A DNA stretch of 63,356 nt, filler included. It is 8 parts of 8 records of this genome, joined end to end, with 100 filler letters (N's around TTAATTAATTAA, not from the genome) between each part and the next. Parts side by side here need not be neighbours in the genome. Positions count along the whole stretch, not along the records: positions 12,615 to 25,726 come from SRR31147125_17331; 7 more parts are not named here. One strand, written 5' to 3'. The number at the start of each line of letters is the position of its first letter. Positions within the stretch are counted from its first letter, which is position 1. The position numbers and the translations under genes were made by a program. The notes under the pieces are model-generated. The model ran no database searches. It was given only the letters and a program-made list of their open reading frames with translations, and was not told the DNA's origin. Positions 1-63,356 of the stretch are shown in pieces.

Positions 1-1296
1 AAAAATCTTGTCCTTTTTAATCCGCTTTCATGGCAAAGATCAGACGTAATCTGTCTGGATCTTGAGCAAGATATGGATAAAATGGAGATTGTTGATAATG
101 CGGGTCAAAAATTACCCTGGCAAAAGACAAAGGATAATAAACAAGTACTGATTCAATCCCAAAATACCCCTTCAATGGGTTATCAGACTGTTGAAATTCG
201 TGAAACCAATTCATCCGAGACATATCCATCAAGTCTCAAAATCACAAAAACCCGGCTTGAAAACCGTTTTTTTGATATTCAGTTGGATGAAAATGGTCTT
301 TTTATTTCTGTGTTTGATAAACGAGTCAATCGGGAGATTATTGAAGAGGGTAAACAGGCAAATGTTTTTCAGTTTTTCGAAGATCGACCGTTAAAGAACA
401 ATGCCTGGGATATTGATAGCTTTTATCAGGATAAATGTGCGGAATTGATAGAGGTTGAGGACATAAAAATCATAGAAACGGGCCCGATTCGTGCCGGACT
501 GCTCATCAAACGAAAATTTCTGAACTCAACCCTATGTCAAACCATATATATCTATGATCATATTCCGCGTATTGATTTTAAAACAGAGGTAGACTGGAAC
601 CAGCACCAAACCTTGCTAAAAGTCGCATTTCCGGTTAATGTTCACGCTAATAAAGCCACTTATGAAATACCATTTGGAAACATTGAGAGACCGACACATT
701 GGAACACGGCATGGGATTATGGTCGCTTTGAAGTTCCGGCACACAAATGGGCAGATTTATCTGAAGGGGATTATGGAGTCAGTCTAATCAATGATTGCAA
801 GTATGGCTATGATATAAAAGATAACATCATTCGTCTCACCCTGATTAAATCCGGTATAGATCCGGATCCAAATGCAGATATCGGTGCTCACAGTTTTTGT
901 TATTCCCTGTATCCACATAAAGGGACCTGGAGAGAAGGCAATACTACCAGAATGGCTTACGAGTTGAATTATCCTCTTTTATCACGAGTCATTAACAAAA
1001 AAGAAAAAACACTTTCCGCAACAGATTTTTCCTTTGCAACGGTTAACAAAGAAAATGTTGTGATTGAAACGGTTAAAAAGGCAGAAAATAGCACGAAAAT
1101 AGTAATGCGTGTTTATGAAGCATATAACCAAAGAGGCGAGGTTGAAATTCAATTTGGCTATCCAATCAGGCAAATATGGGAAAGCAATTTGATAGAGGAA
1201 ATCATAGAGCCTGTGGATGTTAAAGAAGATATCTTAAAGTTCATCATTAAACCTTATGAGATAAAGACATTCCTTATTGACTTTGGTGAGGTATAA
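1..1296 (+). CDS. Alpha-mannosidase GH38, C-terminal part (5' truncated at window edge)
   Basis: Frame is open from base 1 (KNLVLFNPLSWQR). GH38 C-terminal motifs NAWDID, LKVAFP, ATYEIPFG, FEVPAHKWADLSE and NDCKYG. Confidence 0.9.
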   Translation, partial: KNLVLFNPLSWQRSDVICLDLEQDMDKMEIVDNAGQKLPWQKTKDNKQVLIQSQNTPSMGYQTVEIRETNSSETYPSSLKITKTRLENRFFDIQLDENGLFISVFDKRVNREIIEEGKQANVFQFFEDRPLKNNAWDIDSFYQDKCAELIEVEDIKIIETGPIRAGLLIKRKFLNSTLCQTIYIYDHIPRIDFKTEVDWNQHQTLLKVAFPVNVHANKATYEIPFGNIERPTHWNTAWDYGRFEVPAHKWADLSEGDYGVSLINDCKYGYDIKDNIIRLTLIKSGIDPDPNADIGAHSFCYSLYPHKGTWREGNTTRMAYELNYPLLSRVINKKEKTLSATDFSFATVNKENVVIETVKKAENSTKIVMRVYEAYNQRGEVEIQFGYPIRQIWESNLIEEIIEPVDVKEDILKFIIKPYEIKTFLIDFGEV

Positions 1297-1311
1297 GATC
1301 TTTTGTTTGTT

Positions 1312-1346
1312 TTGCGGTTCGGGTTTTTCTCCCGAACCGCAATTTT
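1312..1346 (+). terminator. Intrinsic terminator
   Basis: Perfect 12-bp stem TTGCGGTTCGGG/CCCGAACCGCAA followed by TTTT, 15 bp after the stop codon. Confidence 0.8.
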
Positions 1347-1611
1347 AAATTACCTTTTCCTGGAAATCGAAAATCACTTGTATAATGTGCTCTTGTATGT
1401 TATTCAATAATCCTCTCGTTTGTTTTCTCTTTTCTTTGATGAACCTGTGACATTTATCCCCCTTTTTTGATACGATTACCAAGTGCATCTATGAAAAATG
1501 ATTTTTAATTATATTATATACTATAAATTATATTTTGTGTGTATTGCTCTGATATCTTATTATCTGAATAATCTTTTGACAATTTAAACCAAATAATAAA
1601 AGGACAGATTG

Positions 1612-4296
1612 ATGAAACGATTTTTAATAATTTCAATTTTACTTTTCAACATCACTGTAAATCAAAAAGCGATTTGTGATGAATTCATATGGCCTGATAT
1701 GGATGAGGCTACAAAACCCTGGACACGGTGGTGGTGGCTTGGAAATGCAGTGGATACAACCAATATAAAATGGAATCTGGATCAAATCGATGCCGCTGGT
1801 ATCGGTGGTGTTGAAATAACAAGTGTTTATGGCGTTAAAGGCTACGAAGATTTATTCATTCCATATTTGTCTGAAGAATATGCTGATATTTTAGAATTTA
1901 CAGCGAATTATGCCCATAAATTGGGTTTGGGAGTTGATATTCCCCCTGGTTCAGGATGGAGATGTGGTGGTTTGGGATTGGATATTGCTGATGCAGATGC
2001 TATTATCTCTATTGAAAAAGAAAATGTCCATTTTAATCAGGTATTTCGCAAAACGTACGAAAATGTAAAACCACAAGCCATTTTAGCTGTCTCTGATAAG
2101 GGTGAACGACTGCTTCTTGGTATGTATAATGATAAAAAGAAAGAAATTGTATGGAAAGCACCAGAAGGAAGCTGGACGATATATACAGTAACACAAAAAT
2201 GGTCAGGCGCCAAAGTTAAACGACCGGCACCAGGTGGTGATGGATATTCGTTTAATCCCTATTCATTACGCTCCTTTAAGAATATGACAAAACCTTTTGA
2301 AAAGTTTTTTAAAAAATTTCCATCTAAATTGATACGTGCACAATTCCACGATTCTTTTGAATACACGGGTAACTGGACAGATGATTTTTTTGTCGAATTC
2401 TCCAGACGAAGAGGTTACGATTTGAGACTCTATATACCTGAATTGTCTGGTGAGGGAGAAGACGATAAAATAAAACGAATTAAATGTGACTATCGGGAAA
2501 CAATATCCGATCTTGTTTTAGACCATTTTATTATTCCATGGGTACAATGGTGTCATTATTATGGCCAAAAAGCACGAAATCAATCCCATGGATCACCGGC
2601 TAATTTGCTTGATCTTTATGGATATGTTGATATACCGGAAACAGAAATATTTGGTACGGACCAGACATTAAATGGAGTAAAATTTGCGTCGTCAGCAGCG
2701 AACGTCATGGGAAATCCTCTTATTTCCTCAGAAAGTTTTACCTGGCTCGATGAACATTTTACGGTCTCCTTGTTTAAAATGAAAAATGCGGTTGATCAAT
2801 TATTTTTGGGTGGCGTTAACCACATCTTTTTTCATGGTACCTCTTATTCACCAAAAGATGTGAAATGGCCGGGTTGGGTATTTTACGCTTCAACACAGGT
2901 AAATCCGCGCAATACGCTATGGAAAAATCTGCCGGCCTTTAATCAGTATATTACACGCTGTCAATCCGTCTTGCAAAAAGGAAAATCAGATAATGACATA
3001 TTGATTTATTGGCCTGTTTTTGATTTTTGGATGAATGCAAAAGGATTCAATAAAAAATTATCTATTCACCACAATGACTGGATTCAGGAAAATTCGGCCG
3101 GGCTTCTTTCAGAACAACTTTTAAAAAGTGGATATACGTATGATTTTATTTCCGACCGGCAAATAAATATTTCCAATTCACACAATGGGCACATAAAGAC
3201 ACCTGGAGGTCAGTATAAACTGCTTGTTATACCTGAATGCGAACATATGCCACTTTCAACTATGAGTGCTCTCTTGGATATGGCCAAACAGGGAGGAACT
3301 ATTGTTTTCCAAAAAGATGTGCCACATGATATTCCAGGTTTTGCTCAACTTGAATTGAAGAAAAAACAACTTGACCAATTGCAGAATGAACTTGAATGGA
3401 AAAAAAAGAATAATTATCAATTTGTCAATATCGGGCAAGGCAAGTTCATCATTGCACAAGATTTAATAAAGGTTCTGTCAAGCCTGGATATTACAAGGGA
3501 AAATATTGGTGAAAACGATGGATTAAGCTATATCCGGCGTCAAGACGGTGAAAATAAGTATTATTTTATTCTCAACAGAAAAAATAAACAGTTTGATGGC
3601 TGGATTCATCTGGTTACTGATTATCAATCAGTTGTTTTAATGGATCCCATGTCTGGAAAAACCGGTTTGGCTGATATTAAGGGTAATACATACGGGAATA
3701 AAAGACTACGATTGCAACTCTCACCTGGGCAATCCATGATTTTAAAATGTGTAAACAGAAAGATAACCGGAGAAAAATGGTTCTATTTAAATCCGACTGG
3801 CAAAAAATCGCGAATAAAAGGGGAGTGGAATATCAGTTTCGTCGATGGTGGACCAGTACTTCCGGTCCCACAAAAAATGAACAGACTGGTATCGTGGACC
3901 AAACTAGCGGATAAAGAAACACAACGATTTGCCGGCACCGCCAGTTATCAAATAAATTTTGATGTACCGGATGTTTCAAAAAGTTATCTGTTGGATCTTG
4001 GAAAAGTCGCTGAAAGTGCTGTCGTTTATCTTAATGAAGAAAAAATGGGCTGTTTGTTCACTCCACCTTATCAGCTGCCAATTTCAGGATTACGGCCTAC
4101 TGGTAACAAACTTTTAATAAAAGTCACCAACCTGGCAGCAAACAGGATTCGCGATATGGATATCAGAAAGGATCCCTGGAGAATCTTTTATGATATCAAT
4201 TTTGTCAATATTGATTATAAAAAGTTTGATGCTTCAGGCTGGCCTGTCGCTGATTCAGGACTTTTAGGGCCAGTCACCATAAACAGGCTTGATTAA
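1612..4296 (+). CDS. Exported GH106-like glycoside hydrolase (alpha-L-rhamnosidase family)
   Basis: Signal peptide; KPWTRWWWLGNAV, GIGGVEI, HDSFEY, DIPETE, SSESFTWL, GVNHIFFHG; C-terminal LDLGKV...SGLLGPV domain. Confidence 0.85.
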   Translation: MKRFLIISILLFNITVNQKAICDEFIWPDMDEATKPWTRWWWLGNAVDTTNIKWNLDQIDAAGIGGVEITSVYGVKGYEDLFIPYLSEEYADILEFTANYAHKLGLGVDIPPGSGWRCGGLGLDIADADAIISIEKENVHFNQVFRKTYENVKPQAILAVSDKGERLLLGMYNDKKKEIVWKAPEGSWTIYTVTQKWSGAKVKRPAPGGDGYSFNPYSLRSFKNMTKPFEKFFKKFPSKLIRAQFHDSFEYTGNWTDDFFVEFSRRRGYDLRLYIPELSGEGEDDKIKRIKCDYRETISDLVLDHFIIPWVQWCHYYGQKARNQSHGSPANLLDLYGYVDIPETEIFGTDQTLNGVKFASSAANVMGNPLISSESFTWLDEHFTVSLFKMKNAVDQLFLGGVNHIFFHGTSYSPKDVKWPGWVFYASTQVNPRNTLWKNLPAFNQYITRCQSVLQKGKSDNDILIYWPVFDFWMNAKGFNKKLSIHHNDWIQENSAGLLSEQLLKSGYTYDFISDRQINISNSHNGHIKTPGGQYKLLVIPECEHMPLSTMSALLDMAKQGGTIVFQKDVPHDIPGFAQLELKKKQLDQLQNELEWKKKNNYQFVNIGQGKFIIAQDLIKVLSSLDITRENIGENDGLSYIRRQDGENKYYFILNRKNKQFDGWIHLVTDYQSVVLMDPMSGKTGLADIKGNTYGNKRLRLQLSPGQSMILKCVNRKITGEKWFYLNPTGKKSRIKGEWNISFVDGGPVLPVPQKMNRLVSWTKLADKETQRFAGTASYQINFDVPDVSKSYLLDLGKVAESAVVYLNEEKMGCLFTPPYQLPISGLRPTGNKLLIKVTNLAANRIRDMDIRKDPWRIFYDINFVNIDYKKFDASGWPVADSGLLGPVTINRLD

Positions 4297-4374
4297 TTTT
4301 CGGATCCATAAATTCTAAGCTTAAATAATTGTCTTTCCCAAAATCTTTTTTACAGAGATGAAATACTGGAGATT

Positions 4375-7300
4375 ATGATGAAACAAACAAGAGTGATATT
4401 ATGTTTATTTGTGATTTCAATTTTTGTCGCAGGCGTTATCAATGCAGCTGAGAAACTAATAACAATGGATTATATATCAGATGATTTTATATATAAAGGA
4501 TTTCAAAAACCCGACAAACAATATGGCCCTGTACCATTATGGTGGTGGGATGGTGAACATTTGTCAAAAGATCGGCTCACATGGCAGTTGGAAACCTTAA
4601 AAAAAGGAGGTGTTCCTGCTGTTTGTTTTATCCAAAAATACCCTTATGGTCCGCCAACAGGTCCTGAAGCTGGCTATTTCAGCGAAGAATGGTGGGATTA
4701 TATGGTTTATGTTGCGCAGGAATGTAACCGTCTCGATATGGATCTATGGGTACATGATGAAACCTACCATCGTCCTCGTAAAAGATACTGGCAAACGCTG
4801 ATCGAAAAACAAATTGAAAAACATCCCGAGTATCAGGGCTATGTTCTTGATGTAGTACACAAAAGTATCAGTGGTCAGCAAACCGTTAAACTGGACTGGC
4901 CTGCGAATTTTACTCTTTTATCAATAGCTGCCTATCCTCAGTCAGCAACAGGTTCTCTTGATTGTAAAAATCAGATAAATTTGACAAAGTTTCTAAAGAA
5001 TAATTCTATTGAATGGCAGGCACCAGACGGCGAATGGTTGGTGGGTGCCATCGGATATAAACCTGATGGATTGTGTCGAACGACACGTGCGGTTGTTGAT
5101 AAATATATTCAAATACATTATGAGGAATACAGAAAAAGACTGGGAGATCTTTTTAACCAGGTTTTAGTTGGAACATTTCAGGATGAAATGTACATACTAA
5201 ATGGCAAGATTCCATGTGATGTTTCTCTTTTAAATGAATTCAAAAAACAGAAAGGCTATAAGGATATTTCAGAACTCATTGGCCTGTTTAAAGATATAGG
5301 AGAAAAAACAGAAAAAATTCGTTGTGACTATTATGATATTGTTGTGCAGATGCTGGAGAAAAATTGGTTCAAGCCTATTTATTACTGGCATGAAAAGAAT
5401 GATCTGAAAATTAGCCATGATAACTGGGGCAGGAACGATATCGCCAGGCAGGTCACACAATACGCTGATTATTTCCGAACTATGAGCTGGTACCAGGCAC
5501 CTGGTTATGATGATGGTGGTAAGTCCGGCGGAATAGGCACACGAAATTTATTCGATGCCAAGCTGGCTGCTTCCATTGCAGCGTGTTACAATCGTCCTCG
5601 TGTCTGGTGTGAGGCTTTTCATACAACAGGATGGGGATTAAAACCAGAAACCCAAATGGCCATGGCTATTGAAAATTATTGTTATGGAGCCAATTTGTAT
5701 GACAAACATGGCCTTTATTATACGACTCTTGGTGGCTGGTATGAACATGCCCCACCAGACGTTCACTTTCGTCAGCCGTATTGGCATGACGCAAGAATTC
5801 TTAATGATGCCATCTCTCGTCTCAGCTTTTTGTTTAGTCAGGGAACTCCTGTTGTGGATGCCGCTTTTCTTTTTCCTGTCACCTCTATACACGCAAATTG
5901 GCTTGCTGATAATAGCATTAATGAACAGGGGCGTTATATCAGTGAGGTAAACCGAATACTTGCTTTTAATTTTTATCAAAACAATTTGGATTTCTTTTTT
6001 GTTGACAACTCTTCTGTTTTGAATGCCGATATCGAAAAATCCTTTCTAAAATTTGCCAGTTTCAAGGTGCCGGTTTTTATTATTGGCCCAAATTCAACAA
6101 CAAGTCGACGTGTCCTTGAAAAGGTTCATGAATTGTATAAAAATGGGGGAATTGTTGTTGCAATTGGTCAATTGCCCGTCATTTCAACAGAACATGGACG
6201 TCATGATCCAAGAGTGAAGCACATTCTAAAAGATATATTTGGTACAATTACTGAAAAACCCGAAAAGATGATAGCTCATAAAAATTCATTCAATGGGGTG
6301 GGATTATTTGTTCAAAATAGCGAACAACTGTTGAATTATATCAAAAATAATTTAAAATGTGATGTGAAAATATCTGAACCTGGCATTTATTATACACATA
6401 GAAAAATCGGAAATCGAGATGTTTACCTGTTACTGAACATTCAAAATGAAAAACGACACATTTCATTTCATTTTAAAGCCAAAGGTCAACCACAATTGTG
6501 GGATGTATTTACAGGTCAGGTAAAACAATTCTATCATTATGATTATAACGCTCCATATACAAATTTATCATTGGATTTTGATGCTTATGAGTCATATGTC
6601 TTGGTTATTGATAACAAGAGCCCTCATAACATTAACGTTGATTTCAATAAGAATGTTGTAGAGAATCTAACAACATTGGAAAAAAGTGCCACGTTAAAAG
6701 GATGGCTCACGGGATCCGGGGCACCTGTTGCAAAAGTGCAATATCAGGGCGAGCTTTACACAGGAAAAAGTGACAGTCCACGAAAACCGCTGACAATTAC
6801 CCTTGATAATACCTGGGATTTTAAGATGATTCCAACGATGAATAATAAATGGGGAGATTTCCGTTATCCTGCCAGCGAGGACAAAATTGGTGTTGAAATT
6901 CGACAATTTTTACTCCGAAAAGAAAGTGTAAGAGAAAATGGTCTGACCCTTGGCTGGCAAAATGAGCATATTGACCCTGACAACTGGCACACAGTTAACT
7001 GGTCTTATGGACCTTATTTCTGGTTACGCACCAATGTTAATATCAGTGAACCACCAGATCCACCCACTGAAACGTCTCAGAGAAGATGGCAACCATATGT
7101 CTTTTCCACTCTATTTGGTAAACCAGGTACTCATCCCGATGACCATGGTTTTAATTCAATCGTTTCAAATAATTACATAATTTCGCCAAAAGGGACAGGC
7201 TTAAATTACTTCTGGACAACACTCAATATTAAACTAAAAGAAGATATTTTTTGTTATTATGGAGAGGGAATTCAACAAATCTGGATAAATGACCGAGAAA

Positions 7301-8150
7301 TGCTTGCAGATAAAGAACTGAAAAAAGGTTACTTTCAGATAAACCTTGAAATGCCAGCTGAAGTCATGGTTGCCGTAAAGCCTGATCTTAAAACATTTCT
7401 GGTATTTCAGAAATCAAAACAATCCAAAAGCGACTCTGATATGAATTTTATCCCAAGACTAAAGTGGTTCCATAAAAGTGAGGCTTTGAATTTTGATTAT
7501 TTGCCCTGGAAAGAAAAATCACCTGAATGGTTTCGTTTTTTCTGCCTCCCGGATCTAAACAGTTTACCTGTCCAGTCAAAGGGCAAACCAGAATGTGGAT
7601 TGATGGCGTTGAAAAAAACATAACAAAAGAAGGGATACTTTTAGAACCAATAAACAAAAAAAGATCTGTGGCTCTGAGACTGGAACCGGAAAGAGGTTGT
7701 TACGAAGGTGCTGCCTGGACTGGACCTGTAAAGGTCTTATGTCAAAGTGCAGATATTACCCTAGGTGATTGGCGGGATAAGGGATACCAGTGTTTTTCAG
7801 GTGTAGGGCATTATCAGCAAAACTTTAAATTAATATCCTGGCAACCAGGTGACAGAGTTATTTTAGACCTGGGGCAAGTTTTTGTTACAGCAGCCGTTAA
7901 AGTGAATGGAAAAAATGTCGGAACACGAATTGCGAGACCCTTTGTATTTGATATTTCCAACGCTGTAAAATCGAGTGATAATACTCTGGAAATTAATGTA
8001 GCCAACACGATTGCGAACCATTTTGAAAAAGAGGTTCCCACACGCTATATTTTCCCGGGACAAACTGATTCCGGACTTTACGGGCCTGTGAAAATACGTA
8101 TAGAACCTGCTGTATCTATTTCGTTAAAGCCACAGCAAAAAGTGCCATAA
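4375..8150 (+). CDS. Large exported GH106-like glycoside hydrolase; frameshift in T-run at about 7536-7541
   Basis: GPVPLWWWDG, FQDE, RVWCEAF, HGLYY motifs. ORFs 4375-7623 and 7527-8150 join if one T is restored, giving the C-terminal LDLGQV...SGLYGPV domain. Confidence 0.75.
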
Positions 8151-8617
8151 AGGAGTATTGTTAAAAAAATAGTTGCATTCGTTTCGGATGATGTCAATAT
8201 CTAACTCATATCATATAAAACGAATAATAAAATAAACGTTGTTAGACCGGAATGACACAACGTCATGAGATTGTTTATACCTGGTTTGGCAACGTTTCTT
8301 TTTATCATGACTACTATTTGTGAATGGAAATCTTGTTTATGCCTAAAACATCATTACAACGTACTGTAAATTTATAAATTATAAAAAACAAAAAATCTTG
8401 AAATTGGTAAAAAAAATCATATATTTTTTAAGGGTGATATTACACTTGCCTTATCTTTTGGTTGAATTTTGTCTGTCATGATTCCGGGCTCATCGATATT
8501 TTATCATAGGCTAATGGGTTCGCGTATACAATTATGGAAAAAATCAAGTTGTTCATTGAAATTTAATTGGATATTGCACCAGGAAAAATATTTCGTTAAA
8601 ATGATGGTAATTGAATA

Positions 8618-10369
8618 GTGTATTATAATAGGCGAAAATTGTACAATCAAGTTTTTTATAATTCCTTTACTAAAAAATGGATTAAATTTAATAATCCGGT
8701 TTGCATTATAAAGGCTATGTCAAATGATGTTGTCGAAAAATTGGAAATTGTCAATTTTTATGTTAATTCCGGGCATTACGCAGCTGGGTTTATAAGCTAT
8801 GAAGCTGCTGTTGCATTCGATCCGGCCTTTAAAGTTAAAAATCCCGATTCATTTCCATTAATTTGGTTTGGTATTTACAAAAACGCCGAATCCATTAATC
8901 CGTTTGATTATGCCAGAAAAGACTATTTTCTGGAGCCATGGTCACCTTCAATTGATAAAAAAAAGTATACCCGGGATATTCGCCACATCAAAGAATATAT
9001 TGCGGCAGGGGAGACATATCAGGTAAATTATACATATCGACTCTATTCTAAATTTTCAGGTGATCCGTTTTCCCTGTTTCTTGATCTGGTAGAGAATCAA
9101 AAAACACATTATTCTGCCTATATGGATATTGGGGATTTTGCCATCGCTTCTGTTTCACCAGAACTCTTTTTTAAGCTTGACGGTGAAGAAATAATATCAC
9201 GTCCCATGAAGGGTACAGTGTCGCGGGGTCGTTATTTATCTGAAGATGAAGAAAAAGCAAGATGGCTGCATCAATCCCAAAAGAATCGGGCTGAAAATGT
9301 GATGATTGTGGATATGATGCGTAATGATCTGTCGCGTATCGCATCCACAGGCAGTGTACAGGTAGAATCTCTTTACGATATCGAACGTTACCAGACTGCC
9401 CTGCAAATGACATCAACGGTTTCGGCACAAACAAATGCTTCGTTTGATCAGATTTTTACAGCTCTTTTTCCGTGTGCTTCGATTACCGGAGCACCTAAAT
9501 ACAGAACAATGAAAATAATATCAGAACTGGAAACAACACCCAGGAAAATATATACAGGCTGTCTTGGTTTTATAACGCCTCAAAGAAAAGCACAATTTAA
9601 CGTTTCAATTCGTACTGTACTGATCGATCGTAAAAAGTCACAAGCCGAATACGGCATAGGAGGTGGCATTGTTTGGGAATCTGATATCCGGGAAGAGTTT
9701 CAGGAAAGCCTGACTAAATCCAGGGTTCTGGTTGAGAAGAGACCACCTTTTGACCTGCTGGAGACGATGCTCTGGCAGTCACCAGATGGCTATTTTTTGC
9801 TGGATCATCATCTAAAAAGATTGTCCGATTCAGCATTCTATTTCCAGTTTCCCTATGACGAAAACAGGATACGGGAAAAACTCGTTAATATGGAATCCTT
9901 TTTTTCAAACAAACCATTCAAAGTACGTTTACTTTTGGGTCAAAATGGTAAGTTTGTTTGTCAATATGAAAAAATTAAAAAATTATCGAAAGAAAATCAT
10001 GTCAGGTTGAGATTATCAGATATTCACGTCGATAGTTCCAATCTGTTTCTTTATCACAAAACAACGTTTCGTGATATATATGAATCAGCAAAAAAACAGG
10101 ACAGCGATTGTGATGATATCGTTTTATTCAATGAAAAAGACGAAATTACAGAGACCAGTATTTACAATATCGTGATTAAAGTTAATGAACAGCTGTTAAC
10201 GCCACCTGTGAAATGCGGTTTATTGCCAGGCACGTTTCGCGCCTGGTTGTTCGCCCATAATCATATAAAGGAAAAAGTGCTAAAATTAAAAGATCTTCAA
10301 TCTTGTGATGAGATATATGTTATAAACTCGGTACGAAAATGGCAAAAAGCCATTTTGATTCCGGTATGA
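8618..10369 (+). CDS. pabB: Aminodeoxychorismate synthase component I fused to ADC-lyase (class IV aminotransferase-like) domain
   Basis: GETYQVNYT, SPELFF, PMKGT, KNRAENVMIVD, FPCASITGAPK; C-terminal FLYHKTT, GLLPGTFR, INSVR. Confidence 0.9.
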   Translation: MYYNRRKLYNQVFYNSFTKKWIKFNNPVCIIKAMSNDVVEKLEIVNFYVNSGHYAAGFISYEAAVAFDPAFKVKNPDSFPLIWFGIYKNAESINPFDYARKDYFLEPWSPSIDKKKYTRDIRHIKEYIAAGETYQVNYTYRLYSKFSGDPFSLFLDLVENQKTHYSAYMDIGDFAIASVSPELFFKLDGEEIISRPMKGTVSRGRYLSEDEEKARWLHQSQKNRAENVMIVDMMRNDLSRIASTGSVQVESLYDIERYQTALQMTSTVSAQTNASFDQIFTALFPCASITGAPKYRTMKIISELETTPRKIYTGCLGFITPQRKAQFNVSIRTVLIDRKKSQAEYGIGGGIVWESDIREEFQESLTKSRVLVEKRPPFDLLETMLWQSPDGYFLLDHHLKRLSDSAFYFQFPYDENRIREKLVNMESFFSNKPFKVRLLLGQNGKFVCQYEKIKKLSKENHVRLRLSDIHVDSSNLFLYHKTTFRDIYESAKKQDSDCDDIVLFNEKDEITETSIYNIVIKVNEQLLTPPVKCGLLPGTFRAWLFAHNHIKEKVLKLKDLQSCDEIYVINSVRKWQKAILIPV

Positions 10370-10560
10370 ATCAAAATATTATTGAAAATCAGTTTAATTT
10401 TTGAACCAGAGTTTGCTTTTTCGAACATGCCTCCATTTACACATTCTGTTTAATGAGTTAATATGGTTATGCATGTACCAGGAAAAGCAACAAAAGTTTC
10501 TGAGTAATAAATACAACAAGAACATGCATTAAATAATAACAATTTGAAAAGGAACTTGAT

Positions 10561-11448
10561 ATGATTTTCTCCAGCCAGAATAAAGCGAATCTTTTAATTT
10601 ATCTGCTATTGTTAACTCTTTCATGTAGTACGATGAACCACTCACGGACAACCATACTGGAACATGCTCCGAATTATTGTGGGGAAAATGGTGGTGAATC
10701 AAATAAGGTAGGCCATCTGCCAATATGTCTCGATGCTGATACACAGGAATCTTTTTTATTTGTTGAGAGACATAACGTTCTGGAACCTCTACTGGAAGTG
10801 ATGAATGACTTTATAGATTCCCTCGGAGTATCTCTACCATTATCGGATATAAATCTTGCTTTAAATAATAAACCTCAGGTATATGTTGGAATTAATGACA
10901 GTAATTCGCCAATTGAAAATATGGAAAATGATAACATAAATGAACACAAGAATATCATTCGTATTATAGATCCTTCTCAGGTCTGGTCGGATAAGATAAC
11001 GACTGTTTTGGACAATAAACAACTGGATAATGTAATATGCCTGAATTTAGGATTTAGTCAGTATTGGGTATGCCAGAAAAATCTGTCTGGTCATAAAGTT
11101 CTTGAATTAGGAACAGGAAATGTCCGGGAAATTCCCTGGCTGACAGATATGGATACACCAATTGAGGTATTTCATATCACAGGAGCACTTTTATCAAGAG
11201 AGGGTAAGGTTATTAAAGCAGGAGCCGAAGGAATTATTTACAAGCGCACTGGTATGTTATCTTCTCTTTTTGATTTGCAGGAAACAATAAGTAAAAGTGA
11301 TATTGAATTGTTGTTAACAAAAGAAAGATATAACGATCTTCCAGGAGCACCGTTAAAGTGGCAGATTGCTATTCAAAATATTGTCGCACAACTTTTGGAT
11401 CGACATGATCTTTTATATATGCCCATGCAAAATCGTGCAGATGACTAG
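10561..11448 (+). CDS. Hypothetical lipoprotein
   Basis: 295-aa ORF with hydrophobic N-terminus and lipobox-like LTLSC; no family recognised. Confidence 0.65.
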   Translation: MIFSSQNKANLLIYLLLLTLSCSTMNHSRTTILEHAPNYCGENGGESNKVGHLPICLDADTQESFLFVERHNVLEPLLEVMNDFIDSLGVSLPLSDINLALNNKPQVYVGINDSNSPIENMENDNINEHKNIIRIIDPSQVWSDKITTVLDNKQLDNVICLNLGFSQYWVCQKNLSGHKVLELGTGNVREIPWLTDMDTPIEVFHITGALLSREGKVIKAGAEGIIYKRTGMLSSLFDLQETISKSDIELLLTKERYNDLPGAPLKWQIAIQNIVAQLLDRHDLLYMPMQNRADD

Positions 11449-11477
11449 AATGTGTGTATGTGGGAGATAGTGATATC

Positions 11478-12514
11478 ATGAACAGATTGTCTGTTTTTCT
11501 CCATTTGGTGACCCTTTGTTTGACTTTTTTATCAATGGCGTGCAGACTCGTCCAATTACTTCACGGGATATCGTGGAAATTGTAGAAATTAAAGATCCAC
11601 AAATATCACCTGATGGGAATGTTATCACATTTGTTGTATGGCAAGCGATAAAAAACAATAATCCATCCACAAAACGTCAATCTGATATATGGATTGTTGC
11701 TGCTGATGGCAGTAAGGTAGCAAGACCGTTTTTATGTGGGCCTAATGAGCAACGCATGCCACGATGGTCACCGGATGGGACATATGTGGCTTTTCTGGCC
11801 ACCACTGACAATGACAGTTTTTTACAAATTTTTCTGTATAATAACAATGACCGCACAATCAAAAGAATAACATCAGTTAAAACAGGTGTTATAAAATATA
11901 AATGGTTCCCGGATTCAAAAAGAATCGCTTTTACTTCTGCCCAATCCTTTTTGAACTCTCAAACGATGCGTTCACCAGCAAGTAAAACAACAAATTTAAA
12001 TAAATCGGACGAGTTTGCACGATTATATGAAATAGACATAACCAATTTAGAAACAACACTTTTATCAAACGTAGATGAAAATGTCAATGATTTTGATATT
12101 TCTCCGGATGGCACTCGTTGTGCCATGTGTATTTCTTCTTCCTCTGATATAAATCAGATATTGTATTTTTCTAGGCTTGTTGTGAAAAATCTGGATGGGT
12201 CGGATCGCAGTTTTATCGCCACTATTGCAGGTGATCTGATCATGTCAATAAACCTTGGTAATGTTCGCTGGTCACCCGATGGGAAAAACTTGTTATACTT
12301 TGAACGATATGGCAGTGTCTATACGATGTTGCCCACGATTATCTCAAGTGATGGGAACGTTAAAAAAAATCTGGCCCATAATTACATGGGCACCATCTGG
12401 GATATGGATTGGTTCGATTCCGGGCAGTCTTTTCTTGTTTCAAGCCAGGAGGGGGTGCAGGGAATAATCGGCATGCTGGATCTTCAAACAGGTCGGGTAC
12501 AACCTTTGACAAAA
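11478..12514 (+). CDS. S9-family peptidase-like protein, N-terminal PD40 beta-propeller (3' truncated; frameshift in T-run 11525-11530)
   Basis: Repeated ISPDG/WSPDG/WFPDS motifs. ATG 11478 has an SD and a signal peptide, and joins ORF 11516 if one T is added. The catalytic domain is not visible. Confidence 0.7.
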
Positions 12515-12614
12515 NNNNNNNNNNNNNNNNNNNNNNNNNNNNNNNNNNNNNNNNNNNNTTAATTAATTAANNNNNNNNNNNNNNNNNNNNNNNNNNNNNN
12601 NNNNNNNNNNNNNN
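12515..12614. other. Artificial contig linker
   Basis: N44-TTAATTAATTAA-N44, which has stops in all six frames. Confidence 0.99.
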
Positions 12615-12857
12615 TTTACTCTGTATTAAATTAATCTGGTGTTTTTTTTAAAAATGTTGTAATATATAAAAGGTCCGGCAAGCACTTGTTTTTTTCAGGT
12701 CTATGATTTGAAATAAAATAAGAGCTTTTCGGGCCTTGCTGTGTCACATTCAATTTGAAAATAATAATCAATTTACAAAGCGAATTAATAAATTTGTCAT
12801 AGTCGCTTTTTCTATCATTAAGAATATTTGTTTAACACAACATCAAGAGGTTCATTT

Positions 12858-14057
12858 ATGTCTGGTCGCAAGTTGCAATTGTTCATTTTTTTGTTTTTTA
12901 TTTCTAGTCTTAAAGTCAGTTCACAAACTCTTATAAAAGGACCATATGTCCAGAATATACAAAAAGATCGTGCGACCGTTTGTTGGGTCACGCAAGAGTC
13001 TGTTGTGAAATTTGGCGAAAAAGCCAATTTACTTGATCGTAGTTCAGATGAGTTTCAGGTTCATGAAATAGTTCTTGATAACCTTAAACCGAATACAACC
13101 TTTCATTATGATGTTGGATTTGGGAAAAAAGGGAATGGTTCTTTTAAAACAGCCCCGGAATATGGTGAATCTTTTCGATTTGTTATCATTGGTGACACCC
13201 GTTATGCTGATAAACCACGGGACGTTCAGGCCAAACTGATTAGCGCTATTGAAAAACAGAAACCTGCGCTTGTGATAAATACCGGAGATCTGGTTACAAG
13301 TGGACATAATACTCTACATTGGGATACTTTTTTTAGTATGAATAAAAGTTTGTTAAAAACCGTACCCTATTATGTGAGTCTTGGTAACCATGAAGAAAAT
13401 TCACCTTATTTCTACCAATATTTTTCATTCCCGGAAAAAGAAAATTACTACTCTTTTAATTGGAGCAATTGCCATTTTGTGGTTTTGGATTCAGAAGGAC
13501 CTCACGATTCTCCCGAGTTTCCTATGGATTATCAGGCGCGTAAGATGCACCAGGAAAAAGTCGAGACTTTTTGGGACGATCAGCTTACGTGGTTATGCAA
13601 TGACCTGAAAAATCATCGCGAATATGATTTTACCTTTGTTTATATGCATCAGCCATTGTTTAGTCTTAAGGATTCCCGTCGTGAGGAACAAAAAGAATTT
13701 CAGAAACGTTTCGCTCAGATATTTAGCGATTTTGAGATTGATGTCGTTTATTCGGGTCATGATCATAACTACCAGCGGCATTATGTGGATCCGGTTCATT
13801 ATGTTGTAAGCGCCGGTGGCGGTGCCAGTCTTTATGGATTTGGAAAACCTTTTGCCAAATATACGCGAAAATTAGCCTTGAAACATCATTATGTTCTAGT
13901 GGAAGTCGATGGCAAAAAATTAAAATCCACTGCGTTAACTGCAGATGGTGAGGTGCTTGATCAATTTTCTATTCCATTCGATAATAAAAAAGATAAAGCC
14001 CGTGCGAATAAGGAACTAAAATTAAATTCAGAAGGTACATATGATACCTGGTTTTAG
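12858..14057 (+). CDS. Exported metallophosphoesterase (purple acid phosphatase-like, FN3-type N-terminal domain)
   Basis: GDTR, TGDLV, LGNHE, MHQP, SGHDH metal-binding motifs; signal peptide; GPYVQ N-terminus. Confidence 0.9.
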   Translation: MSGRKLQLFIFLFFISSLKVSSQTLIKGPYVQNIQKDRATVCWVTQESVVKFGEKANLLDRSSDEFQVHEIVLDNLKPNTTFHYDVGFGKKGNGSFKTAPEYGESFRFVIIGDTRYADKPRDVQAKLISAIEKQKPALVINTGDLVTSGHNTLHWDTFFSMNKSLLKTVPYYVSLGNHEENSPYFYQYFSFPEKENYYSFNWSNCHFVVLDSEGPHDSPEFPMDYQARKMHQEKVETFWDDQLTWLCNDLKNHREYDFTFVYMHQPLFSLKDSRREEQKEFQKRFAQIFSDFEIDVVYSGHDHNYQRHYVDPVHYVVSAGGGASLYGFGKPFAKYTRKLALKHHYVLVEVDGKKLKSTALTADGEVLDQFSIPFDNKKDKARANKELKLNSEGTYDTWF

Positions 14058-14122
14058 AAAGGCTATATATTCAAAAGATCGAATGATGAAAAAGTAATAT
14101 GTTAAATGAGATGGGTTAAAGA

Positions 14123-15193
14123 ATGAAACAGAAACAAGAAACGAAACAAGTAATACGTGGATCAATATCGATGAGTGCTTTTTTCTGTATGGTGCTATTT
14201 TGTAAGATGTTACCATTGCCATTGTTTTCTGCTGATACCCCATCGCAGGAAAAAGTCGGGATGCCTAAAATCGCTTTTGAATCGCTTGTTGTTGATGCCG
14301 GCGTTTTTAAACCGGGTGAAAAGGCTATAGGGGAATTTATCGTAAAAAATGAGGGGGATGCCGATCTTGTTATCAAAAGAGTTGCTCCTACGTGAGGTTG
14401 CACAGTGGCTGAGTATGATAAGGTCATTCCGGCTGGTCAGTCGGGAAAGATAACAGCAAGTCTGGATACAAAAAAGTATCGTGGTGAACTTGAGAAAACC
14501 ATTATCGTGATATCCAATGATCTGAAAAATCCAAAGGCAACAGTTACCCTGCAATGCCGGGTTCTTGGTATTAAGATTTTACCTGCTGCCAGAGCTTATT
14601 TTAATGCACAGGCAGGCAGTGCAAATACAGAAGAATTGACATTAGCGACAATGGGAGAAGGTCCTTTGACCATTTATACAAAATCCAGCAATCCAAATGT
14701 GATTGTCAAATTGGAGAAATTAACAGATAACGCGCGACCAGAGTCTGACACAGAATATTGGCAGCAATATAAACTTTTGGTTACCATTCCTGAAAATTTT
14801 CCTGATGGACGTTTCGCTGGTAAGGTGACATTAGTAACAGATAGTATGTATGATCCATCAGTAAGTATTCCTGTTGCCGGTATGGTTCACCCAAGTGTGG
14901 TCGTGTCTCCCAAAAAGGTAAGAATGCCTGTTGACAAGGATGGAAATATTATGTCACGAATAATCAGGGTGACAAAAAAACATGGCACTTCCTTTAAAAT
15001 ATCAAAATTGATAACCGAACCAAAAGCTTTGAATGCCGAGTTGAAAGAAACCCAAAAGGGTAAGCAGTATACAATCACGCTGAACTGGATTGAGGCTGCC
15101 TCGTCTAGTGTCAATAAAGGTAAAGTTGTATTATATACTAACGATAAGAAAATGCCGATCATCACAGTGCCTGTAGCGGTTTATAGGCGTTGA
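14123..15193 (+). CDS. Exported DUF1573/Ig-like domain protein with in-frame TGA (candidate selenoprotein, T-U-G-C-T)
   Basis: ORFs 14123-14395 and 14405-15193 are in the same frame. Read-through gives F.VKNEGDADLVIKRVAPT(TGA)GCTVAEYDKVIPAGQSGKI, matching the DUF1573 pattern N.G...L.I..V..sCGCT......I.PG..G.I. Confidence 0.8.
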
Positions 15194-15309
15194 GTCAATG
15201 GTGGAGTAACATAAGCTTTTGAACAGATTTTGTTTTACTCTTTATTTTCTAATATGATAACAGACATTCCTTTCGTTTATCAGAATATACTATTATTCCG
15301 GAGCCTTTC

Positions 15310-16023
15310 ATGCAAATTCTCAAGAATCTTTATCAGGTTGGTGGTAGCCTGAATGGCGTTACAAGTACGATATTGGCAGATCCTTTTGATGATGGTAATG
15401 TTTATGTGCTCGACCTTAATGAAGAACTTGTCCTGTTTGATTGTGGTAACGGAGAAACACTGAAACAAATTCTAACCAACATGGAGTATTGGGGACTTGA
15501 TGTAGAAAAAGTGTCAACTTGTTTTCTCACTCATTCTCATTGGGATCATGCTGGAGCAGCTCACCTGCTTAAAAAGCGCAATATCAGCCTCGTTGCACAT
15601 CCGGTTGCAGCTGAGGCTATTGCATGCGGAGATGAACGGTGCCAGGGATATCTGTATCATAAAGAATTTGTACCTTGTGAAACAGATAAAACGTTATTTG
15701 ATGGTCAGAGTCTCAAAATGAATGGTTTAAAAATTCAGGCACGCCATTTCCCTGGCCATACCCTCGGTTGTACAGCATTTTGTTTTGAGTGGGAGGGTAA
15801 AAGGGTGGTTGTATCCGGAGATATTATCGGTACATTGGGATATGGTTATTTTGGCTGGGATGGATCATTTGATTTTGATAAAAAAGTGTACCTTCAATCT
15901 CTGACACAATTTGCCAAACTGGATTTTGATATCATGCTACCCGGACATGGTCTCATCTATTTTGATGGACCCAGGCGTCGGATTGAAGAAGCTCTGAATG
16001 AAGCTTTGATACAATGGCGATAA
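15310..16023 (+). CDS. MBL-fold metallo-hydrolase
   Basis: FDCG, THSHWDHAG, PGHT, SGD and PGHG motifs. Confidence 0.9.
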   Translation: MQILKNLYQVGGSLNGVTSTILADPFDDGNVYVLDLNEELVLFDCGNGETLKQILTNMEYWGLDVEKVSTCFLTHSHWDHAGAAHLLKKRNISLVAHPVAAEAIACGDERCQGYLYHKEFVPCETDKTLFDGQSLKMNGLKIQARHFPGHTLGCTAFCFEWEGKRVVVSGDIIGTLGYGYFGWDGSFDFDKKVYLQSLTQFAKLDFDIMLPGHGLIYFDGPRRRIEEALNEALIQWR

Positions 16024-16246
16024 GGAACATTCTTTGCTTAACATGGCAAGTTTGCTTTATTTTATTTGTGATATTAATGTAGTAATAAATTAAAGATCCC
16101 TTATGGATAGGGAATAGGGATGTTGCTCACCAGGCCTATCATCTAATTGATCAAACAAAAAATCTCCTCTCTTTTAATTATAAAAGCAAGTTATCTTAAT
16201 CAAGTAGACAAGTCAGGGAAAAATGCTATGCAATTGTCATGGCTGT

Positions 16247-16290
16247 CTGACATAGTGACAGTCAGATATTGTTAACTGACAATATGGCAG
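16247..16290. promoter_or_regulatory. Two 15-bp palindromes, putative activator sites upstream of hsp20
   Basis: CTGACATAGTGACAG (16247-16261) and CTGACAATATGGCAG (16276-16290). Confidence 0.55.
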
Positions 16291-16380
16291 ACAACTTAAA
16301 GAGTTATTTTCATATAGTAATATTGGCCTATCTTATTGTAAGTGTAATAAAAATATATACATGAAAACTGGCTAAAAATT

Positions 16381-16397
16381 TTGGCACAACTCTTGAT
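16381..16397 (+). promoter_or_regulatory. Putative sigma-54 (-24/-12) promoter
   Basis: TTGGCAC-AACTC-TTGAT, with canonical GG-N10-G spacing, about 65 bp before the ATG. Confidence 0.6.
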
Positions 16398-16461
16398 ACT
16401 GTTAAAAGTGAAAAAGATAAAAATTAAAATAAACACTTGAATATTTATCAGGAGGTTCGAT

Positions 16462-16905
16462 ATGTGGTTAGTAAGACGTAATTATGGTTATAATGATTAT
16501 ACGGAATTTGTTAATCGATTTTTCAGTAACTGTGAAAATTATGATATAAATAAAGACAAGGCTCTTGAGCAGGATTCTGTTGTTTGGAAACCAAGAATGG
16601 ATGTTAATGAGACTCAGGATGCTTATAATGTTATCGCTGATTTGCCCGGGCTGGATAAAAAGGATATTAATATAACCCTGCATGACAATGTTCTGACCAT
16701 CGAAGGTGAACGAAAGAATAATGTCGAAAAGGAGTCAAAAGATCGCTATTACTCGGAACGAACGTATGGCAATTTCTCCAGATCATTCTCTCTGCCGAAC
16801 AAGGTTAAGGATAGTGATATTAAGGCACAGTACAAAGATGGTGTGTTATCTGTGACAGTGCCCAAATCAGAAGACGCGAAACCAAGGGAAATCGAAATTA
16901 GTTAA
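16462..16905 (+). CDS. Hsp20/alpha-crystallin small heat-shock protein
   Basis: PRMDVNE, ADLPG, LTIEGER, ERTYGNFSRSFSLP, AQYKDGVL and the C-terminal IEI motif; AGGAGG SD. Confidence 0.95.
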   Translation: MWLVRRNYGYNDYTEFVNRFFSNCENYDINKDKALEQDSVVWKPRMDVNETQDAYNVIADLPGLDKKDINITLHDNVLTIEGERKNNVEKESKDRYYSERTYGNFSRSFSLPNKVKDSDIKAQYKDGVLSVTVPKSEDAKPREIEIS

Positions 16906-16915
16906 GACTCCTCTG

Positions 16916-16946
16916 AAAAGCCTCCTTATTTGAGGAGGCTTTTTTT
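16916..16946 (+). terminator. Intrinsic terminator
   Basis: AAAAGCCTCCT/AGGAGGCTTTT stem with a T-tract. Confidence 0.85.
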
Positions 16947-17169
16947 ACCTACCTGATAAACAGGTTATAATCCTGTTTACCTTCTTTTTTTCTTCCAATT
17001 TTTAACAAAATAGTGTATCTTGAATGACGCAAAGGAGTGTTATCTCTAAACTCTGCTTTTAATGATCCTCGACCTCTTTTATTTGTTTTATATTTCTCAT
17101 CATAGCTGGCCATTCATGTTCGTTTGAGTAAATCCTTTAGCTATAAATCTCTATTTGAGGCAAAAAGAT

Positions 17170-18573
17170 ATGCAAAATTCACCTTATTCCAGCAAAAGCC
17201 AATTGGTTCGACGGCAGTTTTTAAAAAAAATGACCTGTGGATTAGCAGGTTCAGTTGTTCTGGGTTCTCAGTTATTTTTATGCAATAAGAAACGACCGAC
17301 TCCAACTCGACCGAATATTGTTATTATGGTAGCTGATGATGCGGGATGGCACGATGTAGGATATCATGGTTCGGAGATAAAAACGCCCAATATCGACCAA
17401 CTCTTGAAAGCAGGTGTCGAGTTAAATCAATTTTATGTTTATCCTACCTGCTCACCCACAAGAGCATCTCTTTTGACAGGTAGGCCTCCCAGCAGATTTG
17501 GAATTTTAGGGCCTATTGGTGGAAGAAGTAAACTCTCTTTACCCAAAGAAACAGATACTTTGGCATCGATGCTGTCTAAAAATGGTTACCGTACAGCTAT
17601 AACCGGCAAGTGGCATCTGGGATTACGACCTGAAGTAGGTCCCCGAAGCTATGGCTTTGATTACACTTATGGTTATCTGCACGGACAAATTGATCAGTAT
17701 ACTCATTTTTACAAGAATGGGGATAAAAGCTGGCATCGGAATGATAAATTTATTACCGAAGAAGGGCATGCTACAGACCTTATCACAAAAGAGGCTATCA
17801 GGTTTATTGAAGAATCAACAACGCATGACAAGCCATTTTTCTTATATGTTCCCTTTAGTGTACCGCATTATCCTCTTCAGGAAGAAAAAAAGTGGACGAG
17901 TCTTTATGACAATGATATAGAAAATGAATCCCGGCAATTATTTGCTGCCTCGGTAACGCATATGGATGACGCTATTGGTAAAATCATGTCCACCCTGAAA
18001 AAAGAAAAGTTAGATAATGAAACTCTGGTACTTTTTATGAGCGATAATGGTGGTCAGGAAAACTGGTATCCTGATCAGGAATATAATAAACAGCATGGTC
18101 CAAACGATCGTTTGGGGGATAATAAACCCCTGCGGGATTGGAAAGGCAGTCTTTATGAAGGTGGAATACGAGTTCCTGCTGTTATGGCATGGAAAAGCAT
18201 ATTGCAGCCAGGCAAGGTTCAGGATGTCATCTCTGTTTACGATGTATTACCGACACTGGCTCATGTCTCTGGATCCACAATAACGTCGGATATGCAGGTA
18301 GAAGGTGAAAATATATGGTTTCTCCTTACAGCCAATACAAAAATAAAAGACCGTACACTTTACTGGCGCACCTCCGGGCAACTTGCTCTACGAAAAGGGG
18401 ATTGGAAGCTTGTTCATTTAGGTGTAACTCCTGAACAGGGAAAGAGTGAACTGTATAACATCGCCAACGATCCACTTGAAAAAAAGGATGTGGCCAAGGA
18501 TTATTCAGATATCCTTACAAAATTACAGAGTGAATTGGTACAGCATTACAAAAAAGATAAAAAAATGTCCTAG
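17170..18573 (+). CDS. Arylsulfatase (S1 family, Cys-type), Tat signal
   Basis: RRQFLK Tat motif; PNIV..ADD, CSPTRASLLTG, GKWHLG, SDNG, EGGIRVP. Confidence 0.93.
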   Translation: MQNSPYSSKSQLVRRQFLKKMTCGLAGSVVLGSQLFLCNKKRPTPTRPNIVIMVADDAGWHDVGYHGSEIKTPNIDQLLKAGVELNQFYVYPTCSPTRASLLTGRPPSRFGILGPIGGRSKLSLPKETDTLASMLSKNGYRTAITGKWHLGLRPEVGPRSYGFDYTYGYLHGQIDQYTHFYKNGDKSWHRNDKFITEEGHATDLITKEAIRFIEESTTHDKPFFLYVPFSVPHYPLQEEKKWTSLYDNDIENESRQLFAASVTHMDDAIGKIMSTLKKEKLDNETLVLFMSDNGGQENWYPDQEYNKQHGPNDRLGDNKPLRDWKGSLYEGGIRVPAVMAWKSILQPGKVQDVISVYDVLPTLAHVSGSTITSDMQVEGENIWFLLTANTKIKDRTLYWRTSGQLALRKGDWKLVHLGVTPEQGKSELYNIANDPLEKKDVAKDYSDILTKLQSELVQHYKKDKKMS

Positions 18574-18654
18574 ATCGAAAAAAAGTGTATCACCATTTAT
18601 GTGACTTTTATCTGTAAAAATCAATAATCTTATTTTTAAAATAAGGAGTGACTA

Positions 18655-20079
18655 ATGAATACGGAACGGCGTGATTTTATAAAGAACTTGGGTAAGGTTA
18701 GCATAGGTCTTTTTGCCGGAACCTCTTTTGGTCACATGCTATCCGGTTGTTCAGGCGATGTACAAAAGAAAAAATTAAATTTTGTTTTTATTCTTGCAGA
18801 TGATTTGGGTTGGAACCAGGTCGGATATCATGGTACAACTTTTTATAAAACGCCAAATATAGATCGTCTGGCTAGAGAAGGTATGTCATTCACAGACGCC
18901 TATGCTGCTTGTCCTGTATGTTCGCCGACAAGAGCCAGTATTATGACTGGTAAATATCCGGCCCGTCTTCACCTGACTGATTTTATCGCAGGTAATCCAT
19001 TTCCATGGGCTAAATTAAAACAGCCCGAATGGACTAAATATCTGCCACTTGAGGAAGTTACAATCGCTGAAGTTTTGAAAAAAGAAGGCTATGTGACAGG
19101 ATGTTTTGGTAAATGGCATCTCAGTACAGACAAAAATTACAAACCCGGTCGGCCATTTGATCCTGATTCGCAAGGTTTCGATGATATTCTGACAACAGTC
19201 AAGCCAAAGCGAGACGCGGATCCGGATAAAGATGCGCACCATGCCAGGGAGATTACGCAACGCGCACTGGATTTTATGGAAAAGAATACAAATAATCCAT
19301 TTTTCCTGTACATTCCCCATCATGTTGTGCATACTCCGCTTATGGAGAATAAAGATGTGATTGGAAAATATCAGGCAATATCAAGTTCCGATCTGCCTGA
19401 GAATAACCCGATTATGGGCGCCATGATTGAAACAATGGATAAAGGTATCGGTCAGGTTTTACAAAAAATTGATGATCTGAAACTCACGAATAATACAGTT
19501 GTTATTTTCTTTTCAGATAACGGTGGTTTGGAATCCAAACAAGACCAAAAGCCATTGCGAGGTGGAAAGGCAATGGTGTACGAAGGAGGTATACGCGTTC
19601 CTTTTGCAATTCGTTGGCCGGGTGTTGTAAAAGCGGGTAGCGTTTGTCATGAACCCGTAACAAGTACAGATTTTTTCCCAACTTTAATAGAGATTGCAGG
19701 TTTAAAATGTGATATCCCGGATATCGATGGAAAAAGTATCCTTCCTTTACTAAAACAGGATAAGAAATTTTCCCGTGGAGCGATTTATTGGCACTATCCC
19801 CATTATCATACCTCTGGTAAAGCGCCATCCGGAGCTGTTCGTAAGGGGGATTATAAACTTATAGAATGGTATGAGGACAGTCTTCTGGGTGGAGACAAGC
19901 CCTATTCACTTTATCATATCACAGAAGACATCTCCGAAGAGAACGATCTGGCCCAAAAAATGCCGGAGAAAACAGCAGAGCTTGCCACAGACCTCCGGGA
20001 ATGGCGTTCAAGAGTCGGTGCACAGGAAATGCGGTCAAATTCGGATTATAATGCAGAAAAAGAAAATAAATCAAAATAA
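18655..20079 (+). CDS. Sulfatase (S1 family, Cys-type), Tat lipoprotein signal
   Basis: RRDFIK plus LSGC; CSPTRASIMTG, GKWHL, SDNGG, YEGGIRVP, YWHYPHY. Confidence 0.93.
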   Translation: MNTERRDFIKNLGKVSIGLFAGTSFGHMLSGCSGDVQKKKLNFVFILADDLGWNQVGYHGTTFYKTPNIDRLAREGMSFTDAYAACPVCSPTRASIMTGKYPARLHLTDFIAGNPFPWAKLKQPEWTKYLPLEEVTIAEVLKKEGYVTGCFGKWHLSTDKNYKPGRPFDPDSQGFDDILTTVKPKRDADPDKDAHHAREITQRALDFMEKNTNNPFFLYIPHHVVHTPLMENKDVIGKYQAISSSDLPENNPIMGAMIETMDKGIGQVLQKIDDLKLTNNTVVIFFSDNGGLESKQDQKPLRGGKAMVYEGGIRVPFAIRWPGVVKAGSVCHEPVTSTDFFPTLIEIAGLKCDIPDIDGKSILPLLKQDKKFSRGAIYWHYPHYHTSGKAPSGAVRKGDYKLIEWYEDSLLGGDKPYSLYHITEDISEENDLAQKMPEKTAELATDLREWRSRVGAQEMRSNSDYNAEKENKSK

Positions 20080-20225
20080 ATCCAGACTGATACTCATTTT
20101 GCGAAAATGAAATTTAGATTAAAAGATATGATGTACATATAGTTCTGTTGTTTTTGTTAACATATTTCAGAAAAACTGGCTATAGTATTAACGGATCCGG
20201 TGTGAAAAATATAAAGGAAAAAATT

Positions 20226-22269
20226 GTGAAACGTTTTATGTTAATTGTGTTTGCACTATTCAATGTGAGTTTTGTTTATGCAAGCGATGTATTTCTCTTT
20301 GAAGAGGATTTTTCCGGATATAAAACCGGTCTTTTTTCGAGTGGAGTCGTAGGTGCTCATGCGGAATATCACTACATCCATGAGGTCGCTCCAAAAGGCA
20401 ATTGGGTGGTCTCCAGTTTCAGGAGCAATGGTTCTCAAAGAGCCTGGCGCGTTTTGAAACAGGAAGATGCTTCTCAACTGATGTATCAGTCCTATACATC
20501 CTCGAAAAATGAAAAAATATACTCATCCCATGATCGTGGCTGGTGATGATTTGTGGCAAGATTATACAGTATCTGTGAATTTTTCTCCGGAGTCAAAAGA
20601 AGCGCAAAGTGGATTTGTATTTCGTTATCAAAATGACCGGTGTTATTATTTTGCTGGTGTTGATGGGCCTAATGCCATTCTGAAAAAAGTAAAGCACGCG
20701 TCTGCTTATCGTTCTGCTAATGAAACAATATTAGCAAAAGCGGCTCTTGACTGGAAATCCGGCGAATGGATTACGGCTTCTGTGACGGTAACGGGACATT
20801 TTATCCGCGTCGATTTCGGGCATGGTACTGTATTGGAAGCAAACGATGATACTTTTACCAAAGGCAAAATAGGTCTTTTATCAGACATTCCAACAAAATT
20901 TAAATCTGTTAAAGTCACGACAACCCTGACTGAGCAGAAAAGGTTGCAGGCCGAAAAACGTCGTTTGGCGTTAGAATTAGCCACATTACGTGCCGGGAAC
21001 CCAAAGCCTGTGTTGTGGAAAAAGATCCAAACCGATGGATTTGGAGTTGGTCGTAATGTTCGGTTCGGCGATCTGAATGGTGATGGTCAGATCGATGTAC
21101 TTATTGGACAGGTCAAACATCATGGCCCCAAGGATCGGAATAGTGAATTGAGCTGTTTAACTGCCATGACGTTTGATGGTGATATTCTCTGGCAAATCGG
21201 ACAACCGGATCTCTGGAAAGATATGCTGACGAATGATGTGGCATTTCAGATCCATGATATTGACAATGATGGTCGAAATGAAGTTGTTTACTGTATGGAT
21301 ACGAATATAATCGTTGCTGATGCCGCTACCGGCAAAACCCGATATCAGTCACCTACACCTGTAAATAAATCCGGTCCTCCTCATGACGCTTTTCCTCGTA
21401 TTCTGGGCGATTGTCTTTATTTATTTGATAGTCAGGGAGCAGGATATGACGGAAATATTCTGATTAAAGATCGCTATAAGAACTTTACTGTTTTGGATCA
21501 TAAACTGAATGTATTATGGGAAGGCTCCTGTAAAACAGGACATTATCCGTTCGCTTATGATGTTGACAACGATGGTAAAGATGAACTGGCTATAGGATAT
21601 TCTCTTTTTGATGATGATGGCACCATGCTGTGGAGTTTGGATGACAAAATTAAAGATCATTGTGATGGAGTGGCTATTGTTAATTATTCGGGAACAATGC
21701 CGGAAAAGCCGGTTATAATGAATGCAGCCAGTGATGAAGGAATGATTTTTTGTGATGTCAATGGCACAGTACTCAATCATTATTATTTGGGTCATGTGCA
21801 AAATCCGGCCGTTGCCGATTTTCGCCGTGACCTTCCGGGGCTGGAAACAGTTTCCATTAATTTTTGGGGAAATCAGGGAATTGTGCATTATTTTGATGCC
21901 AATGGTGATCTTTATTATGATTTTGAACCCTGTCAGCATGGCAGTATGATGTTACCAATAAACTGGACAGGAGAGCCGGAAGAATACTATGTATTATCAG
22001 CGAATGTGGAAGAAGGCGGCCTGTTCGATGGATGGGGTCGCAAAGTGGTTGAATTCCCTGGAGATGGCCATCCGGATCTATGTTATGCTGTGCTGGACAT
22101 AACCGGGGATTGTCGTGACGAGATTGTCGTATGGGATGCCGGAGAGATGTGGGTTTACACTCAGGATAACAATCCCAAAAGTGGAAAACTTTATAGACCG
22201 ATTAGAAATCCTCTCTATAATTATTCTAATTATCAGGCCACTGTATCCTTACCCGGTTGGTCTGAATAG
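20226..22269 (+). CDS. Exported rhamnogalacturonan lyase (PL11)-like / FG-GAP-repeat protein; frameshift in A-run 20512-20517
   Basis: Signal peptide from GTG 20226; Ca-binding repeats DLNGDG, DIDNDG, DVDNDG, DITGD; GHY and DHCD motifs. One added A fuses the two ORFs. Confidence 0.6.
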
Positions 22270-22500
22270 ATGCGCTAACAATATTTTCAGATTATCTTTT
22301 TTGATCAGTAGCTGATCACTTTATGGATCCACCAGAGTTTAATAAAAGAATAGAAAATGCCCTCATTTCTTGTGAGATTAGAGGGCGTGGATGCTTTATA
22401 AAAAGCTGTAAATAGTTCATCAGCAAGTGTTGCTTATTATTATCAGATATGTCAGACAAAAGCGGGTGCGAGCCAGATATTTTTTAACGGGAAAAATGAA

Positions 22501-23178
22501 ATGATTGGAACAATAATAAATGTAATCGCTGTCATACTTGGATGTGTTGTCGGTCTGCTGATACATTCCAGACTATCAACCAGATTTATTTCGATTATTT
22601 TTCAGGGCATAGGACTTTTTACCTTTTCCCTCGGTATTTCTATGGCGATAAAGACAGAACATTTCCTGATTTTGGTTTTTAGTATTGTGATAGGAGCCGT
22701 TTGCGGCGAATGGCTGGATCTGGAAAAACGGTTGAATAATTTTGGCGATTATGTAAAAGTAAAACTGAAATCTGAAAGCCATCAATTCACCGAAGGCATG
22801 ATCACAGCTTTTCTCCTCTTTTGTGTAGGTTCCATGACTGTTCTTGGTGCTATTGAAGAGGGGCTTGGAGGCAAGCCGAATCTATTGATAGCCAAATCCG
22901 TTATGGATGGTATTGCTGCTATAGCATTAACCTCGTCAATGGGGATTGGTGTTATGTTTTCAGTGATTCCATTATTGATTTATCAGGGAGGATTGACTCT
23001 ATTTGCCAGCTTTTTCGAAACCATTCTTAATGAAGCTGTTGTACTTGAACTGAGTGCTGTTGGGGGATTACTTTTAATCGGTCTGGGGATTAATATCCTT
23101 GAGATAAAAAAGTTGAAAATAATTAACATGTTGCCTAGTCTGATCATTGTGGTGATATTAGCGTTTATATTTTTATAG
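22501..23178 (+). CDS. DUF554 family membrane protein
   Basis: MIGTIIN, FCVGSMTVLGAIEEG, AKSVMDG, YQGGLT and NMLPSL motifs. Confidence 0.9.
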   Translation: MIGTIINVIAVILGCVVGLLIHSRLSTRFISIIFQGIGLFTFSLGISMAIKTEHFLILVFSIVIGAVCGEWLDLEKRLNNFGDYVKVKLKSESHQFTEGMITAFLLFCVGSMTVLGAIEEGLGGKPNLLIAKSVMDGIAAIALTSSMGIGVMFSVIPLLIYQGGLTLFASFFETILNEAVVLELSAVGGLLLIGLGINILEIKKLKIINMLPSLIIVVILAFIFL

Positions 23179-23296
23179 GCCGGGAAGGCAGGTGGGATTT
23201 GATGAATATGTTCTGCATTTATAATGCATGCAGACCTAAATTGGATTTCAGTAAAATAAAAGAAATAAAATTATAAATATATTGTTTCTAAAAGAG

Positions 23297-23417
23297 ATAA
23301 GTCCAGCGGGGTTGTAGGTTTAATTGGTATAGCCGCTTTGTATTGCATCAGTTTGTAGAGTCATCAATTTAAACACACCTGACGAGATAATTCTCCCAAA
23401 CTCCCCGCTGGATTTAT
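23297..23417. repeat. Inverted repeat (14/15 bp) enclosing about 90 nt between convergent genes
   Basis: ATAAGTCCAGCGGGG (23297-23311) / CCCCGCTGGATTTAT (23403-23417). Confidence 0.75.
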
Positions 23418-23538
23418 ATTTTGGGGCTGGATTTTTAAGGGGTAATAAATTCTTCTTGTATAAATTTATCCTGATATTATAGGTCTAACTTGATATTATA
23501 TTAATGAGTTAGGCGATATTTACCCTTTCAGGTGGAAC

Positions 23539-25301
23539 TCACGTTTCAGATCCATTGTTTTCTTTATCAGAGTTTTCATGACCATTTTTCACCCACATGA
23601 ACTTTCTTTGTAATGTGGCTGAATAGTAATTATCCAAAACATCATAGTCCACTTTTTTTCCCCACTCGTGAAAAACGCGCGGATCAATATACGATTTTTG
23701 GCTTGTTCCAAGGTTCCAGGTTCTGTTTTTTGGGCAATGGCCATTTGTGCCTTTAATTTCCCCAACTGAACCCGTGCTTTTTCCTGTCTTTGTTTAGTGG
23801 TCTCGATTCGACGTTTCATTGCCTCAATACGTTTCTGGTAGCGTACCCGGATTTTTTTCTGCTTATCCGATTTAGTTTCAGCCTTGATTTTTTCTTTTGA
23901 TTCAACCCGTAAATCTTTGAGTTTTTCGGTAAATTCTTTCTGCTGTACTTTGTATTTTTCGATTCGTTCTTTAATGCGTTGTTCTCTTTCCTTGTACCGC
24001 TGTTTTCTTTCAGACCAGTTAGTTGGCGCTTGTTTTGTATGATTGCATAAAATCGCTGCTTCTGTATTTGCCTTGGTTGCTGCTTCCCATTTTCTGTATT
24101 CCGGATCATCTTTAACGACATCAGAGCTCTCCAGGCTTTCTCTCACTGCTTTGGAAGCATGGTGAGTACGGAATACCTTGGCTGTTAAACCGGGCATAGC
24201 TTCAGACAGGAAGGAATTTACGTTTCGACTACTGACATCAGGAAAAAGTTGTGGTTTGTTATGAGCAGGATGGTTTCTCTTGTTTTTACCACTTCTGGAT
24301 GGTCTGGCATTTTCAATTAGTTCTTTCAGGTTTTTCTGAACCTGTTCAGAGAGTTCGATCTTTTTGTGCCATAAAACCGAATCCTTACCCAAAAACCTGA
24401 ATTCAGCTGTGCCATTGTTGTGCAGTTTAATATGTTCCGGTCTGAGTGTGGTTGCACCTACCGTATCCGCTTCATCCGGATCTTTTTCATCACCCACTCT
24501 AAGACAAAGTATGTCAATTAGGTGACAGGCTGTTGCGATTTTTCGGATTCGTGCTTTTTCGTTTTCAAGACCGGCTCTGATATGCTCCTGAACCTGTTCA
24601 ATGTTCGAATCCAGTTCAGTTGCTTTGTCAAATTTTTGCGCCTCCCGTTCCTGTTTGATGGGCGCCGTATCATGCAGCCAGATATATTTTAACTTGTTGG
24701 ACAATTTGTCATCCCAGCGGGCTACCCAAAGTGAATCGGGCTGCCAGACGATTTCATTCCATTCACCAGGAGGGGTGGGAGCGTCAGGGCTCAGGTTCAA
24801 GGTAATATCCGATTTTTGGGCCCCTTCTTTCCAGCGTCCTCTAAGAGGATGTTTGCCACGCCCCATAAAGATACCGCTGGGTTCTACGAGGTAATTGGCT
24901 AATTCGATTGTTTCACCGTTTGCTATGGCTGTTCCGTATTCCTCCTTCAAGGCTTCCCGTATCTCTTTCCGTTGTGCAGCCAGGGCTTTACGATCTTCCT
25001 TACTCATCCGTGCTTTTGCTTCCCGTTCGGCAATAACTATATCATGAACCTGTGAAAAATCGATTTCACTTATAACCAGTGTTTTTCTATATCCCAGTTC
25101 TTTGCTGAAATCAGTTAGGAAATTTCGAATGAATACGGAATCTTTTACATATGGAGTACCTAATTTTTTTGCCCATGCAAGAGCCATCTCCTCCTGTTTA
25201 GGCGTAAGCTTTACTTTTTCATCCTTGATGGATATGCAAAGCCCCTGATATTCGGGAGGATCTGGTACAATGACGCCTTTGTGAATCAATTGTTCTAACA
25301 A
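23539..25301 (-). CDS. DNA topoisomerase IB, large eukaryote/thaumarchaeal type; frameshift in A-run 23726-23731
   Basis: HKGVIVP, EPSGIFMGRGKHPLRG, LRVGDEKD, DTVGATTLR, FLGKDS, LTAKVFRT, ILCNH and a coiled-coil linker. The shifted frame gives WNLGTSQKSYIDPR (catalytic Tyr at 23689-23691) and a stop at 23539. Confidence 0.93.
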
Positions 25302-25726
25302 TTTCGTTCTTTTCCTTATTTAACGTTCCTGTAAATTTGAATCCATGAACAACGAGCAATGCTCATGTTTTTAAATATCAAGATGATGAAGAAATATTTT
25401 GCCTACAAATTTAATACCTAAATAAATCAAATCATATAATAAATTGAATTTTTACTAAAATTGCAAGATATTCTTTATTAATTATACGTTATTGATTAAA
25501 TATGAGGTATTCCATTGAGTGTTACTATTTCGGGGCCCTGTTTTGTCGTGGTTGCAAAATATTATGGAACTCCATGTTTTGTAATAATTAAGAGATGTTT
25601 TCTGGTGATTTGTATCGCATACGGTTTTACTTGATTTTAGTGCTTTTTATAAGTAAATTTATATTTATTTTATTCCGGGGTCTGAATAAAACTAGCCAAC
25701 AAATGTAGCTAGTCGTATCAAAAAAA

Positions 25727-25826
25727 NNNNNNNNNNNNNNNNNNNNNNNNNNNNNNNNNNNNNNNNNNNNTTAATTAATTAANNNNNNNNNNNNNNNNNN
25801 NNNNNNNNNNNNNNNNNNNNNNNNNN
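25727..25826. other. Artificial contig linker
   Basis: N-TTAATTAATTAA-N. Confidence 0.99.
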
Positions 25827-26836
25827 GATGGTCTGGCCGCCGCATTCATGGTCGGCCGTAACCACGATAAGGGTTTCATTGGGATGTTTTTTGTAAAAAG
25901 CCACAGCCTCGGCAACGGCATCATCAAAGGCAATGGTATCGTCAATAGCCGCCCTGGCATCATTGGCATGGCAGGCCCAGTCAATCTTCCCCCCTTCAAC
26001 CATCATGAAAAACCCGTCAGGGTTGTCCAGAAGCCGGATCCCCTCCCGGGTAAACCGGGCAAGGGAAATGCCGTTGGCGGGCCGGTCCAGTTCATACCAC
26101 ATGGCCCCGGTTTCTCCGCCGGCATCCTGGAGATTGTCCCGGGCGATGACCCGGGTTCCGGGGTCCTGGGCCTGGAGGGTGGCCAGATCCTCGGTGATGA
26201 TAAACCCGTTATTTTTGGCCCTGGGTTCCACATCCGAATCATTGTCCTTGTTCCAATGCCCCCCGGCAAAATAGTCAAAATCAGAATCGGCCAGCTGCTC
26301 GGCAATCTCATAATAATTTTTCCGGGTGGCGGTGTGAGAATAAAACACAGCCGGGGTGGCGTGGTTGATGGTAACCGAAGAGACAATCCCCACTTTCATC
26401 CCCTTTTCTTTGGCTTTCTCGGCCAGGGAATTATAGGGTCTGGTGGTGGTGGGATCCATGGAAATTACATTGATATTGGTTTTCATGCCGCAGGCCAGGG
26501 CCGTACCTGCAGCAGCAGAACCGGTGATCAGGCGATTGTTGGCATAGGTAGTGGTCATCCCCTGAACCGGAAACCGGCTCAGGGTTAACAATTCTGCTTT
26601 TTCCCCCCGGCCGCGGCATCGTCCTGCTGGAGGGCGGCCAGGTAGGCTTCTGCCGCATGGATCTGGACGCTGGCCATACCGTCACCGATAAAATAAAACA
26701 GATATTTGGGGGCAAAGTTGCTCCGTTTGGCACCCTTTTTCGGGGCAGCAAAACCGATTGCCGCACTCAGGGTCAGGCAGGTCAGGCAGATCGCTGCCAG
26801 ACGTCCGGATTTGATCATAAGACGTAAACACCTCAT
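25827..26836 (-). CDS. Alkaline phosphatase PhoA family (3' truncated; frameshift in homopolymers at about 26597-26608)
   Basis: Signal peptide, FIGDGM, ITGSAAAGTALA, HATPA, MVEGGKIDWACH, TADHE. Confidence 0.9.
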
Positions 26837-27217
26837 TTTTCACGACTCCTCATATTTAATTCAATTACGGGTATTGGATAAAACAAACGGTATAAACCAC
26901 AAAATTGACTGGCCTTTTGGGTTACCACCTCCTTTCCTTTGAGCGGCCGGGCCTTTGATAAAAAAGCTTTTGTGCGGATCCGGCCACCTGCCTTCCCGGA
27001 GGAAGGCCCGAAAGAAAGATATGTCCGGAAACCTGAATGAACTGGCCTGCAATTGGGGGCACTATATAGGTCGGACGCTTGTATCCGATTAGCCAAATAA
27101 AAGGAAATGATTTGGATGATGACAAGAGCCCCCTCACGGTTTTAGTCCTTGACAGGATCTTGGAGATCTCATAGATTGCCTCAAAAAATTAGGAAAACCA
27201 AACAAGAAAGGATATCC

Positions 27218-28213
27218 ATGGCGTCCCAGGGATTGCCCCGGCAGGACCGGCCCGGACCTTCACAAATTATCACAGCCATGCCCTCTGACACAGAACCGGG
27301 ACAGGACCGAAACATAAATCTGCGCCCGGGAATGAGCCTGGTCTTTACGGATTTCACCACCACCGCCCCCTTTGAAACCCGGGTGGCAGAAACCGCCGCC
27401 CCCCTGGAATTCTGCTTCTGCCTCAAAGGCGGTGTCCGCTGCCTGGTCCCCGACCTTAAGGAAGAATTTGAAATCACCAGGGGACAGTGCAATATCAGCT
27501 TCTTCCCCACCCAAGAGGCATGATGGCCTTTCCCCCATCATCCAGGATTCACTTTTTGACCCTGCGCATCACCCCCCAGGCTCTTGAACAGATGCTCAAA
27601 AGCTGTAAAGCCCCCTGCCCGGAGCGCTCACACGGATCGCCCAGGGCCGGCCCGCTCTTTTTTCAAGGCCGGTCCCCCTTCGGCCGCCATGGAAATGGCG
27701 GTCCACCAAATCGCCAACTGCGCCTATTCCGGCCAATTTGCCGCCCTTTATCTCGAAGGCATGGCCATTGAACTTCTGGCCCACAGCCTGGATCTGCTGG
27801 CTGCTGCCCCCAAGCCAGAGCCGAATCTTAGTGCCAGGGACATGGAACGGATCAGAGAGGCCCGGCATCTTCTGGCCCAGGATATCCTGAATCCCCCTTC
27901 CCTGGTGGAACTGGCCCGGAAGGTGGGAATCAATGATTTTAAGCTTAAAAAAGGATTCCGCCAATTGTTCGGCACCACGGTATTCGGGTTTGTCCACCAC
28001 CGGCGCATGGCCGATGCCCGGCAGATGCTCCAGGACGGCCGTTTCAATGTGACCGAAGTGGCCGGTGCCGTGGGGTACACCAATCCCAGCCATTTTGCCG
28101 CAGCCTTCCGTAAACGCTTCGGGATTAACCCCAGTGCACTTCTCACAGAGGCCCGCCGGAATACTTCCGGAAAAACAGCTGCCCGGGTCGGGCATCATCC
28201 GTCCCGGGGCTGA
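27218..28213 (+). CDS. AraC-family (PchR-like) transcriptional regulator, at least two frameshifts
   Basis: C-terminal PPSLVELARKVGINDFKLKKGFRQLFGTTVFG...VGYTNPSHFAAAFRKRFG. The N-terminal parts lie in ORFs 27149 and 27487. Confidence 0.85.
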
Positions 28214-28278
28214 AAAAATCCGTTTCAGGGTGGTGAATATCCGTGTCCTGGACTATTCAGTTAGGCCAACCTTATAAT
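28213..28278 (+). promoter_or_regulatory. Putative AraC-activated promoter with tandem direct repeats
   Basis: ATCCGTTTCAGG (28218) and ATCCGTGTCCTG (28239) are 21 bp apart; TGGACT at 28249-28254 and TATAAT at 28273-28278. Confidence 0.6.
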
Positions 28279-28302
28279 TCTTTATAAAAGGAGAAATTTT
28301 AG

Positions 28303-30428
28303 ATGAAACCAAGACCATGGGGCCTGCTTTTGGCAGGCCTTCTACTTCTGGGTACGGGGTCCCAGGGGATGGCAGCCTCCCAGACGCCGGCCCAAAAGGA
28401 CGGGCACACCCTTGAATCCATTACTATAACAGCGGAAAAACGAAAGCAGAACCTCCAGGAAGTCACAAACAGCGTCACCGTGCTTTCGGACCTTAATATC
28501 GAGGATGCCGGCATTAAATCCACCTTTGACATCCATTCCCAGGTACCCAACCTCAGGAGCTTTGAAACGGCCAGCCGGGTCTACTTCAGTATATTCAATT
28601 TCAGGGGCATCGCCAATACGGCATTCGGGGATCCGGCGTTCACCCTTTATATAGATGATGTGCCTGCCACGGATTTTTACGATTTTAACAACACCCTTTT
28701 TGATATCCAACGCATTGAGGTGCTCAGGGGCCCCCAGGGCACATTATACGGCCAGAACACCGAAGCCGGGGTCATCAACATTATTTCCAAAAAACCGGGA
28801 AACACCCTTGAGGGACGGGTACAAACGGAAATCACCAATTATGCCGGCCGGGAAATTTCTGCAGGCATCCGGGGGCCCATTGTCCAGGATAAACTCTTTT
28901 TCGGTTTTTCAGGCCTGACAGGAGAACGGGAGGGATATGTGGAAAACATCCACACCGGAGAAGATGTGGACAGCCGAAAGACCCTCAGCGGCCGGGGCCA
29001 GCTCAGATGGACCCCTCCAAAGACCTGGACCTCATGCTCACCCTTGCTGGAGAAGACTTTGATGACGGGGGATGGTCCTACCTGCCCCAGGATAGAAACG
29101 CCTATGCCCAGATGTTCGGCAGCCCGGATATCGGGGAATTCCAGACATGGACCGACCACAGGGGCAAGGCGGACCTGAGCCGGGACAGCCAGGCCCTGAG
29201 GATTTCATGGGATCTGCCCGGCATGAACCTGGTTGCCGTGACCGCCCGGAAACATTTAGACAGCCAGGATACATTGGACGGAGATTTTACCATCCAGCCC
29301 ATGTTTATCGGCTTTAACCGGAACAAGACCACCCATTGGAGCCAGGAAATCCGTCTGGCCTCGGCAGATCTCGGGGCCCCCCTCTCCTGGATTATCGGGG
29401 GGTATTACAGCCATAAGGATGCCCGCTGGCTCACCGGATATCAATCCGATATGGACAACGGGTTCGGCCAGGGCCTGCCCAAAGGGGTGCGCCAGGAATA
29501 TGATGCCGATTTTGAGGCCAAAACCTATGCCGTATTCGGGAAAGCAGGGTACCGCTTTTTTAACCAGGCACTGGGGATCAACGCAGGCCTCCGTTTTGAA
29601 CAAGCGGAACGGGCCATGGAGCGGGATATCCGCTTTAATAACCTTCCCACTGCCCCCCATGTGGATGATGAGCAGAAAAACCGGGTCATCCTGCCCAAAA
29701 TCGCCCTGGACTACAGGTTCACCCCTGATATCATGTGCTATACCAGTGCGGCCAAGGGATACCGGGCCGGGGGATTCAGCCATGCGGTCAGTGACCCGGC
29801 ATATGTGGCATTTGACCCCGAGACCATCTGGACCTATGAACTGGGTGCCAGGACCACCTGGCTCAACCGCAGGCTCATGGTCAACCTCACTGGATTTTAT
29901 TCGGATGTAAAGGATTTCCAGGATTCAGTCCACCTGGACCCCATGACCGTGATCCAGACCAATGCGGCCGAAGCCGCCATCTGGGGCCTGGAAGCGGAAA
30001 TTTCCTTCCGCCCCGTTGCAGGCCTGGACATCACAGGCTCCCTGGGATGGATCAATGCCCGGTATGAAGATTACAGGGAAGATGCCACGGGAAAGGATTT
30101 CAGCGATAATAAGGTCATCCAGACCCCGGAATGCGAATATAACCTGGCGGTCCAGTACCGGTTCCCCTGGGGTCTCTATCTTCGGGCCGAGGCCGACGGC
30201 AATACCGGGTATTATTTTGACCGGGCCAACCAGTACGACCAGGACGGGTATATCCTTTTCCACGCCAAAGCCGGCTTTGAGACGGAAAACTGGGATATCA
30301 CCTTTTTCGGTTCCAACCTGGGGGACAAAGAATACCACCTGGCCGGAAGCGAAATTGCCCCGGGCCTGATCATGGGCAATGTGGGTGCACCCAGGACCCT
30401 GGGCTGCACGGTCAGCTACCGGTTCTGA
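28303..30428 (+). CDS. TonB-dependent receptor (siderophore/metal type); frameshift in C-run at about 29012-29015
   Basis: Signal peptide, TonB box LESITITAEK, RIEVLRGPQGTLYG, GYRAGGF, C-terminal PRTLGCTVSYRF. Confidence 0.92.
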
Positions 30429-30444
30429 TAGGACCAGCCCAATA

Positions 30445-30489
30445 AAAAAGCCGGGAAGGACTGCCCATAGGGCGCCTTCCCGGCTTTTT
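30445..30489. terminator. Bidirectional terminator
   Basis: AAAAAGCCGGGAAGG/CCTTCCCGGCTTTTT between convergent genes. Confidence 0.85.
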
Positions 30490-30523
30490 CATTTTCCTCA
30501 GTGGGAAACCATAAGGGTATATC

Positions 30524-30886
30524 TTATATCTTTTTTCTTCTACCGACTCCGGCCAGGCCTATAAGTCCCAGACCGAAAAGAGCCATTGTGGCGGGTTCCG
30601 GTACTGGGGCATTGGCAAGCCCCAAAAGCCCTTCACCCATGGACTCTAAATTGGCACCGGTCACCGATGGTGTATAATCGCCCCCCTGAATCCAATTGAT
30701 CAAAGCAGTTGAATCATAAATCCCGTAAAGGCTCTTAACATAAGTGGCATATCCTGTATCCTGCCATCCGCTCAGAGGCGTCTGCAGTAAAACATTCAAG
30801 GCCTCTTGTTCCAGATCCTTTTCATCTGACGTGCCATTGTTAAGGATATCACCGAAAAAGGAGGCTTCGAGCACGCCGACAATTCC
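30524..30886 (-). CDS. PEP-CTERM sorting-domain protein (5' truncated)
   Basis: C-terminal VPEPATMALFGLGLIGLAGVGRRKKI. Confidence 0.92.
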   Translation of the reverse strand, partial: GIVGVLEASFFGDILNNGTSDEKDLEQEALNVLLQTPLSGWQDTGYATYVKSLYGIYDSTALINWIQGGDYTPSVTGANLESMGEGLLGLANAPVPEPATMALFGLGLIGLAGVGRRKKI

Positions 30887-30986
30887 NNNNNNNNNNNNNN
30901 NNNNNNNNNNNNNNNNNNNNNNNNNNNNNNTTAATTAATTAANNNNNNNNNNNNNNNNNNNNNNNNNNNNNNNNNNNNNNNNNNNN
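30887..30986. other. Artificial contig linker
   Basis: N-TTAATTAATTAA-N. Confidence 0.99.
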
Positions 30987-32125
30987 GAATTCTGTGTACC
31001 CGGACGACGAATAAAATTGCATCCTGATGATTATTTCGCCTTGGGTGGGAAAAGAGGGGGAATAGATGAGCGATGGTTCAGTTCGACTACTCCTGCAGAT
31101 AATGGTCCCTTAACTGGAGAATTTGAAGGGATGTCTTTTGTTGTGGCAGGTGTTAAAGAATCTTCGGAGCTAGTACTTCTTAAAGATGTAATTGAGGATA
31201 TGAAAGAAGATGTTGTTGGAGAAAAAATATGGAATACATTTCACGGATGGCCAATGTTTTCCAAATTTTTGATAATAAAAAAGCTCTTCCGTTTCATATT
31301 CATCATGATGATACACATGCATCAAATATCGGTCAGTTAGGGAAACCAGAGGCCTATTATTTCTCACCTCAAGTAAATAATTATGGTGGAGATTTCCCTT
31401 ATACTTTTTTTGGGTTTAATCCTGGGACGACAAAAGATGAACTCAGGCAGTGTCTAATCGACTTCACAAAAGGGGATAATCATATCACCAGTATTTCAAG
31501 AGCATTTAGATTGGATACAGGAACGGGTTGGGATGTTCCACCTGGAGTACTTCATGCACCTGGAAGTCTATGCACATATGAACCCCAGAGAGCTTCTGAT
31601 GTCTATGCTATGTACGAATCACTAACAGGTGATGCTATAGTGGATGAATCACTTCTGTGGAAGGATTGCCCCCTGGAATATAAAGGAGATTTTGATTATC
31701 TGATTGATATGGTTGATTGGGATATGAATACTGACCCAGATTTCAAAAAAAATCGGTTTATGCTGCCGATACCTGTTATTGATGAAAAAGAAATGCAAGA
31801 AGAAGGATATATAGAAAACTGGATTATTTATAAATCAAACGATTTTAGTGCTAAAGAACTTACTGTTTTACCCGGTAGAACGGTTTCAATTTCTGACAAT
31901 GCGCCTTATGGGCTGATCATTCTTCAGGGACATGGGACACTAGGGAAGTGGGAAGTTGAATCTCCTGCACTTATACGGTTTGGACAACTTACTTTTGATG
32001 AGTTTTTTGTTTCTGAATCTGCCGCAAAATCTGGTGTGACAATAAGCAATCCCTCATCATCGGATCCGATAGTAATGCTTAAACATTTCGGACCGGAGAA
32101 TCCAGATCTTATAAAAATAAAATAA
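30987..32125 (+). CDS. Mannose-6-phosphate isomerase-like cupin (5' truncated; frameshift in T-run at about 31266-31269)
   Basis: ERW, KFFDN..LPFHIH, KPEAYYF, VPPGVLHAPG, YEPQRASD metal-ligand pattern. Confidence 0.7.
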
Positions 32126-32164
32126 GACTATAAAAATTTCCTGAAGATTGAGAGTTAGTGGCAA

Positions 32165-32821
32165 ATGAAAAGGATATTTATTATAGGGGATAGTATCTCA
32201 TTACATTATGGCCCTTACCTAGAGCAATATCTTAAAGGGGTTTTCCATTATTCGAGAAAAGAGGGAAATCCCAAGTCCTATTTTGAGCTTGACGACCCTT
32301 GGGGTGCAAATGGTGGGGATTCAGCTATGGTCCTATCATATGTTAATGCAATGAAAAACACCGGGGGTATTGATGCTGATTATATTCTCATTAATTGCGG
32401 TTTGCATGATCTTAGAAGACATATTGAGAATGATTCTTATAATTTAGAACCACAAAAATATCTAACCAATTTACAAAGGATTAATACAGTTGTAAGTGAG
32501 ATGGAAATACCAATGATTTGGATTCAGACTACCCATGTAAATGATTTCATTCACAACAGGAATTCAATTGTAAAGGAGAAAAAATTCAGACGGTATAATT
32601 CAGATTGTATCGCTTATAATGAATTGTCTTATAGGTTGTTTACTAAACTCAGAATTCCAATTATTGACTTATATACGTTCACGTTAAATTTAGGGAGCGA
32701 TCTTTTCTGTGACCATGTGCACTTTAAAAAACATGTACGTGAAAAGCAGGCGGCGTATATAGCAGGGTGGATAAGAGCTTATGATGCTAAAGCAACTCGT
32801 ATTCCTAATTTCCGATTATAA
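32165..32821 (+). CDS. SGNH/GDSL hydrolase
   Basis: GDSI, NCGLHD and DHVH blocks. Confidence 0.88.
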   Translation: MKRIFIIGDSISLHYGPYLEQYLKGVFHYSRKEGNPKSYFELDDPWGANGGDSAMVLSYVNAMKNTGGIDADYILINCGLHDLRRHIENDSYNLEPQKYLTNLQRINTVVSEMEIPMIWIQTTHVNDFIHNRNSIVKEKKFRRYNSDCIAYNELSYRLFTKLRIPIIDLYTFTLNLGSDLFCDHVHFKKHVREKQAAYIAGWIRAYDAKATRIPNFRL

Positions 32822-32879
32822 ATAATCATAGAATAAACTATGTAACCTAACCACTCCCCAAAACCAACCAAGCTAATAC

Positions 32880-33458
32880 CTACAAGCCTGGAACAAGATC
32901 TTTCAACACCTGACGGGCTTCGGCAAAGCTGGTGTTAGCAAAGCCGCCGTAACCGGGCTCTTCGGAGAGGTGGAACCCCTCCCTGCGATATATTCTCACA
33001 GCCGGCCAGCTCCAGGTCTGGGTTTTTAGGCCGATATCAACATCACCTTCCAGCTGCACAGCAAGATTAATCCCGCTTGCTACCAGAAACGTACCGATAC
33101 CGCGGCCCTGGTATTCGGGTCGCACGGCAACCCAGTGAATCCACGGATACTTCCGGATATCAGGACGAGGCCACCAGACGGCGAGGTTGCCGACGGGAAG
33201 ACCACCCTCGTTCAGGGCAAACAGGCACCGCTTATACAGGTCCACCTTCCAAGGGCCGAAATCGTTGTTGAAGCGGGAGAGCGCTTTCTGTTCATCCGGG
33301 AATTCTCCAGCCGCAGTTTCTATTGCTGCCCAATGGTTTTCGTCGCCGTCACGATAGGTTCGTATGGTGATACCCTGCGGTGCGTGTACTTTGGGGAGAG
33401 GAGTACCGGCAGATCGTTTCATGAGAATGTCGTAAAACGGCAGGCTTTTGTCCAGCAT
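32880..33458 (-). CDS. GNAT N-acetyltransferase
   Basis: HWVAVRPEYQGRGIG acetyl-CoA motif; AVRIYRREGF. Confidence 0.9.
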   Translation of the reverse strand: MLDKSLPFYDILMKRSAGTPLPKVHAPQGITIRTYRDGDENHWAAIETAAGEFPDEQKALSRFNNDFGPWKVDLYKRCLFALNEGGLPVGNLAVWWPRPDIRKYPWIHWVAVRPEYQGRGIGTFLVASGINLAVQLEGDVDIGLKTQTWSWPAVRIYRREGFHLSEEPGYGGFANTSFAEARQVLKDLVPGL

Positions 33459-33770
33459 GAGTTGTTTCTTCCTTTATGTTAGACTGCAGCAAAAACAATA
33501 CATAGTGTGTAAACTATTGCATGTTTCCCCCAAATCTTTATTTATTACACTTCAGCTCAATCATACCATTGGATTTTAATGATACTCAATGATCATTCAG
33601 TTCATAATTTCCAAATCGTGAACAGCAATTGAAACAATAACAACATTTATTGCAGATCTACTCATTCCTCCTCAATAAATTATTGTAATAATTTGGGATA
33701 AGTATACTTGAAAATTTAAATTATTGGAGTACAATCAAATTATATAGCAAAAATTTTGGAGTGTAGTCCA

Positions 33771-34983
33771 ATGGTTGATAATTTAATCACTATATATAAA
33801 CGGCTGTTACAGCATACAGAGTATAAACACCATAGATACTTGTATAATGATTTTAACATCGACAACAGAATAACAGGTCTCATAGGTCCGCGCGGCACAG
33901 GTAAAACAACGTTATTACTGCAATATATAAAAGAAAAGATCTCCGATATTGATGAATGTATCTATGCATCAATCGATAATATCTATTTCACCAGAAATAC
34001 CCTGTTTGATTTTGTAAATACATTATACGAAGAGAATGGGGTAAGATATTTCTTCCTGGATGAAATTCATAAATACCCAAATTGGAACCAGGAATTGAAA
34101 AATGTTTATGATTCATTTCCTGATATAAAAATTGTATTTTCAGGAAGCTCTAGTCTGGACTTAACAAAAGGTACATACGACCTTTCAAGACGAAGTGCTC
34201 TGTATAGATTAAAAGGACTATCCTTTAGGGAATATCTGTTATTCAATGGTATAGCTGATACGGGAACAGTTTCATTACAGGACCTTATATCGAACAAATC
34301 CACATTTGAAACACAGATAGCGAAAATAAAAAAACTAAAAGGTTTTTTCAAGGAATATCTTGGCAATGGGTACTATCCGTTTGTTCTAGAAGGTATTTCA
34401 ACATACAGCCAAAAAATTCAGCGAATTATAGATAAAACTGTTTTTGAGGATATTGCCCAGCATTACAATCTAAAAACAAATAATTTGACCAGTTTTAAAA
34501 GAATTTTTAGCATATATGGCTACAATCCCACCTGGTGAATTAAATCGAAATAGTATTTCCAGAAATATTGGTCTTGATAATAAAACCATCCAGTACTATT
34601 TGGAAATACTGCAGGAAACAGGATTGATTACTTTGCTATCATTAAACAAAGCTGGAAGTAATATCTTAAAGAAAACAGAAAAGATTTACTTAGAAAATCC
34701 GGATATCTATAATTCAATATCAAAAGGAATAGGATTCAATTCTCAAATTGGAACAATAAGAGAAATATTTTTTATCAATATGGTAAAGAATGCAGAATAT
34801 GATATCCATGTGAGTACTATTGGCGATTTTGAAATTGATGGAAAAGTATTTGAGATTGGTGGTAAAAATAAGGATAGGAAGCAAATTAAAGAAAGTAGGT
34901 CTAATGGGTATATTGTAAAGGATGATATTCTTTATGGCTCAAAAATAGAAATACCACTGCATCTATTCGGGTTTTTATATTAA
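33771..34983 (+). CDS. AAA+ ATPase (AAA_14/DUF4143 type); frameshift in T-run 34504-34508
   Basis: GPRGTGKTT, FLDEIHKYPNW, SGSSSL, GLSFREYL, GYYPF; C-terminal KIYLEN, GTIREIFF, FEIGGKNK. Confidence 0.88.
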
Positions 34984-35272
34984 TTCATTGTTATTGCAGA
35001 GAGTAATCTGAACAAGTGTATTGCTGGTATAAGTTGACCCATCGCCGAATTATCAATATGAGTTATTTCCTTCAACAAGAAGGGATCGCTCCTCTTAAGT
35101 ACCAGCGTACTGCAATCCTCTGCAGTGGCTTTTACGTGTATGCAATTCATGAAATAGTTATCGTTGTTTATGTAGAGTGATGGTATACTTTACGTTGAGT
35201 TTCACAGTTTTATAGTTTCACAGTATCACTCTTTCACCATGACTTGGAATGTATTGAAACTACGGAGGGATA

Positions 35273-36234
35273 ATGCAGCATCTTCTGCCTTTGTATCTCA
35301 TTGTATCTATTCTGCCCGGGATAGCGGCACTTACCGTAATGTCGGCTTTGGTCTCCCGTTTCAGGAACAGGGGACTCCTCTATTTTCTCATAGCTTATAG
35401 CTGCTTTACCGTCTCTATTCTTATCAATCTGATTATGTTCTATTTCGGCATAAACATATCTACAGAGATATCAAGAGGTGTGTATGTCTTAATAATAATT
35501 GGTATTCCTTTTTCTATTCTTATGCATACCATGCTGCCGCTTTCTGTGAACGAGGCCGTAAGACCCTCCAAGAAACGTTTGCTGGATGGTATCATCATTC
35601 TGGTAGCGGTAGTTGAAACAAGTTTTTTCTGCACACCACTTATGATAGAATACTCTAGAGAGACGCATACTATTCTGTTTGGATCACTTTTCCCTTTAAC
35701 CAACATCGTAGAAATGGTGAGCATAAGTTACTCAATCGCAATAATTTTTATCCTGCGAAAAAATATAGTAAATACTGCGGTAAGAAAGTATATTCTTATC
35801 CTCATAATAATAATTGCGCTATTTTTACCGGCTATCGGGTACGATCAGTTTTTATTTAATGGAATGAAATCACTTAAAACCGTTCCCATAGCAATTATTC
35901 TTACTCCAGTTTTCTACATGGTGTTTTCTATAGTAACGCTGATTTTGGAATACGCATATTGAAGACAAATACAAAACAGACAGACGATACAAATTCCTCA
36001 GACCAGGAGAGAGAACAACTGTCACTTGAAACAAAAATTGACAGACTGGCGGAAAGCGCGGGTTTATCGGAGCGGGAAAAAACTATTATCCCGCTTATCA
36101 GCCAAGGTCTGGGAAACAAGCAGATTGCACTTGAGCTGCATATATCATCAAAAACAGTAGGGAACCATATTTACAATATTTACCGGAAACTTAATATCAC
36201 AAGCCGGTATGAACTGCTCGCCTTATTGAAATAG
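35273..36234 (+). CDS. Multi-TM membrane sensor fused to LuxR-type HTH; frameshift in T-run at about 35943-35946
   Basis: About 7 hydrophobic segments followed by LSEREK...GLGNKQIALELHISSKTVGNHIYNIYRKL. One added T fuses the two ORFs. Confidence 0.8.
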
Positions 36235-36308
36235 CTTTTGGAACAATTTCAGAAACAGCCCCCAAATAGCCCCTAAAACAGCTTCAGAAACAGCCAAAAT
36301 CGCCAGTT

Positions 36309-36348
36309 TTGGGTATATTTACCCATGCTTTTGAGTATCATTTCCCAT
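36309..36348. promoter_or_regulatory. Two 7-4-7 inverted heptamer sites, putative LuxR/NarL-type operators
   Basis: TTGGGTA-TATT-TACCCAT (36309-36326) and TTGAGTA-TCAT-TTCCCAT (36331-36348), 22 bp apart. Confidence 0.6.
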
Positions 36349-36404
36349 TTTTTCTAGCTCTTTACGGTGGTAATCTTGTTTTATCACAACACAAGGAGTT
36401 ATGA

Positions 36405-37220
36405 ATGAAACTTTTTATTAGATCAATAATAATTGTCGTAATGGTAGGCTTGCTCGTCCTGATATTCTGGACTCTGGCAGGCTGCAGCAGTATGCCGGGA
36501 ACTTTTGAGCATAGCGAAACCGTCGACCCTCAGGAGCCAATTGGGGCGCTGGTTGAAACCATACAGGAAGAGATGGCGCGTAAAAAGATTACCGGTCTAT
36601 CAATAGCGGTTGCGGATTCAACTGGTCTATTATGGTCGCAAGGTTTTGGCGTCTCCCATAAAAAACAGAAAACCGAATTCACAGATACAACAATATCAAA
36701 TATCGGGTCCGTCTCAAAAATGGTTACGGCAACGGCTGTCATGCGGCTGGTAGAGATGGGATTGTTGGATCTTGATGAACCGGTTTCGACCTATATTCCG
36801 GAATTTAAGCCGCAGGGAATGGATATCTATAGAGAACCTATAACTGTCCGCATGTTGCTGAATCATGAATCAGGGTTGGAATCGGATGCCTTCCATGATT
36901 TCTTTTTGGGCTATGAAGCTCCGGAAGATTTTCCCTCTAGTTACCGACGAGCCATAGATGCGGTAAATCAAAGCGGTATCGTCCGTGATCCGTATGAAGT
37001 GTTTTCCTACTGCAATTTGGGCTACTCTCTTCTGGGGGTCATAATTGAACGAATCCAGGGAGGAAATTTTCAGGAAGCGGTTAAATCGCTGGTTTTTGAT
37101 CCATTGGGAATGATGGATTCATCATTCAATATTGATGACTTACCTTCAGAACGGATAGCAATGGGATATTTGGCAGGAAAACCCGAACCGATACCCTATA
37201 TAAGGGACATGCCGGCAGGG
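36405..37220 (+). CDS. Serine hydrolase of the class C beta-lactamase/S12 family, lipoprotein (3' truncated)
   Basis: Lipobox LAGC; SxxK (GSVSK), LLNHESG, YCN, PLGM. Confidence 0.88.
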
Positions 37221-37320
37221 NNNNNNNNNNNNNNNNNNNNNNNNNNNNNNNNNNNNNNNNNNNNTTAATTAATTAANNNNNNNNNNNNNNNNNNNNNNNN
37301 NNNNNNNNNNNNNNNNNNNN
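37221..37320. other. Artificial contig linker
   Basis: N-TTAATTAATTAA-N. Confidence 0.99.
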
Positions 37321-37336
37321 GGAAGGTGGTGGTCTT

Positions 37337-40252
37337 GTGCTGAAGCAGCTGCAGTATCTGATGTTTTCGTTCTGCGTTATTCTTTTCTCTGCCTGTGCTG
37401 TATGTGCGGGAGTTGGAGAAGAGGTCTCGGTGGCTTTGTCTGTAAAAGATGGGCAGGATATAGAAGATGTATATGAACTGGCAAAGCTCAAGCTCTGTCA
37501 GAAAGGGATGCTGCAGTTTCTCCGGCGTAGAGATAAGGCGGTGATGCGGCGTAACTGGAATATACTCAATGCTGAGCGTCTGGTATTTGAAGATCCGCAA
37601 CAGTATTTTTCTGCAATAAATATTCTTGAAAAATATCAGTCAAAGGGCAGGTTGCAGGTCAAGGCTGAGGTGATTGTTGATCAGGATGCTTTGGCTGACC
37701 TCATCAATACTGAGGCTGAAGAGGTAATTGATCAGCTAAATGCTGTAGGGTTGAGTCTGCTCTTTCTTGCACGGGCGGCAGACAGCGAGGTTGATTATCA
37801 GGAGGATACAGTGACTGCCGGAGGTGCGGCAGCAAGCAGCAGGAAAAAGGTTATACGTCAGACTGCTTTTACAACTCGTGCTGTTGATACTACTGAGATA
37901 CTGACCAACATTACCTCACGTCTTACAGATTCTGGGATTCAGCTTTATAGTGTGCAGGCGTTTATACCATATCTGGAGAATGGTGAGGAACTGGAGAGTT
38001 ATCTTGGAGAGCTCAAGTCGGCTTATGCCGGTTATGTCGACAGTAGTGGTCATTTTCGTGCTGGCAATACAGAGAAATTAACCGCTTATATTCAGCGGGA
38101 GATAATCAAATCTGAGCAGCATCCGCAATACTTTGCCCTCGGTAAGATTGATATAGGTAATACTGTCTATAATGAAATGACAAAAAAGTATCGCGGGGTG
38201 GCTAAGTGTAGCATAACGCTCTGGGATCTCAAGGCAGGGTTATTTCCGGTAAAGATTGCGACTACGCCGCTTATCACTGCAACTGCGGTTGCGGCTGATA
38301 AGAAAGAGGCGCAAAAGAATGCGGCTGAGCAGGCGGCGACTGAGACTGGTAATCAGATTCTTGACCGCATCCGCAGTAGTATGCTGGAGGAGTTTTATAA
38401 AGACAGTAAAGTCGTAGAGGATGAATTTGTGCTGGCTGAGCTTCTTGGGAGAGTAATGGTTGATGTCAATGAAGATCGCTTATCTGGTGGCAGGTATAGC
38501 AAGGAACTGGAGGCAGGTCTCGAGCTTTATAGTAAGTATGAGTACAATCAGGCTTATATTATTTTTTTACGTCTGGCTGAGGATGGAGATATAAAGGCGC
38601 AGAATATGCTGGGGCGCATGTATTATGATGGTCATGGGACTGAGCAGGATTATCAGAAGGCTGCAGAGTTATTTCTCAAGGGAGTCAGAGTCGAAGATGC
38701 AGAAGCGGAGTACAATCTGGCTCGCCTCTATTATGATGGTAATGGAGTTGAGCAGGACTATCGTAAAGGGGTTGATCTGCTGGAGCGGGCAGCTGCTCAG
38801 GGGTATCTCGATGCTATAAATGATCTCGGTAATATCTACCTTCACGGTAGAGGAGTGGAGCAGGATTATGCGGTTGCTTTGGAGTGGTTCAGTAAAGGCA
38901 TGGAAGAGAATTTTCCCTTGTCTATTCACAATATAGGCTATATGCATCTCAATGGACTTGGGGTAGTGCAGGATATCCCAGAAGGTATCAGATTGCTTAA
39001 AATCTCGGCAGGACTCGGGTGTGCTGATTCTGATTTCAATCTTGGTGAGCTTTATGATGACGGTACGGGAGTTGAGCAGAACTATAATATAGCGATAAGG
39101 CATTATCTCCGGGCGGCTGAGAAGAGTAATATTGCTGCGCTGGTACGCCTCGGGTCGATGTATCTCGATGGGGAGGGAGTTGAGCAGGATTACAGCAGGG
39201 GTTTTGAATACTTCAGGAGGGCGGCAAAAGCTGAGAACCCCGAGGCTCTCTTTGCTATGGGGTATATCTATGAGCAGGGTACAGGAGTGACTCAGGATTA
39301 TCTTGAGGCTCTCAAGTATTATAGGCATGCTGCAGAACTTGGGTTCTCTCCGGCATTCTCCCGTTTAGGTAATTTTTTCAAGCATGGACTTGGGGTAGAG
39401 CAGGATTATGGAAAAGCGATAGACCTATATCGTCGGGGAATAGCTGCTGAGAATGATCAGTCTCGTATTGATCTGGGGTTGATGTATTACGAAGGGCTTG
39501 GGGTGGTCAGGGATTTTAATAAAGCTGAGAAGCTGATGCGTGAGGCTGCGGCAAATGGTTTTGGTGCGGCAGAGTATAATCTCGGGGTTATCTACGAGGA
39601 AGGTCTGGGAGGGAGAGAGGATCTGAAGCAGGCGGAAGAGTGGTATCTCAAGGCGGTGCAGCATGAAAATATTGAGGCTGCTTATAAGCTAGGTATTATC
39701 TGGGTTGAAAGTGATGATAAGGTGCAGGAAGGGGTTGCCTTACTTGCTGTTGCTGCTGAGGCTGGATATTCGGTTGCCTTTACAGCACTTGGATTTTTGT
39801 ATCTTGATGGGGTCATTGTTGAACAGGATATTGCACAGGCGATACAACTTTATGAGAAGGGTGGAGAGCTTGGGGATCCTGAAGCGTATTTTGAGTTGGG
39901 TATGATATTCTCTGATGACATTCATATGCATTCTGATTATTATCGTGCTTTTGATTACTATTCTAAAGCCGCTAAGATGGGGCACAACCGTGCGATGTTC
40001 CTTATAGGGGCTATGTATCATGAAGGTCGTGGGGTAAAACTCGATTTTGAAAAAGCGTTGAGGTGGTATGCTAAATCAGGTGAGAGCGGGTATGTTGCTG
40101 CGCAAATGATGATGGCGAATATCTTTGAGAATGGCTTGCTTGATTTGGATGTGGATTATAGAATGGCAAAATACTGGTATCTCAAAGCTGCAGAGCAGGG
40201 GAGTAATCGGGCTGCAGAGAAAGTGGAGCAGTTGCCTGTGCTTGATTATTGA
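37337..40252 (+). CDS. Exported Sel1-repeat protein, paralogue 1 (unrecognised N-terminal domain plus 15 Sel1 repeats)
   Basis: Signal peptide; 36-aa repeats A..LG.MY..G.GV.QDY..A..W. Confidence 0.9.
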   Translation: MLKQLQYLMFSFCVILFSACAVCAGVGEEVSVALSVKDGQDIEDVYELAKLKLCQKGMLQFLRRRDKAVMRRNWNILNAERLVFEDPQQYFSAINILEKYQSKGRLQVKAEVIVDQDALADLINTEAEEVIDQLNAVGLSLLFLARAADSEVDYQEDTVTAGGAAASSRKKVIRQTAFTTRAVDTTEILTNITSRLTDSGIQLYSVQAFIPYLENGEELESYLGELKSAYAGYVDSSGHFRAGNTEKLTAYIQREIIKSEQHPQYFALGKIDIGNTVYNEMTKKYRGVAKCSITLWDLKAGLFPVKIATTPLITATAVAADKKEAQKNAAEQAATETGNQILDRIRSSMLEEFYKDSKVVEDEFVLAELLGRVMVDVNEDRLSGGRYSKELEAGLELYSKYEYNQAYIIFLRLAEDGDIKAQNMLGRMYYDGHGTEQDYQKAAELFLKGVRVEDAEAEYNLARLYYDGNGVEQDYRKGVDLLERAAAQGYLDAINDLGNIYLHGRGVEQDYAVALEWFSKGMEENFPLSIHNIGYMHLNGLGVVQDIPEGIRLLKISAGLGCADSDFNLGELYDDGTGVEQNYNIAIRHYLRAAEKSNIAALVRLGSMYLDGEGVEQDYSRGFEYFRRAAKAENPEALFAMGYIYEQGTGVTQDYLEALKYYRHAAELGFSPAFSRLGNFFKHGLGVEQDYGKAIDLYRRGIAAENDQSRIDLGLMYYEGLGVVRDFNKAEKLMREAAANGFGAAEYNLGVIYEEGLGGREDLKQAEEWYLKAVQHENIEAAYKLGIIWVESDDKVQEGVALLAVAAEAGYSVAFTALGFLYLDGVIVEQDIAQAIQLYEKGGELGDPEAYFELGMIFSDDIHMHSDYYRAFDYYSKAAKMGHNRAMFLIGAMYHEGRGVKLDFEKALRWYAKSGESGYVAAQMMMANIFENGLLDLDVDYRMAKYWYLKAAEQGSNRAAEKVEQLPVLDY

Positions 40253-40338
40253 GGTCTCTAATAGTTTTAATTACATATAATTGCAGACTCATAATTGATT
40301 ATCGTGGTTGGGTGTCTTTTGTTGAGAAAGGATAGACT

Positions 40339-43293
40339 ATGAACTGGTTGAATAAATTAATCCTGATTGCTCTGATGCTTACTTTCAGTGCTCTTCCAGC
40401 AGTTGCCGGGGTTACCTATAAGGCTCGGGCTACGATAAGAAAAGATGCTGATCTGGATAAAAACGAAGTATTTGAACTGGCAAAATTCAAGGTATGTCAG
40501 AAGGCTCTGCAGCAGCATCTGCAAGGTGATAGCAATATAGTGCTACGACGTAACTGGGACGTGCTCAGGCCGGAGCAGGAAATATTTGAAGAGCCTCATA
40601 AGTATTTCACAACTGTGGTATTGAAAGAGAAGGTCTGGTCTGGGAAGACTCTCCGTATAAAGGCAGAGGTTACAATTGATGATTCGGCTCTTGAGTCGCT
40701 GATAAATATGAAGGCAGGAAATGTGGTAGACAGGCTCAATGCTGTTGGTTTGAGTGTCTTGTTTCTTGCTCGTACCGCTGATAAGGAGATTGATTATAGA
40801 GAGGAATCATCGGCTTTTGCTGCAGGCAGTAGTGATGATGGTGAGGTAGAGAGTAATAGCAAGCGAAGCACCAGAAAGCAGACTGCTTTTACGACTAGAG
40901 CAGTGGATACTACAGAAATACTTACAAATATTACCTCACGCCTTACTGACTCGGGAATCAGGTTGTATAGTGTGCGGGCACTGCTCCCATATGTTGAAGA
41001 GAGTGATAGACTGGAGGAGCATCTGCGGCAGGTAAGTCTGTCTTATGCAGGACGTGTGGATAAGTACGGGGTATATCGGAGCGGGAGTACTGAGAAAGAG
41101 ATCGCCTATATTCAGAATGAGATTAAAAAACTTCCAGATCACCCGAGGTATTTTGCGCTTGGTAAGATTGATATAGGTAATACTGTCTATGATAAAGATA
41201 CCGGGGAGTTTCGTGGTCTGGCAAAATGCAGCATTACTCTCTGGGATCTGGATAGTGGAAGTTTTCCTGTCAAAATTGCTACAACTCCTCTTATTACGGC
41301 AAAAAGGATTGCTGCGGATAAGAAAGAGGCGAGTAAGAATGCTGCAGAACAGGTGGCGACTCATACAGGTAATGAAATTCTCGATAGGATACGGAGTGTG
41401 ATGCTGGAGGAGTTTTACCGCGGTAAAACTTTGGAGAAGCGGGAGCTTGATCTGGTTGATTTAATCGGGATTGTCTCGATTGAGGTGGATGAGGAGCGTA
41501 TCGATAGTGTCAAGAGGAATAAGCTTGATAAGAGGTATCAACAGGCATTGACAGTTTATGATAAAAAGAGGTACAAAGAAGCGTTTATTCTATTTTCTGA
41601 GCTTGCAGATGAGGGATCTATACGGGCAAGAAATGTGCTGGGGAGGTTATATTACTTTGGGCAGGGGGTAGAGCAGAGTGATGAAAAAGCGTTGGAAATT
41701 TTCTCCCGTGGAATTGATGAAGGGGATGCTGATGGGCAGGCTGCGTACTACCTTGCTTTGATGTATTATTATGGTATTGACGGTAAAGTAGATTATCAGT
41801 TGGGCAGAGAATTGCTCAATGAGGCGGTTGAGAAAGAGTACTCAAGCGCTCTCAATGAAATGGGGCATGTTTATTTGAATGGAGTCGGTGTTGAACCGGA
41901 TAATACTGAAGCTCTCAAATGGTTTCGGAAGGCTGGTGAGAAGGGGAATTATCTTGGCCTCATGAATGTTGGATATATGTATTTTAATGGATATGGCGTT
42001 GAGGAGGATATAAATTCGGCAATCAAGTATTTTGAAAAATCATCTGCAATCGGTTATGGCGAGGCTGATTTTATGTTGGCTGATCTTTATGAAAATGGTG
42101 TGTCGGTAGGTAGGGATATGGCTAAGGCTCTGCACTACTATCAGCGTGCGGCTGAGTATTCACATCCGGAGGCTATGTTGCAGTTGGGGTATATGTATAG
42201 CGATGGGGAGTTTGTCGAGCAGAATTATAGCAAGGCACTCGAGTTATTTCGTAAGGCTGCTTCAGCTGGGAATCTGGAAGCAGAATGTGCGGTAGGTGTG
42301 GCCTTTGAGAATGGGAATGGAGTTGCTAGAGATTATAATCAGGCTCTCAGGCATTATAATAAGGCGGCTGCAGAGAATTACCATTATGCTTTTACCTGTC
42401 TGGGGACTATGTATAGAGATGGGCGAGGGGTTGAGCGAGATTATAAACGGGCGATTGAGTATTTTGAAAAAGGGGTTGAAACCGGTAATATCAAGGCTAG
42501 GGTAGACCTTGGGTTTATGTATCTGGAAGGGCTTGGGGTAGGTAAAGATTATAAAAAAGCGGCTGAACTTATTGGAGAGGCGGCAAGGAATGGAAGTGCG
42601 ATAGGGCAGTATAATTACGGGTATTTCTTTGAGCATGGGGAGGGAGTCGCTCAGGATTATCGTGAGGCTGCGAAATGGTATAGAAAAGCTGTTGATAACG
42701 GGCATCTCTCTGCGGCAAATAATCTAGGTATTATCTATCTGGAAGGCTATGGGAGAAATAAAGACTATCAGGAAGCCAAGAGGCTCTTTGAGTTTGCGGT
42801 TGAAGGTGGACACGCAAATGCATGTGGTGGCCTTGGGTCATTATACCGTGATGGTAATGGCGTGGAGCAGAATATATATACTGCTATAAATATTTATGAA
42901 AAAGGAGGAGCGAGGGGGAGTAGTTTCTGTTATATACAGTTGGCTTTTATCTTTATTAATGGTACGAATATTCCTGTCGACTATTATAAGGCCTATGATT
43001 ACTGTAGAAAAGCGGCAGATCTCGGTAATGCTCAGGGAATGTATATACTCGGGGCGATGTATCATGATGGTAAAGGAGTCAGCAGGGATGCAAATCAGGC
43101 GATTAACTGGTATCGCAAGGCTGCTGATAAAGGGTATCCGGATGCGTTGTTTACTCTGGGGAGAATAAATGAACAGGGTTTGTTCGGGATAGCGATAAAT
43201 TATAAAGATGCGGTGTATTGGTATAAAAAAGCTGCTGAAAAAGGACATGCAGAGGCGCAGGAAAGAGTGAAAGCTCTCCGTTATGCTTATTGA
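40339..43293 (+). CDS. Exported Sel1-repeat protein, paralogue 2
   Basis: Signal peptide; same N-terminal domain as paralogue 1; 15 Sel1 repeats. Confidence 0.9.
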   Translation: MNWLNKLILIALMLTFSALPAVAGVTYKARATIRKDADLDKNEVFELAKFKVCQKALQQHLQGDSNIVLRRNWDVLRPEQEIFEEPHKYFTTVVLKEKVWSGKTLRIKAEVTIDDSALESLINMKAGNVVDRLNAVGLSVLFLARTADKEIDYREESSAFAAGSSDDGEVESNSKRSTRKQTAFTTRAVDTTEILTNITSRLTDSGIRLYSVRALLPYVEESDRLEEHLRQVSLSYAGRVDKYGVYRSGSTEKEIAYIQNEIKKLPDHPRYFALGKIDIGNTVYDKDTGEFRGLAKCSITLWDLDSGSFPVKIATTPLITAKRIAADKKEASKNAAEQVATHTGNEILDRIRSVMLEEFYRGKTLEKRELDLVDLIGIVSIEVDEERIDSVKRNKLDKRYQQALTVYDKKRYKEAFILFSELADEGSIRARNVLGRLYYFGQGVEQSDEKALEIFSRGIDEGDADGQAAYYLALMYYYGIDGKVDYQLGRELLNEAVEKEYSSALNEMGHVYLNGVGVEPDNTEALKWFRKAGEKGNYLGLMNVGYMYFNGYGVEEDINSAIKYFEKSSAIGYGEADFMLADLYENGVSVGRDMAKALHYYQRAAEYSHPEAMLQLGYMYSDGEFVEQNYSKALELFRKAASAGNLEAECAVGVAFENGNGVARDYNQALRHYNKAAAENYHYAFTCLGTMYRDGRGVERDYKRAIEYFEKGVETGNIKARVDLGFMYLEGLGVGKDYKKAAELIGEAARNGSAIGQYNYGYFFEHGEGVAQDYREAAKWYRKAVDNGHLSAANNLGIIYLEGYGRNKDYQEAKRLFEFAVEGGHANACGGLGSLYRDGNGVEQNIYTAINIYEKGGARGSSFCYIQLAFIFINGTNIPVDYYKAYDYCRKAADLGNAQGMYILGAMYHDGKGVSRDANQAINWYRKAADKGYPDALFTLGRINEQGLFGIAINYKDAVYWYKKAAEKGHAEAQERVKALRYAY

Positions 43294-43356
43294 TTAATTT
43301 TGCAATATATGATATGATTATTTCGAATTTATGACTATAACTATAAAGGGGAGTTT

Positions 43357-44593
43357 GTGAGGTTATGCTATGTGTGTCTGAAAGGTATTCTTTTGTTGGT
43401 CTTTTTGTCGGGAACTGTAGTGGCAGCAGAGAAAGATATCTATAAATGTGAGGTGACTGTCAGGCTTGGGAAGGAACTGTCTGCTGCTGAAGGGTATGAA
43501 TTGGCAAAGCTCCGCTTATGTAGGGAAGCTCTGCATGAATTTATGGCAGGAGAGGATAAAGCTGTTCAGCGTCGGAACTGGGAGCTCCTCGGTATTGCCG
43601 GCGAAGTGTTTACTCAGCCGCAGAAATATTTTACATCCATCAGGATTCTCAATAAAAATATTGATAAAAGACGGCTCAGAGTGAGTGCGGAGGTCTGTGT
43701 TGATGAAGCTGCACTTGCAGTACTTATTGAGCAGGAGGCGGGGGAGATAATTGCTGAGTCGAATGCGGCTCAGCTCTGTGTGCTCTTTCTCGCTAGAACG
43801 GCTGATACTCAGGTTGAGTATCGTGAGGATGTTGTGCTGCAGAGTGAGCTGGATAAGCCTGGTGGAAGTGAGGAGGTGGTCAGTGAGAAAAATTTGCTGC
43901 AGCAGACATCTTTTACTACCAGAAAGGTTGATGCTACAGAAATTCTTACCAATATCTCTTCACGTTTGACAGATTCCGGGATAAGGCTTTTAAGTGTACA
44001 GGCGCTACTGCCATATATTGAAGAAAATGACGAGCTGGAGAAATATTTAGATAGATTAAATACTTCCTATGCTGGTTATATGGATAAATCAGGGGTATTT
44101 CGTAGCGGTAATATCGAAAAAGATATAGCTTACATTCATAAGTTGATAAAGAATATTCCAGAGTACCCTCGTTACTTTGCTCTGGGTAAGATTGATATCG
44201 GTAATATCTTATATATTGAAAAGAAAAAGAATATCGCAGTACTGCCAGTTGTAGCATTACTCTCTGGGATATGACAGCAGGGGTCTTTCCTGCGAAAATA
44301 GCTTCTACTCGTATGATTACAGCAGTAGCAGCTGCGCCAGACAATAAGGGCGCACAGAAAAAAGCTGCGGAACAGGTTGCTCTTGCGGCTGGTAATGAAA
44401 TCCTGGAAAGAATCAGGTTGGTGATGCTGGAAGAGTTTGCTGTAGAGAATAAGAAAGTGGCTGATAAATTTGAGCTTCAGCAATTATTAGGGGAAGTAAG
44501 TATTGATGTTGATGAGGAGGCGATAAGTTCTGTTGAGCTTGGTGGTTTTGCTGAGCAATATGAAGCTGGAGCATTACTATATCAGGAGAATAA
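43357..44593 (+). CDS. Paralogue 3 of the Sel1-protein array (3' truncated; frameshift in A-run at about 44224-44228)
   Basis: Shares RRNW, TEILTNISSRLTDSGI, YFALGKIDIGN, CSITLWD and GNEILERIR with paralogues 1 and 2. Confidence 0.85.
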
Positions 44594-44693
44594 NNNNNNN
44601 NNNNNNNNNNNNNNNNNNNNNNNNNNNNNNNNNNNNNTTAATTAATTAANNNNNNNNNNNNNNNNNNNNNNNNNNNNNNNNNNNNNNNNNNNN
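44594..44693. other. Artificial contig linker
   Basis: N-TTAATTAATTAA-N. Confidence 0.99.
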
Positions 44694-45268
44694 ATCTTAA
44701 CATTTTTCCCAATAACTGTTGTTTCACCGATAACTACACCGGTACCGTGGTCGATTAAAAAATTATCTCCGATTTTTGCACCCGGGTGAAGATCAATACC
44801 TGTTTTTCCGTGTGCATATTCTGATATCATCCTGGGGATAAATGGAATTTTTAATTCGTATAGCTCATGTGCCAGACGATAAACAGCAATGGCATAAAAT
44901 CCGGGATAGTAAATTATTATTCCTTCAATTGATTTGGCTGCCGGATCGAAACCTAAAAATGCAGATGCATCTTTTATTAAGTTTTTATAAATATCTGGAA
45001 CACGCGAGAAAAACTTGTTGCTCAGATTCTCGATCGAATCTTCCAATTTATTTTCTAATGGCTCCAATAATTTTTTAAAATCGATTTGCATTTGCAGCAA
45101 ATTAAGCTCTACCTGCTGAATAACACACTCCTTATCAGCTTTTATCGGGAAAAGAAAATTAATGAGGTTATCAAGAAACGCATGTGTTTTTATTATTGAT
45201 GGTACCTCTTTACTAAAACTGGTATATTGCTCGTACAGATATTTCGGTAAATCCTTAATATTACTCAT
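44694..45268 (-). CDS. cysE: Serine O-acetyltransferase (3' truncated)
   Basis: DPAAKS, YPGFYAIAVYRLAH, TGIDLHPGA, IDHGTGVVIGET. Confidence 0.9.
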
Positions 45269-45292
45269 AATTAGTTCCTAGGTTGATGAATA

Positions 45293-45383
45293 CAAAAGTA
45301 GACAAAGTTCTAAATCAAATTTACATTTAACATTTTATTATCGTTTGAAATTCAAATTTAGATTCTAAAAAATCTTACTTTTG
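45293..45383. promoter_or_regulatory. Divergent Bacteroidota-type promoters (-7 element TAnnTTTG)
   Basis: TACTTTTG on the minus strand at 45293-45300 (cysE) and on the plus strand at 45376-45383 (MATE). Confidence 0.6.
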
Positions 45384-45407
45384 CCGTCCATTTTTAAACT
45401 TGAATTA

Positions 45408-46795
45408 TTGAAACAACTCTGGAGAGATATTGTTGAATCCATCAGTGGTACGGAACAAGATTTTACAAAAGGTAAACTTAGCCGTGCAATAATCCTGCTA
45501 TCAATCCCCATGGTACTTGAGATGGCTATGGAAGCCATTTTTGCATTAGTAGATGCCATTTTCTTAATTAATAAAGGTACAAAAGAAGTAACCATTGTTG
45601 GATTAACAGAATCTTTGCTTTCTATTGTCTATTCTATTGGCTGGGGATTGGGAATCGCAACAACAGCAATTGTTTCCAGGCGAATAGGAGAAAATAAATC
45701 AGAGCAAGCGGCAGTATCTGGTGTGCAAGGGATTATTGCAGGGGTAATTATCTCGTTAATTATTGCTGTGCCAGGTGTTATCTACAGCCGGGAGATTTTA
45801 GCCCTCATGGGGGCATCCCAGGAGGCTATAGATATTGGACATTGGTACCCGAAATTGATGTTAGGGGGAATGTCATTATTATGCTTTTATTTATTAATAA
45901 TGCCATAATTCGTAGTTCAGGAGATGCGGCTGTAGCATTAAGGGTACTGGCTGTTGCTAATGGAATTAATATTGTTTTAGATTATTTATTGATATATGGA
46001 ATTGGCCCTTTCCCGGAACTTGGTGTAATGGGAGCAGCTTTGGCGACCAATATAGGCCGGGGCATTGCTGTTGTTTATCAATTTCACCTCATGTTCAACG
46101 GCAAGCACAGAATAAAACTGGCAGTGCAGCATATAAAGGTCAAGTTCAAAATAATGTGGGAACTTATCCTTCTATCTACAGGAACCATTGGGCAGTTTCT
46201 TATTGCCACATCAAGCTGGATAGTGTTAAACCGAATAATGGCCACTTATGGCGATGAAGCAGTTGCAGGATACACAGTTGCCATCAGGGTTATAATATTT
46301 ACCATCTTACCGTCATGGGGCATGAGTAACGCCGCTGCAACGCTAGTTGGACAAAACCTGGGAGCCAACCAACCAGACAGGGCGGCCAAATCTGCCTGGA
46401 TAACAGCCGTAGCAAACATGGTGTTTTTATCCCTAATTGCAATTTTGTTTATTACAATCCCTGATGTAATAATGGGAGCAGTAATTACGAATGATCCTGA
46501 AGCACTTGAGGTAGCCATAAGATGCATGCGTGTTCTGGGTTACGGATATACTTTTTACGGCTTAGGAATGGTAATGGTACAAGCCATAAACGGTGCTGGA
46601 GATACCCTCACCCCTACTATTTTAAATGCTATCTGTTTTTGGTTAATTGAAATTCCTTTGGCATATTTTCTTGCTTTAAAAACCGGCATGGAATCGAATG
46701 GTGTTTTCTACGCCATTATTATTGCTGAAAGTATTTTAAGCATAATGGCTCTCATAATATTTAAAAGAGGCAGGTGGAAAACCCGTAAAGTATAA
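45408..46795 (+). CDS. MATE family efflux transporter; frameshift in G-run 45864-45868
   Basis: LSIPMVLEM, NIVLD, LGVMGAALAT, TLVGQNLGA, NGAGDT motifs; many TM segments. Confidence 0.92.
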
Positions 46796-46971
46796 ACTAC
46801 CAGCATCTTACAACAGTTTCTTTAGCGGTAATTAAAATCAACAAAAAAATACTCCCAATTATCCGTGATTATCAGTAAATTAATTACTAAAAAATCGAGT
46901 AATTTTGTATCTTAATTCTTTTAATTTTTGCAAATTAGCTTATAACTCAGGTATGTAATAATCCTATTCGT

Positions 46972-49900
46972 ATGGCTGCAATTGGAGAGGGGAAATTTCA
47001 AAAAATGTTAAATAACTTATCAGATGTTATTTTCATTATCAATTCAAAAGGAATAATCACTTATAAAAGCCCAAACATAGAAAAATATTTTGGATGTAAA
47101 GCCCAGGAATTGATTGGTAAAAATATGCTAGTCAATATCCACCCAAATGATAAGCACGGCTATGAACAATTGTTTCATTCCATAATGGATAAGTCAGACT
47201 CTTCAGCATCTGAAGAATTCAGATATGCATGTAAGGATGGCTCCTATAAATGGATAAAAGTAAGCTTGACGAATTTACTGGATGATAAGGACATTCAAGG
47301 GATTTTAGGAAGTTTTTATGAAATTTCAGCATCCAAAAAAGAAGACAACGCATCGGTTATCAACAATTCATTTTTTATAGCAATCCTGGAATCTTTAAAC
47401 GAAGGGGTTTTAATTGTTAATGCGGAAAAAACAAAATAACCCAATCGAACAGAAGATTTAAAGAAATATTTTCAATTCCCGATAATTTGCTTACCGAGAA
47501 TAATGATTCAATACTTATTGAGTATGCCAAGAATCAGTTAACCGACCCCGATTCTTTCACAAAAAATATTGCTGAAATTTATAAAACAAATGCATCTTCA
47601 GAAACAATCTTACCCTTTAAAGACGGCAGGATAATTGAAAGATTCTCTTATCCGCTACAAGAAAACAGCCCAATTAAAGGACGTATTTGGTTATTCCGTG
47701 ATATCACAGAAAAAAAACAACAGGAGGAAAATCTCGGCAAATTTAAGTTAGCTACAGATTACACGATGGATGGTGTATTTTGGTTAAATCAGCATGGGGG
47801 ATTCGATTATATAAACGAACAGGCATGTAAGATGTTAGGCTATACTTTTGATGAATTAATCCAACTTAAACTCCCCGATATTTCACCTAGCGTCACGTTT
47901 GAATCTCATAGAATTATCTGGGACAGGCTAACCAGCAATAAAAAACTTGAATGGAAAATTTTAGAAGATAACCAAAAAAAGAAAGATGGTTCAAACTTGC
48001 CTGTGGAAGTAAGCTCTGTATTTATGTGGATAGATAATAAAGGTCTTCTAATATCATACGTGAGAGATATTACTGAACGGAAAAAATACGAGGAGTCGAT
48101 CTTAAAAAATCAAAGATTTCTATCAGAATCACAACGTGTAGCAAATATTGGGTGCTTTGAGAATGACTTTACAACAAAAAAACTTACCTGGAATGCAGAA
48201 TCGTATAAAATCTTTGGATTCAACAACCAGGAATTAGAGATTACAACGGATACATACAGAAAAATGATCTACCCTGAAGATCTTCCATATGTTAAATCCG
48301 AATTAAATTATATTATACAAACCAAAAATTTTAGGGATCAGGAATACAGAATTGTTCGAGAAGATGGGGAAATACGAACTATACTGGTTGTTGGGGATGT
48401 TGAACTAAACGATAAAGGTGAAGTCTGTCGTACTTTTGGAATACTTCAAGATATAACCGAACGAAAAATAGCAGAAGACCAACTTCGAAAAGCTAAAGAA
48501 AGGGCTGAAGAAAGCGAACTATTCCTAAAAGAATCTCAACGAACAGGCAATATCGGTTCTTACAAACTTGATATTAAAACAGGTTTTTGGACAACCACCA
48601 AAACGCTGGATGATATATTTGGTATTGATGATTCAACTGTTAAAGATGTAACGGCCTGGATTGATATTATCCATCCCGATGACAGAGAGATGATAAAAAA
48701 CTACTTTTATGATGAAGTACTTGACAGGAAGCAACCATTTGACAAAGAATATCGAATAATCAGACACAGCGATAAAGGTGTAAAATGGATTTATGGGATT
48801 GGCAAACTTACTTTTGACGAAAATGGCGAGTTGAGTGGAATGGTAGGTACAATTCAGGATATAACGGATAGAAAAATTGCCAATACATCATTAATTGAAA
48901 GTGAAAAAAGGCTCAATCTAATATTTAATTCAACCACCGATTTAATGTGCCTAATTACCTTTAAACCTGACGGTTATTATTACGAAGCAATTAATGAAGC
49001 CTATTTAAACAGAATTAAATTAGCCGCTCCTTGGATTAATACAGAAAAATTAATTGGCGGTAAAGTGATTGACCATTTTTTACAATTAAAACTTTCTGAT
49101 AAAAATATACAGGCAATTCTTGATATCTATGATAACGTAATTAAATCAAAAGAAATTCATACCATAACAGAAAAAATAAAAGGCGATAGTTTCTATTACA
49201 CAATAAATTCTGTTTACAACCCGGTAATGAATGATAAAAATGAGATTCAATATATCTTATATACCGGTCGTGATATAACAAAACTCAAGAATGCCGAAAT
49301 TGAGTTAAGAAAGAAAAATGAAGAATATTTAGCAGCAAATAAAGAACTAAAAGAAAGCGAAGAGCGATTAAAAGCATTACAAAATGCTTCATTTGGTGGG
49401 ATTGCAATTCACGATAAAGGAATTATACTCGATTGCAATAAGGCATTGTCTGAAATTTCTGGTTATTCGTATGATGAACTTATTGGAATGAATGGCTTAT
49501 TGCTCATATCAGAAAAAACACGAGAGTATGTAATGAGCAAGATAACAAGCGGATATGAGAAACCTTATGAGGCATTTGGATTAAGAAAAAATGGGAAGGA
49601 ATACCCATTACGTTTAGAAGCGCGCAATATACCATACAAAGGTAAGATGGTTCGTTCTGTTGAATTTCGGGATATGACCCAACTAAAAAAGGTTGAAGCA
49701 GAAATTTTAATGGAAAAAGAAAAAGCCGAAGAAAATGAAAAAAGATTTAAAACACTAGCCGACAATGTTCCTGGCACTATTTATTTATGCAACAACGACG
49801 ATACTTATTCCATGATGTACCTCAACGACATGGTTGAAGAATTAACTGGTTATCCGAAAGAGAAATTTCTCAACAAGGAAATAAGTTTTACGCAATTATA

Positions 49901-50460
49901 TCACCCGGATGATGCAAATTACATTTATGAACAAGTAGAAAATGCTATTTCGAAACAAAATCCGTTTCACTTAACATACCGCCTTAAACACAAAAATGGT
50001 AACTGGAAATGGATAGAAGAATATGGAACCGGGGTCTATTCCCAAAACGAGTTATTGTTTTTAGAAGGATTCTTTGTTGATATTACAAAGCAAAAGAAAG
50101 CAGAGCAAGAACTTCTTTACGCAAAAGAGATATCAGAAAAAAACGAAAAAAGATATGAAGGTTTGTTAAATAACCTAAGTGCAGGAATAATTGTACATGC
50201 TGCTGACACTTCAATCCTACATAGCAATATAAAAGCATCTGAGTTAATGGGTCTATCTATTGAACAAATGCAGGGAAAAGTATCGATTGATCCGGATTGG
50301 CAATTTTATGATGAAAATAATAATAAAATACCTGTTGAGAATTATCCGGTTTCTAATGTAATAAAGACAAAAAAACCTGTCAATAATTATATCACCCGCG
50401 TTTACCGCCCACGAACAAAAGATAGTGTGTGGCTTTCAGTAAATGGATACCCAATCCTAA
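46972..50460 (+). CDS. Multi-PAS sensor protein, probably a histidine kinase (3' truncated; frameshift in A-run at about 47426-47430)
   Basis: About nine PAS/PAC units with HPDD and DITERK-type motifs. The output domain is not in the contig. Confidence 0.85.
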
Positions 50461-50560
50461 NNNNNNNNNNNNNNNNNNNNNNNNNNNNNNNNNNNNNNNN
50501 NNNNTTAATTAATTAANNNNNNNNNNNNNNNNNNNNNNNNNNNNNNNNNNNNNNNNNNNN
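50461..50560. other. Artificial contig linker
   Basis: N-TTAATTAATTAA-N. Confidence 0.99.
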
Positions 50561-51445
50561 AAAAATTCTATCACCGTATCTTTTAGAGATATCTTGAGGG
50601 CTCAAGTTTGTTGAAACAACAGTCGGTAGTCCTTTTAAGTCTCTTTCACTAACAAGGCTATATAAATATTCTACAGTAACATTTTTGGTCATGATTTCTG
50701 TGCCAAGGTCATCTATTGCAAGTAGCGGAATTTCATATAACAGATCCAAATCAATATCTTCGCCCATTCTGTGTTTAAAAAACAAACCGAAAACAGAGGT
50801 TGCAGTTTGGTACTTTGCCATGCGTCCTTCTTTTAAAACCCTATCTACAATGCATTGGATAAGATAAGTTTTACCCGTACCCGCTTTACCCATAATAACA
50901 AGGTTTTTACCAACTTCATTGATTGTATTACAATATTCTATACACCTTTTTTTAAGAGAGTTCATATATTGTCTTTGAGATTTATCCTGATACATAATAG
51001 AATCTGAAAAAACTTTTTCATCGTACTTTTCAAAGCTAGCATGCTCATTATCAAGTCCGCTGTCTGATATCCTTTGCTTAAACAAAAGGCTGTTATAACA
51101 GTCACATTTTGTTTTAGAATCTAGATTACCTGTGTCTTTGCATTTATTACAGTTATACCAAAGCTCAAGATGGTTTTTTGTGTATCCTTTTTGCACCAGC
51201 ATATTCTGTATTTCTTGTTTAAGCTCAAGTATCTTTTCTGATATTTCTTTACGTTTCTGTCCAGAATCTTTGTCAGAAATAGCCTCTTTAAAATCCTGCA
51301 GGCATAGTTTAATCAGTTTATCATCTAATTCTTTAATATCGTTATGCTCTAAAAAAACCTGTCGTCTACGTTCTTCCAAGTCATTTTTACTGTTTCTTTG
51401 CATATTTTGATACTTTGTTTTAATATTATCAAAAATCACACTCAT
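50561..51445 (-). CDS. DnaC/DnaI-like helicase-loader ATPase (3' truncated)
   Basis: CNKCKDTG...CDC zinc motif, GKAGTGKT, IDDLGTE, STNL; directly downstream of dnaD. Confidence 0.85.
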
Positions 51446-51517
51446 ATAAAAATCCATTCCTTTCACTATAACTACCTGTAGCACAAATAGTCATGGAAAT
51501 AAATTTTCTCACATTGA

Positions 51518-52921
51518 CTAACCTTTTTTATCGATGTCACTCAGAATATTAATGAAGTCTTGCTCGTTATAATCAGAACCAATATATCCATGATGACTAG
51601 TTTGACTATCCTTGCTATACGATTTAATGTCATCTAAAAACGCTTGTTTCGTATGAATATCTTTTTGTTTTAAAGAATCGAAAATCTTTGACATATACTG
51701 ATTTTGATTTTTAGCCGATTTAGAATATATCGCAACTTCTAGCATAAGGTCATAAGGAAAATCCTTTTCCCATCTTTCAAAGTTTTCTATCTGGTATCCG
51801 GTTATCATATTATCAAAACCAGCAGATTTATAAAACTTATATGCATTATCTCTTTGAGATTGTCTGCTCTCAATTTCACCAATAATTTGACTTTCGCTTT
51901 CAAGTCCGTTCATCTTCCAATTATACAATATTGTCTCTACATAGTTAAGGCTTGTTTTTTCTCTTTGCGCTGCTTGAGAAAAAGCAAATGTAATAATATT
52001 ATCAGTAAATCCAGCATCAATAAAAGTCTGAATTTTAGTAAGCTTAGCAGGGTTAGGCTTATCGCCAATCTGCGCTAGCCACTTAGAACACTTATCTCTA
52101 AAGTTATTACTTGAAGACATATGTTCGAAAATTTGTCTTGATGTTGTTTTTCCGCTGTTATGTAAGTTTTCTAACACTTTATCAATATATTTAAAGCTCG
52201 GGTTTGATGTTGTGCTTATATCTTTTATCGCCATCATAACGGCGTCTTGTGTAAAGCCCCAATCACCAGTCCATTTGCAATAAAGGTCCATCTCTGGCTT
52301 GCTTGGCATTCTTCCAAAACCGCCAATGTATGATAATATCTTGTTAGCTCCGCTAGAAAGACGTTCATGCTTTTCTATCTCGTCCATGGCTTCTTCTACG
52401 CTATAAATTTCCTTTTGCGCCCATGTTTTTGCAACAGCATTCATATACTGTATGTTAACATCTTTTCCTTTTCTGTTTTGACAATATTCTATTAAATATA
52501 AAACAACTTCTTTGGGTAGTTTTAAAACATCTGTCCAATCGTATATAAGCTTAAATTGTGTTGTAGTAATAGGCTTTTCACCAAAAGCCACCTGTAACTG
52601 ATCGTTATATTCTTTATCTTTATAAAGCATACTGGCATCAAAGCTTAACCCACTATTTGCTTTAAATTCAATCCAAACTTGTGCCCTATTGTTTATCTTA
52701 CATAGCCCTTTTTGTTGAAGATATTCAAAAGCTGATATCACAATCATTATATCCATATTGGCTATATCAGAAATCTCACTGACATATGCTTTATCTTTTT
52801 TTTCTAATATAAGACCTATAAAATATAGCTTTAAATAATCCGAAGGTAAGCCTTGCATAACTTCGGATACAAATTCCTGCGAAACATCTATTGATACAGG
52901 TTCCATAGCATTATGATTCAT
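51518..52921 (-). CDS. dnaD: DnaD-domain replication protein (several DnaB_2/DnaD domains)
   Basis: Repeated Y...V/I...W motifs (YMNAVAKTW, YIDKVLENL, YVETILYNW). Confidence 0.75.
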   Translation of the reverse strand: MNHNAMEPVSIDVSQEFVSEVMQGLPSDYLKLYFIGLILEKKDKAYVSEISDIANMDIMIVISAFEYLQQKGLCKINNRAQVWIEFKANSGLSFDASMLYKDKEYNDQLQVAFGEKPITTTQFKLIYDWTDVLKLPKEVVLYLIEYCQNRKGKDVNIQYMNAVAKTWAQKEIYSVEEAMDEIEKHERLSSGANKILSYIGGFGRMPSKPEMDLYCKWTGDWGFTQDAVMMAIKDISTTSNPSFKYIDKVLENLHNSGKTTSRQIFEHMSSSNNFRDKCSKWLAQIGDKPNPAKLTKIQTFIDAGFTDNIITFAFSQAAQREKTSLNYVETILYNWKMNGLESESQIIGEIESRQSQRDNAYKFYKSAGFDNMITGYQIENFERWEKDFPYDLMLEVAIYSKSAKNQNQYMSKIFDSLKQKDIHTKQAFLDDIKSYSKDSQTSHHGYIGSDYNEQDFINILSDIDKKG

Positions 52922-52925
52922 AAGT

Positions 52926-53822
52926 CTATCCTTCCCAAGTTAAAAAGTTATAAAGAACCTCATTAAATTTAGCTACTTTTTCTTCGTGCAGTAAAAACCC
53001 AGCGTTTCTTATTGTCATAAGGTGTGCTCTTTCTATTCCTGTATTAAAAAATTCTATGATCTCTTCGTTATGATAAGAATCATCCAGCCCAAAAAGAATC
53101 AATGTCTTATGTTTTAAAAGATGCAGATGATCGATAACATTTGAATCATCATAATGAGCTAAAATTTTATGCAGACAAGCCTTAGCAACTGGGTCTCTGA
53201 ATTGAATAAAATAATTTTTCACCATTCGTTGTGTAACTTTTGTCTTGTCAAAAAAAGCCTCTATCAAAAATCTTTCCATAGCTTTTGGGTTAAAAAACAA
53301 TCTTGAATATAGTCTGCCTAAAAAAGTCGCCATTATTTTTAGCCCAAAAGGGTATCCTACGTTTATTCCGCCAGGCGATATAAGTATGATCTTGTCCACC
53401 CTATCCGAAAGTCTTAGCGCTAAATCTAATGCATATGCCGCGCCTTCTCCAAGTGCACAGATAGAAACTTTATCCAATCCAAGTTCATTGATAAAAGCTT
53501 CCAAAAATATCCCATGATCTTCTACAGAATAAAACAAATTTGGTTTTTCAGAAAAACCACAACCTATTAGATCTGGTACAATAACCCTAAAGCCTTTATC
53601 TGCAAGCTTAAAAATTGTGTTTCTAAAGGTATACGAAGACGTAAACGCACTATGTACGAATAAAACAGGTGTCCCTTTACCTTTATCATGATAGTGCATT
53701 GTATATTTAACTTCAAATTCAGAATCTGGATTTGAATATTGTTCCAAAACAATGGATAGATCTACATATTGGCCAGTATTTTGAGCATTAACAAATTTTG
53801 CCTCTTTTTTTGGCTCAAACAT
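52926..53822 (-). CDS. Alpha/beta hydrolase-fold protein with degenerate catalytic residues
   Basis: PVLFVH and PDLIGCGFSEKP are present; the nucleophile elbow reads ALGEG and the His motif reads NAGFLLH. Confidence 0.8.
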   Translation of the reverse strand: MFEPKKEAKFVNAQNTGQYVDLSIVLEQYSNPDSEFEVKYTMHYHDKGKGTPVLFVHSAFTSSYTFRNTIFKLADKGFRVIVPDLIGCGFSEKPNLFYSVEDHGIFLEAFINELGLDKVSICALGEGAAYALDLALRLSDRVDKIILISPGGINVGYPFGLKIMATFLGRLYSRLFFNPKAMERFLIEAFFDKTKVTQRMVKNYFIQFRDPVAKACLHKILAHYDDSNVIDHLHLLKHKTLILFGLDDSYHNEEIIEFFNTGIERAHLMTIRNAGFLLHEEKVAKFNEVLYNFLTWEG

Positions 53823-54179
53823 AAAGCTTTCTGCCTCCCATTTTTAACAATTCTGCCCTATTCGCATAATATGGGCATTATAAGTCAAACTATATTCTAC
53901 TACTTATGATAAGTTATTTCAATTGTTATATTTGATATTTTTATTTTGTACATATTATATATTTATATTATTCAATGCCTGGTTTAACCTAAAGCATAAA
54001 TAATTAACCTTTTCGCTTAATATAATGCTATACATTTTTATCTTTATTAAGTATAATTATAAAAAGTGTATTTAAAGATAATACACTGTAAATTTTTATA
54101 CCCTATCGAATTAAAGCTTATTATATCTTTTTTGTGATATGATGGCTAATATATATTTTTTTAAATAATACTTGGAGGT

Positions 54180-54986
54180 ATGATGAAAGTAAAACTTTTA
54201 GCTATTGACTTGGACGGAACTTTGACTCCAAAAGGAACTAACGATATTTCTAACAGAAATAGAAGAGCTATTGAAAAAGCTATTGAAAATGGTATTGTTG
54301 TTTGTATAGCAACAGGAAGAACATATAAGGCTGCAAAAGTTGTTCAGGATATATTAGGGTTAGATGCTAACATAATATGTTTTGCAGGGTCTATGGTTAC
54401 CGATAATGAAGGTAATATCCTTCATAAAGACTTTTTGAGCCCGAAAGATACTAGCGATTTAATAGAGTATGCTAATAAAAACCAAAAATATTGTCAAATA
54501 TATAAAGGCGATGATGTTTTATATTATAAATCTAACGATGAGTTTGACACTTACGCGAAATTATACAGCGAAAGATCTGGTCTAAATGTTATTTCTGATA
54601 CATCACTTCTTGGAAACAAAGATATATCAACATCAAAGATGTTATTTATGGACAAGGAGCAAAATATAGACCAAACAATAAAAGATCTAAGAAAAGCATT
54701 CCCTCACCTTAGCGTAAAGGATTCTATGGTGCCTTTTATCGAGATTATGAATGTAACCGCTACTAAGGGTAATGGTGTTGCTATAATTGCTAAAAGTCTT
54801 GGTATCGATATGTCTGAAACTATGGCTGTTGGTGATGCTGGAATAGATGCCTGCATGATAGAGCAAGCTGGGGTTGGTGTTGCTATGGAGGAATCTAAGC
54901 AATATATCAAAGATCTAGCAGATTATGTTACGCTGGATTTTGAAAGCGACGGCTTAGCGCATGCTATTGAGAAATTTTGCTTCTAG
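54180..54986 (+). CDS. Cof-type HAD hydrolase
   Basis: DLDGTL, ATGR, KGNG and GDAGID motifs. Confidence 0.92.
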   Translation: MMKVKLLAIDLDGTLTPKGTNDISNRNRRAIEKAIENGIVVCIATGRTYKAAKVVQDILGLDANIICFAGSMVTDNEGNILHKDFLSPKDTSDLIEYANKNQKYCQIYKGDDVLYYKSNDEFDTYAKLYSERSGLNVISDTSLLGNKDISTSKMLFMDKEQNIDQTIKDLRKAFPHLSVKDSMVPFIEIMNVTATKGNGVAIIAKSLGIDMSETMAVGDAGIDACMIEQAGVGVAMEESKQYIKDLADYVTLDFESDGLAHAIEKFCF

Positions 54987-55099
54987 ACTTTTAGACGCAT
55001 AGATATAAGTTTGACAAGAAAATTATAGATGTTACTGCATTTTTACATAAATATTTTGAAGGCATTTTTTGCCGTATAATGCGAAAGGATATAAAACTT

Positions 55100-56023
55100 A
55101 TGAAAAAAGCTTTAAATATTAACGAGTTCGTCCAAAAGCTTCGACTAACTCCTGTCTACACAAGTACAAAAGAAGAAATACCAGTCAATACGTCAGATTT
55201 AAACAGACCTGGTCTTCAAATGTCTGGATTTTTTGAGTACTTTGCAAAAAACAGAATTCAATTATTTGGTATGGTTGAAATGACGTATCTAGAATATATG
55301 GAAGAAGACAAAAGACAAGAAGTTATGGATAAGTTCTTCGCAAGCAACATTCCTCTTGTTTTAATCGGAAGAAACTTATCTCCTCCTCATGATATGATAG
55401 AAGCTGCTAAAAAACACGATGTTCCTGTTTATATGTCTGGGCTTACAACAACAAAGCTAGGTCATAAAACAACAGAGTATTTGGATATGTTTTTGGCTCC
55501 TTCCATCTCAAGGCATGCAGGTTTAATGGATGTTTATGGTATCGGTATTATGATTACTGGAGATTCTGGTGTAGGTAAATCAGAGACTGCATTAGAGCTT
55601 GTAAAAAGAGGGCATAGAATGGTTGCCGATGACGTTGTTGAAATCAAAAAAGTTTCCGAGAACGAGCTTATTGGTAAATCTCCTGAGATTATTCAACATA
55701 TGATGGAAATTAGGGGAATGGGCATTATTGATGTAAGAGAGCTTTATGGTGTTGGTGCTGTTATGCTTGAAAAAAGCATAGAGCTTGTTATACACTTAGA
55801 GCCAGGCGACTTTAAAGATATCGATAGATTGGGTATGTCTAAAAGATATACTAATCTTTTAAATGTAAAGATACCAGAGATGGTTATTCCAGTTAGACCT
55901 GGTAGAAATTTAGCTATCATCATAGAAGTTGCTGCTATGAACTTTAGACTTAAAACAATGGGACATAGCTCAGCTAATCAATTAGACCAAAAACTTATGG
56001 ATATTATGAGTGCTTACGAATAG
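55100..56023 (+). CDS. hprK: HPr kinase/phosphorylase
   Basis: NRPGLQ, GDSGVGKSETALEL, VADD, EIRGMGII, PVRPGRN. Confidence 0.97.
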   Translation: MKKALNINEFVQKLRLTPVYTSTKEEIPVNTSDLNRPGLQMSGFFEYFAKNRIQLFGMVEMTYLEYMEEDKRQEVMDKFFASNIPLVLIGRNLSPPHDMIEAAKKHDVPVYMSGLTTTKLGHKTTEYLDMFLAPSISRHAGLMDVYGIGIMITGDSGVGKSETALELVKRGHRMVADDVVEIKKVSENELIGKSPEIIQHMMEIRGMGIIDVRELYGVGAVMLEKSIELVIHLEPGDFKDIDRLGMSKRYTNLLNVKIPEMVIPVRPGRNLAIIIEVAAMNFRLKTMGHSSANQLDQKLMDIMSAYE

Positions 56024-56046
56024 AAAAAACAAAGTTATTAATAAAC

Positions 56047-56085
56047 GCCCTTGTTGTCCAGCTGTATTATGACACAAGGGCTTTT
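56047..56085 (+). terminator. Intrinsic terminator
   Basis: GCCCTTGTTGTC/GACACAAGGGC stem followed by TTTT. Confidence 0.7.
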
Positions 56086-56202
56086 GTTTTATATAAAGGT
56101 TTATTATGACTTTAAATATATTATTGCTTGTGTTCTTTGGAATAAAAATCTATACAAAAAACAAGAGCTTTTTAAAATTAATAAAAGAAAGTTAAGTTTA
56201 AT

Positions 56203-56946
56203 ATGATATTTAATGAGTATGGTGATAAAAACAATAAAGGTTTTGTGCTTATTCATGCTGGCGGGTTAAGTGATTGGATGTTTTTAAAACATATAGAATC
56301 GCTTAAGGATGATTATTTTCTAATAGTCCCAATAATAGATGGTCATGCAAACGACACATGTGAATTTACATCTATCGAATCTAGCGCAAACAAACTTTTA
56401 GCATATATAAAAGAAAATTTTGCTGATAAAGATTTTTATATTTATGGAATTTCTTTAGGTGCTCAAATCGCAATGCAAATGATTGCTTCATGTCCAGATA
56501 TGTTTTCAAAAGCAATAATAGAAAGCTGCTTGATGCATCCACAAAAAATGCTATTACAGTTGATGTTACCAACAATATCATTTACCTATCCGCTTATATC
56601 CAAAAGGTGGTTTTCTAAAATTCAGGCCAGGGCACTTTATTTACCTGATACCTTGGTAGAAAAATATTTTAATGACAGCAAAAAAATAAGTAAAAAGTCT
56701 TTGATGAATATAACAAAGAGCAATATGATGTTTGATATTGGCACAGATAACAGAGGTATTTTTACAGATGTTTTATTGGTTTATGGGTCAAAAGAAATAG
56801 ATATTATGAAAAAATCCGCAATAGAAATACATCACATTTTACCCAAGTCTAGTATTAAAGTCATAAAAAACATGCATCACGGAGAGATATTTTTTTCAAA
56901 TCCAAACCGACATATAGCATATTTGTACGAATTTATAAAGGAATAA
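56203..56946 (+). CDS. Alpha/beta hydrolase
   Basis: IHAGG, GISLG nucleophile elbow, HGE. Confidence 0.85.
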   Translation: MIFNEYGDKNNKGFVLIHAGGLSDWMFLKHIESLKDDYFLIVPIIDGHANDTCEFTSIESSANKLLAYIKENFADKDFYIYGISLGAQIAMQMIASCPDMFSKAIIESCLMHPQKMLLQLMLPTISFTYPLISKRWFSKIQARALYLPDTLVEKYFNDSKKISKKSLMNITKSNMMFDIGTDNRGIFTDVLLVYGSKEIDIMKKSAIEIHHILPKSSIKVIKNMHHGEIFFSNPNRHIAYLYEFIKE

Positions 56947-56979
56947 TCCTTGATTTTGTAAACTTTTATAGAGTTTAGC

Positions 56980-57016
56980 TTGACTATAAACGATATAGAA
57001 ATTATAATGAATATAA
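56980..57016 (+). promoter_or_regulatory. Sigma-A promoter overlapped by a Per box
   Basis: TTGACT (56980)-17 bp-TATAAT (57003). TTATAATGAATATAA (57002-57016) has one mismatch to TTATAATnATTATAA. Confidence 0.8.
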
Positions 57017-57039
57017 TAAAGTAGAATTAGGTGATTATT

Positions 57040-57453
57040 ATGAATGAAGTTGTAAAGATGTTAAATTCAAAGGATATCAGCCCCTCATTTAACAGAGTCT
57101 CAATATTAGAATATCTTTTAAATACAACAGCTCATCCGACAGTAGATGAGATATACAGCGAAATTAAAAAATACAAGACAAATCTTTCAAAGATGACTAT
57201 TTATAATGTATTGGATCTTTTAACTGAAAAAGATTTGGTTAGAACGGTTTATATATCTGAAAAAGAAGTCAGATATGATGCAAATATTTCGGATCATGCT
57301 CATTTTAGATGTAAGCAGTGCAATAGTGTAATAGATATCGATATCGATTTTGCTGATATAAGACCAGTTGGGATTGAAAACTTTGATGTGCACCAAAGAG
57401 ATATTTTCTTTTATGGTGTTTGTGATAATTGCAAAAAATCAAGTGGTAATTAG
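57040..57453 (+). CDS. perR: Fur-family peroxide regulator, PerR-like
   Basis: HPTVDEIY, TIYN, RYD, HAHFRCKQC, IDI and a C-terminal CxxC; upstream Per box. Confidence 0.8.
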   Translation: MNEVVKMLNSKDISPSFNRVSILEYLLNTTAHPTVDEIYSEIKKYKTNLSKMTIYNVLDLLTEKDLVRTVYISEKEVRYDANISDHAHFRCKQCNSVIDIDIDFADIRPVGIENFDVHQRDIFFYGVCDNCKKSSGN

Positions 57454-57459
57454 CTAAAA

Positions 57460-57504
57460 AAAGGTTATCCGCAAAACTAATTTCAAGATTTGCGGATAAC
57501 CTTT
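57460..57504. terminator. Bidirectional terminator
   Basis: Perfect 16-bp stem AAAGGTTATCCGCAAA/TTTGCGGATAACCTTT between convergent genes. Confidence 0.85.
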
Positions 57505-57624
57505 AAAAATATGCCATTAAGTTCTGTATACTTAGGTGTAATGCTAAATTAAACTGGGGAATTTTTATCGTACTAATTAAAATCGGAAACGCATATTTGC
57601 TGTTTGGTGCTGCATCTGCAATGA

Positions 57625-58105
57625 TTATACAGCTACACGTACAATACAATGGGTTCCATTAATTCTTCCTTGTAATTCTCCATCATCATTTTTAAAGAAT
57701 AAATCTTCCAAGTCGGTTGAATTCTTTTTATCCTTTACTTTTAAAGAGTAGCCATCTAAAAATGATTCAAGCTCTTCTTCACCAATCCCAAATGTCCATC
57801 CTTCACCAGCATTTTGTACAAATTTTGCAATATCTTTTTCTCCATAATATCTATGTTCTTCTTTCAATACAGAAGAATAAACAAAATCAAAAATAACCTC
57901 GCTTCCTTTTGTTGTATTCTCTGAAATAACCTTGAATGTTGTTTTTACTGAATCCTCATCCAAATACATCAACAATCCTTCTAATAAAAATAAAGTCCTT
58001 TTATTTTTTTCAAAACCAGACTGTATAAGCTTGTCAATTGCCGATTCTTTATTAAAATCAATGGATATATAATTTATATTTTCCGGAATCGAGACTCCCC
58101 TTTTT
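57625..58105 (-). CDS. SAM-dependent methyltransferase, LCM family (5' truncated)
   Basis: Frame is open to the contig end: ISIDF...TLFLLEGLLMYL...FDFV...GEGWTFG. Confidence 0.8.
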
Positions 58106-58205
58106 NNNNNNNNNNNNNNNNNNNNNNNNNNNNNNNNNNNNNNNNNNNNTTAATTAATTAANNNNNNNNNNNNNNNNNNNNNNNNNNNNNNNNNNNNNNN
58201 NNNNN
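58106..58205. other. Artificial contig linker
   Basis: N-TTAATTAATTAA-N. Confidence 0.99.
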
Positions 58206-58270
58206 ATGGTAAGTTGGTTTTGATTAGTTGAAGGTAAAATAGTATTAACTAAATATCGTTATGAATTTTA

Positions 58271-58308
58271 AAAGTACTAAGTCAATATAAAACCAGACTT
58301 AGTACTTT
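58271..58308 (-). terminator. Terminator-like hairpin
   Basis: 13-bp stem AAAGTACTAAGTC/GACTTAGTACTTT just downstream of the minus-strand gene. Confidence 0.7.
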
Positions 58309-58335
58309 ATATCTAAAATACTTTTCATTTTTGTA

Positions 58336-58791
58336 TTATTCATTATCTAAAATCATTTTACTAAATAATTTTGTATCAAGCATCCAGGCTTCAAGATTTG
58401 TTTCTTTTTCAGCCTTTGGTGATTTTTTAAATATTTTTAATTCTGTATCCGATCCCAGTACCAAATCCAGGAATAATTCAGGGCAAAGCATCCATGGCTT
58501 AAGAATTGACTCAGTCTCTTCAATTACCAGAATTGATAACTCAAATTCTTCAGAGGACAAAAGATAATTAAATGTAACCTCTTCAGGTTCCAGATAAGAT
58601 GTTTGAGCCAATATAACTGAACTGCTCGCATTTGTGTCGAGTGAATTATTATCTAAGACACTGCAATTTCTTGCACTACTATTTAAGGATATGGTTGCTA
58701 AAATAACAATGTATAACATACACTTTAGATAACGTTCGGCTATGTTTTGCCTTTTATTAGGCATCTGTGATAATCTTGCTGTTGTTTTCAT
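58336..58791 (-). CDS. Hypothetical exported acidic protein with repeated E..L..WML motif
   Basis: SD AAGGAG; hydrophobic leader; ETESILKPWML and EKETNLEAWML. Confidence 0.7.
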   Translation of the reverse strand: MKTTARLSQMPNKRQNIAERYLKCMLYIVILATISLNSSARNCSVLDNNSLDTNASSSVILAQTSYLEPEEVTFNYLLSSEEFELSILVIEETESILKPWMLCPELFLDLVLGSDTELKIFKKSPKAEKETNLEAWMLDTKLFSKMILDNE

Positions 58792-58883
58792 GATTAATTC
58801 TCCTTTTGTAATAAAATTTTAAATTCATTTTTTTAATTTAAATTGAGCTCATTTAATCTTTCGAACATGTTTGTGAATTCAAA

Positions 58884-58900
58884 TTCAACTCTAATGCCAA
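58884..58900 (-). promoter_or_regulatory. Putative sigma-54 promoter
   Basis: Minus strand TTGGCAT-TAGAG-TTGAA, with TGT-N11/N10-ACA sites upstream at 58955-58993. Confidence 0.55.
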
Positions 58901-59207
58901 ACTGTATAATATATTGTGATATAGATTTTTAAACCAGAGTGGTTGCGTTTGTGTTGTCAAATTATTTTACACTTTAATGTGAATTATTTGACAGTTTTAG
59001 TAATGGGATTTATCAAATTATCAAGCTAAAATTATTTAAACAAATTTTTCAATCTGGTGTTAGAAACATATTTGTGTTAGCAGGAATATCGTAAAATTGG
59101 TAAAGGTCAAAATATAAAAAACACCAATAATTTTTGATTATGATTTCCTGTATTAATTAGATAATATTTAGTTATACATAAGTTAACAATACCAAATTAT
59201 TGAAATA

Positions 59208-59633
59208 GTGAAATCATATTTTATTTCGACCCTTATAGCATATGCTATTTTAATTGGCTGTGGAACGAACTCGGCCATCGAATCCCAAACAACCGGTAAG
59301 CAATTAATTTTTGGAAATGGAGGTGGATTTACCGGAGTGGGGAAATCCTATATAATACAAGAAAGTGGAATAATCTATTCTGCCAATTTGCTAAGTGGAG
59401 ATAAACAAGAACTTTTAAAAGTTAAAAATAGAACGTGTAAACAGCTGTTTAACAAGGCATCAGAAATAGCTTTGTTAAGTTCAGATTTCAATCACCCGGG
59501 AAATCGCTATTTTTTTATTGAATATAGCGATGGTAATAATAAGAACAGAGTTACCTGGGGAGATTCAGGCCACGAAGTACCATCAGAATTCAAAGAATTT
59601 TATCAATTGTTAGAAGAAATTGTAAAACCCTAA
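59208..59633 (+). CDS. Lipoprotein, emfourin (M4 protease inhibitor)-like
   Basis: Lipobox LIGC; GGGFTG, PGNRYFFIEY and VPSEFKEFYQLL; 12 bp upstream of the M4 protease gene. Confidence 0.6.
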   Translation: MKSYFISTLIAYAILIGCGTNSAIESQTTGKQLIFGNGGGFTGVGKSYIIQESGIIYSANLLSGDKQELLKVKNRTCKQLFNKASEIALLSSDFNHPGNRYFFIEYSDGNNKNRVTWGDSGHEVPSEFKEFYQLLEEIVKP

Positions 59634-59645
59634 AAAATATTTATA

Positions 59646-62600
59646 ATGAGAAATTGCATATTAACCGTTAGCTTCCTGCTTGTTGTTTCGATTAATTGTA
59701 TGGCTCAGCGTTCTTTTGATGATAAAAAAAGACCGGTATCCGCTGATACGAGCGATTTTTACTTTAAAGGTTTAACACTGCCAGCTAATTCCCAAACACC
59801 ATCTGTTAAATCAGCTGCCACATCAAAAAACTATAAATTAAACACAGATTTTAATAAAGCATTGCAAGAGAAAAAGTATAACCACACAAAAATTATAAAA
59901 TCAAATAGCGGGCTACCCATTTATATTCAGAGCAAGTCAGTACAAGAAAACACCTTAAAATCAGCAAAGAGCGAAAAAGACATTGGTTATGAATACTTGA
60001 ACGAAGTATCATCGCTACTTCAAATTCATTCTCCGGAAGAAGAGTTTTCTGTAAAATCGATTGATAAGGATAAGTTAGGGCACACCCACATAAAAATGGA
60101 ACAGACATACAAAGGCCTAAAGATTTTCGGATCAGAAATTAATGTGCATTTAAATGCTAATAATGAGGTTCGTTTATTAAATGGGCGAAATGTTCCCACG
60201 CCTTTGTTAAAGAATGTAGAGCCACAAATTTCAAAAGAAAAAGCATATGCAAATGTTATAGTCGATCTGGAAAAGCAAGAAACACATGTTCACGATGGAC
60301 ATACGCATAATCATATTTTTGATTACGATCCTCCGGAACCCGAATTATTGATTTATAAAACAGGTAATAATACCAGTAAACTTGTTTGGCACATCACCGC
60401 ATACCCCAATATTGTTGAACGTTGGGAATATTTTATTGATGCCATTGATGGTTCTGTCGTTGATAAAATAAATCATACCTGTACGTTGTTGCCACATGTG
60501 GATGCCAATGCAGTAGACCTGAATGGTGTAACGCGAACAATAGGTACTCATTTAGTCGATGGGAATTATTTTCTCATTAATTCTTCTAAACCCATGTTTG
60601 ATAATGGTTCGTCCGATTTGCCCGATAAAATTGTAGGTGGAATTGTTACACTTGATTTAAAAAACAAACCTTTGGCCGAGGAGAGTAGTTTGTATTATGT
60701 GACATCATCAAACAATAGTTGGGATAACCCAACAGCTGTTTCTGCCCATTATAACGCCGATGTTGCTTACGAATATTTTAGACAGGTTTTTGGTAGGAAT
60801 TCCATTGATGGTAGCGGGGGGACAATTTATTCAGTAATTAATGTAGCAGAGGATGAAGATGGAACAGGTTTGGACAATGCCTTTTGGAATGGTAAAGCAA
60901 TGTTTTATGGCAATGGCCATCTGGGCTTTACACCACTTGCCGGAGCCCTTGATGTTGGTGGCCATGAAATGGGGCATGGAGTAATCGAGAGTTCGGCCGG
61001 ACTTATATACAAAAATCAGTCGGGAGCAATAAACGAATCCATGGCTGATATTTTTGGTGTAATGATAGACCGTGATGATTGGCTACTGGCCGAAGATGTT
61101 GTTAATACCGAATATTTTCCAACAGGTGCAATGCGAAACATGCAGGATCCGCACAACGGGGGAAGCAGCCTAAATGACAGGGGCTGGCAACCAAATCATA
61201 TTTCAGAATTTTATTCAGGCACCGAAGATAATGGAGGAGTACATATAAATAGTGGTATTCCCAACAGGGCGTTTTACCAATTTGCTACAAACGTGGGCAA
61301 AGATAAAGCCGAACAGGTTTATTACAGGGCATTAACAGTTTACCTAACAGCGTCATCAGAATTTATTGATCTCCGTTTGGCTGTTGTTCAGGCGGCAACG
61401 GATATACATGGGGAATCTTCAGCAGAGGTAGAAGCCGCAAAAAGTGCTTTTGACCTTGTTGGTATCTATGCCAATGATTCAAATCCAACGCCCAACGAAG
61501 AAGAAGATGATGTGGTACCTGTATCAACAGGGGACGAGTATTTATTGCTGTACAATCTAAGTTTAACCGATCCAAATAAGATCTATATTTATGATATAGC
61601 AAACAATAACTTTATCCCGATCAGCCAGACCAACCTAGCCCGCAAGCCCAGTGTTTCTGATGATGGAAGTATTGCCATCTGCGTAACAGAGAACAATACA
61701 TTAAACATGATCGAGTTGAACGGTGCAAATTCAGTTGAATCTGTACTTAATGCCGAGGCAGTTTGGGGGAATGTTGCTATTTCGAAAGATGGAACAAAAA
61801 TAGCAGCTGTAGGTGCTCAAAATAACAATACCCTTGTAATCGGTGATTTAATCTCAGGAGAATCTGTGTCTTACACATTGTATAATCCAACAACAGTTGA
61901 AGGTGTTACTACTGGCAATGTAGAATATGCAGATGCGCTGGAATGGGATTATACGGGCGAATATGTTATGTACGATGCATTAAACACATTGCAAAATGCA
62001 GATGGATACGATGTGGAATACTGGGATATTGGCTTCTTAAAAGTTTGGGACAATGCCACAAACAGTTTTGGAGATGGTAGCATTCAGAAACTTTATGCCA
62101 ACTTACCCGATGGTATTAGCATTGGTAACCCCTCGTTTTCAAAAACCTCCAGGAATGTTGTTGCTTTTGATATGTACAATGCCAATCTGGACGAGTACAC
62201 GGTATTGGCTGGAAATATTGAAACAGGAGATTTGCAAACAGTTTGGAACAACACAAAGTTAGGATTCCCAAATTACACAACTACCGATGAACAATTGCTT
62301 TTTGATGGGGAAGATACAGATGGAAATGGGGTAGTTGCCCTTATTGATTTGGCCAATGATAAAATAACACCTGCCGGAAATGCATCCGTGTACATCTTAG
62401 AAGCTCAGTGGGGTATTTGGTATGCAGCAGGGGAACGGCAGATATTAAACAGTGGCAAAGAAATTACAGATTTCAGGTTTCAGAATACATTTCCTGTTAG
62501 TGTGGGCGCAATATCGGGTAACCAAATCAATATTGATGTGCCTGGTAATACAGATATATCAAGCTTAATTGCGTCTTTCTCCCTTTCCAGCAATGCAACA

Positions 62601-63005
62601 GCCAAAATAAATGGGAATACGCAACTTAGCGGTATCACAAAGAATAATTTTACAGGGCCGGTTACATATCAAATTATTGCAGAAGATGGTACTTCACAGA
62701 ATTATACGGTAAATGTGAATGTAGTAACCTCAGTTGAAAATGAAACTATAAGGCAGAACAAATTAAGAACCTATCCAAATCCATTTAATGAATCAGTACT
62801 TGTTGTATATGATGATATAAAATCCAATGCAGAAATTGTGATAGTTAACCTGCTTGGCCAGGTAATTCTTAAGAAAGAAGTTAAATCTGATATGAAAACC
62901 CCGACAGGTATTGAAGTTTATCTCCCTGAACTTGTACCCGGAGCATATATTTTACAGCTTATCAATGAAGGTGAGGTTTTGTCGACAAGAATTATTAAGG
63001 ATTAA
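59646..63005 (+). CDS. Thermolysin-family (M4) metalloprotease with FTP/PepSY propeptide, propeller-like region and T9SS C-terminal domain
   Basis: NAFWNG, HEMGH, GAINES, DNGGVHINSG; C-terminal YPNPF...PGAYIL...IIK. Confidence 0.93.
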   Translation: MRNCILTVSFLLVVSINCMAQRSFDDKKRPVSADTSDFYFKGLTLPANSQTPSVKSAATSKNYKLNTDFNKALQEKKYNHTKIIKSNSGLPIYIQSKSVQENTLKSAKSEKDIGYEYLNEVSSLLQIHSPEEEFSVKSIDKDKLGHTHIKMEQTYKGLKIFGSEINVHLNANNEVRLLNGRNVPTPLLKNVEPQISKEKAYANVIVDLEKQETHVHDGHTHNHIFDYDPPEPELLIYKTGNNTSKLVWHITAYPNIVERWEYFIDAIDGSVVDKINHTCTLLPHVDANAVDLNGVTRTIGTHLVDGNYFLINSSKPMFDNGSSDLPDKIVGGIVTLDLKNKPLAEESSLYYVTSSNNSWDNPTAVSAHYNADVAYEYFRQVFGRNSIDGSGGTIYSVINVAEDEDGTGLDNAFWNGKAMFYGNGHLGFTPLAGALDVGGHEMGHGVIESSAGLIYKNQSGAINESMADIFGVMIDRDDWLLAEDVVNTEYFPTGAMRNMQDPHNGGSSLNDRGWQPNHISEFYSGTEDNGGVHINSGIPNRAFYQFATNVGKDKAEQVYYRALTVYLTASSEFIDLRLAVVQAATDIHGESSAEVEAAKSAFDLVGIYANDSNPTPNEEEDDVVPVSTGDEYLLLYNLSLTDPNKIYIYDIANNNFIPISQTNLARKPSVSDDGSIAICVTENNTLNMIELNGANSVESVLNAEAVWGNVAISKDGTKIAAVGAQNNNTLVIGDLISGESVSYTLYNPTTVEGVTTGNVEYADALEWDYTGEYVMYDALNTLQNADGYDVEYWDIGFLKVWDNATNSFGDGSIQKLYANLPDGISIGNPSFSKTSRNVVAFDMYNANLDEYTVLAGNIETGDLQTVWNNTKLGFPNYTTTDEQLLFDGEDTDGNGVVALIDLANDKITPAGNASVYILEAQWGIWYAAGERQILNSGKEITDFRFQNTFPVSVGAISGNQINIDVPGNTDISSLIASFSLSSNATAKINGNTQLSGITKNNFTGPVTYQIIAEDGTSQNYTVNVNVVTSVENETIRQNKLRTYPNPFNESVLVVYDDIKSNAEIVIVNLLGQVILKKEVKSDMKTPTGIEVYLPELVPGAYILQLINEGEVLSTRIIKD

Positions 63006-63066
63006 AGTTGATGTGAACCATGATTTTCCTTAAAAGGCTATTGTTGAAAATTGTACTTAGAGAATG

Positions 63067-63211
63067 AATAAAAGAAGCTTTCCAAAAAGTCTATCTATGA
63101 TAACATATCGACTTTACTCGACGTGACAACTCTCTAACAGTCAGCGTCAGTTCGAGCGGAGCCGAGAATTATTTGAGTAATATGAATACTTTTTGGAAAG
63201 CCTCTTTTATT
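63067..63211. mobile_element. 145-bp MITE/REPIN-like element
   Basis: 24-bp terminal inverted repeats with one mismatch (AATAAAAGAAGCTTTCCAAAAAGT / ACTTTTTGGAAAGCCTCTTTTATT) enclosing an imperfect inverted REP-like pair. Confidence 0.65.
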
Positions 63212-63356
63212 TTGAGTAATTTGGTGGGGTTTCAATACTTGCTTGTGATATAATATCTCATTTTAGCGAATTTAAATTGCCAATAATTATGTTGCGATAA
63301 AGTAACGCGAGTTCGGGTATTAAAAGTCAACTATTCAACACTTTAGACTATTTAAA

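Follow-up and report, generated by a model that had tools for sequence, protein, structure and literature searches.

The DNA analysed here, a stretch of 63,356 nucleotides (filler included) that we refer to as the window, contains on its plus strand a predicted selenoprotein gene whose neighbours encode a calcineurin-like phosphoesterase (12828–14057), an MBL-fold hydrolase (15310–16023), an Hsp20 protein and two sulfatases. The frame that opens at ATG 14123 runs to TGA 15191–15193 with a sole interruption, the TGA at 14393–14395. Standard ORF calling yields two pieces in the same frame, 14123–14395 (90 aa) and 14405–15193 (262 aa, with a GTG start); read-through gives a product of 356 aa containing U91-G92-C93 in the context ...VAPT-U-G-C-TVAEYD.... 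The original prediction had described a gene split by this in-frame TGA and by nothing else, and both the frame check and the ORF calling confirm it. Conserved coding sequence lies on both sides of the TGA, and the orthologues at loci L001, L002 and L003 are built in the same way as the window gene. Coordinates of all features are collected in Table 1.

Table 1. Predicted features of the DUF1573 gene and of the RNA downstream of its in-frame TGA.
Feature	Position	Strand	Details
Whole selenoprotein gene, predicted	14123–15193	+	356 codons and terminal TGA 15191–15193
Alternative start ATG	14171	+	
N-terminal leader, residues 1–37	14123–14233	+	Basic n-region, hydrophobic core, ...LFSA before D38
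Ig-like domain 1 (DUF1573 PF07610/HYDIN-VesB-type), residues 50–138	14270–14536	+	Holds the U-G-C motif
In-frame TGA, predicted selenocysteine codon U91	14393–14395	+	Context ACG TGA GGT TGC ACA
U91-G92-C93 motif	14393–14401	+	Tight turn between strands 82–89 and 94–98 (model)
Proximal SECIS helix, predicted	GUGGCU 14405–14410 with GGUCAU 14422–14427	+	Columns 13–18 with 30–35
Distal SECIS hairpin, predicted	UCCGGCU 14428–14434 with AGUCGGG 14439–14445	+	Columns 36–41 with 48–53
Ig-like beta-sandwich domain 2, residues 149–256	14567–14890	+	Model; no Pfam match
Ig-like beta-sandwich domain 3, residues 259–354	14897–15184	+	Model; no Pfam match

The read-through protein matches PF07610 (DUF1573) across the TGA, at residues 50–138 (E 2.3e-20; 72.9 bits against a gathering cutoff of 26.1), and the same domain is matched by PF22544 (HYDIN/VesB Ig-like; E 9.4e-15). 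An AlphaFold2 model computed from a 38-sequence alignment (mean pLDDT 88.0, pTM 0.73) consists of an N-terminal helix at residues 16–29 followed by three beta-sandwiches (approximately 48–147, 149–256 and 259–354), the first of which is modelled with pLDDT above 90. The flanks of the helix are of low confidence. Nearly all homologues likewise have hydrophobic N-termini. The leader of residues 1–37 probably serves as a signal peptide of the Sec type, with a cleavage site placed by eye, or else as an anchor. The hydrophobic leader and the Ig-like folds of the original prediction are thus borne out by the Pfam matches and by the model.

Residues N76, P89, U/C91, G92, C93, V95, D99, G105, G108 and P263 are invariant across selenocysteine (Sec) and Cys forms of the protein. 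P89, U/C91, G92 and C93 are identical in 38/38 sequences, and the TGA column is invariant in alignment A5. A sequence search up to E 1 found no solved structure of any relative, and Foldseek against the PDB returned generic tandem Ig/ASH-type domains only. Its top matches, Ig-repeat proteins of the ciliary central apparatus and Ig tandems of titin, offer no functional clue. To HYDIN/CFA65/VesB-type (ASH/PapD-like) Ig domains the likeness is one of fold only (TM 0.2–0.3 over the three-domain chain, 8–16% identity), and we know of no U/C-G-C motif in such proteins.

Reading the ORF list of the window with TGA as U, by inspection, gave no convincing second candidate for an in-frame TGA. No second DUF1573 domain, no tRNA and no Rfam family at its gathering score were found within the window.

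Homologues with TGA or TGC at the motif

A protein search produced 55 homologues. The closest of them (P0003–P0015) share 51–57% identity with the query, are 258–263 aa long and cover only its C-terminal 73%; the nine that were aligned all start at a Val codon four codons past the TGA column, the mark left by gene callers that halt at a conserved TGA. Distant homologues (337–385 aa) carry C-G-C-T at the TGA column, which in the full-length Cys homologues corresponds to the first Cys of an invariant P-x-C-G-C. The U-G-C of the window protein therefore stands at the C-G-C position of the family, and this column alignment upholds the proposal that TGA replaces the first Cys of the DUF1573 motif.

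DNA was fetched for 84 loci, 31 of them in species genomes and 53 in metagenomes, giving 85 sources together with the window. A motif scan of these sources located 87 sites in 76 of them, 72 with TGA and 15 with TGC; as retrieval relied on peptide patterns ([MV]A[ED]YDxVIP and similar) biased to the Sec-type motif, the proportion of TGA to TGC does not reflect a natural frequency. The check for alternation of Cys and TGA across genomes, suggested with the original prediction, thus has a positive outcome. The distinct sequences comprise 62 Sec forms and 13 Cys forms. Translation of the frame at L001, L002 and L003 gives ...PT*GCTVA[E/D]YD..., the stop being TGA, and the N-terminal part is conserved in frame.

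Cys-form DUF1573 proteins, for example those of Thermoanaerobaculia/Acidobacteriota (P0017–P0051, L005, L006), resemble the window protein in length, signal peptide, three-domain build and the invariant core P-x-C-G-C-x-V...D...G..G. They differ from it in having TGC at the column, in sharing 25–34% identity only and in having no distal hairpin of the kind described below; several of them also carry FD-K-V-x-A-P where the Sec type has YD-x-V-I-P.

A quick maximum-likelihood tree (IQ-TREE) was computed from 93 rows, 47 Sec and 46 Cys, all 3′-complete and 300–420 aa long. The window gene falls in a seven-row all-Sec clade (SH-aLRT 100), whose other members are genes of two MAGs of Calditrichota, of one MAG with the label Actinomycetota and of three contigs from metagenomes. 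Other all-Sec clades comprise Acidobacteriota (10 rows) and Krumholzibacteriota-type genomes; nested in the latter group is an eight-row Cys clade formed by upstream tandem paralogues. Two changes of the Sec/Cys label suffice on the 93-row tree.

The tandem arrangement itself is seen in L010, L011, L015, L016, L023, L030, L052, L054, L056, L063 and L064, in each of which a Cys-form DUF1573 gene precedes a Sec-form paralogue by about 1.1 kb, with both genes pointing the same way. Such paralogues are a natural Sec/Cys pair within one genome, and those of Krumholzibacteriota offer a clean pair for testing what selenium contributes at a U-x-C motif on an exported Ig-like scaffold.

Two observations concern the taxonomic labels. 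The DUF1573 gene of L003, from the MAG labelled Actinomycetota, is nearly identical with its flanks to that of L002, a Calditrichota MAG, so the MAG label or the binning is probably wrong. A PabB-like protein encoded in the window shares 30–34% identity with its best matches in G001–G003, the genomes carrying the nearest homologues, and close kinship of the window to these MAGs is therefore not supported.

Predicted RNA structure downstream of the UGA

The 72 nt from the TGA onward were placed in gap-free alignments of the 62 Sec forms (A3) and the 13 Cys forms (A4). RNAalifold on the Sec forms predicts two adjoining helices after the UGA. The proximal helix begins 10 nt after the UGA and encloses an 11-nt loop; its cells are paired in 98.6% of cases in Sec forms versus 83.3% in Cys forms. 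Its middle pair connects two third codon positions, both synonymous, and is formed in 53/58 Sec forms (GC 48, CG 4, AU 1) versus 4/13 Cys forms.

The distal hairpin carries the apical loop GGUC (14435–14438). In an eight-pair version (columns 35–42 with 47–54), 81.3% of its cells are paired in Sec forms versus 50.0% in Cys forms, the latter value being no better than that of slid controls. Covariation is seen at pair 39–50 (UA 33, GC 18) and pair 40–49 (CG 32, GU 14), and the covariation score of the stem was attained by none of 500 shuffles. The underlying changes are non-synonymous and coupled (P-A...S-G, P-P...E-G, P-S...G-G), which means that the RNA constrains the protein. Directly 3′ of the UGA there are thus two predicted helices that are specific to Sec forms and show compensatory changes.

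Codon usage in the window clade is also of interest: among columns with conserved residues, identical codons are used in 4 of the 12 columns at residues 92–109 versus 7 of 90 elsewhere, an enrichment just after the TGA with a one-sided Fisher p of 0.024. The helices overlap the strongly conserved VAxYDxVIPxG, so part of their conservation lies at the protein level. A single-sequence fold of 14385–14460 contains the distal hairpin, with a stability no greater than that of shuffles (z = 0.22); informative results came from the comparison of sequences alone.

The fdhF-type SECIS of Escherichia coli is likewise a hairpin within coding sequence, immediately downstream of the UGA, and its apical loop contains G/U, to which the distal loop GGUC of the window may be compared. 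The window differs from it in having two conserved adjoining helices and a GGUC loop that begins about 39 nt after the UGA. This is farther from the UGA than the loop in fdhF, and at or just beyond the usual range of the published bacterial SECIS model.

Decoding of the UGA and competing explanations

Selenocysteine machinery was sought in G001–G003, which carry the nearest homologues and are distinct from the window's own genome. tRNA-Sec exceeds the Rfam cutoff in all three; SelD is likewise over cutoff in 3/3, some copies having one in-frame TGA, and SelB and SelA are each over cutoff in 2/3, with selA adjoining selB in G001. The SelD matches G001:C41:17896–18822 and G002:C356:1904–2827 have one in-frame TGA each, with a second, longer SelD-containing ORF alongside; SelD itself thus appears to be a selenoprotein in G001 and G002.

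The codon itself was compared with other sequence data. When the run that is the likely source was re-assembled independently, one contig (word depth ~34) showed the same TGA and 0 differences over 14000–15300; this excludes an assembler slip and, coming from the same sample, leaves systematic read error as the form of error to consider. Run X3 contains short pieces from relatives, one of them spanning 14390–14451 with 7 differences, which is too little to be of use; run X2 contributed 35 nt only, outside the gene, and run X10 had no match.

The TGA at 14393–14395 is almost certainly a Sec codon, a reading that draws on the conserved TGA, the Sec/Cys alternation, the Sec-form-specific RNA structure and the Sec machinery in the nearest genomes. 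We consider it highly probable that the locus is a single, intact gene and encodes an exported member of the catalogued DUF1573/OS_HP2 selenoprotein family. That the gene is instead a nonsense pseudogene, dead or reduced to a 90-aa stub after a recent C/T-to-A change created the TGA, appears very improbable. One substitution would suffice, the homologues are publicly annotated as truncated proteins of 258–263 aa, and the search for Sec machinery covered the genomes of the nearest homologues only; however, TGA occupies the same column in 62 distinct sequences from at least three well-separated clades, both halves of the gene remain open and conserved, and the RNA structure after the TGA is specific to Sec forms. 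A sequencing or assembly error that masks a true TGC or TGT is, in our estimate, slightly less probable still: indel-type splits elsewhere in the window (reported by the original prediction alone) and a TonB-dependent receptor split across two frames (28303–30428) speak for imperfect sequence, but the contig re-assembled from the same sample at a depth of ~34 is free of differences around the gene, and all seven clade members, from other assemblies, have TGA. Least of all do we credit an organism-wide reassignment of TGA to an amino acid such as Trp or Gly, a notion for which the in-frame TGA itself is the sole argument. TGA terminates the U-G-C gene and 9 of the 33 long open frames of the whole window, which is the behaviour of the standard code and excludes reassignment, called unlikely in the original prediction; furthermore, reading TGA as sense joins few frames into plausible longer genes, and the column aligns with Cys rather than with Trp or Gly.

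Under the preferred reading, a Sec codon in an intact gene, the UGA at 14393–14395 would be decoded by SelB with Sec-tRNA(Sec), and recoding would be directed by RNA within the coding region, namely the proximal helix 10–35 nt and the distal hairpin with its GGUC loop 36–53 nt after the UGA. SelB would bind one of the two helices; which one, we can only infer. The UGA at 15191–15193, having no such element, would terminate the protein. In the predicted product a signal peptide precedes the three Ig-like beta-sandwiches, and Sec91 and Cys93 are placed in a tight beta-turn of domain 1.

Relation to OS_HP2, gene neighbourhood and possible function

The family is not new, as DUF1573/OS_HP2 proteins with a UxC/UGC motif have been in print since 2007. 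OS_HP2 is one of the six selenoprotein families that were newly named from symbionts of Olavius (Zhang & Gladyshev 2007, PMC1976440), and the 2008 GOS paper equates it with pfam07610, gives its motif as UxC and counts 2 Sec versus 354 Cys members (PMC2398784). Reviews also catalogue OS_HP2/DUF1573 with the motif UxC/UGC (PMC9312934, PMC13188914). The passages on the family in this literature contain no protein-level evidence of selenium.

As far as these passages describe it, OS_HP2 shares with the window protein the PF07610 domain, Sec as the first residue of U-G-C (UxC), C-G-C in Cys homologues and a stem-loop downstream of the UGA. According to the same passages it was first seen in deltaproteobacterial worm symbionts, whereas the window clade occurs in Calditrichota-type MAGs, and they make no mention of a three-Ig architecture of ~350 aa or of a two-helix element.

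NF041425, 'OS_HP2 family (seleno)protein' (OS_HP2_seleno), is the best NCBIfam match of the window protein, which scores 84.1 bits against a curated cutoff of 100 bits and so lies outside the bounds of the curated subfamily. Eight further Sec forms score 60.3–97.3 bits, so that 9/9 Sec forms tested are below 100; one of two Cys forms passes (120.9 bits). We attribute the truncated deposits to the Sec codon being read as a stop together with a curated cutoff that excludes these forms, and the NF041425 threshold may thus explain why these genes were deposited as truncated hypothetical proteins.

The novel part is small: the window clade and two others fall short of the NCBIfam cutoff and have truncated entries in public annotation, and the protein consists of three Ig-like domains behind a signal peptide. 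Members from these phyla may already be included in the BSepDB family list or in the supplementary tables of the papers. No new field is opened by these data, and their main value is for annotation, as this gene and dozens of homologues from genomes of the Calditrichota, Acidobacteriota and Krumholzibacteriota types have been deposited as 'hypothetical proteins' with truncated N-termini. The 62 Sec and 13 Cys forms, the Sec-specific two-helix element and the three-domain model could be used to widen NF041425.

The original prediction had also placed the gene in a probable operon with the upstream metallophosphoesterase. None of 10 window neighbours recurs in the 84 related loci (tblastn, E 1e-5), and in the Calditrichota loci the gene is flanked by unrelated ones (for a PorV-like OMP, a Cache fragment, STAS and a protein with a T9SS tail). 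Upstream phosphoesterase genes do occur in 11 loci of the Krumholzibacteriota type, with an identity of only 23% to the phosphoesterase of the window. Given the lack of recurring neighbours and this low identity, the operon was dropped for the window.

In 31 of the 72 Sec-bearing loci, of the Krumholzibacteriota type, a gene for a TPR and AhpC/TSA thioredoxin-like protein lies directly downstream, often followed by genes for a 4Fe-4S dicluster protein (in 20 loci) and for an FAD/NAD oxidoreductase (in 16); L068:2088–3164, L059:4923–6419 and L020:5111–5935 are examples of such downstream genes. Neither the window nor the Calditrichota loci contain this thioredoxin-like neighbour. Its position beside so many Sec-bearing loci is a hint toward redox chemistry, and we lean slightly towards a model in which the U-G-C motif cycles between selenolate/thiolate and selenenylsulfide as an envelope redox site with a thioredoxin-like partner.

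A real Sec codon could also serve a U-G-C that binds or chaperones a soft metal (Cu(I), Hg or Zn) and is not a redox couple. A selenolate and a thiolate two residues apart in an exposed turn would suit linear or low-coordinate binding, and metal-handling proteins are many among the catalogued bacterial selenoproteins (mercuric transport, cation ATPase, CobW-like and YHS proteins in the same literature tables). However, no metal-handling genes were found beside the window gene or its Calditrichota orthologues, and the sole recurrent neighbour found, the thioredoxin-like protein, points to redox. We infer that a selenol/thiol redox couple is favoured, and regard the metal site as somewhat unlikely.

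Building on the redox model, a more far-reaching proposal would join all of these elements. The window protein would belong to an obligately Sec, three-Ig envelope subfamily missed by annotation, its database copies being all truncated and all below the NCBIfam cutoff; its two-helix SECIS would have a distal stem co-evolving with the coding sequence so closely that the encoded residues change together (P-A...S-G to P-P...E-G to P-S...G-G); and the turn with U-G-C would act as the catalytic centre of an extracytoplasmic selenol/thiol redox relay of a new kind, built on an Ig scaffold and kept reduced by thioredoxins of the TlpA type. Taken as a whole, this combination is speculative and rather improbable.

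Two further regions of the window stand apart from the DUF1573 gene. The ORF at 23589–25301 on the minus strand (570 aa) matches both Topoisom_I_N, the DNA-binding fragment of eukaryotic topoisomerase I (E 2.9e-49), and Topoisom_I, the catalytic core (E 1.2e-61); it is unusual for a bacterial contig to encode a complete topoisomerase IB of the eukaryotic type. At ~26000–30500 a block of 54–57% GC stands out from a background of 33–40% GC. It contains an AraC-type regulator (27584–28213), a TonB-dependent receptor in two overlapping frames (Plug 28303–29178, barrel 29007–30428) and long spurious ORFs on both strands, and is possibly a foreign island that carries either a frameshift or an indel from the assembly.

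Follow-up and report, generated by a model that had tools for sequence, protein, structure and literature searches.

A metagenome contig very probably carries an intact and functional bacterial DNA topoisomerase IB (TopIB) of the long form, the host being probably of the KSB1 type. As judged from sequence comparison, the frameshift that divides the gene would be an assembly error, and the enzyme would belong to an Asgard-related clade that has been inherited mostly vertically and that is found beside a type IA topoisomerase and gyrase. In bacteria and poxviruses the short TopIB enzymes measure about 270-350 residues; their N-terminal domain is small, and both the Topoisom_I_N cap and the linker are missing.

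The window, i.e. the whole stretch of DNA that was analysed (63,356 nucleotides, filler included), is not one contig and consists of eight unrelated metagenome contigs chained by N44-TTAATTAATTAA-N44 linkers. Only positions 12615-25726 are the genuine context of the TopIB gene (Table 1). Both sulfatases lie within this piece, and the alkaline phosphatase from 25827 onward belongs to a different one.

Table 1. Coordinates of the TopIB gene, its parts and the contig piece that holds it, as positions of the window.
Feature	Position	Strand	Details
Gene-bearing piece	12615-25726		13.1 kb; GC about 34-46%; N44-TTAATTAATTAA-N44 linkers at ends
Neighbours (1)	12615-25726		Metallophos, DUF1573, MBL-fold hydrolase, HSP20, two sulfatases
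Neighbours (2)	12615-25726		586-aa FG-GAP/3-keto-disaccharide-hydrolase-like protein, DUF554
Long-form topoisomerase IB gene	25301..23539	minus	587 codons and stop; two frames in the deposited sequence
Frame A	25301..23727	minus	Residues 1-525; TTG start; MLEQLIHKGV...AIAQK; cap/DNA-binding region, catalytic core, linker
Frame B	23727..23539	minus	Residues 526-587 (62 aa, 23727..23542), stop 23541..23539; C-terminal domain, catalytic tyrosine
Homopolymer at frame junction	23726-23731		T6 on the plus strand, A6 on the coding strand
Topoisom_I_N (PF02919), eukaryote/archaeal-type DNA-binding cap	24675..25292	minus	Residues 4-209, profile 5-213 of 213; Pfam 2.4e-49
Topoisom_I (PF01028), catalytic core	23946..24662	minus	Residues 214-452; Pfam 1.2e-61
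Linker	23727..24017	minus	Two long antiparallel helices, residues about 429-474 and 478-526, from the P0001 model
Arg268 codon (LRVGDEK)	24498..24500	minus	Aligns with active-site Arg of eukaryotic TOP1
Lys306 codon (GKDS)	24384..24386	minus	By alignment
Arg378 codon (KVFRT)	24168..24170	minus	By alignment
His421 codon (CNH)	24039..24041	minus	By alignment
Catalytic Tyr538 codon (SQKSYIDPR)	23689..23691	minus	In frame B

An earlier sequence-only reading had proposed a long-form enzyme of about 587 residues after repair of the frameshift, with an N-terminal DNA-binding region, core motifs and a linker, and each of these features was recovered. Frames A and B together encode 587 aa on the minus strand, and the quoted motifs (HKGVIVP, QEEMALAWAKK, EPSGIFMGRGKHPLRG, LRVG, GKDS, KVFRT and CNH) are all located in a minus-strand ORF of 570 aa (25301..23589) that runs on out of frame past the break. 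The third of the three Pfam domains, Topo_C_assoc (PF14370, Pfam 1.9e-13), was detected on frame B with the signature SxxxY(I/L)DPR. The catalytic Arg/Lys/Arg/His/Tyr pentad is complete in the window protein and in all 94 aligned rows; its first four columns are those that we take to correspond to human R488, K532, R590 and H632. Tyr538 is out of frame in the deposited sequence and in frame in independent contigs. The AlphaFold model of P0001, an intact relative of 587 aa on a 73-kb contig, was obtained with a pLDDT of 90.9 and a pTM of 0.81 and contains two long linker helices; in Foldseek it matched closed human TOP1 (TMq 0.74-0.75) over 585-587 columns.

Of the solved structures, the best match was CsTOP1 of Caldiarchaeum subterraneum (6Z01/6Z03), with a phmmer value of 1.9e-128 for the window protein and a Foldseek value of 5e-48 at 42-43% identity for P0001. 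CsTOP1 (PMC8748870, PMC4824112) has the same domain order and catalytic residues and likewise lacks a long N-terminal tail, but carries Asn before the catalytic Tyr (LRNYI) where the window protein has Ser. Human and eukaryotic TOP1 (1K4T, 1A36; phmmer 6e-68 for human TOP1) share the pentad and the whole-length fold, including the coiled-coil linker, as seen with the P0001 model. However, identity is only about 30-35%, the eukaryotic rows have at least 920 residues and, judged by length, the window protein is without the long charged N-terminal domain; it also has ATT/KSY where eukaryotes have CCS/LNY or INY. The short TopIB enzymes of Deinococcus radiodurans (2F4Q/3M4A) and variola (2H7G) share a homologous catalytic domain and the chemistry but are without the Topoisom_I_N cap and the linker; about 240 columns could be aligned (TMq 0.26-0.30, P0001 model) and the phmmer value for the Deinococcus short form was 2.7e-4. 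The match to long forms over the full length thus separates the protein from the short bacterial and poxviral type, as had been claimed. None of the three outcomes that the sequence-only reading had named as damaging to it (an archaeal or chimeric contig, grouping with short bacterial TopIB, a genuine frameshift) was encountered.

Phylogenetic placement was based on a careful tree of 53 rows and 578 columns (LG+C20+F+G4, supports given as UFBoot/SH-aLRT) and a quick tree of 94 rows. In the careful tree, support reached 100/99 for Bacteria, for the KSB1-type branch that includes the window gene, for Asgard plus Bacteria, and for Eukarya, which were placed elsewhere. The quick tree gave the same picture, with SH-aLRT values of 99 and 99 for Bacteria and the KSB1-type branch, and again with the eukaryotes as a separate clade. 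In both trees the bacterial clade is made up of two sister branches, the KSB1-type branch, which holds the window gene, and a Chloroflexota branch. Asgard enzymes (with Hermod-, Hod-, Prometh-, Thor- and Heimdallarchaeota labels), although from another host domain, are the closest non-bacterial relatives at 49-54% identity, and the window's clade is nearer to Asgard enzymes than to the rows grouping with one Nitrososphaeraceae sequence, CsTOP1 itself not being among the rows. Sisterhood of the bacterial clade to a Hermod/Prometh/Hod group was supported at 92/70, and a tree in which the Asgard rows were kept together, with the bacterial clade beside rather than inside them, was not rejected (delta lnL 0.88, p-AU 0.258). 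Because the trees are unrooted, any direction of transfer would have to be inferred.

These trees, which included the archaeal, eukaryotic and bacterial long forms, thereby confirm the suggestion of an overlooked bacterial clade, and this clade is represented in many genomes of a KSB1-type order and an Anaerolineae-type class. The accompanying suggestion of inter-domain transfer stood in part: the place that the clade takes among the archaeal enzymes accords with an old transfer, but Asgard archaea, and not Thaumarchaeota or eukaryotes, are nearest in the trees. A search of a viral collection returned one contig, at 45% identity, whose nearest rows are an unnamed archaeal-like one and one from Bathyarchaeia; it therefore provides no candidate for a viral vector of the bacterial clade, and this possibility was rejected.

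The residue before the catalytic Tyr is Ser in 31/31 bacterial, 16/17 Asgard and 11/11 Bathyarchaeia rows. An earlier suggestion had linked this Ser to the camptothecin-resistance substitution N722S of human TOP1. In PMC8748870, an archaeal enzyme with Asn at this position is resistant to camptothecin anyway, and the introduction of human residues made no difference. The parallel was consequently abandoned; on the evidence of the aligned rows, the Ser is a lineage signature and not a drug-resistance adaptation.

At a homopolymer, the deposited assembly most likely contains an error, or reproduces no more than a minority variant, and this would account for the one-base frameshift. Base 23727 is common to both frames and hence one base is missing from the six-A run. 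P0001 is collinear with frames A and B (37 differences in 587 positions, 94% identical) and continues uninterrupted across the break (AIAQKNRTWNLGTSQKSY); frame B (NRTWNLGTSQKSYIDPR...) shares 56 of its 62 residues with it. One extra T behind 23725 is present in a contig from X1, the probable source run (depth 34.1 of 34.1), and in a contig from X2, a run with a roughly 91% identical relative (2.99 of 2.99; 166 differences from the window in about 1,940 letters). As both independent contigs have the extra T, we regard the frameshift as an error in the deposited sequence and not the mark of a pseudogene. Runs X5 and X6 matched just in short or diverged stretches, which derive from other organisms, and no RNA run was listed as carrying the gene. 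A genuine frameshift, leaving either a fresh pseudogene or a 570-residue protein that is inactive for want of the C-terminal domain and catalytic tyrosine, is improbable. The deposited run does have six bases and not seven, the comparison was made with contigs, in which rare variants are dropped, X1 is possibly the window's own source, and a T6 subpopulation or a recent mutation is conceivable; however, the X1 contig has the extra T at its full depth, frame B is open, homopolymer overlaps split four other gene pairs of the window, and the protein departs from none of the 71 invariant and 81 near-invariant columns (152 conserved columns) of a 42-sequence alignment. That the cell bridges the break on the A run, whether through transcriptional slippage or through programmed -1 frameshifting of the ribosome, is hardly credible. 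Six A's followed by C, in frame CAA AAA ACA, could allow slippage, but judged from the sequence the zero frame offers no canonical X XXY YYZ heptamer, seven bases stand in the contig of the source run itself, and P0001 and the complete reading frames from related loci encode the protein in a single frame.

The host is most likely a bacterium that belongs to the KSB1-type phylum or to a closely related lineage. The gene's own neighbours look bacterial, FCB/KSB1-like, by their sequence matches: the sulfatase at 17155-18570 had eight organism-named relatives among the 120 matches listed, all of them bacterial and four of them KSB1, and together with the DUF1573 and 3-keto-disaccharide-hydrolase-like proteins it is bacterial in type. 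This agrees with the earlier view of the sulfatase neighbours, whereas the sigma-54-like promoter cited with them is a one-mismatch match at chance level (3 found, 2.97 expected) and a promoter/terminator scan gave nothing above shuffles (4 found, 6.2 expected). There are no marker genes on 12615-25726. A piece that is archaeal or chimeric, with a TopIB of the usual Asgard or other archaeal kind wrongly assigned to bacteria, is very improbable, even though contigs of different organisms are artificially chained in the window and the DUF554 neighbour has relatives in three MAGs labelled archaeal (62-63%). Many bacterial sequences share 57-72% identity with the window protein, as against only 46-55% for archaeal ones; some of these bacterial relatives come from Chloroflexota-labelled contigs of 0.9-5.2 Mb or from contigs with a KSB1 label, and the gene falls inside the bacterial clade at 100/99. 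In addition, an independent Logan contig of run X1 (22,201 bases, depth 34, 0 other letters) spans the whole compared stretch in one piece. It is unlikely, if less so, that the host is another FCB-group bacterium, e.g. one of the Bacteroidota, that recently took the gene from a KSB1-type donor. The best named relatives of the adjacent DUF554, apart from the archaeal-labelled MAGs, are Prolixibacteraceae (55-60%) and not KSB1; GC near 37-40% and glycan-degrading genes would, in our judgement, fit Bacteroidota; and no shared neighbourhood was found in 80 related loci (L001-L080) by tblastn with nine neighbour proteins. The Metallophos neighbour reaches at most 40% identity within the KSB1-type phylum, which could be read in the same way but is too low to be informative on the host, and the 586-aa neighbour had no usable relative in genome contigs (1 spurious match). 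On the other hand, KSB1 is the commonest named relative of the sulfatase among the matches listed, no Bacteroidota records occur among the 80 best TopIB loci, and the GC of the TopIB gene (37-46%) is in line with that of the neighbouring genes. Organism names among the 120 TopIB matches listed numbered eight, six KSB1 and two 'bacterium'.

Within the GTDB order labelled KSB1 (the order of G001-G003), 39 of 43 species genomes carry PF02919; the count is 43 of 167 for genomes of the KSB1-type phylum and 79 of 401 for those sampled from the Anaerolineae-type class to which G004 belongs, and none of 14 control genomes had it. All four bacterial pairs tested gave dN/dS values of 0.11-0.14. The type IA family PF01131 is present in 5/5 TopIB-bearing bacterial genomes. 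A link between TopIB and a missing Topo IV was considered and rejected: one GyrA/ParC-type match was found in each of five TopIB-bearing and five TopIB-lacking genomes of the phylum, and with these equal counts there is therefore no contrast.

Judged from its homologues, the enzyme would shut round duplex DNA as a C-shaped clamp built from the cap and the catalytic core, and Tyr538, aided by Arg268, Lys306, Arg378 and His421, would nick one strand to form a 3'-phosphotyrosyl link. The DNA would then swivel, with the cap and the coiled-coil linker exerting friction, before resealing. Relaxation of both positive and negative supercoils is expected to be independent of ATP and Mg, by analogy with the homologues CsTOP1 and human TOP1. 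The long TopIB probably acts alongside the type IA enzyme and the gyrase that are usual in bacteria and not as a replacement. The bacterial clade (KSB1-type and Chloroflexota) appears to share its closest ancestry with Asgard TopIB and to have been inherited mostly vertically since then.

In PMC4824112, the long version is confined among prokaryotes to Thaumarchaeota, and the supplement to PMC12395588 lists the long form in Eukarya, BAT archaea, Hadesarchaea, Gerdarchaeales and Thorarchaeia. Both of these papers and PMC8748870 treat bacterial TopIB as the short form only. In the openly searchable literature, we found no description of a bacterial long-form TopIB, whether from KSB1, Chloroflexota or other bacteria. 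The window gene is an ordinary member of a large, little-discussed bacterial TopIB branch, and its frameshift is not to be taken as biology. The long form's presence in nearly all species of one bacterial order, and its common occurrence among an Anaerolineae-type class, alter the distribution map of TopIB, which underlies arguments on the archaeal root and on 'eukaryotic signature proteins'. We tentatively suggest, as a possibility rather than the expected outcome, that the KSB1-labelled order and a fifth of the sampled Anaerolineae-type genomes have retained an Asgard-like long TopIB under purifying selection ever since it passed, in ancient times and in either direction, between bacteria and Asgard archaea. 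If this is true, TopIB would be no clean 'eukaryotic signature protein' or marker for rooting the archaea. It would also make bacteria tractable hosts in which to study TOP1-type swivelases beside gyrase and Topo IA, and the physiological question is what a cell already equipped with these two enzymes gains from such a swivelase.

The TopIB gene is read in two minus-strand frames, A and B. The 570-aa ORF of frame A contains all the motifs quoted in the sequence-only reading, and translation of the three minus frames across 23800..23450 located its continuation, NRTWNLGTSQKSYIDPRVFHEWG..., in the neighbouring frame. Frame A ends in ...AIAQK at 23727 and frame B begins with Asn at the same position, hence the sequence is short by exactly one base. 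The complete protein comprises 525 + 62 = 587 residues, in agreement with the approximately 587 aa proposed earlier for the repaired gene. Relatives begin at the same residue (ML.QL.H), and AAGGAAAAG is located ~12 bases upstream of the TTG start. A promoter scan of the AT-rich 425 bases upstream of the gene revealed no sigma-70-like promoter that stands out. Pfam detected Topoisom_I_N (2.4e-49), Topoisom_I (1.2e-61) and, on frame B, Topo_C_assoc (1.9e-13); NCBIfam provided no model, the sole match being a weak coiled-coil.

Coordinates of the TopIB gene, the window pieces and linkers, and other features
Feature	Positions	Strand	Remark
570-aa ORF (frame A)	25301..23589	minus	starts MLEQLIHKGVIVP, ends in unrelated text (ORF listing)
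Start codon TTG	25299-25301	minus	as called in ORF listing
T6 run	23726-23731	plus	six A on coding strand; frames A and B meet
Stop of frame B	23541..23539	minus	
Acidic tail	23539-23580		ENSDKENNGSET
Sigma-54-like -24/-12 element	16382-16396		TGGCACAACTCTTGA; one mismatch; ~65 bases upstream of HSP20 gene (16462)
Sulfatase	17155-18570		
Piece with TopIB	12615-25726		13.1 kb
Piece with TonB receptor and PEP-CTERM protein	25827-30886		GC ~55%
Piece with DnaD/DnaB_2, DnaI-like protein, HPr kinase	50561-58105		GC ~31%; Firmicutes-like replication genes
N44-TTAATTAATTAA-N44 linkers 1-4	12515-12614, 25727-25826, 30887-30986, 37221-37320		
N44-TTAATTAATTAA-N44 linkers 5-7	44594-44693, 50461-50560, 58106-58205		
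TonB receptor plug and barrel overlap	29067-29071		homopolymer
MatE halves overlap	45864-45868		homopolymer
132-aa ORF and 586-aa gene overlap	20512-20517		homopolymer
GH106-like gene and GH2_N2 ORF (glycoside hydrolase) overlap	7536-7541 and 7612-7618		homopolymer

A search of sequencing runs found 0.99 of the sampled words in run X1, which may be the source of this DNA, and small shares in several further runs. Logan contigs were then compared with window 23300-25500. The X1 contig (22,201 bases, depth 34.1) spans the entire interval without substitutions and differs at one place only, by a T inserted behind 23725; X1 as a sample is not independent of the window. The same extra T is present in a contig of X2, a run from a different sample and study, which spans 23543-25484 and shows 166 substitutions there. 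Among database proteins the closest is P0001 (587 aa, encoded on a 73-kb contig), which carries AIAQKNRTWNLGTSQKSY in one frame. The window frames are collinear with P0001 (37 differences over 587 positions), and in a 42-sequence alignment they depart at none of the 71 invariant and 81 near-invariant columns. From these comparisons we conclude that the break is most probably an error of the deposited sequence and that the window TopIB is probably intact, with the contigs leaving room for a minority or strain variant. Short homopolymers are also the sites at which four further gene pairs of the window overlap, a pattern resembling frameshifts by the same kind of assembly error.

The enzyme is of the long form, unlike the short bacterial and poxviral TopIB, as had been read from its motifs. 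Among solved structures it is closest to Caldiarchaeum subterraneum TOP1 (CsTOP1; 6z01, 1.9e-128) and next to human TOP1 (~6e-68), whereas the short Deinococcus enzyme matched at 2.7e-4. An AlphaFold2 model of P0001 was built with the 42-sequence alignment (pLDDT 90.9, pTM 0.81) and searched against the PDB using Foldseek. The linker was modelled as two long helices (429-474 and 478-526). CsTOP1 was matched at 5e-48 with a low global TM-score, because its crystal is in an open form; closed human TOP1-DNA complexes aligned over 585-587 columns (TMq 0.74-0.75), and the short variola and Deinococcus enzymes over ~240 columns only. Residues R268, K306, R378, H421 and Y538, which we take to be equivalent to human R488, K532, R590, H632 and Y723, are kept in 94/94 aligned rows. 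Most bacterial copies (C-termini of loci L001-L047) end in a short acidic tail, as does the window protein; this tail is disordered in the P0001 model (pLDDT <50 for residues 580-587).

Seven linkers, each made of TTAATTAATTAA between two 44-N runs, divide the window into eight pieces. The pieces contrast strongly in composition (GC ~30% to 57%) and content; they come from different organisms, adjacency across a linker is meaningless, and the true context of TopIB is its own piece only. This piece encodes a calcineurin-like phosphoesterase, a DUF1573 protein, an MBL-fold hydrolase, HSP20, two sulfatases, a 586-aa FG-GAP/3-keto-disaccharide-hydrolase-like protein and DUF554, and the GC of TopIB (37-46%) is in line with its neighbours. 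The earlier impression that the neighbours look bacterial holds for this piece: among 120 matches listed for the tabulated sulfatase, all 8 with organism names were bacterial (four KSB1, then Melioribacteraceae, Calditrichaeota, Glassbacteria and Latescibacterota), and one relative was 90% identical. The sigma-54-like promoter reported in the same reading is a match at chance frequency, with 3 such one-mismatch matches in the window against 2.97 expected. A bacterial host is thus well supported by gene content. A KSB1-type host is likely and no firmer than that, since several results do not fit a simple KSB1 host: the best named relatives of DUF554 are from Prolixibacteraceae (55-60%) and three MAGs labelled archaeal (62-63%), the phosphoesterase reaches at most 40% identity within the KSB1-type phylum, relatives of the 586-aa protein are absent from the species-representative genome collection, and a shared neighbourhood was found at none of the related loci.

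Of 8,000 candidates scored in the protein homologue search, 7,177 matched at E <= 1e-10. P0001 was the top match (94% identical), and the next 119 of the 120 best listed were full three-domain proteins of 575-739 aa with 61-72% identity; eight of the 120 were organism-named, six as 'candidate division KSB1 bacterium' and two as 'bacterium'. TopIB relatives were encoded in 570/600 matched stretches of the species-representative collection. According to record titles, the best 80 of these 570 loci comprised 5 KSB1, 1 Calditrichota, 4 unclassified bacterial, 39 Chloroflexota-type (contigs up to 5.2 Mb) and 31 archaeal loci (16 Asgard, 12 Bathyarchaeia, 3 unclassified). Whole genomes were also searched for the N-terminal domain family PF02919, which was present in 43/167 species genomes of the GTDB phylum containing the KSB1-labelled locus L001, in 39/43 of the order containing genomes G001, G002 and G003 (one match apiece in the 39 positives) and, by subtraction, in 4/124 of the remainder, as well as in 79/401 sampled genomes of the Anaerolineae-type class of G004 and 0/14 well-known control genomes. 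Type IA topoisomerase (PF01131) was found in 5/5 TopIB-bearing bacterial genomes tested, and a single GyrA/ParC-type match in each genome compared within the phylum, whether TopIB-bearing (5/5) or TopIB-lacking (5/5). TopIB thus comes on top of these enzymes, and this small sample (5 + 5 genomes) gave no link between its presence and loss of another topoisomerase. Longer forms were also seen: a bacterial-type TopIB of 972 aa that carries a fused aminotransferase class V domain (P0121), archaeal-like TopIBs of 920-978 aa with inteins (among P0122-P0138), and several bacterial copies of 730-800 aa with C-terminal extensions (among L014-L016, L023, L032, L036, L046, L047, L052 and L056).

A quick unrooted tree (94 rows x 576 columns, LG+G4, SH-aLRT) included the window (X at the break), P0001, ORFs from 59/80 loci (4 with ORFs <500 aa left out, 17 Chloroflexota rows thinned), 14 named eukaryotes from a search for longer proteins and 19 cluster representatives, one named Heimdallarchaeota and one Nitrososphaeraceae. 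Bacteria came out as a single clade (99) containing a KSB1-type branch (10 rows including the window and P0001; 99) and a Chloroflexota branch (21 rows; 99), and grouped with Asgard (100); Eukarya (100) fell on the opposite side, together with rows grouping with the Nitrososphaeraceae sequence. A more careful unrooted tree (53 rows x 578 columns, LG+C20+F+G4 by PMSF, UFBoot/SH-aLRT) recovered Bacteria (100/99), the KSB1-type (100/99) and Chloroflexota (98/97) branches, Bacteria with the Hermod/Prometh/Hod group (92/70), Asgard + Bacteria (100/99), these with Bathyarchaeia (100/100), and Eukarya (100/99). The overlooked bacterial clade that had been proposed as one possible origin is borne out, with the window TopIB in its KSB1-type branch, and its position among archaeal enzymes fits an old inter-domain transfer, the other proposal. 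A position beside or inside Asgard is established by these sequence trees; 'inside' is not, since an AU test did not reject a tree that keeps the 13 named Asgard rows together against the rest (delta lnL 0.88, p-AU 0.258). With any root outside the Asgard + Bacteria clade, the bacterial enzymes would derive from archaeal diversity, the trees themselves being unrooted. Four bacterial pairs gave Nei-Gojobori dN/dS values of 0.11-0.14, and three Asgard pairs gave values of 0.06-0.13.

A second, separate long-TopIB lineage was observed in the same Anaerolineae-type class (L134-L138; genomes G206, G320, G446, G400 and G542). These proteins (630-810 aa) start KW..LRHNGVAFPP, match PF02919 far more strongly (up to 1.4e-70) and have the Nitrososphaeraceae row and further rows as best BLAST matches (41-48%). 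They group in a clade of their own (SH-aLRT 99), apart from the KSB1/Chloroflexota clade. The sole relative found in the viral contig collection (L133, 5001-6269 of a 121-kb IMG/VR contig) is 45% identical to the window TopIB and groups with the archaeal-like representative P0379.

Ser before the catalytic Tyr, highlighted earlier as lying at a camptothecin-resistance position, occurs in 31/31 bacterial, 16/17 Asgard and 11/11 Bathyarchaeia rows, and Asn in 14/14 eukaryotic rows and the one Nitrososphaeraceae row. According to PMC8748870, CsTOP1, which has LRNYI at this site and thus carries Asn, is already camptothecin-resistant; changing its residues to human KLNYL conferred no sensitivity, and exchanging its linker and C-terminal domain for the human ones did. 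The distribution and these swaps together make Ser a lineage mark. Drug selection on this residue was considered and rejected, there being no sign of it here.

The window TopIB is real and ordinary for its kind: it belongs to the KSB1-type branch of a large bacterial clade whose long TopIB enzymes are Asgard-like, and it lies, with a probable assembly frameshift, on a contig piece that looks bacterial. Its enzyme class and mechanism are known, and in the public annotation of KSB1 MAGs these proteins already bear the name 'DNA topoisomerase I'. In published accounts, long TopIB among prokaryotes was seen only in Thaumarchaeota (PMC4824112, 2016), type IB among archaea was listed for Thaumarchaeota only (PMC8185306, 2021), bacterial Topo IB was drawn as short (PMC8748870, 2022), and the large form was placed in Eukarya, BAT archaea, Hadesarchaea, Gerdarchaeales and Thorarchaeia (PMC12395588, 2025). 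Our literature search returned no paper linking 'topoisomerase IB' with KSB1 or with Chloroflexota. The notable part is hence the bacterial distribution of long TopIB, which is under-described in print.
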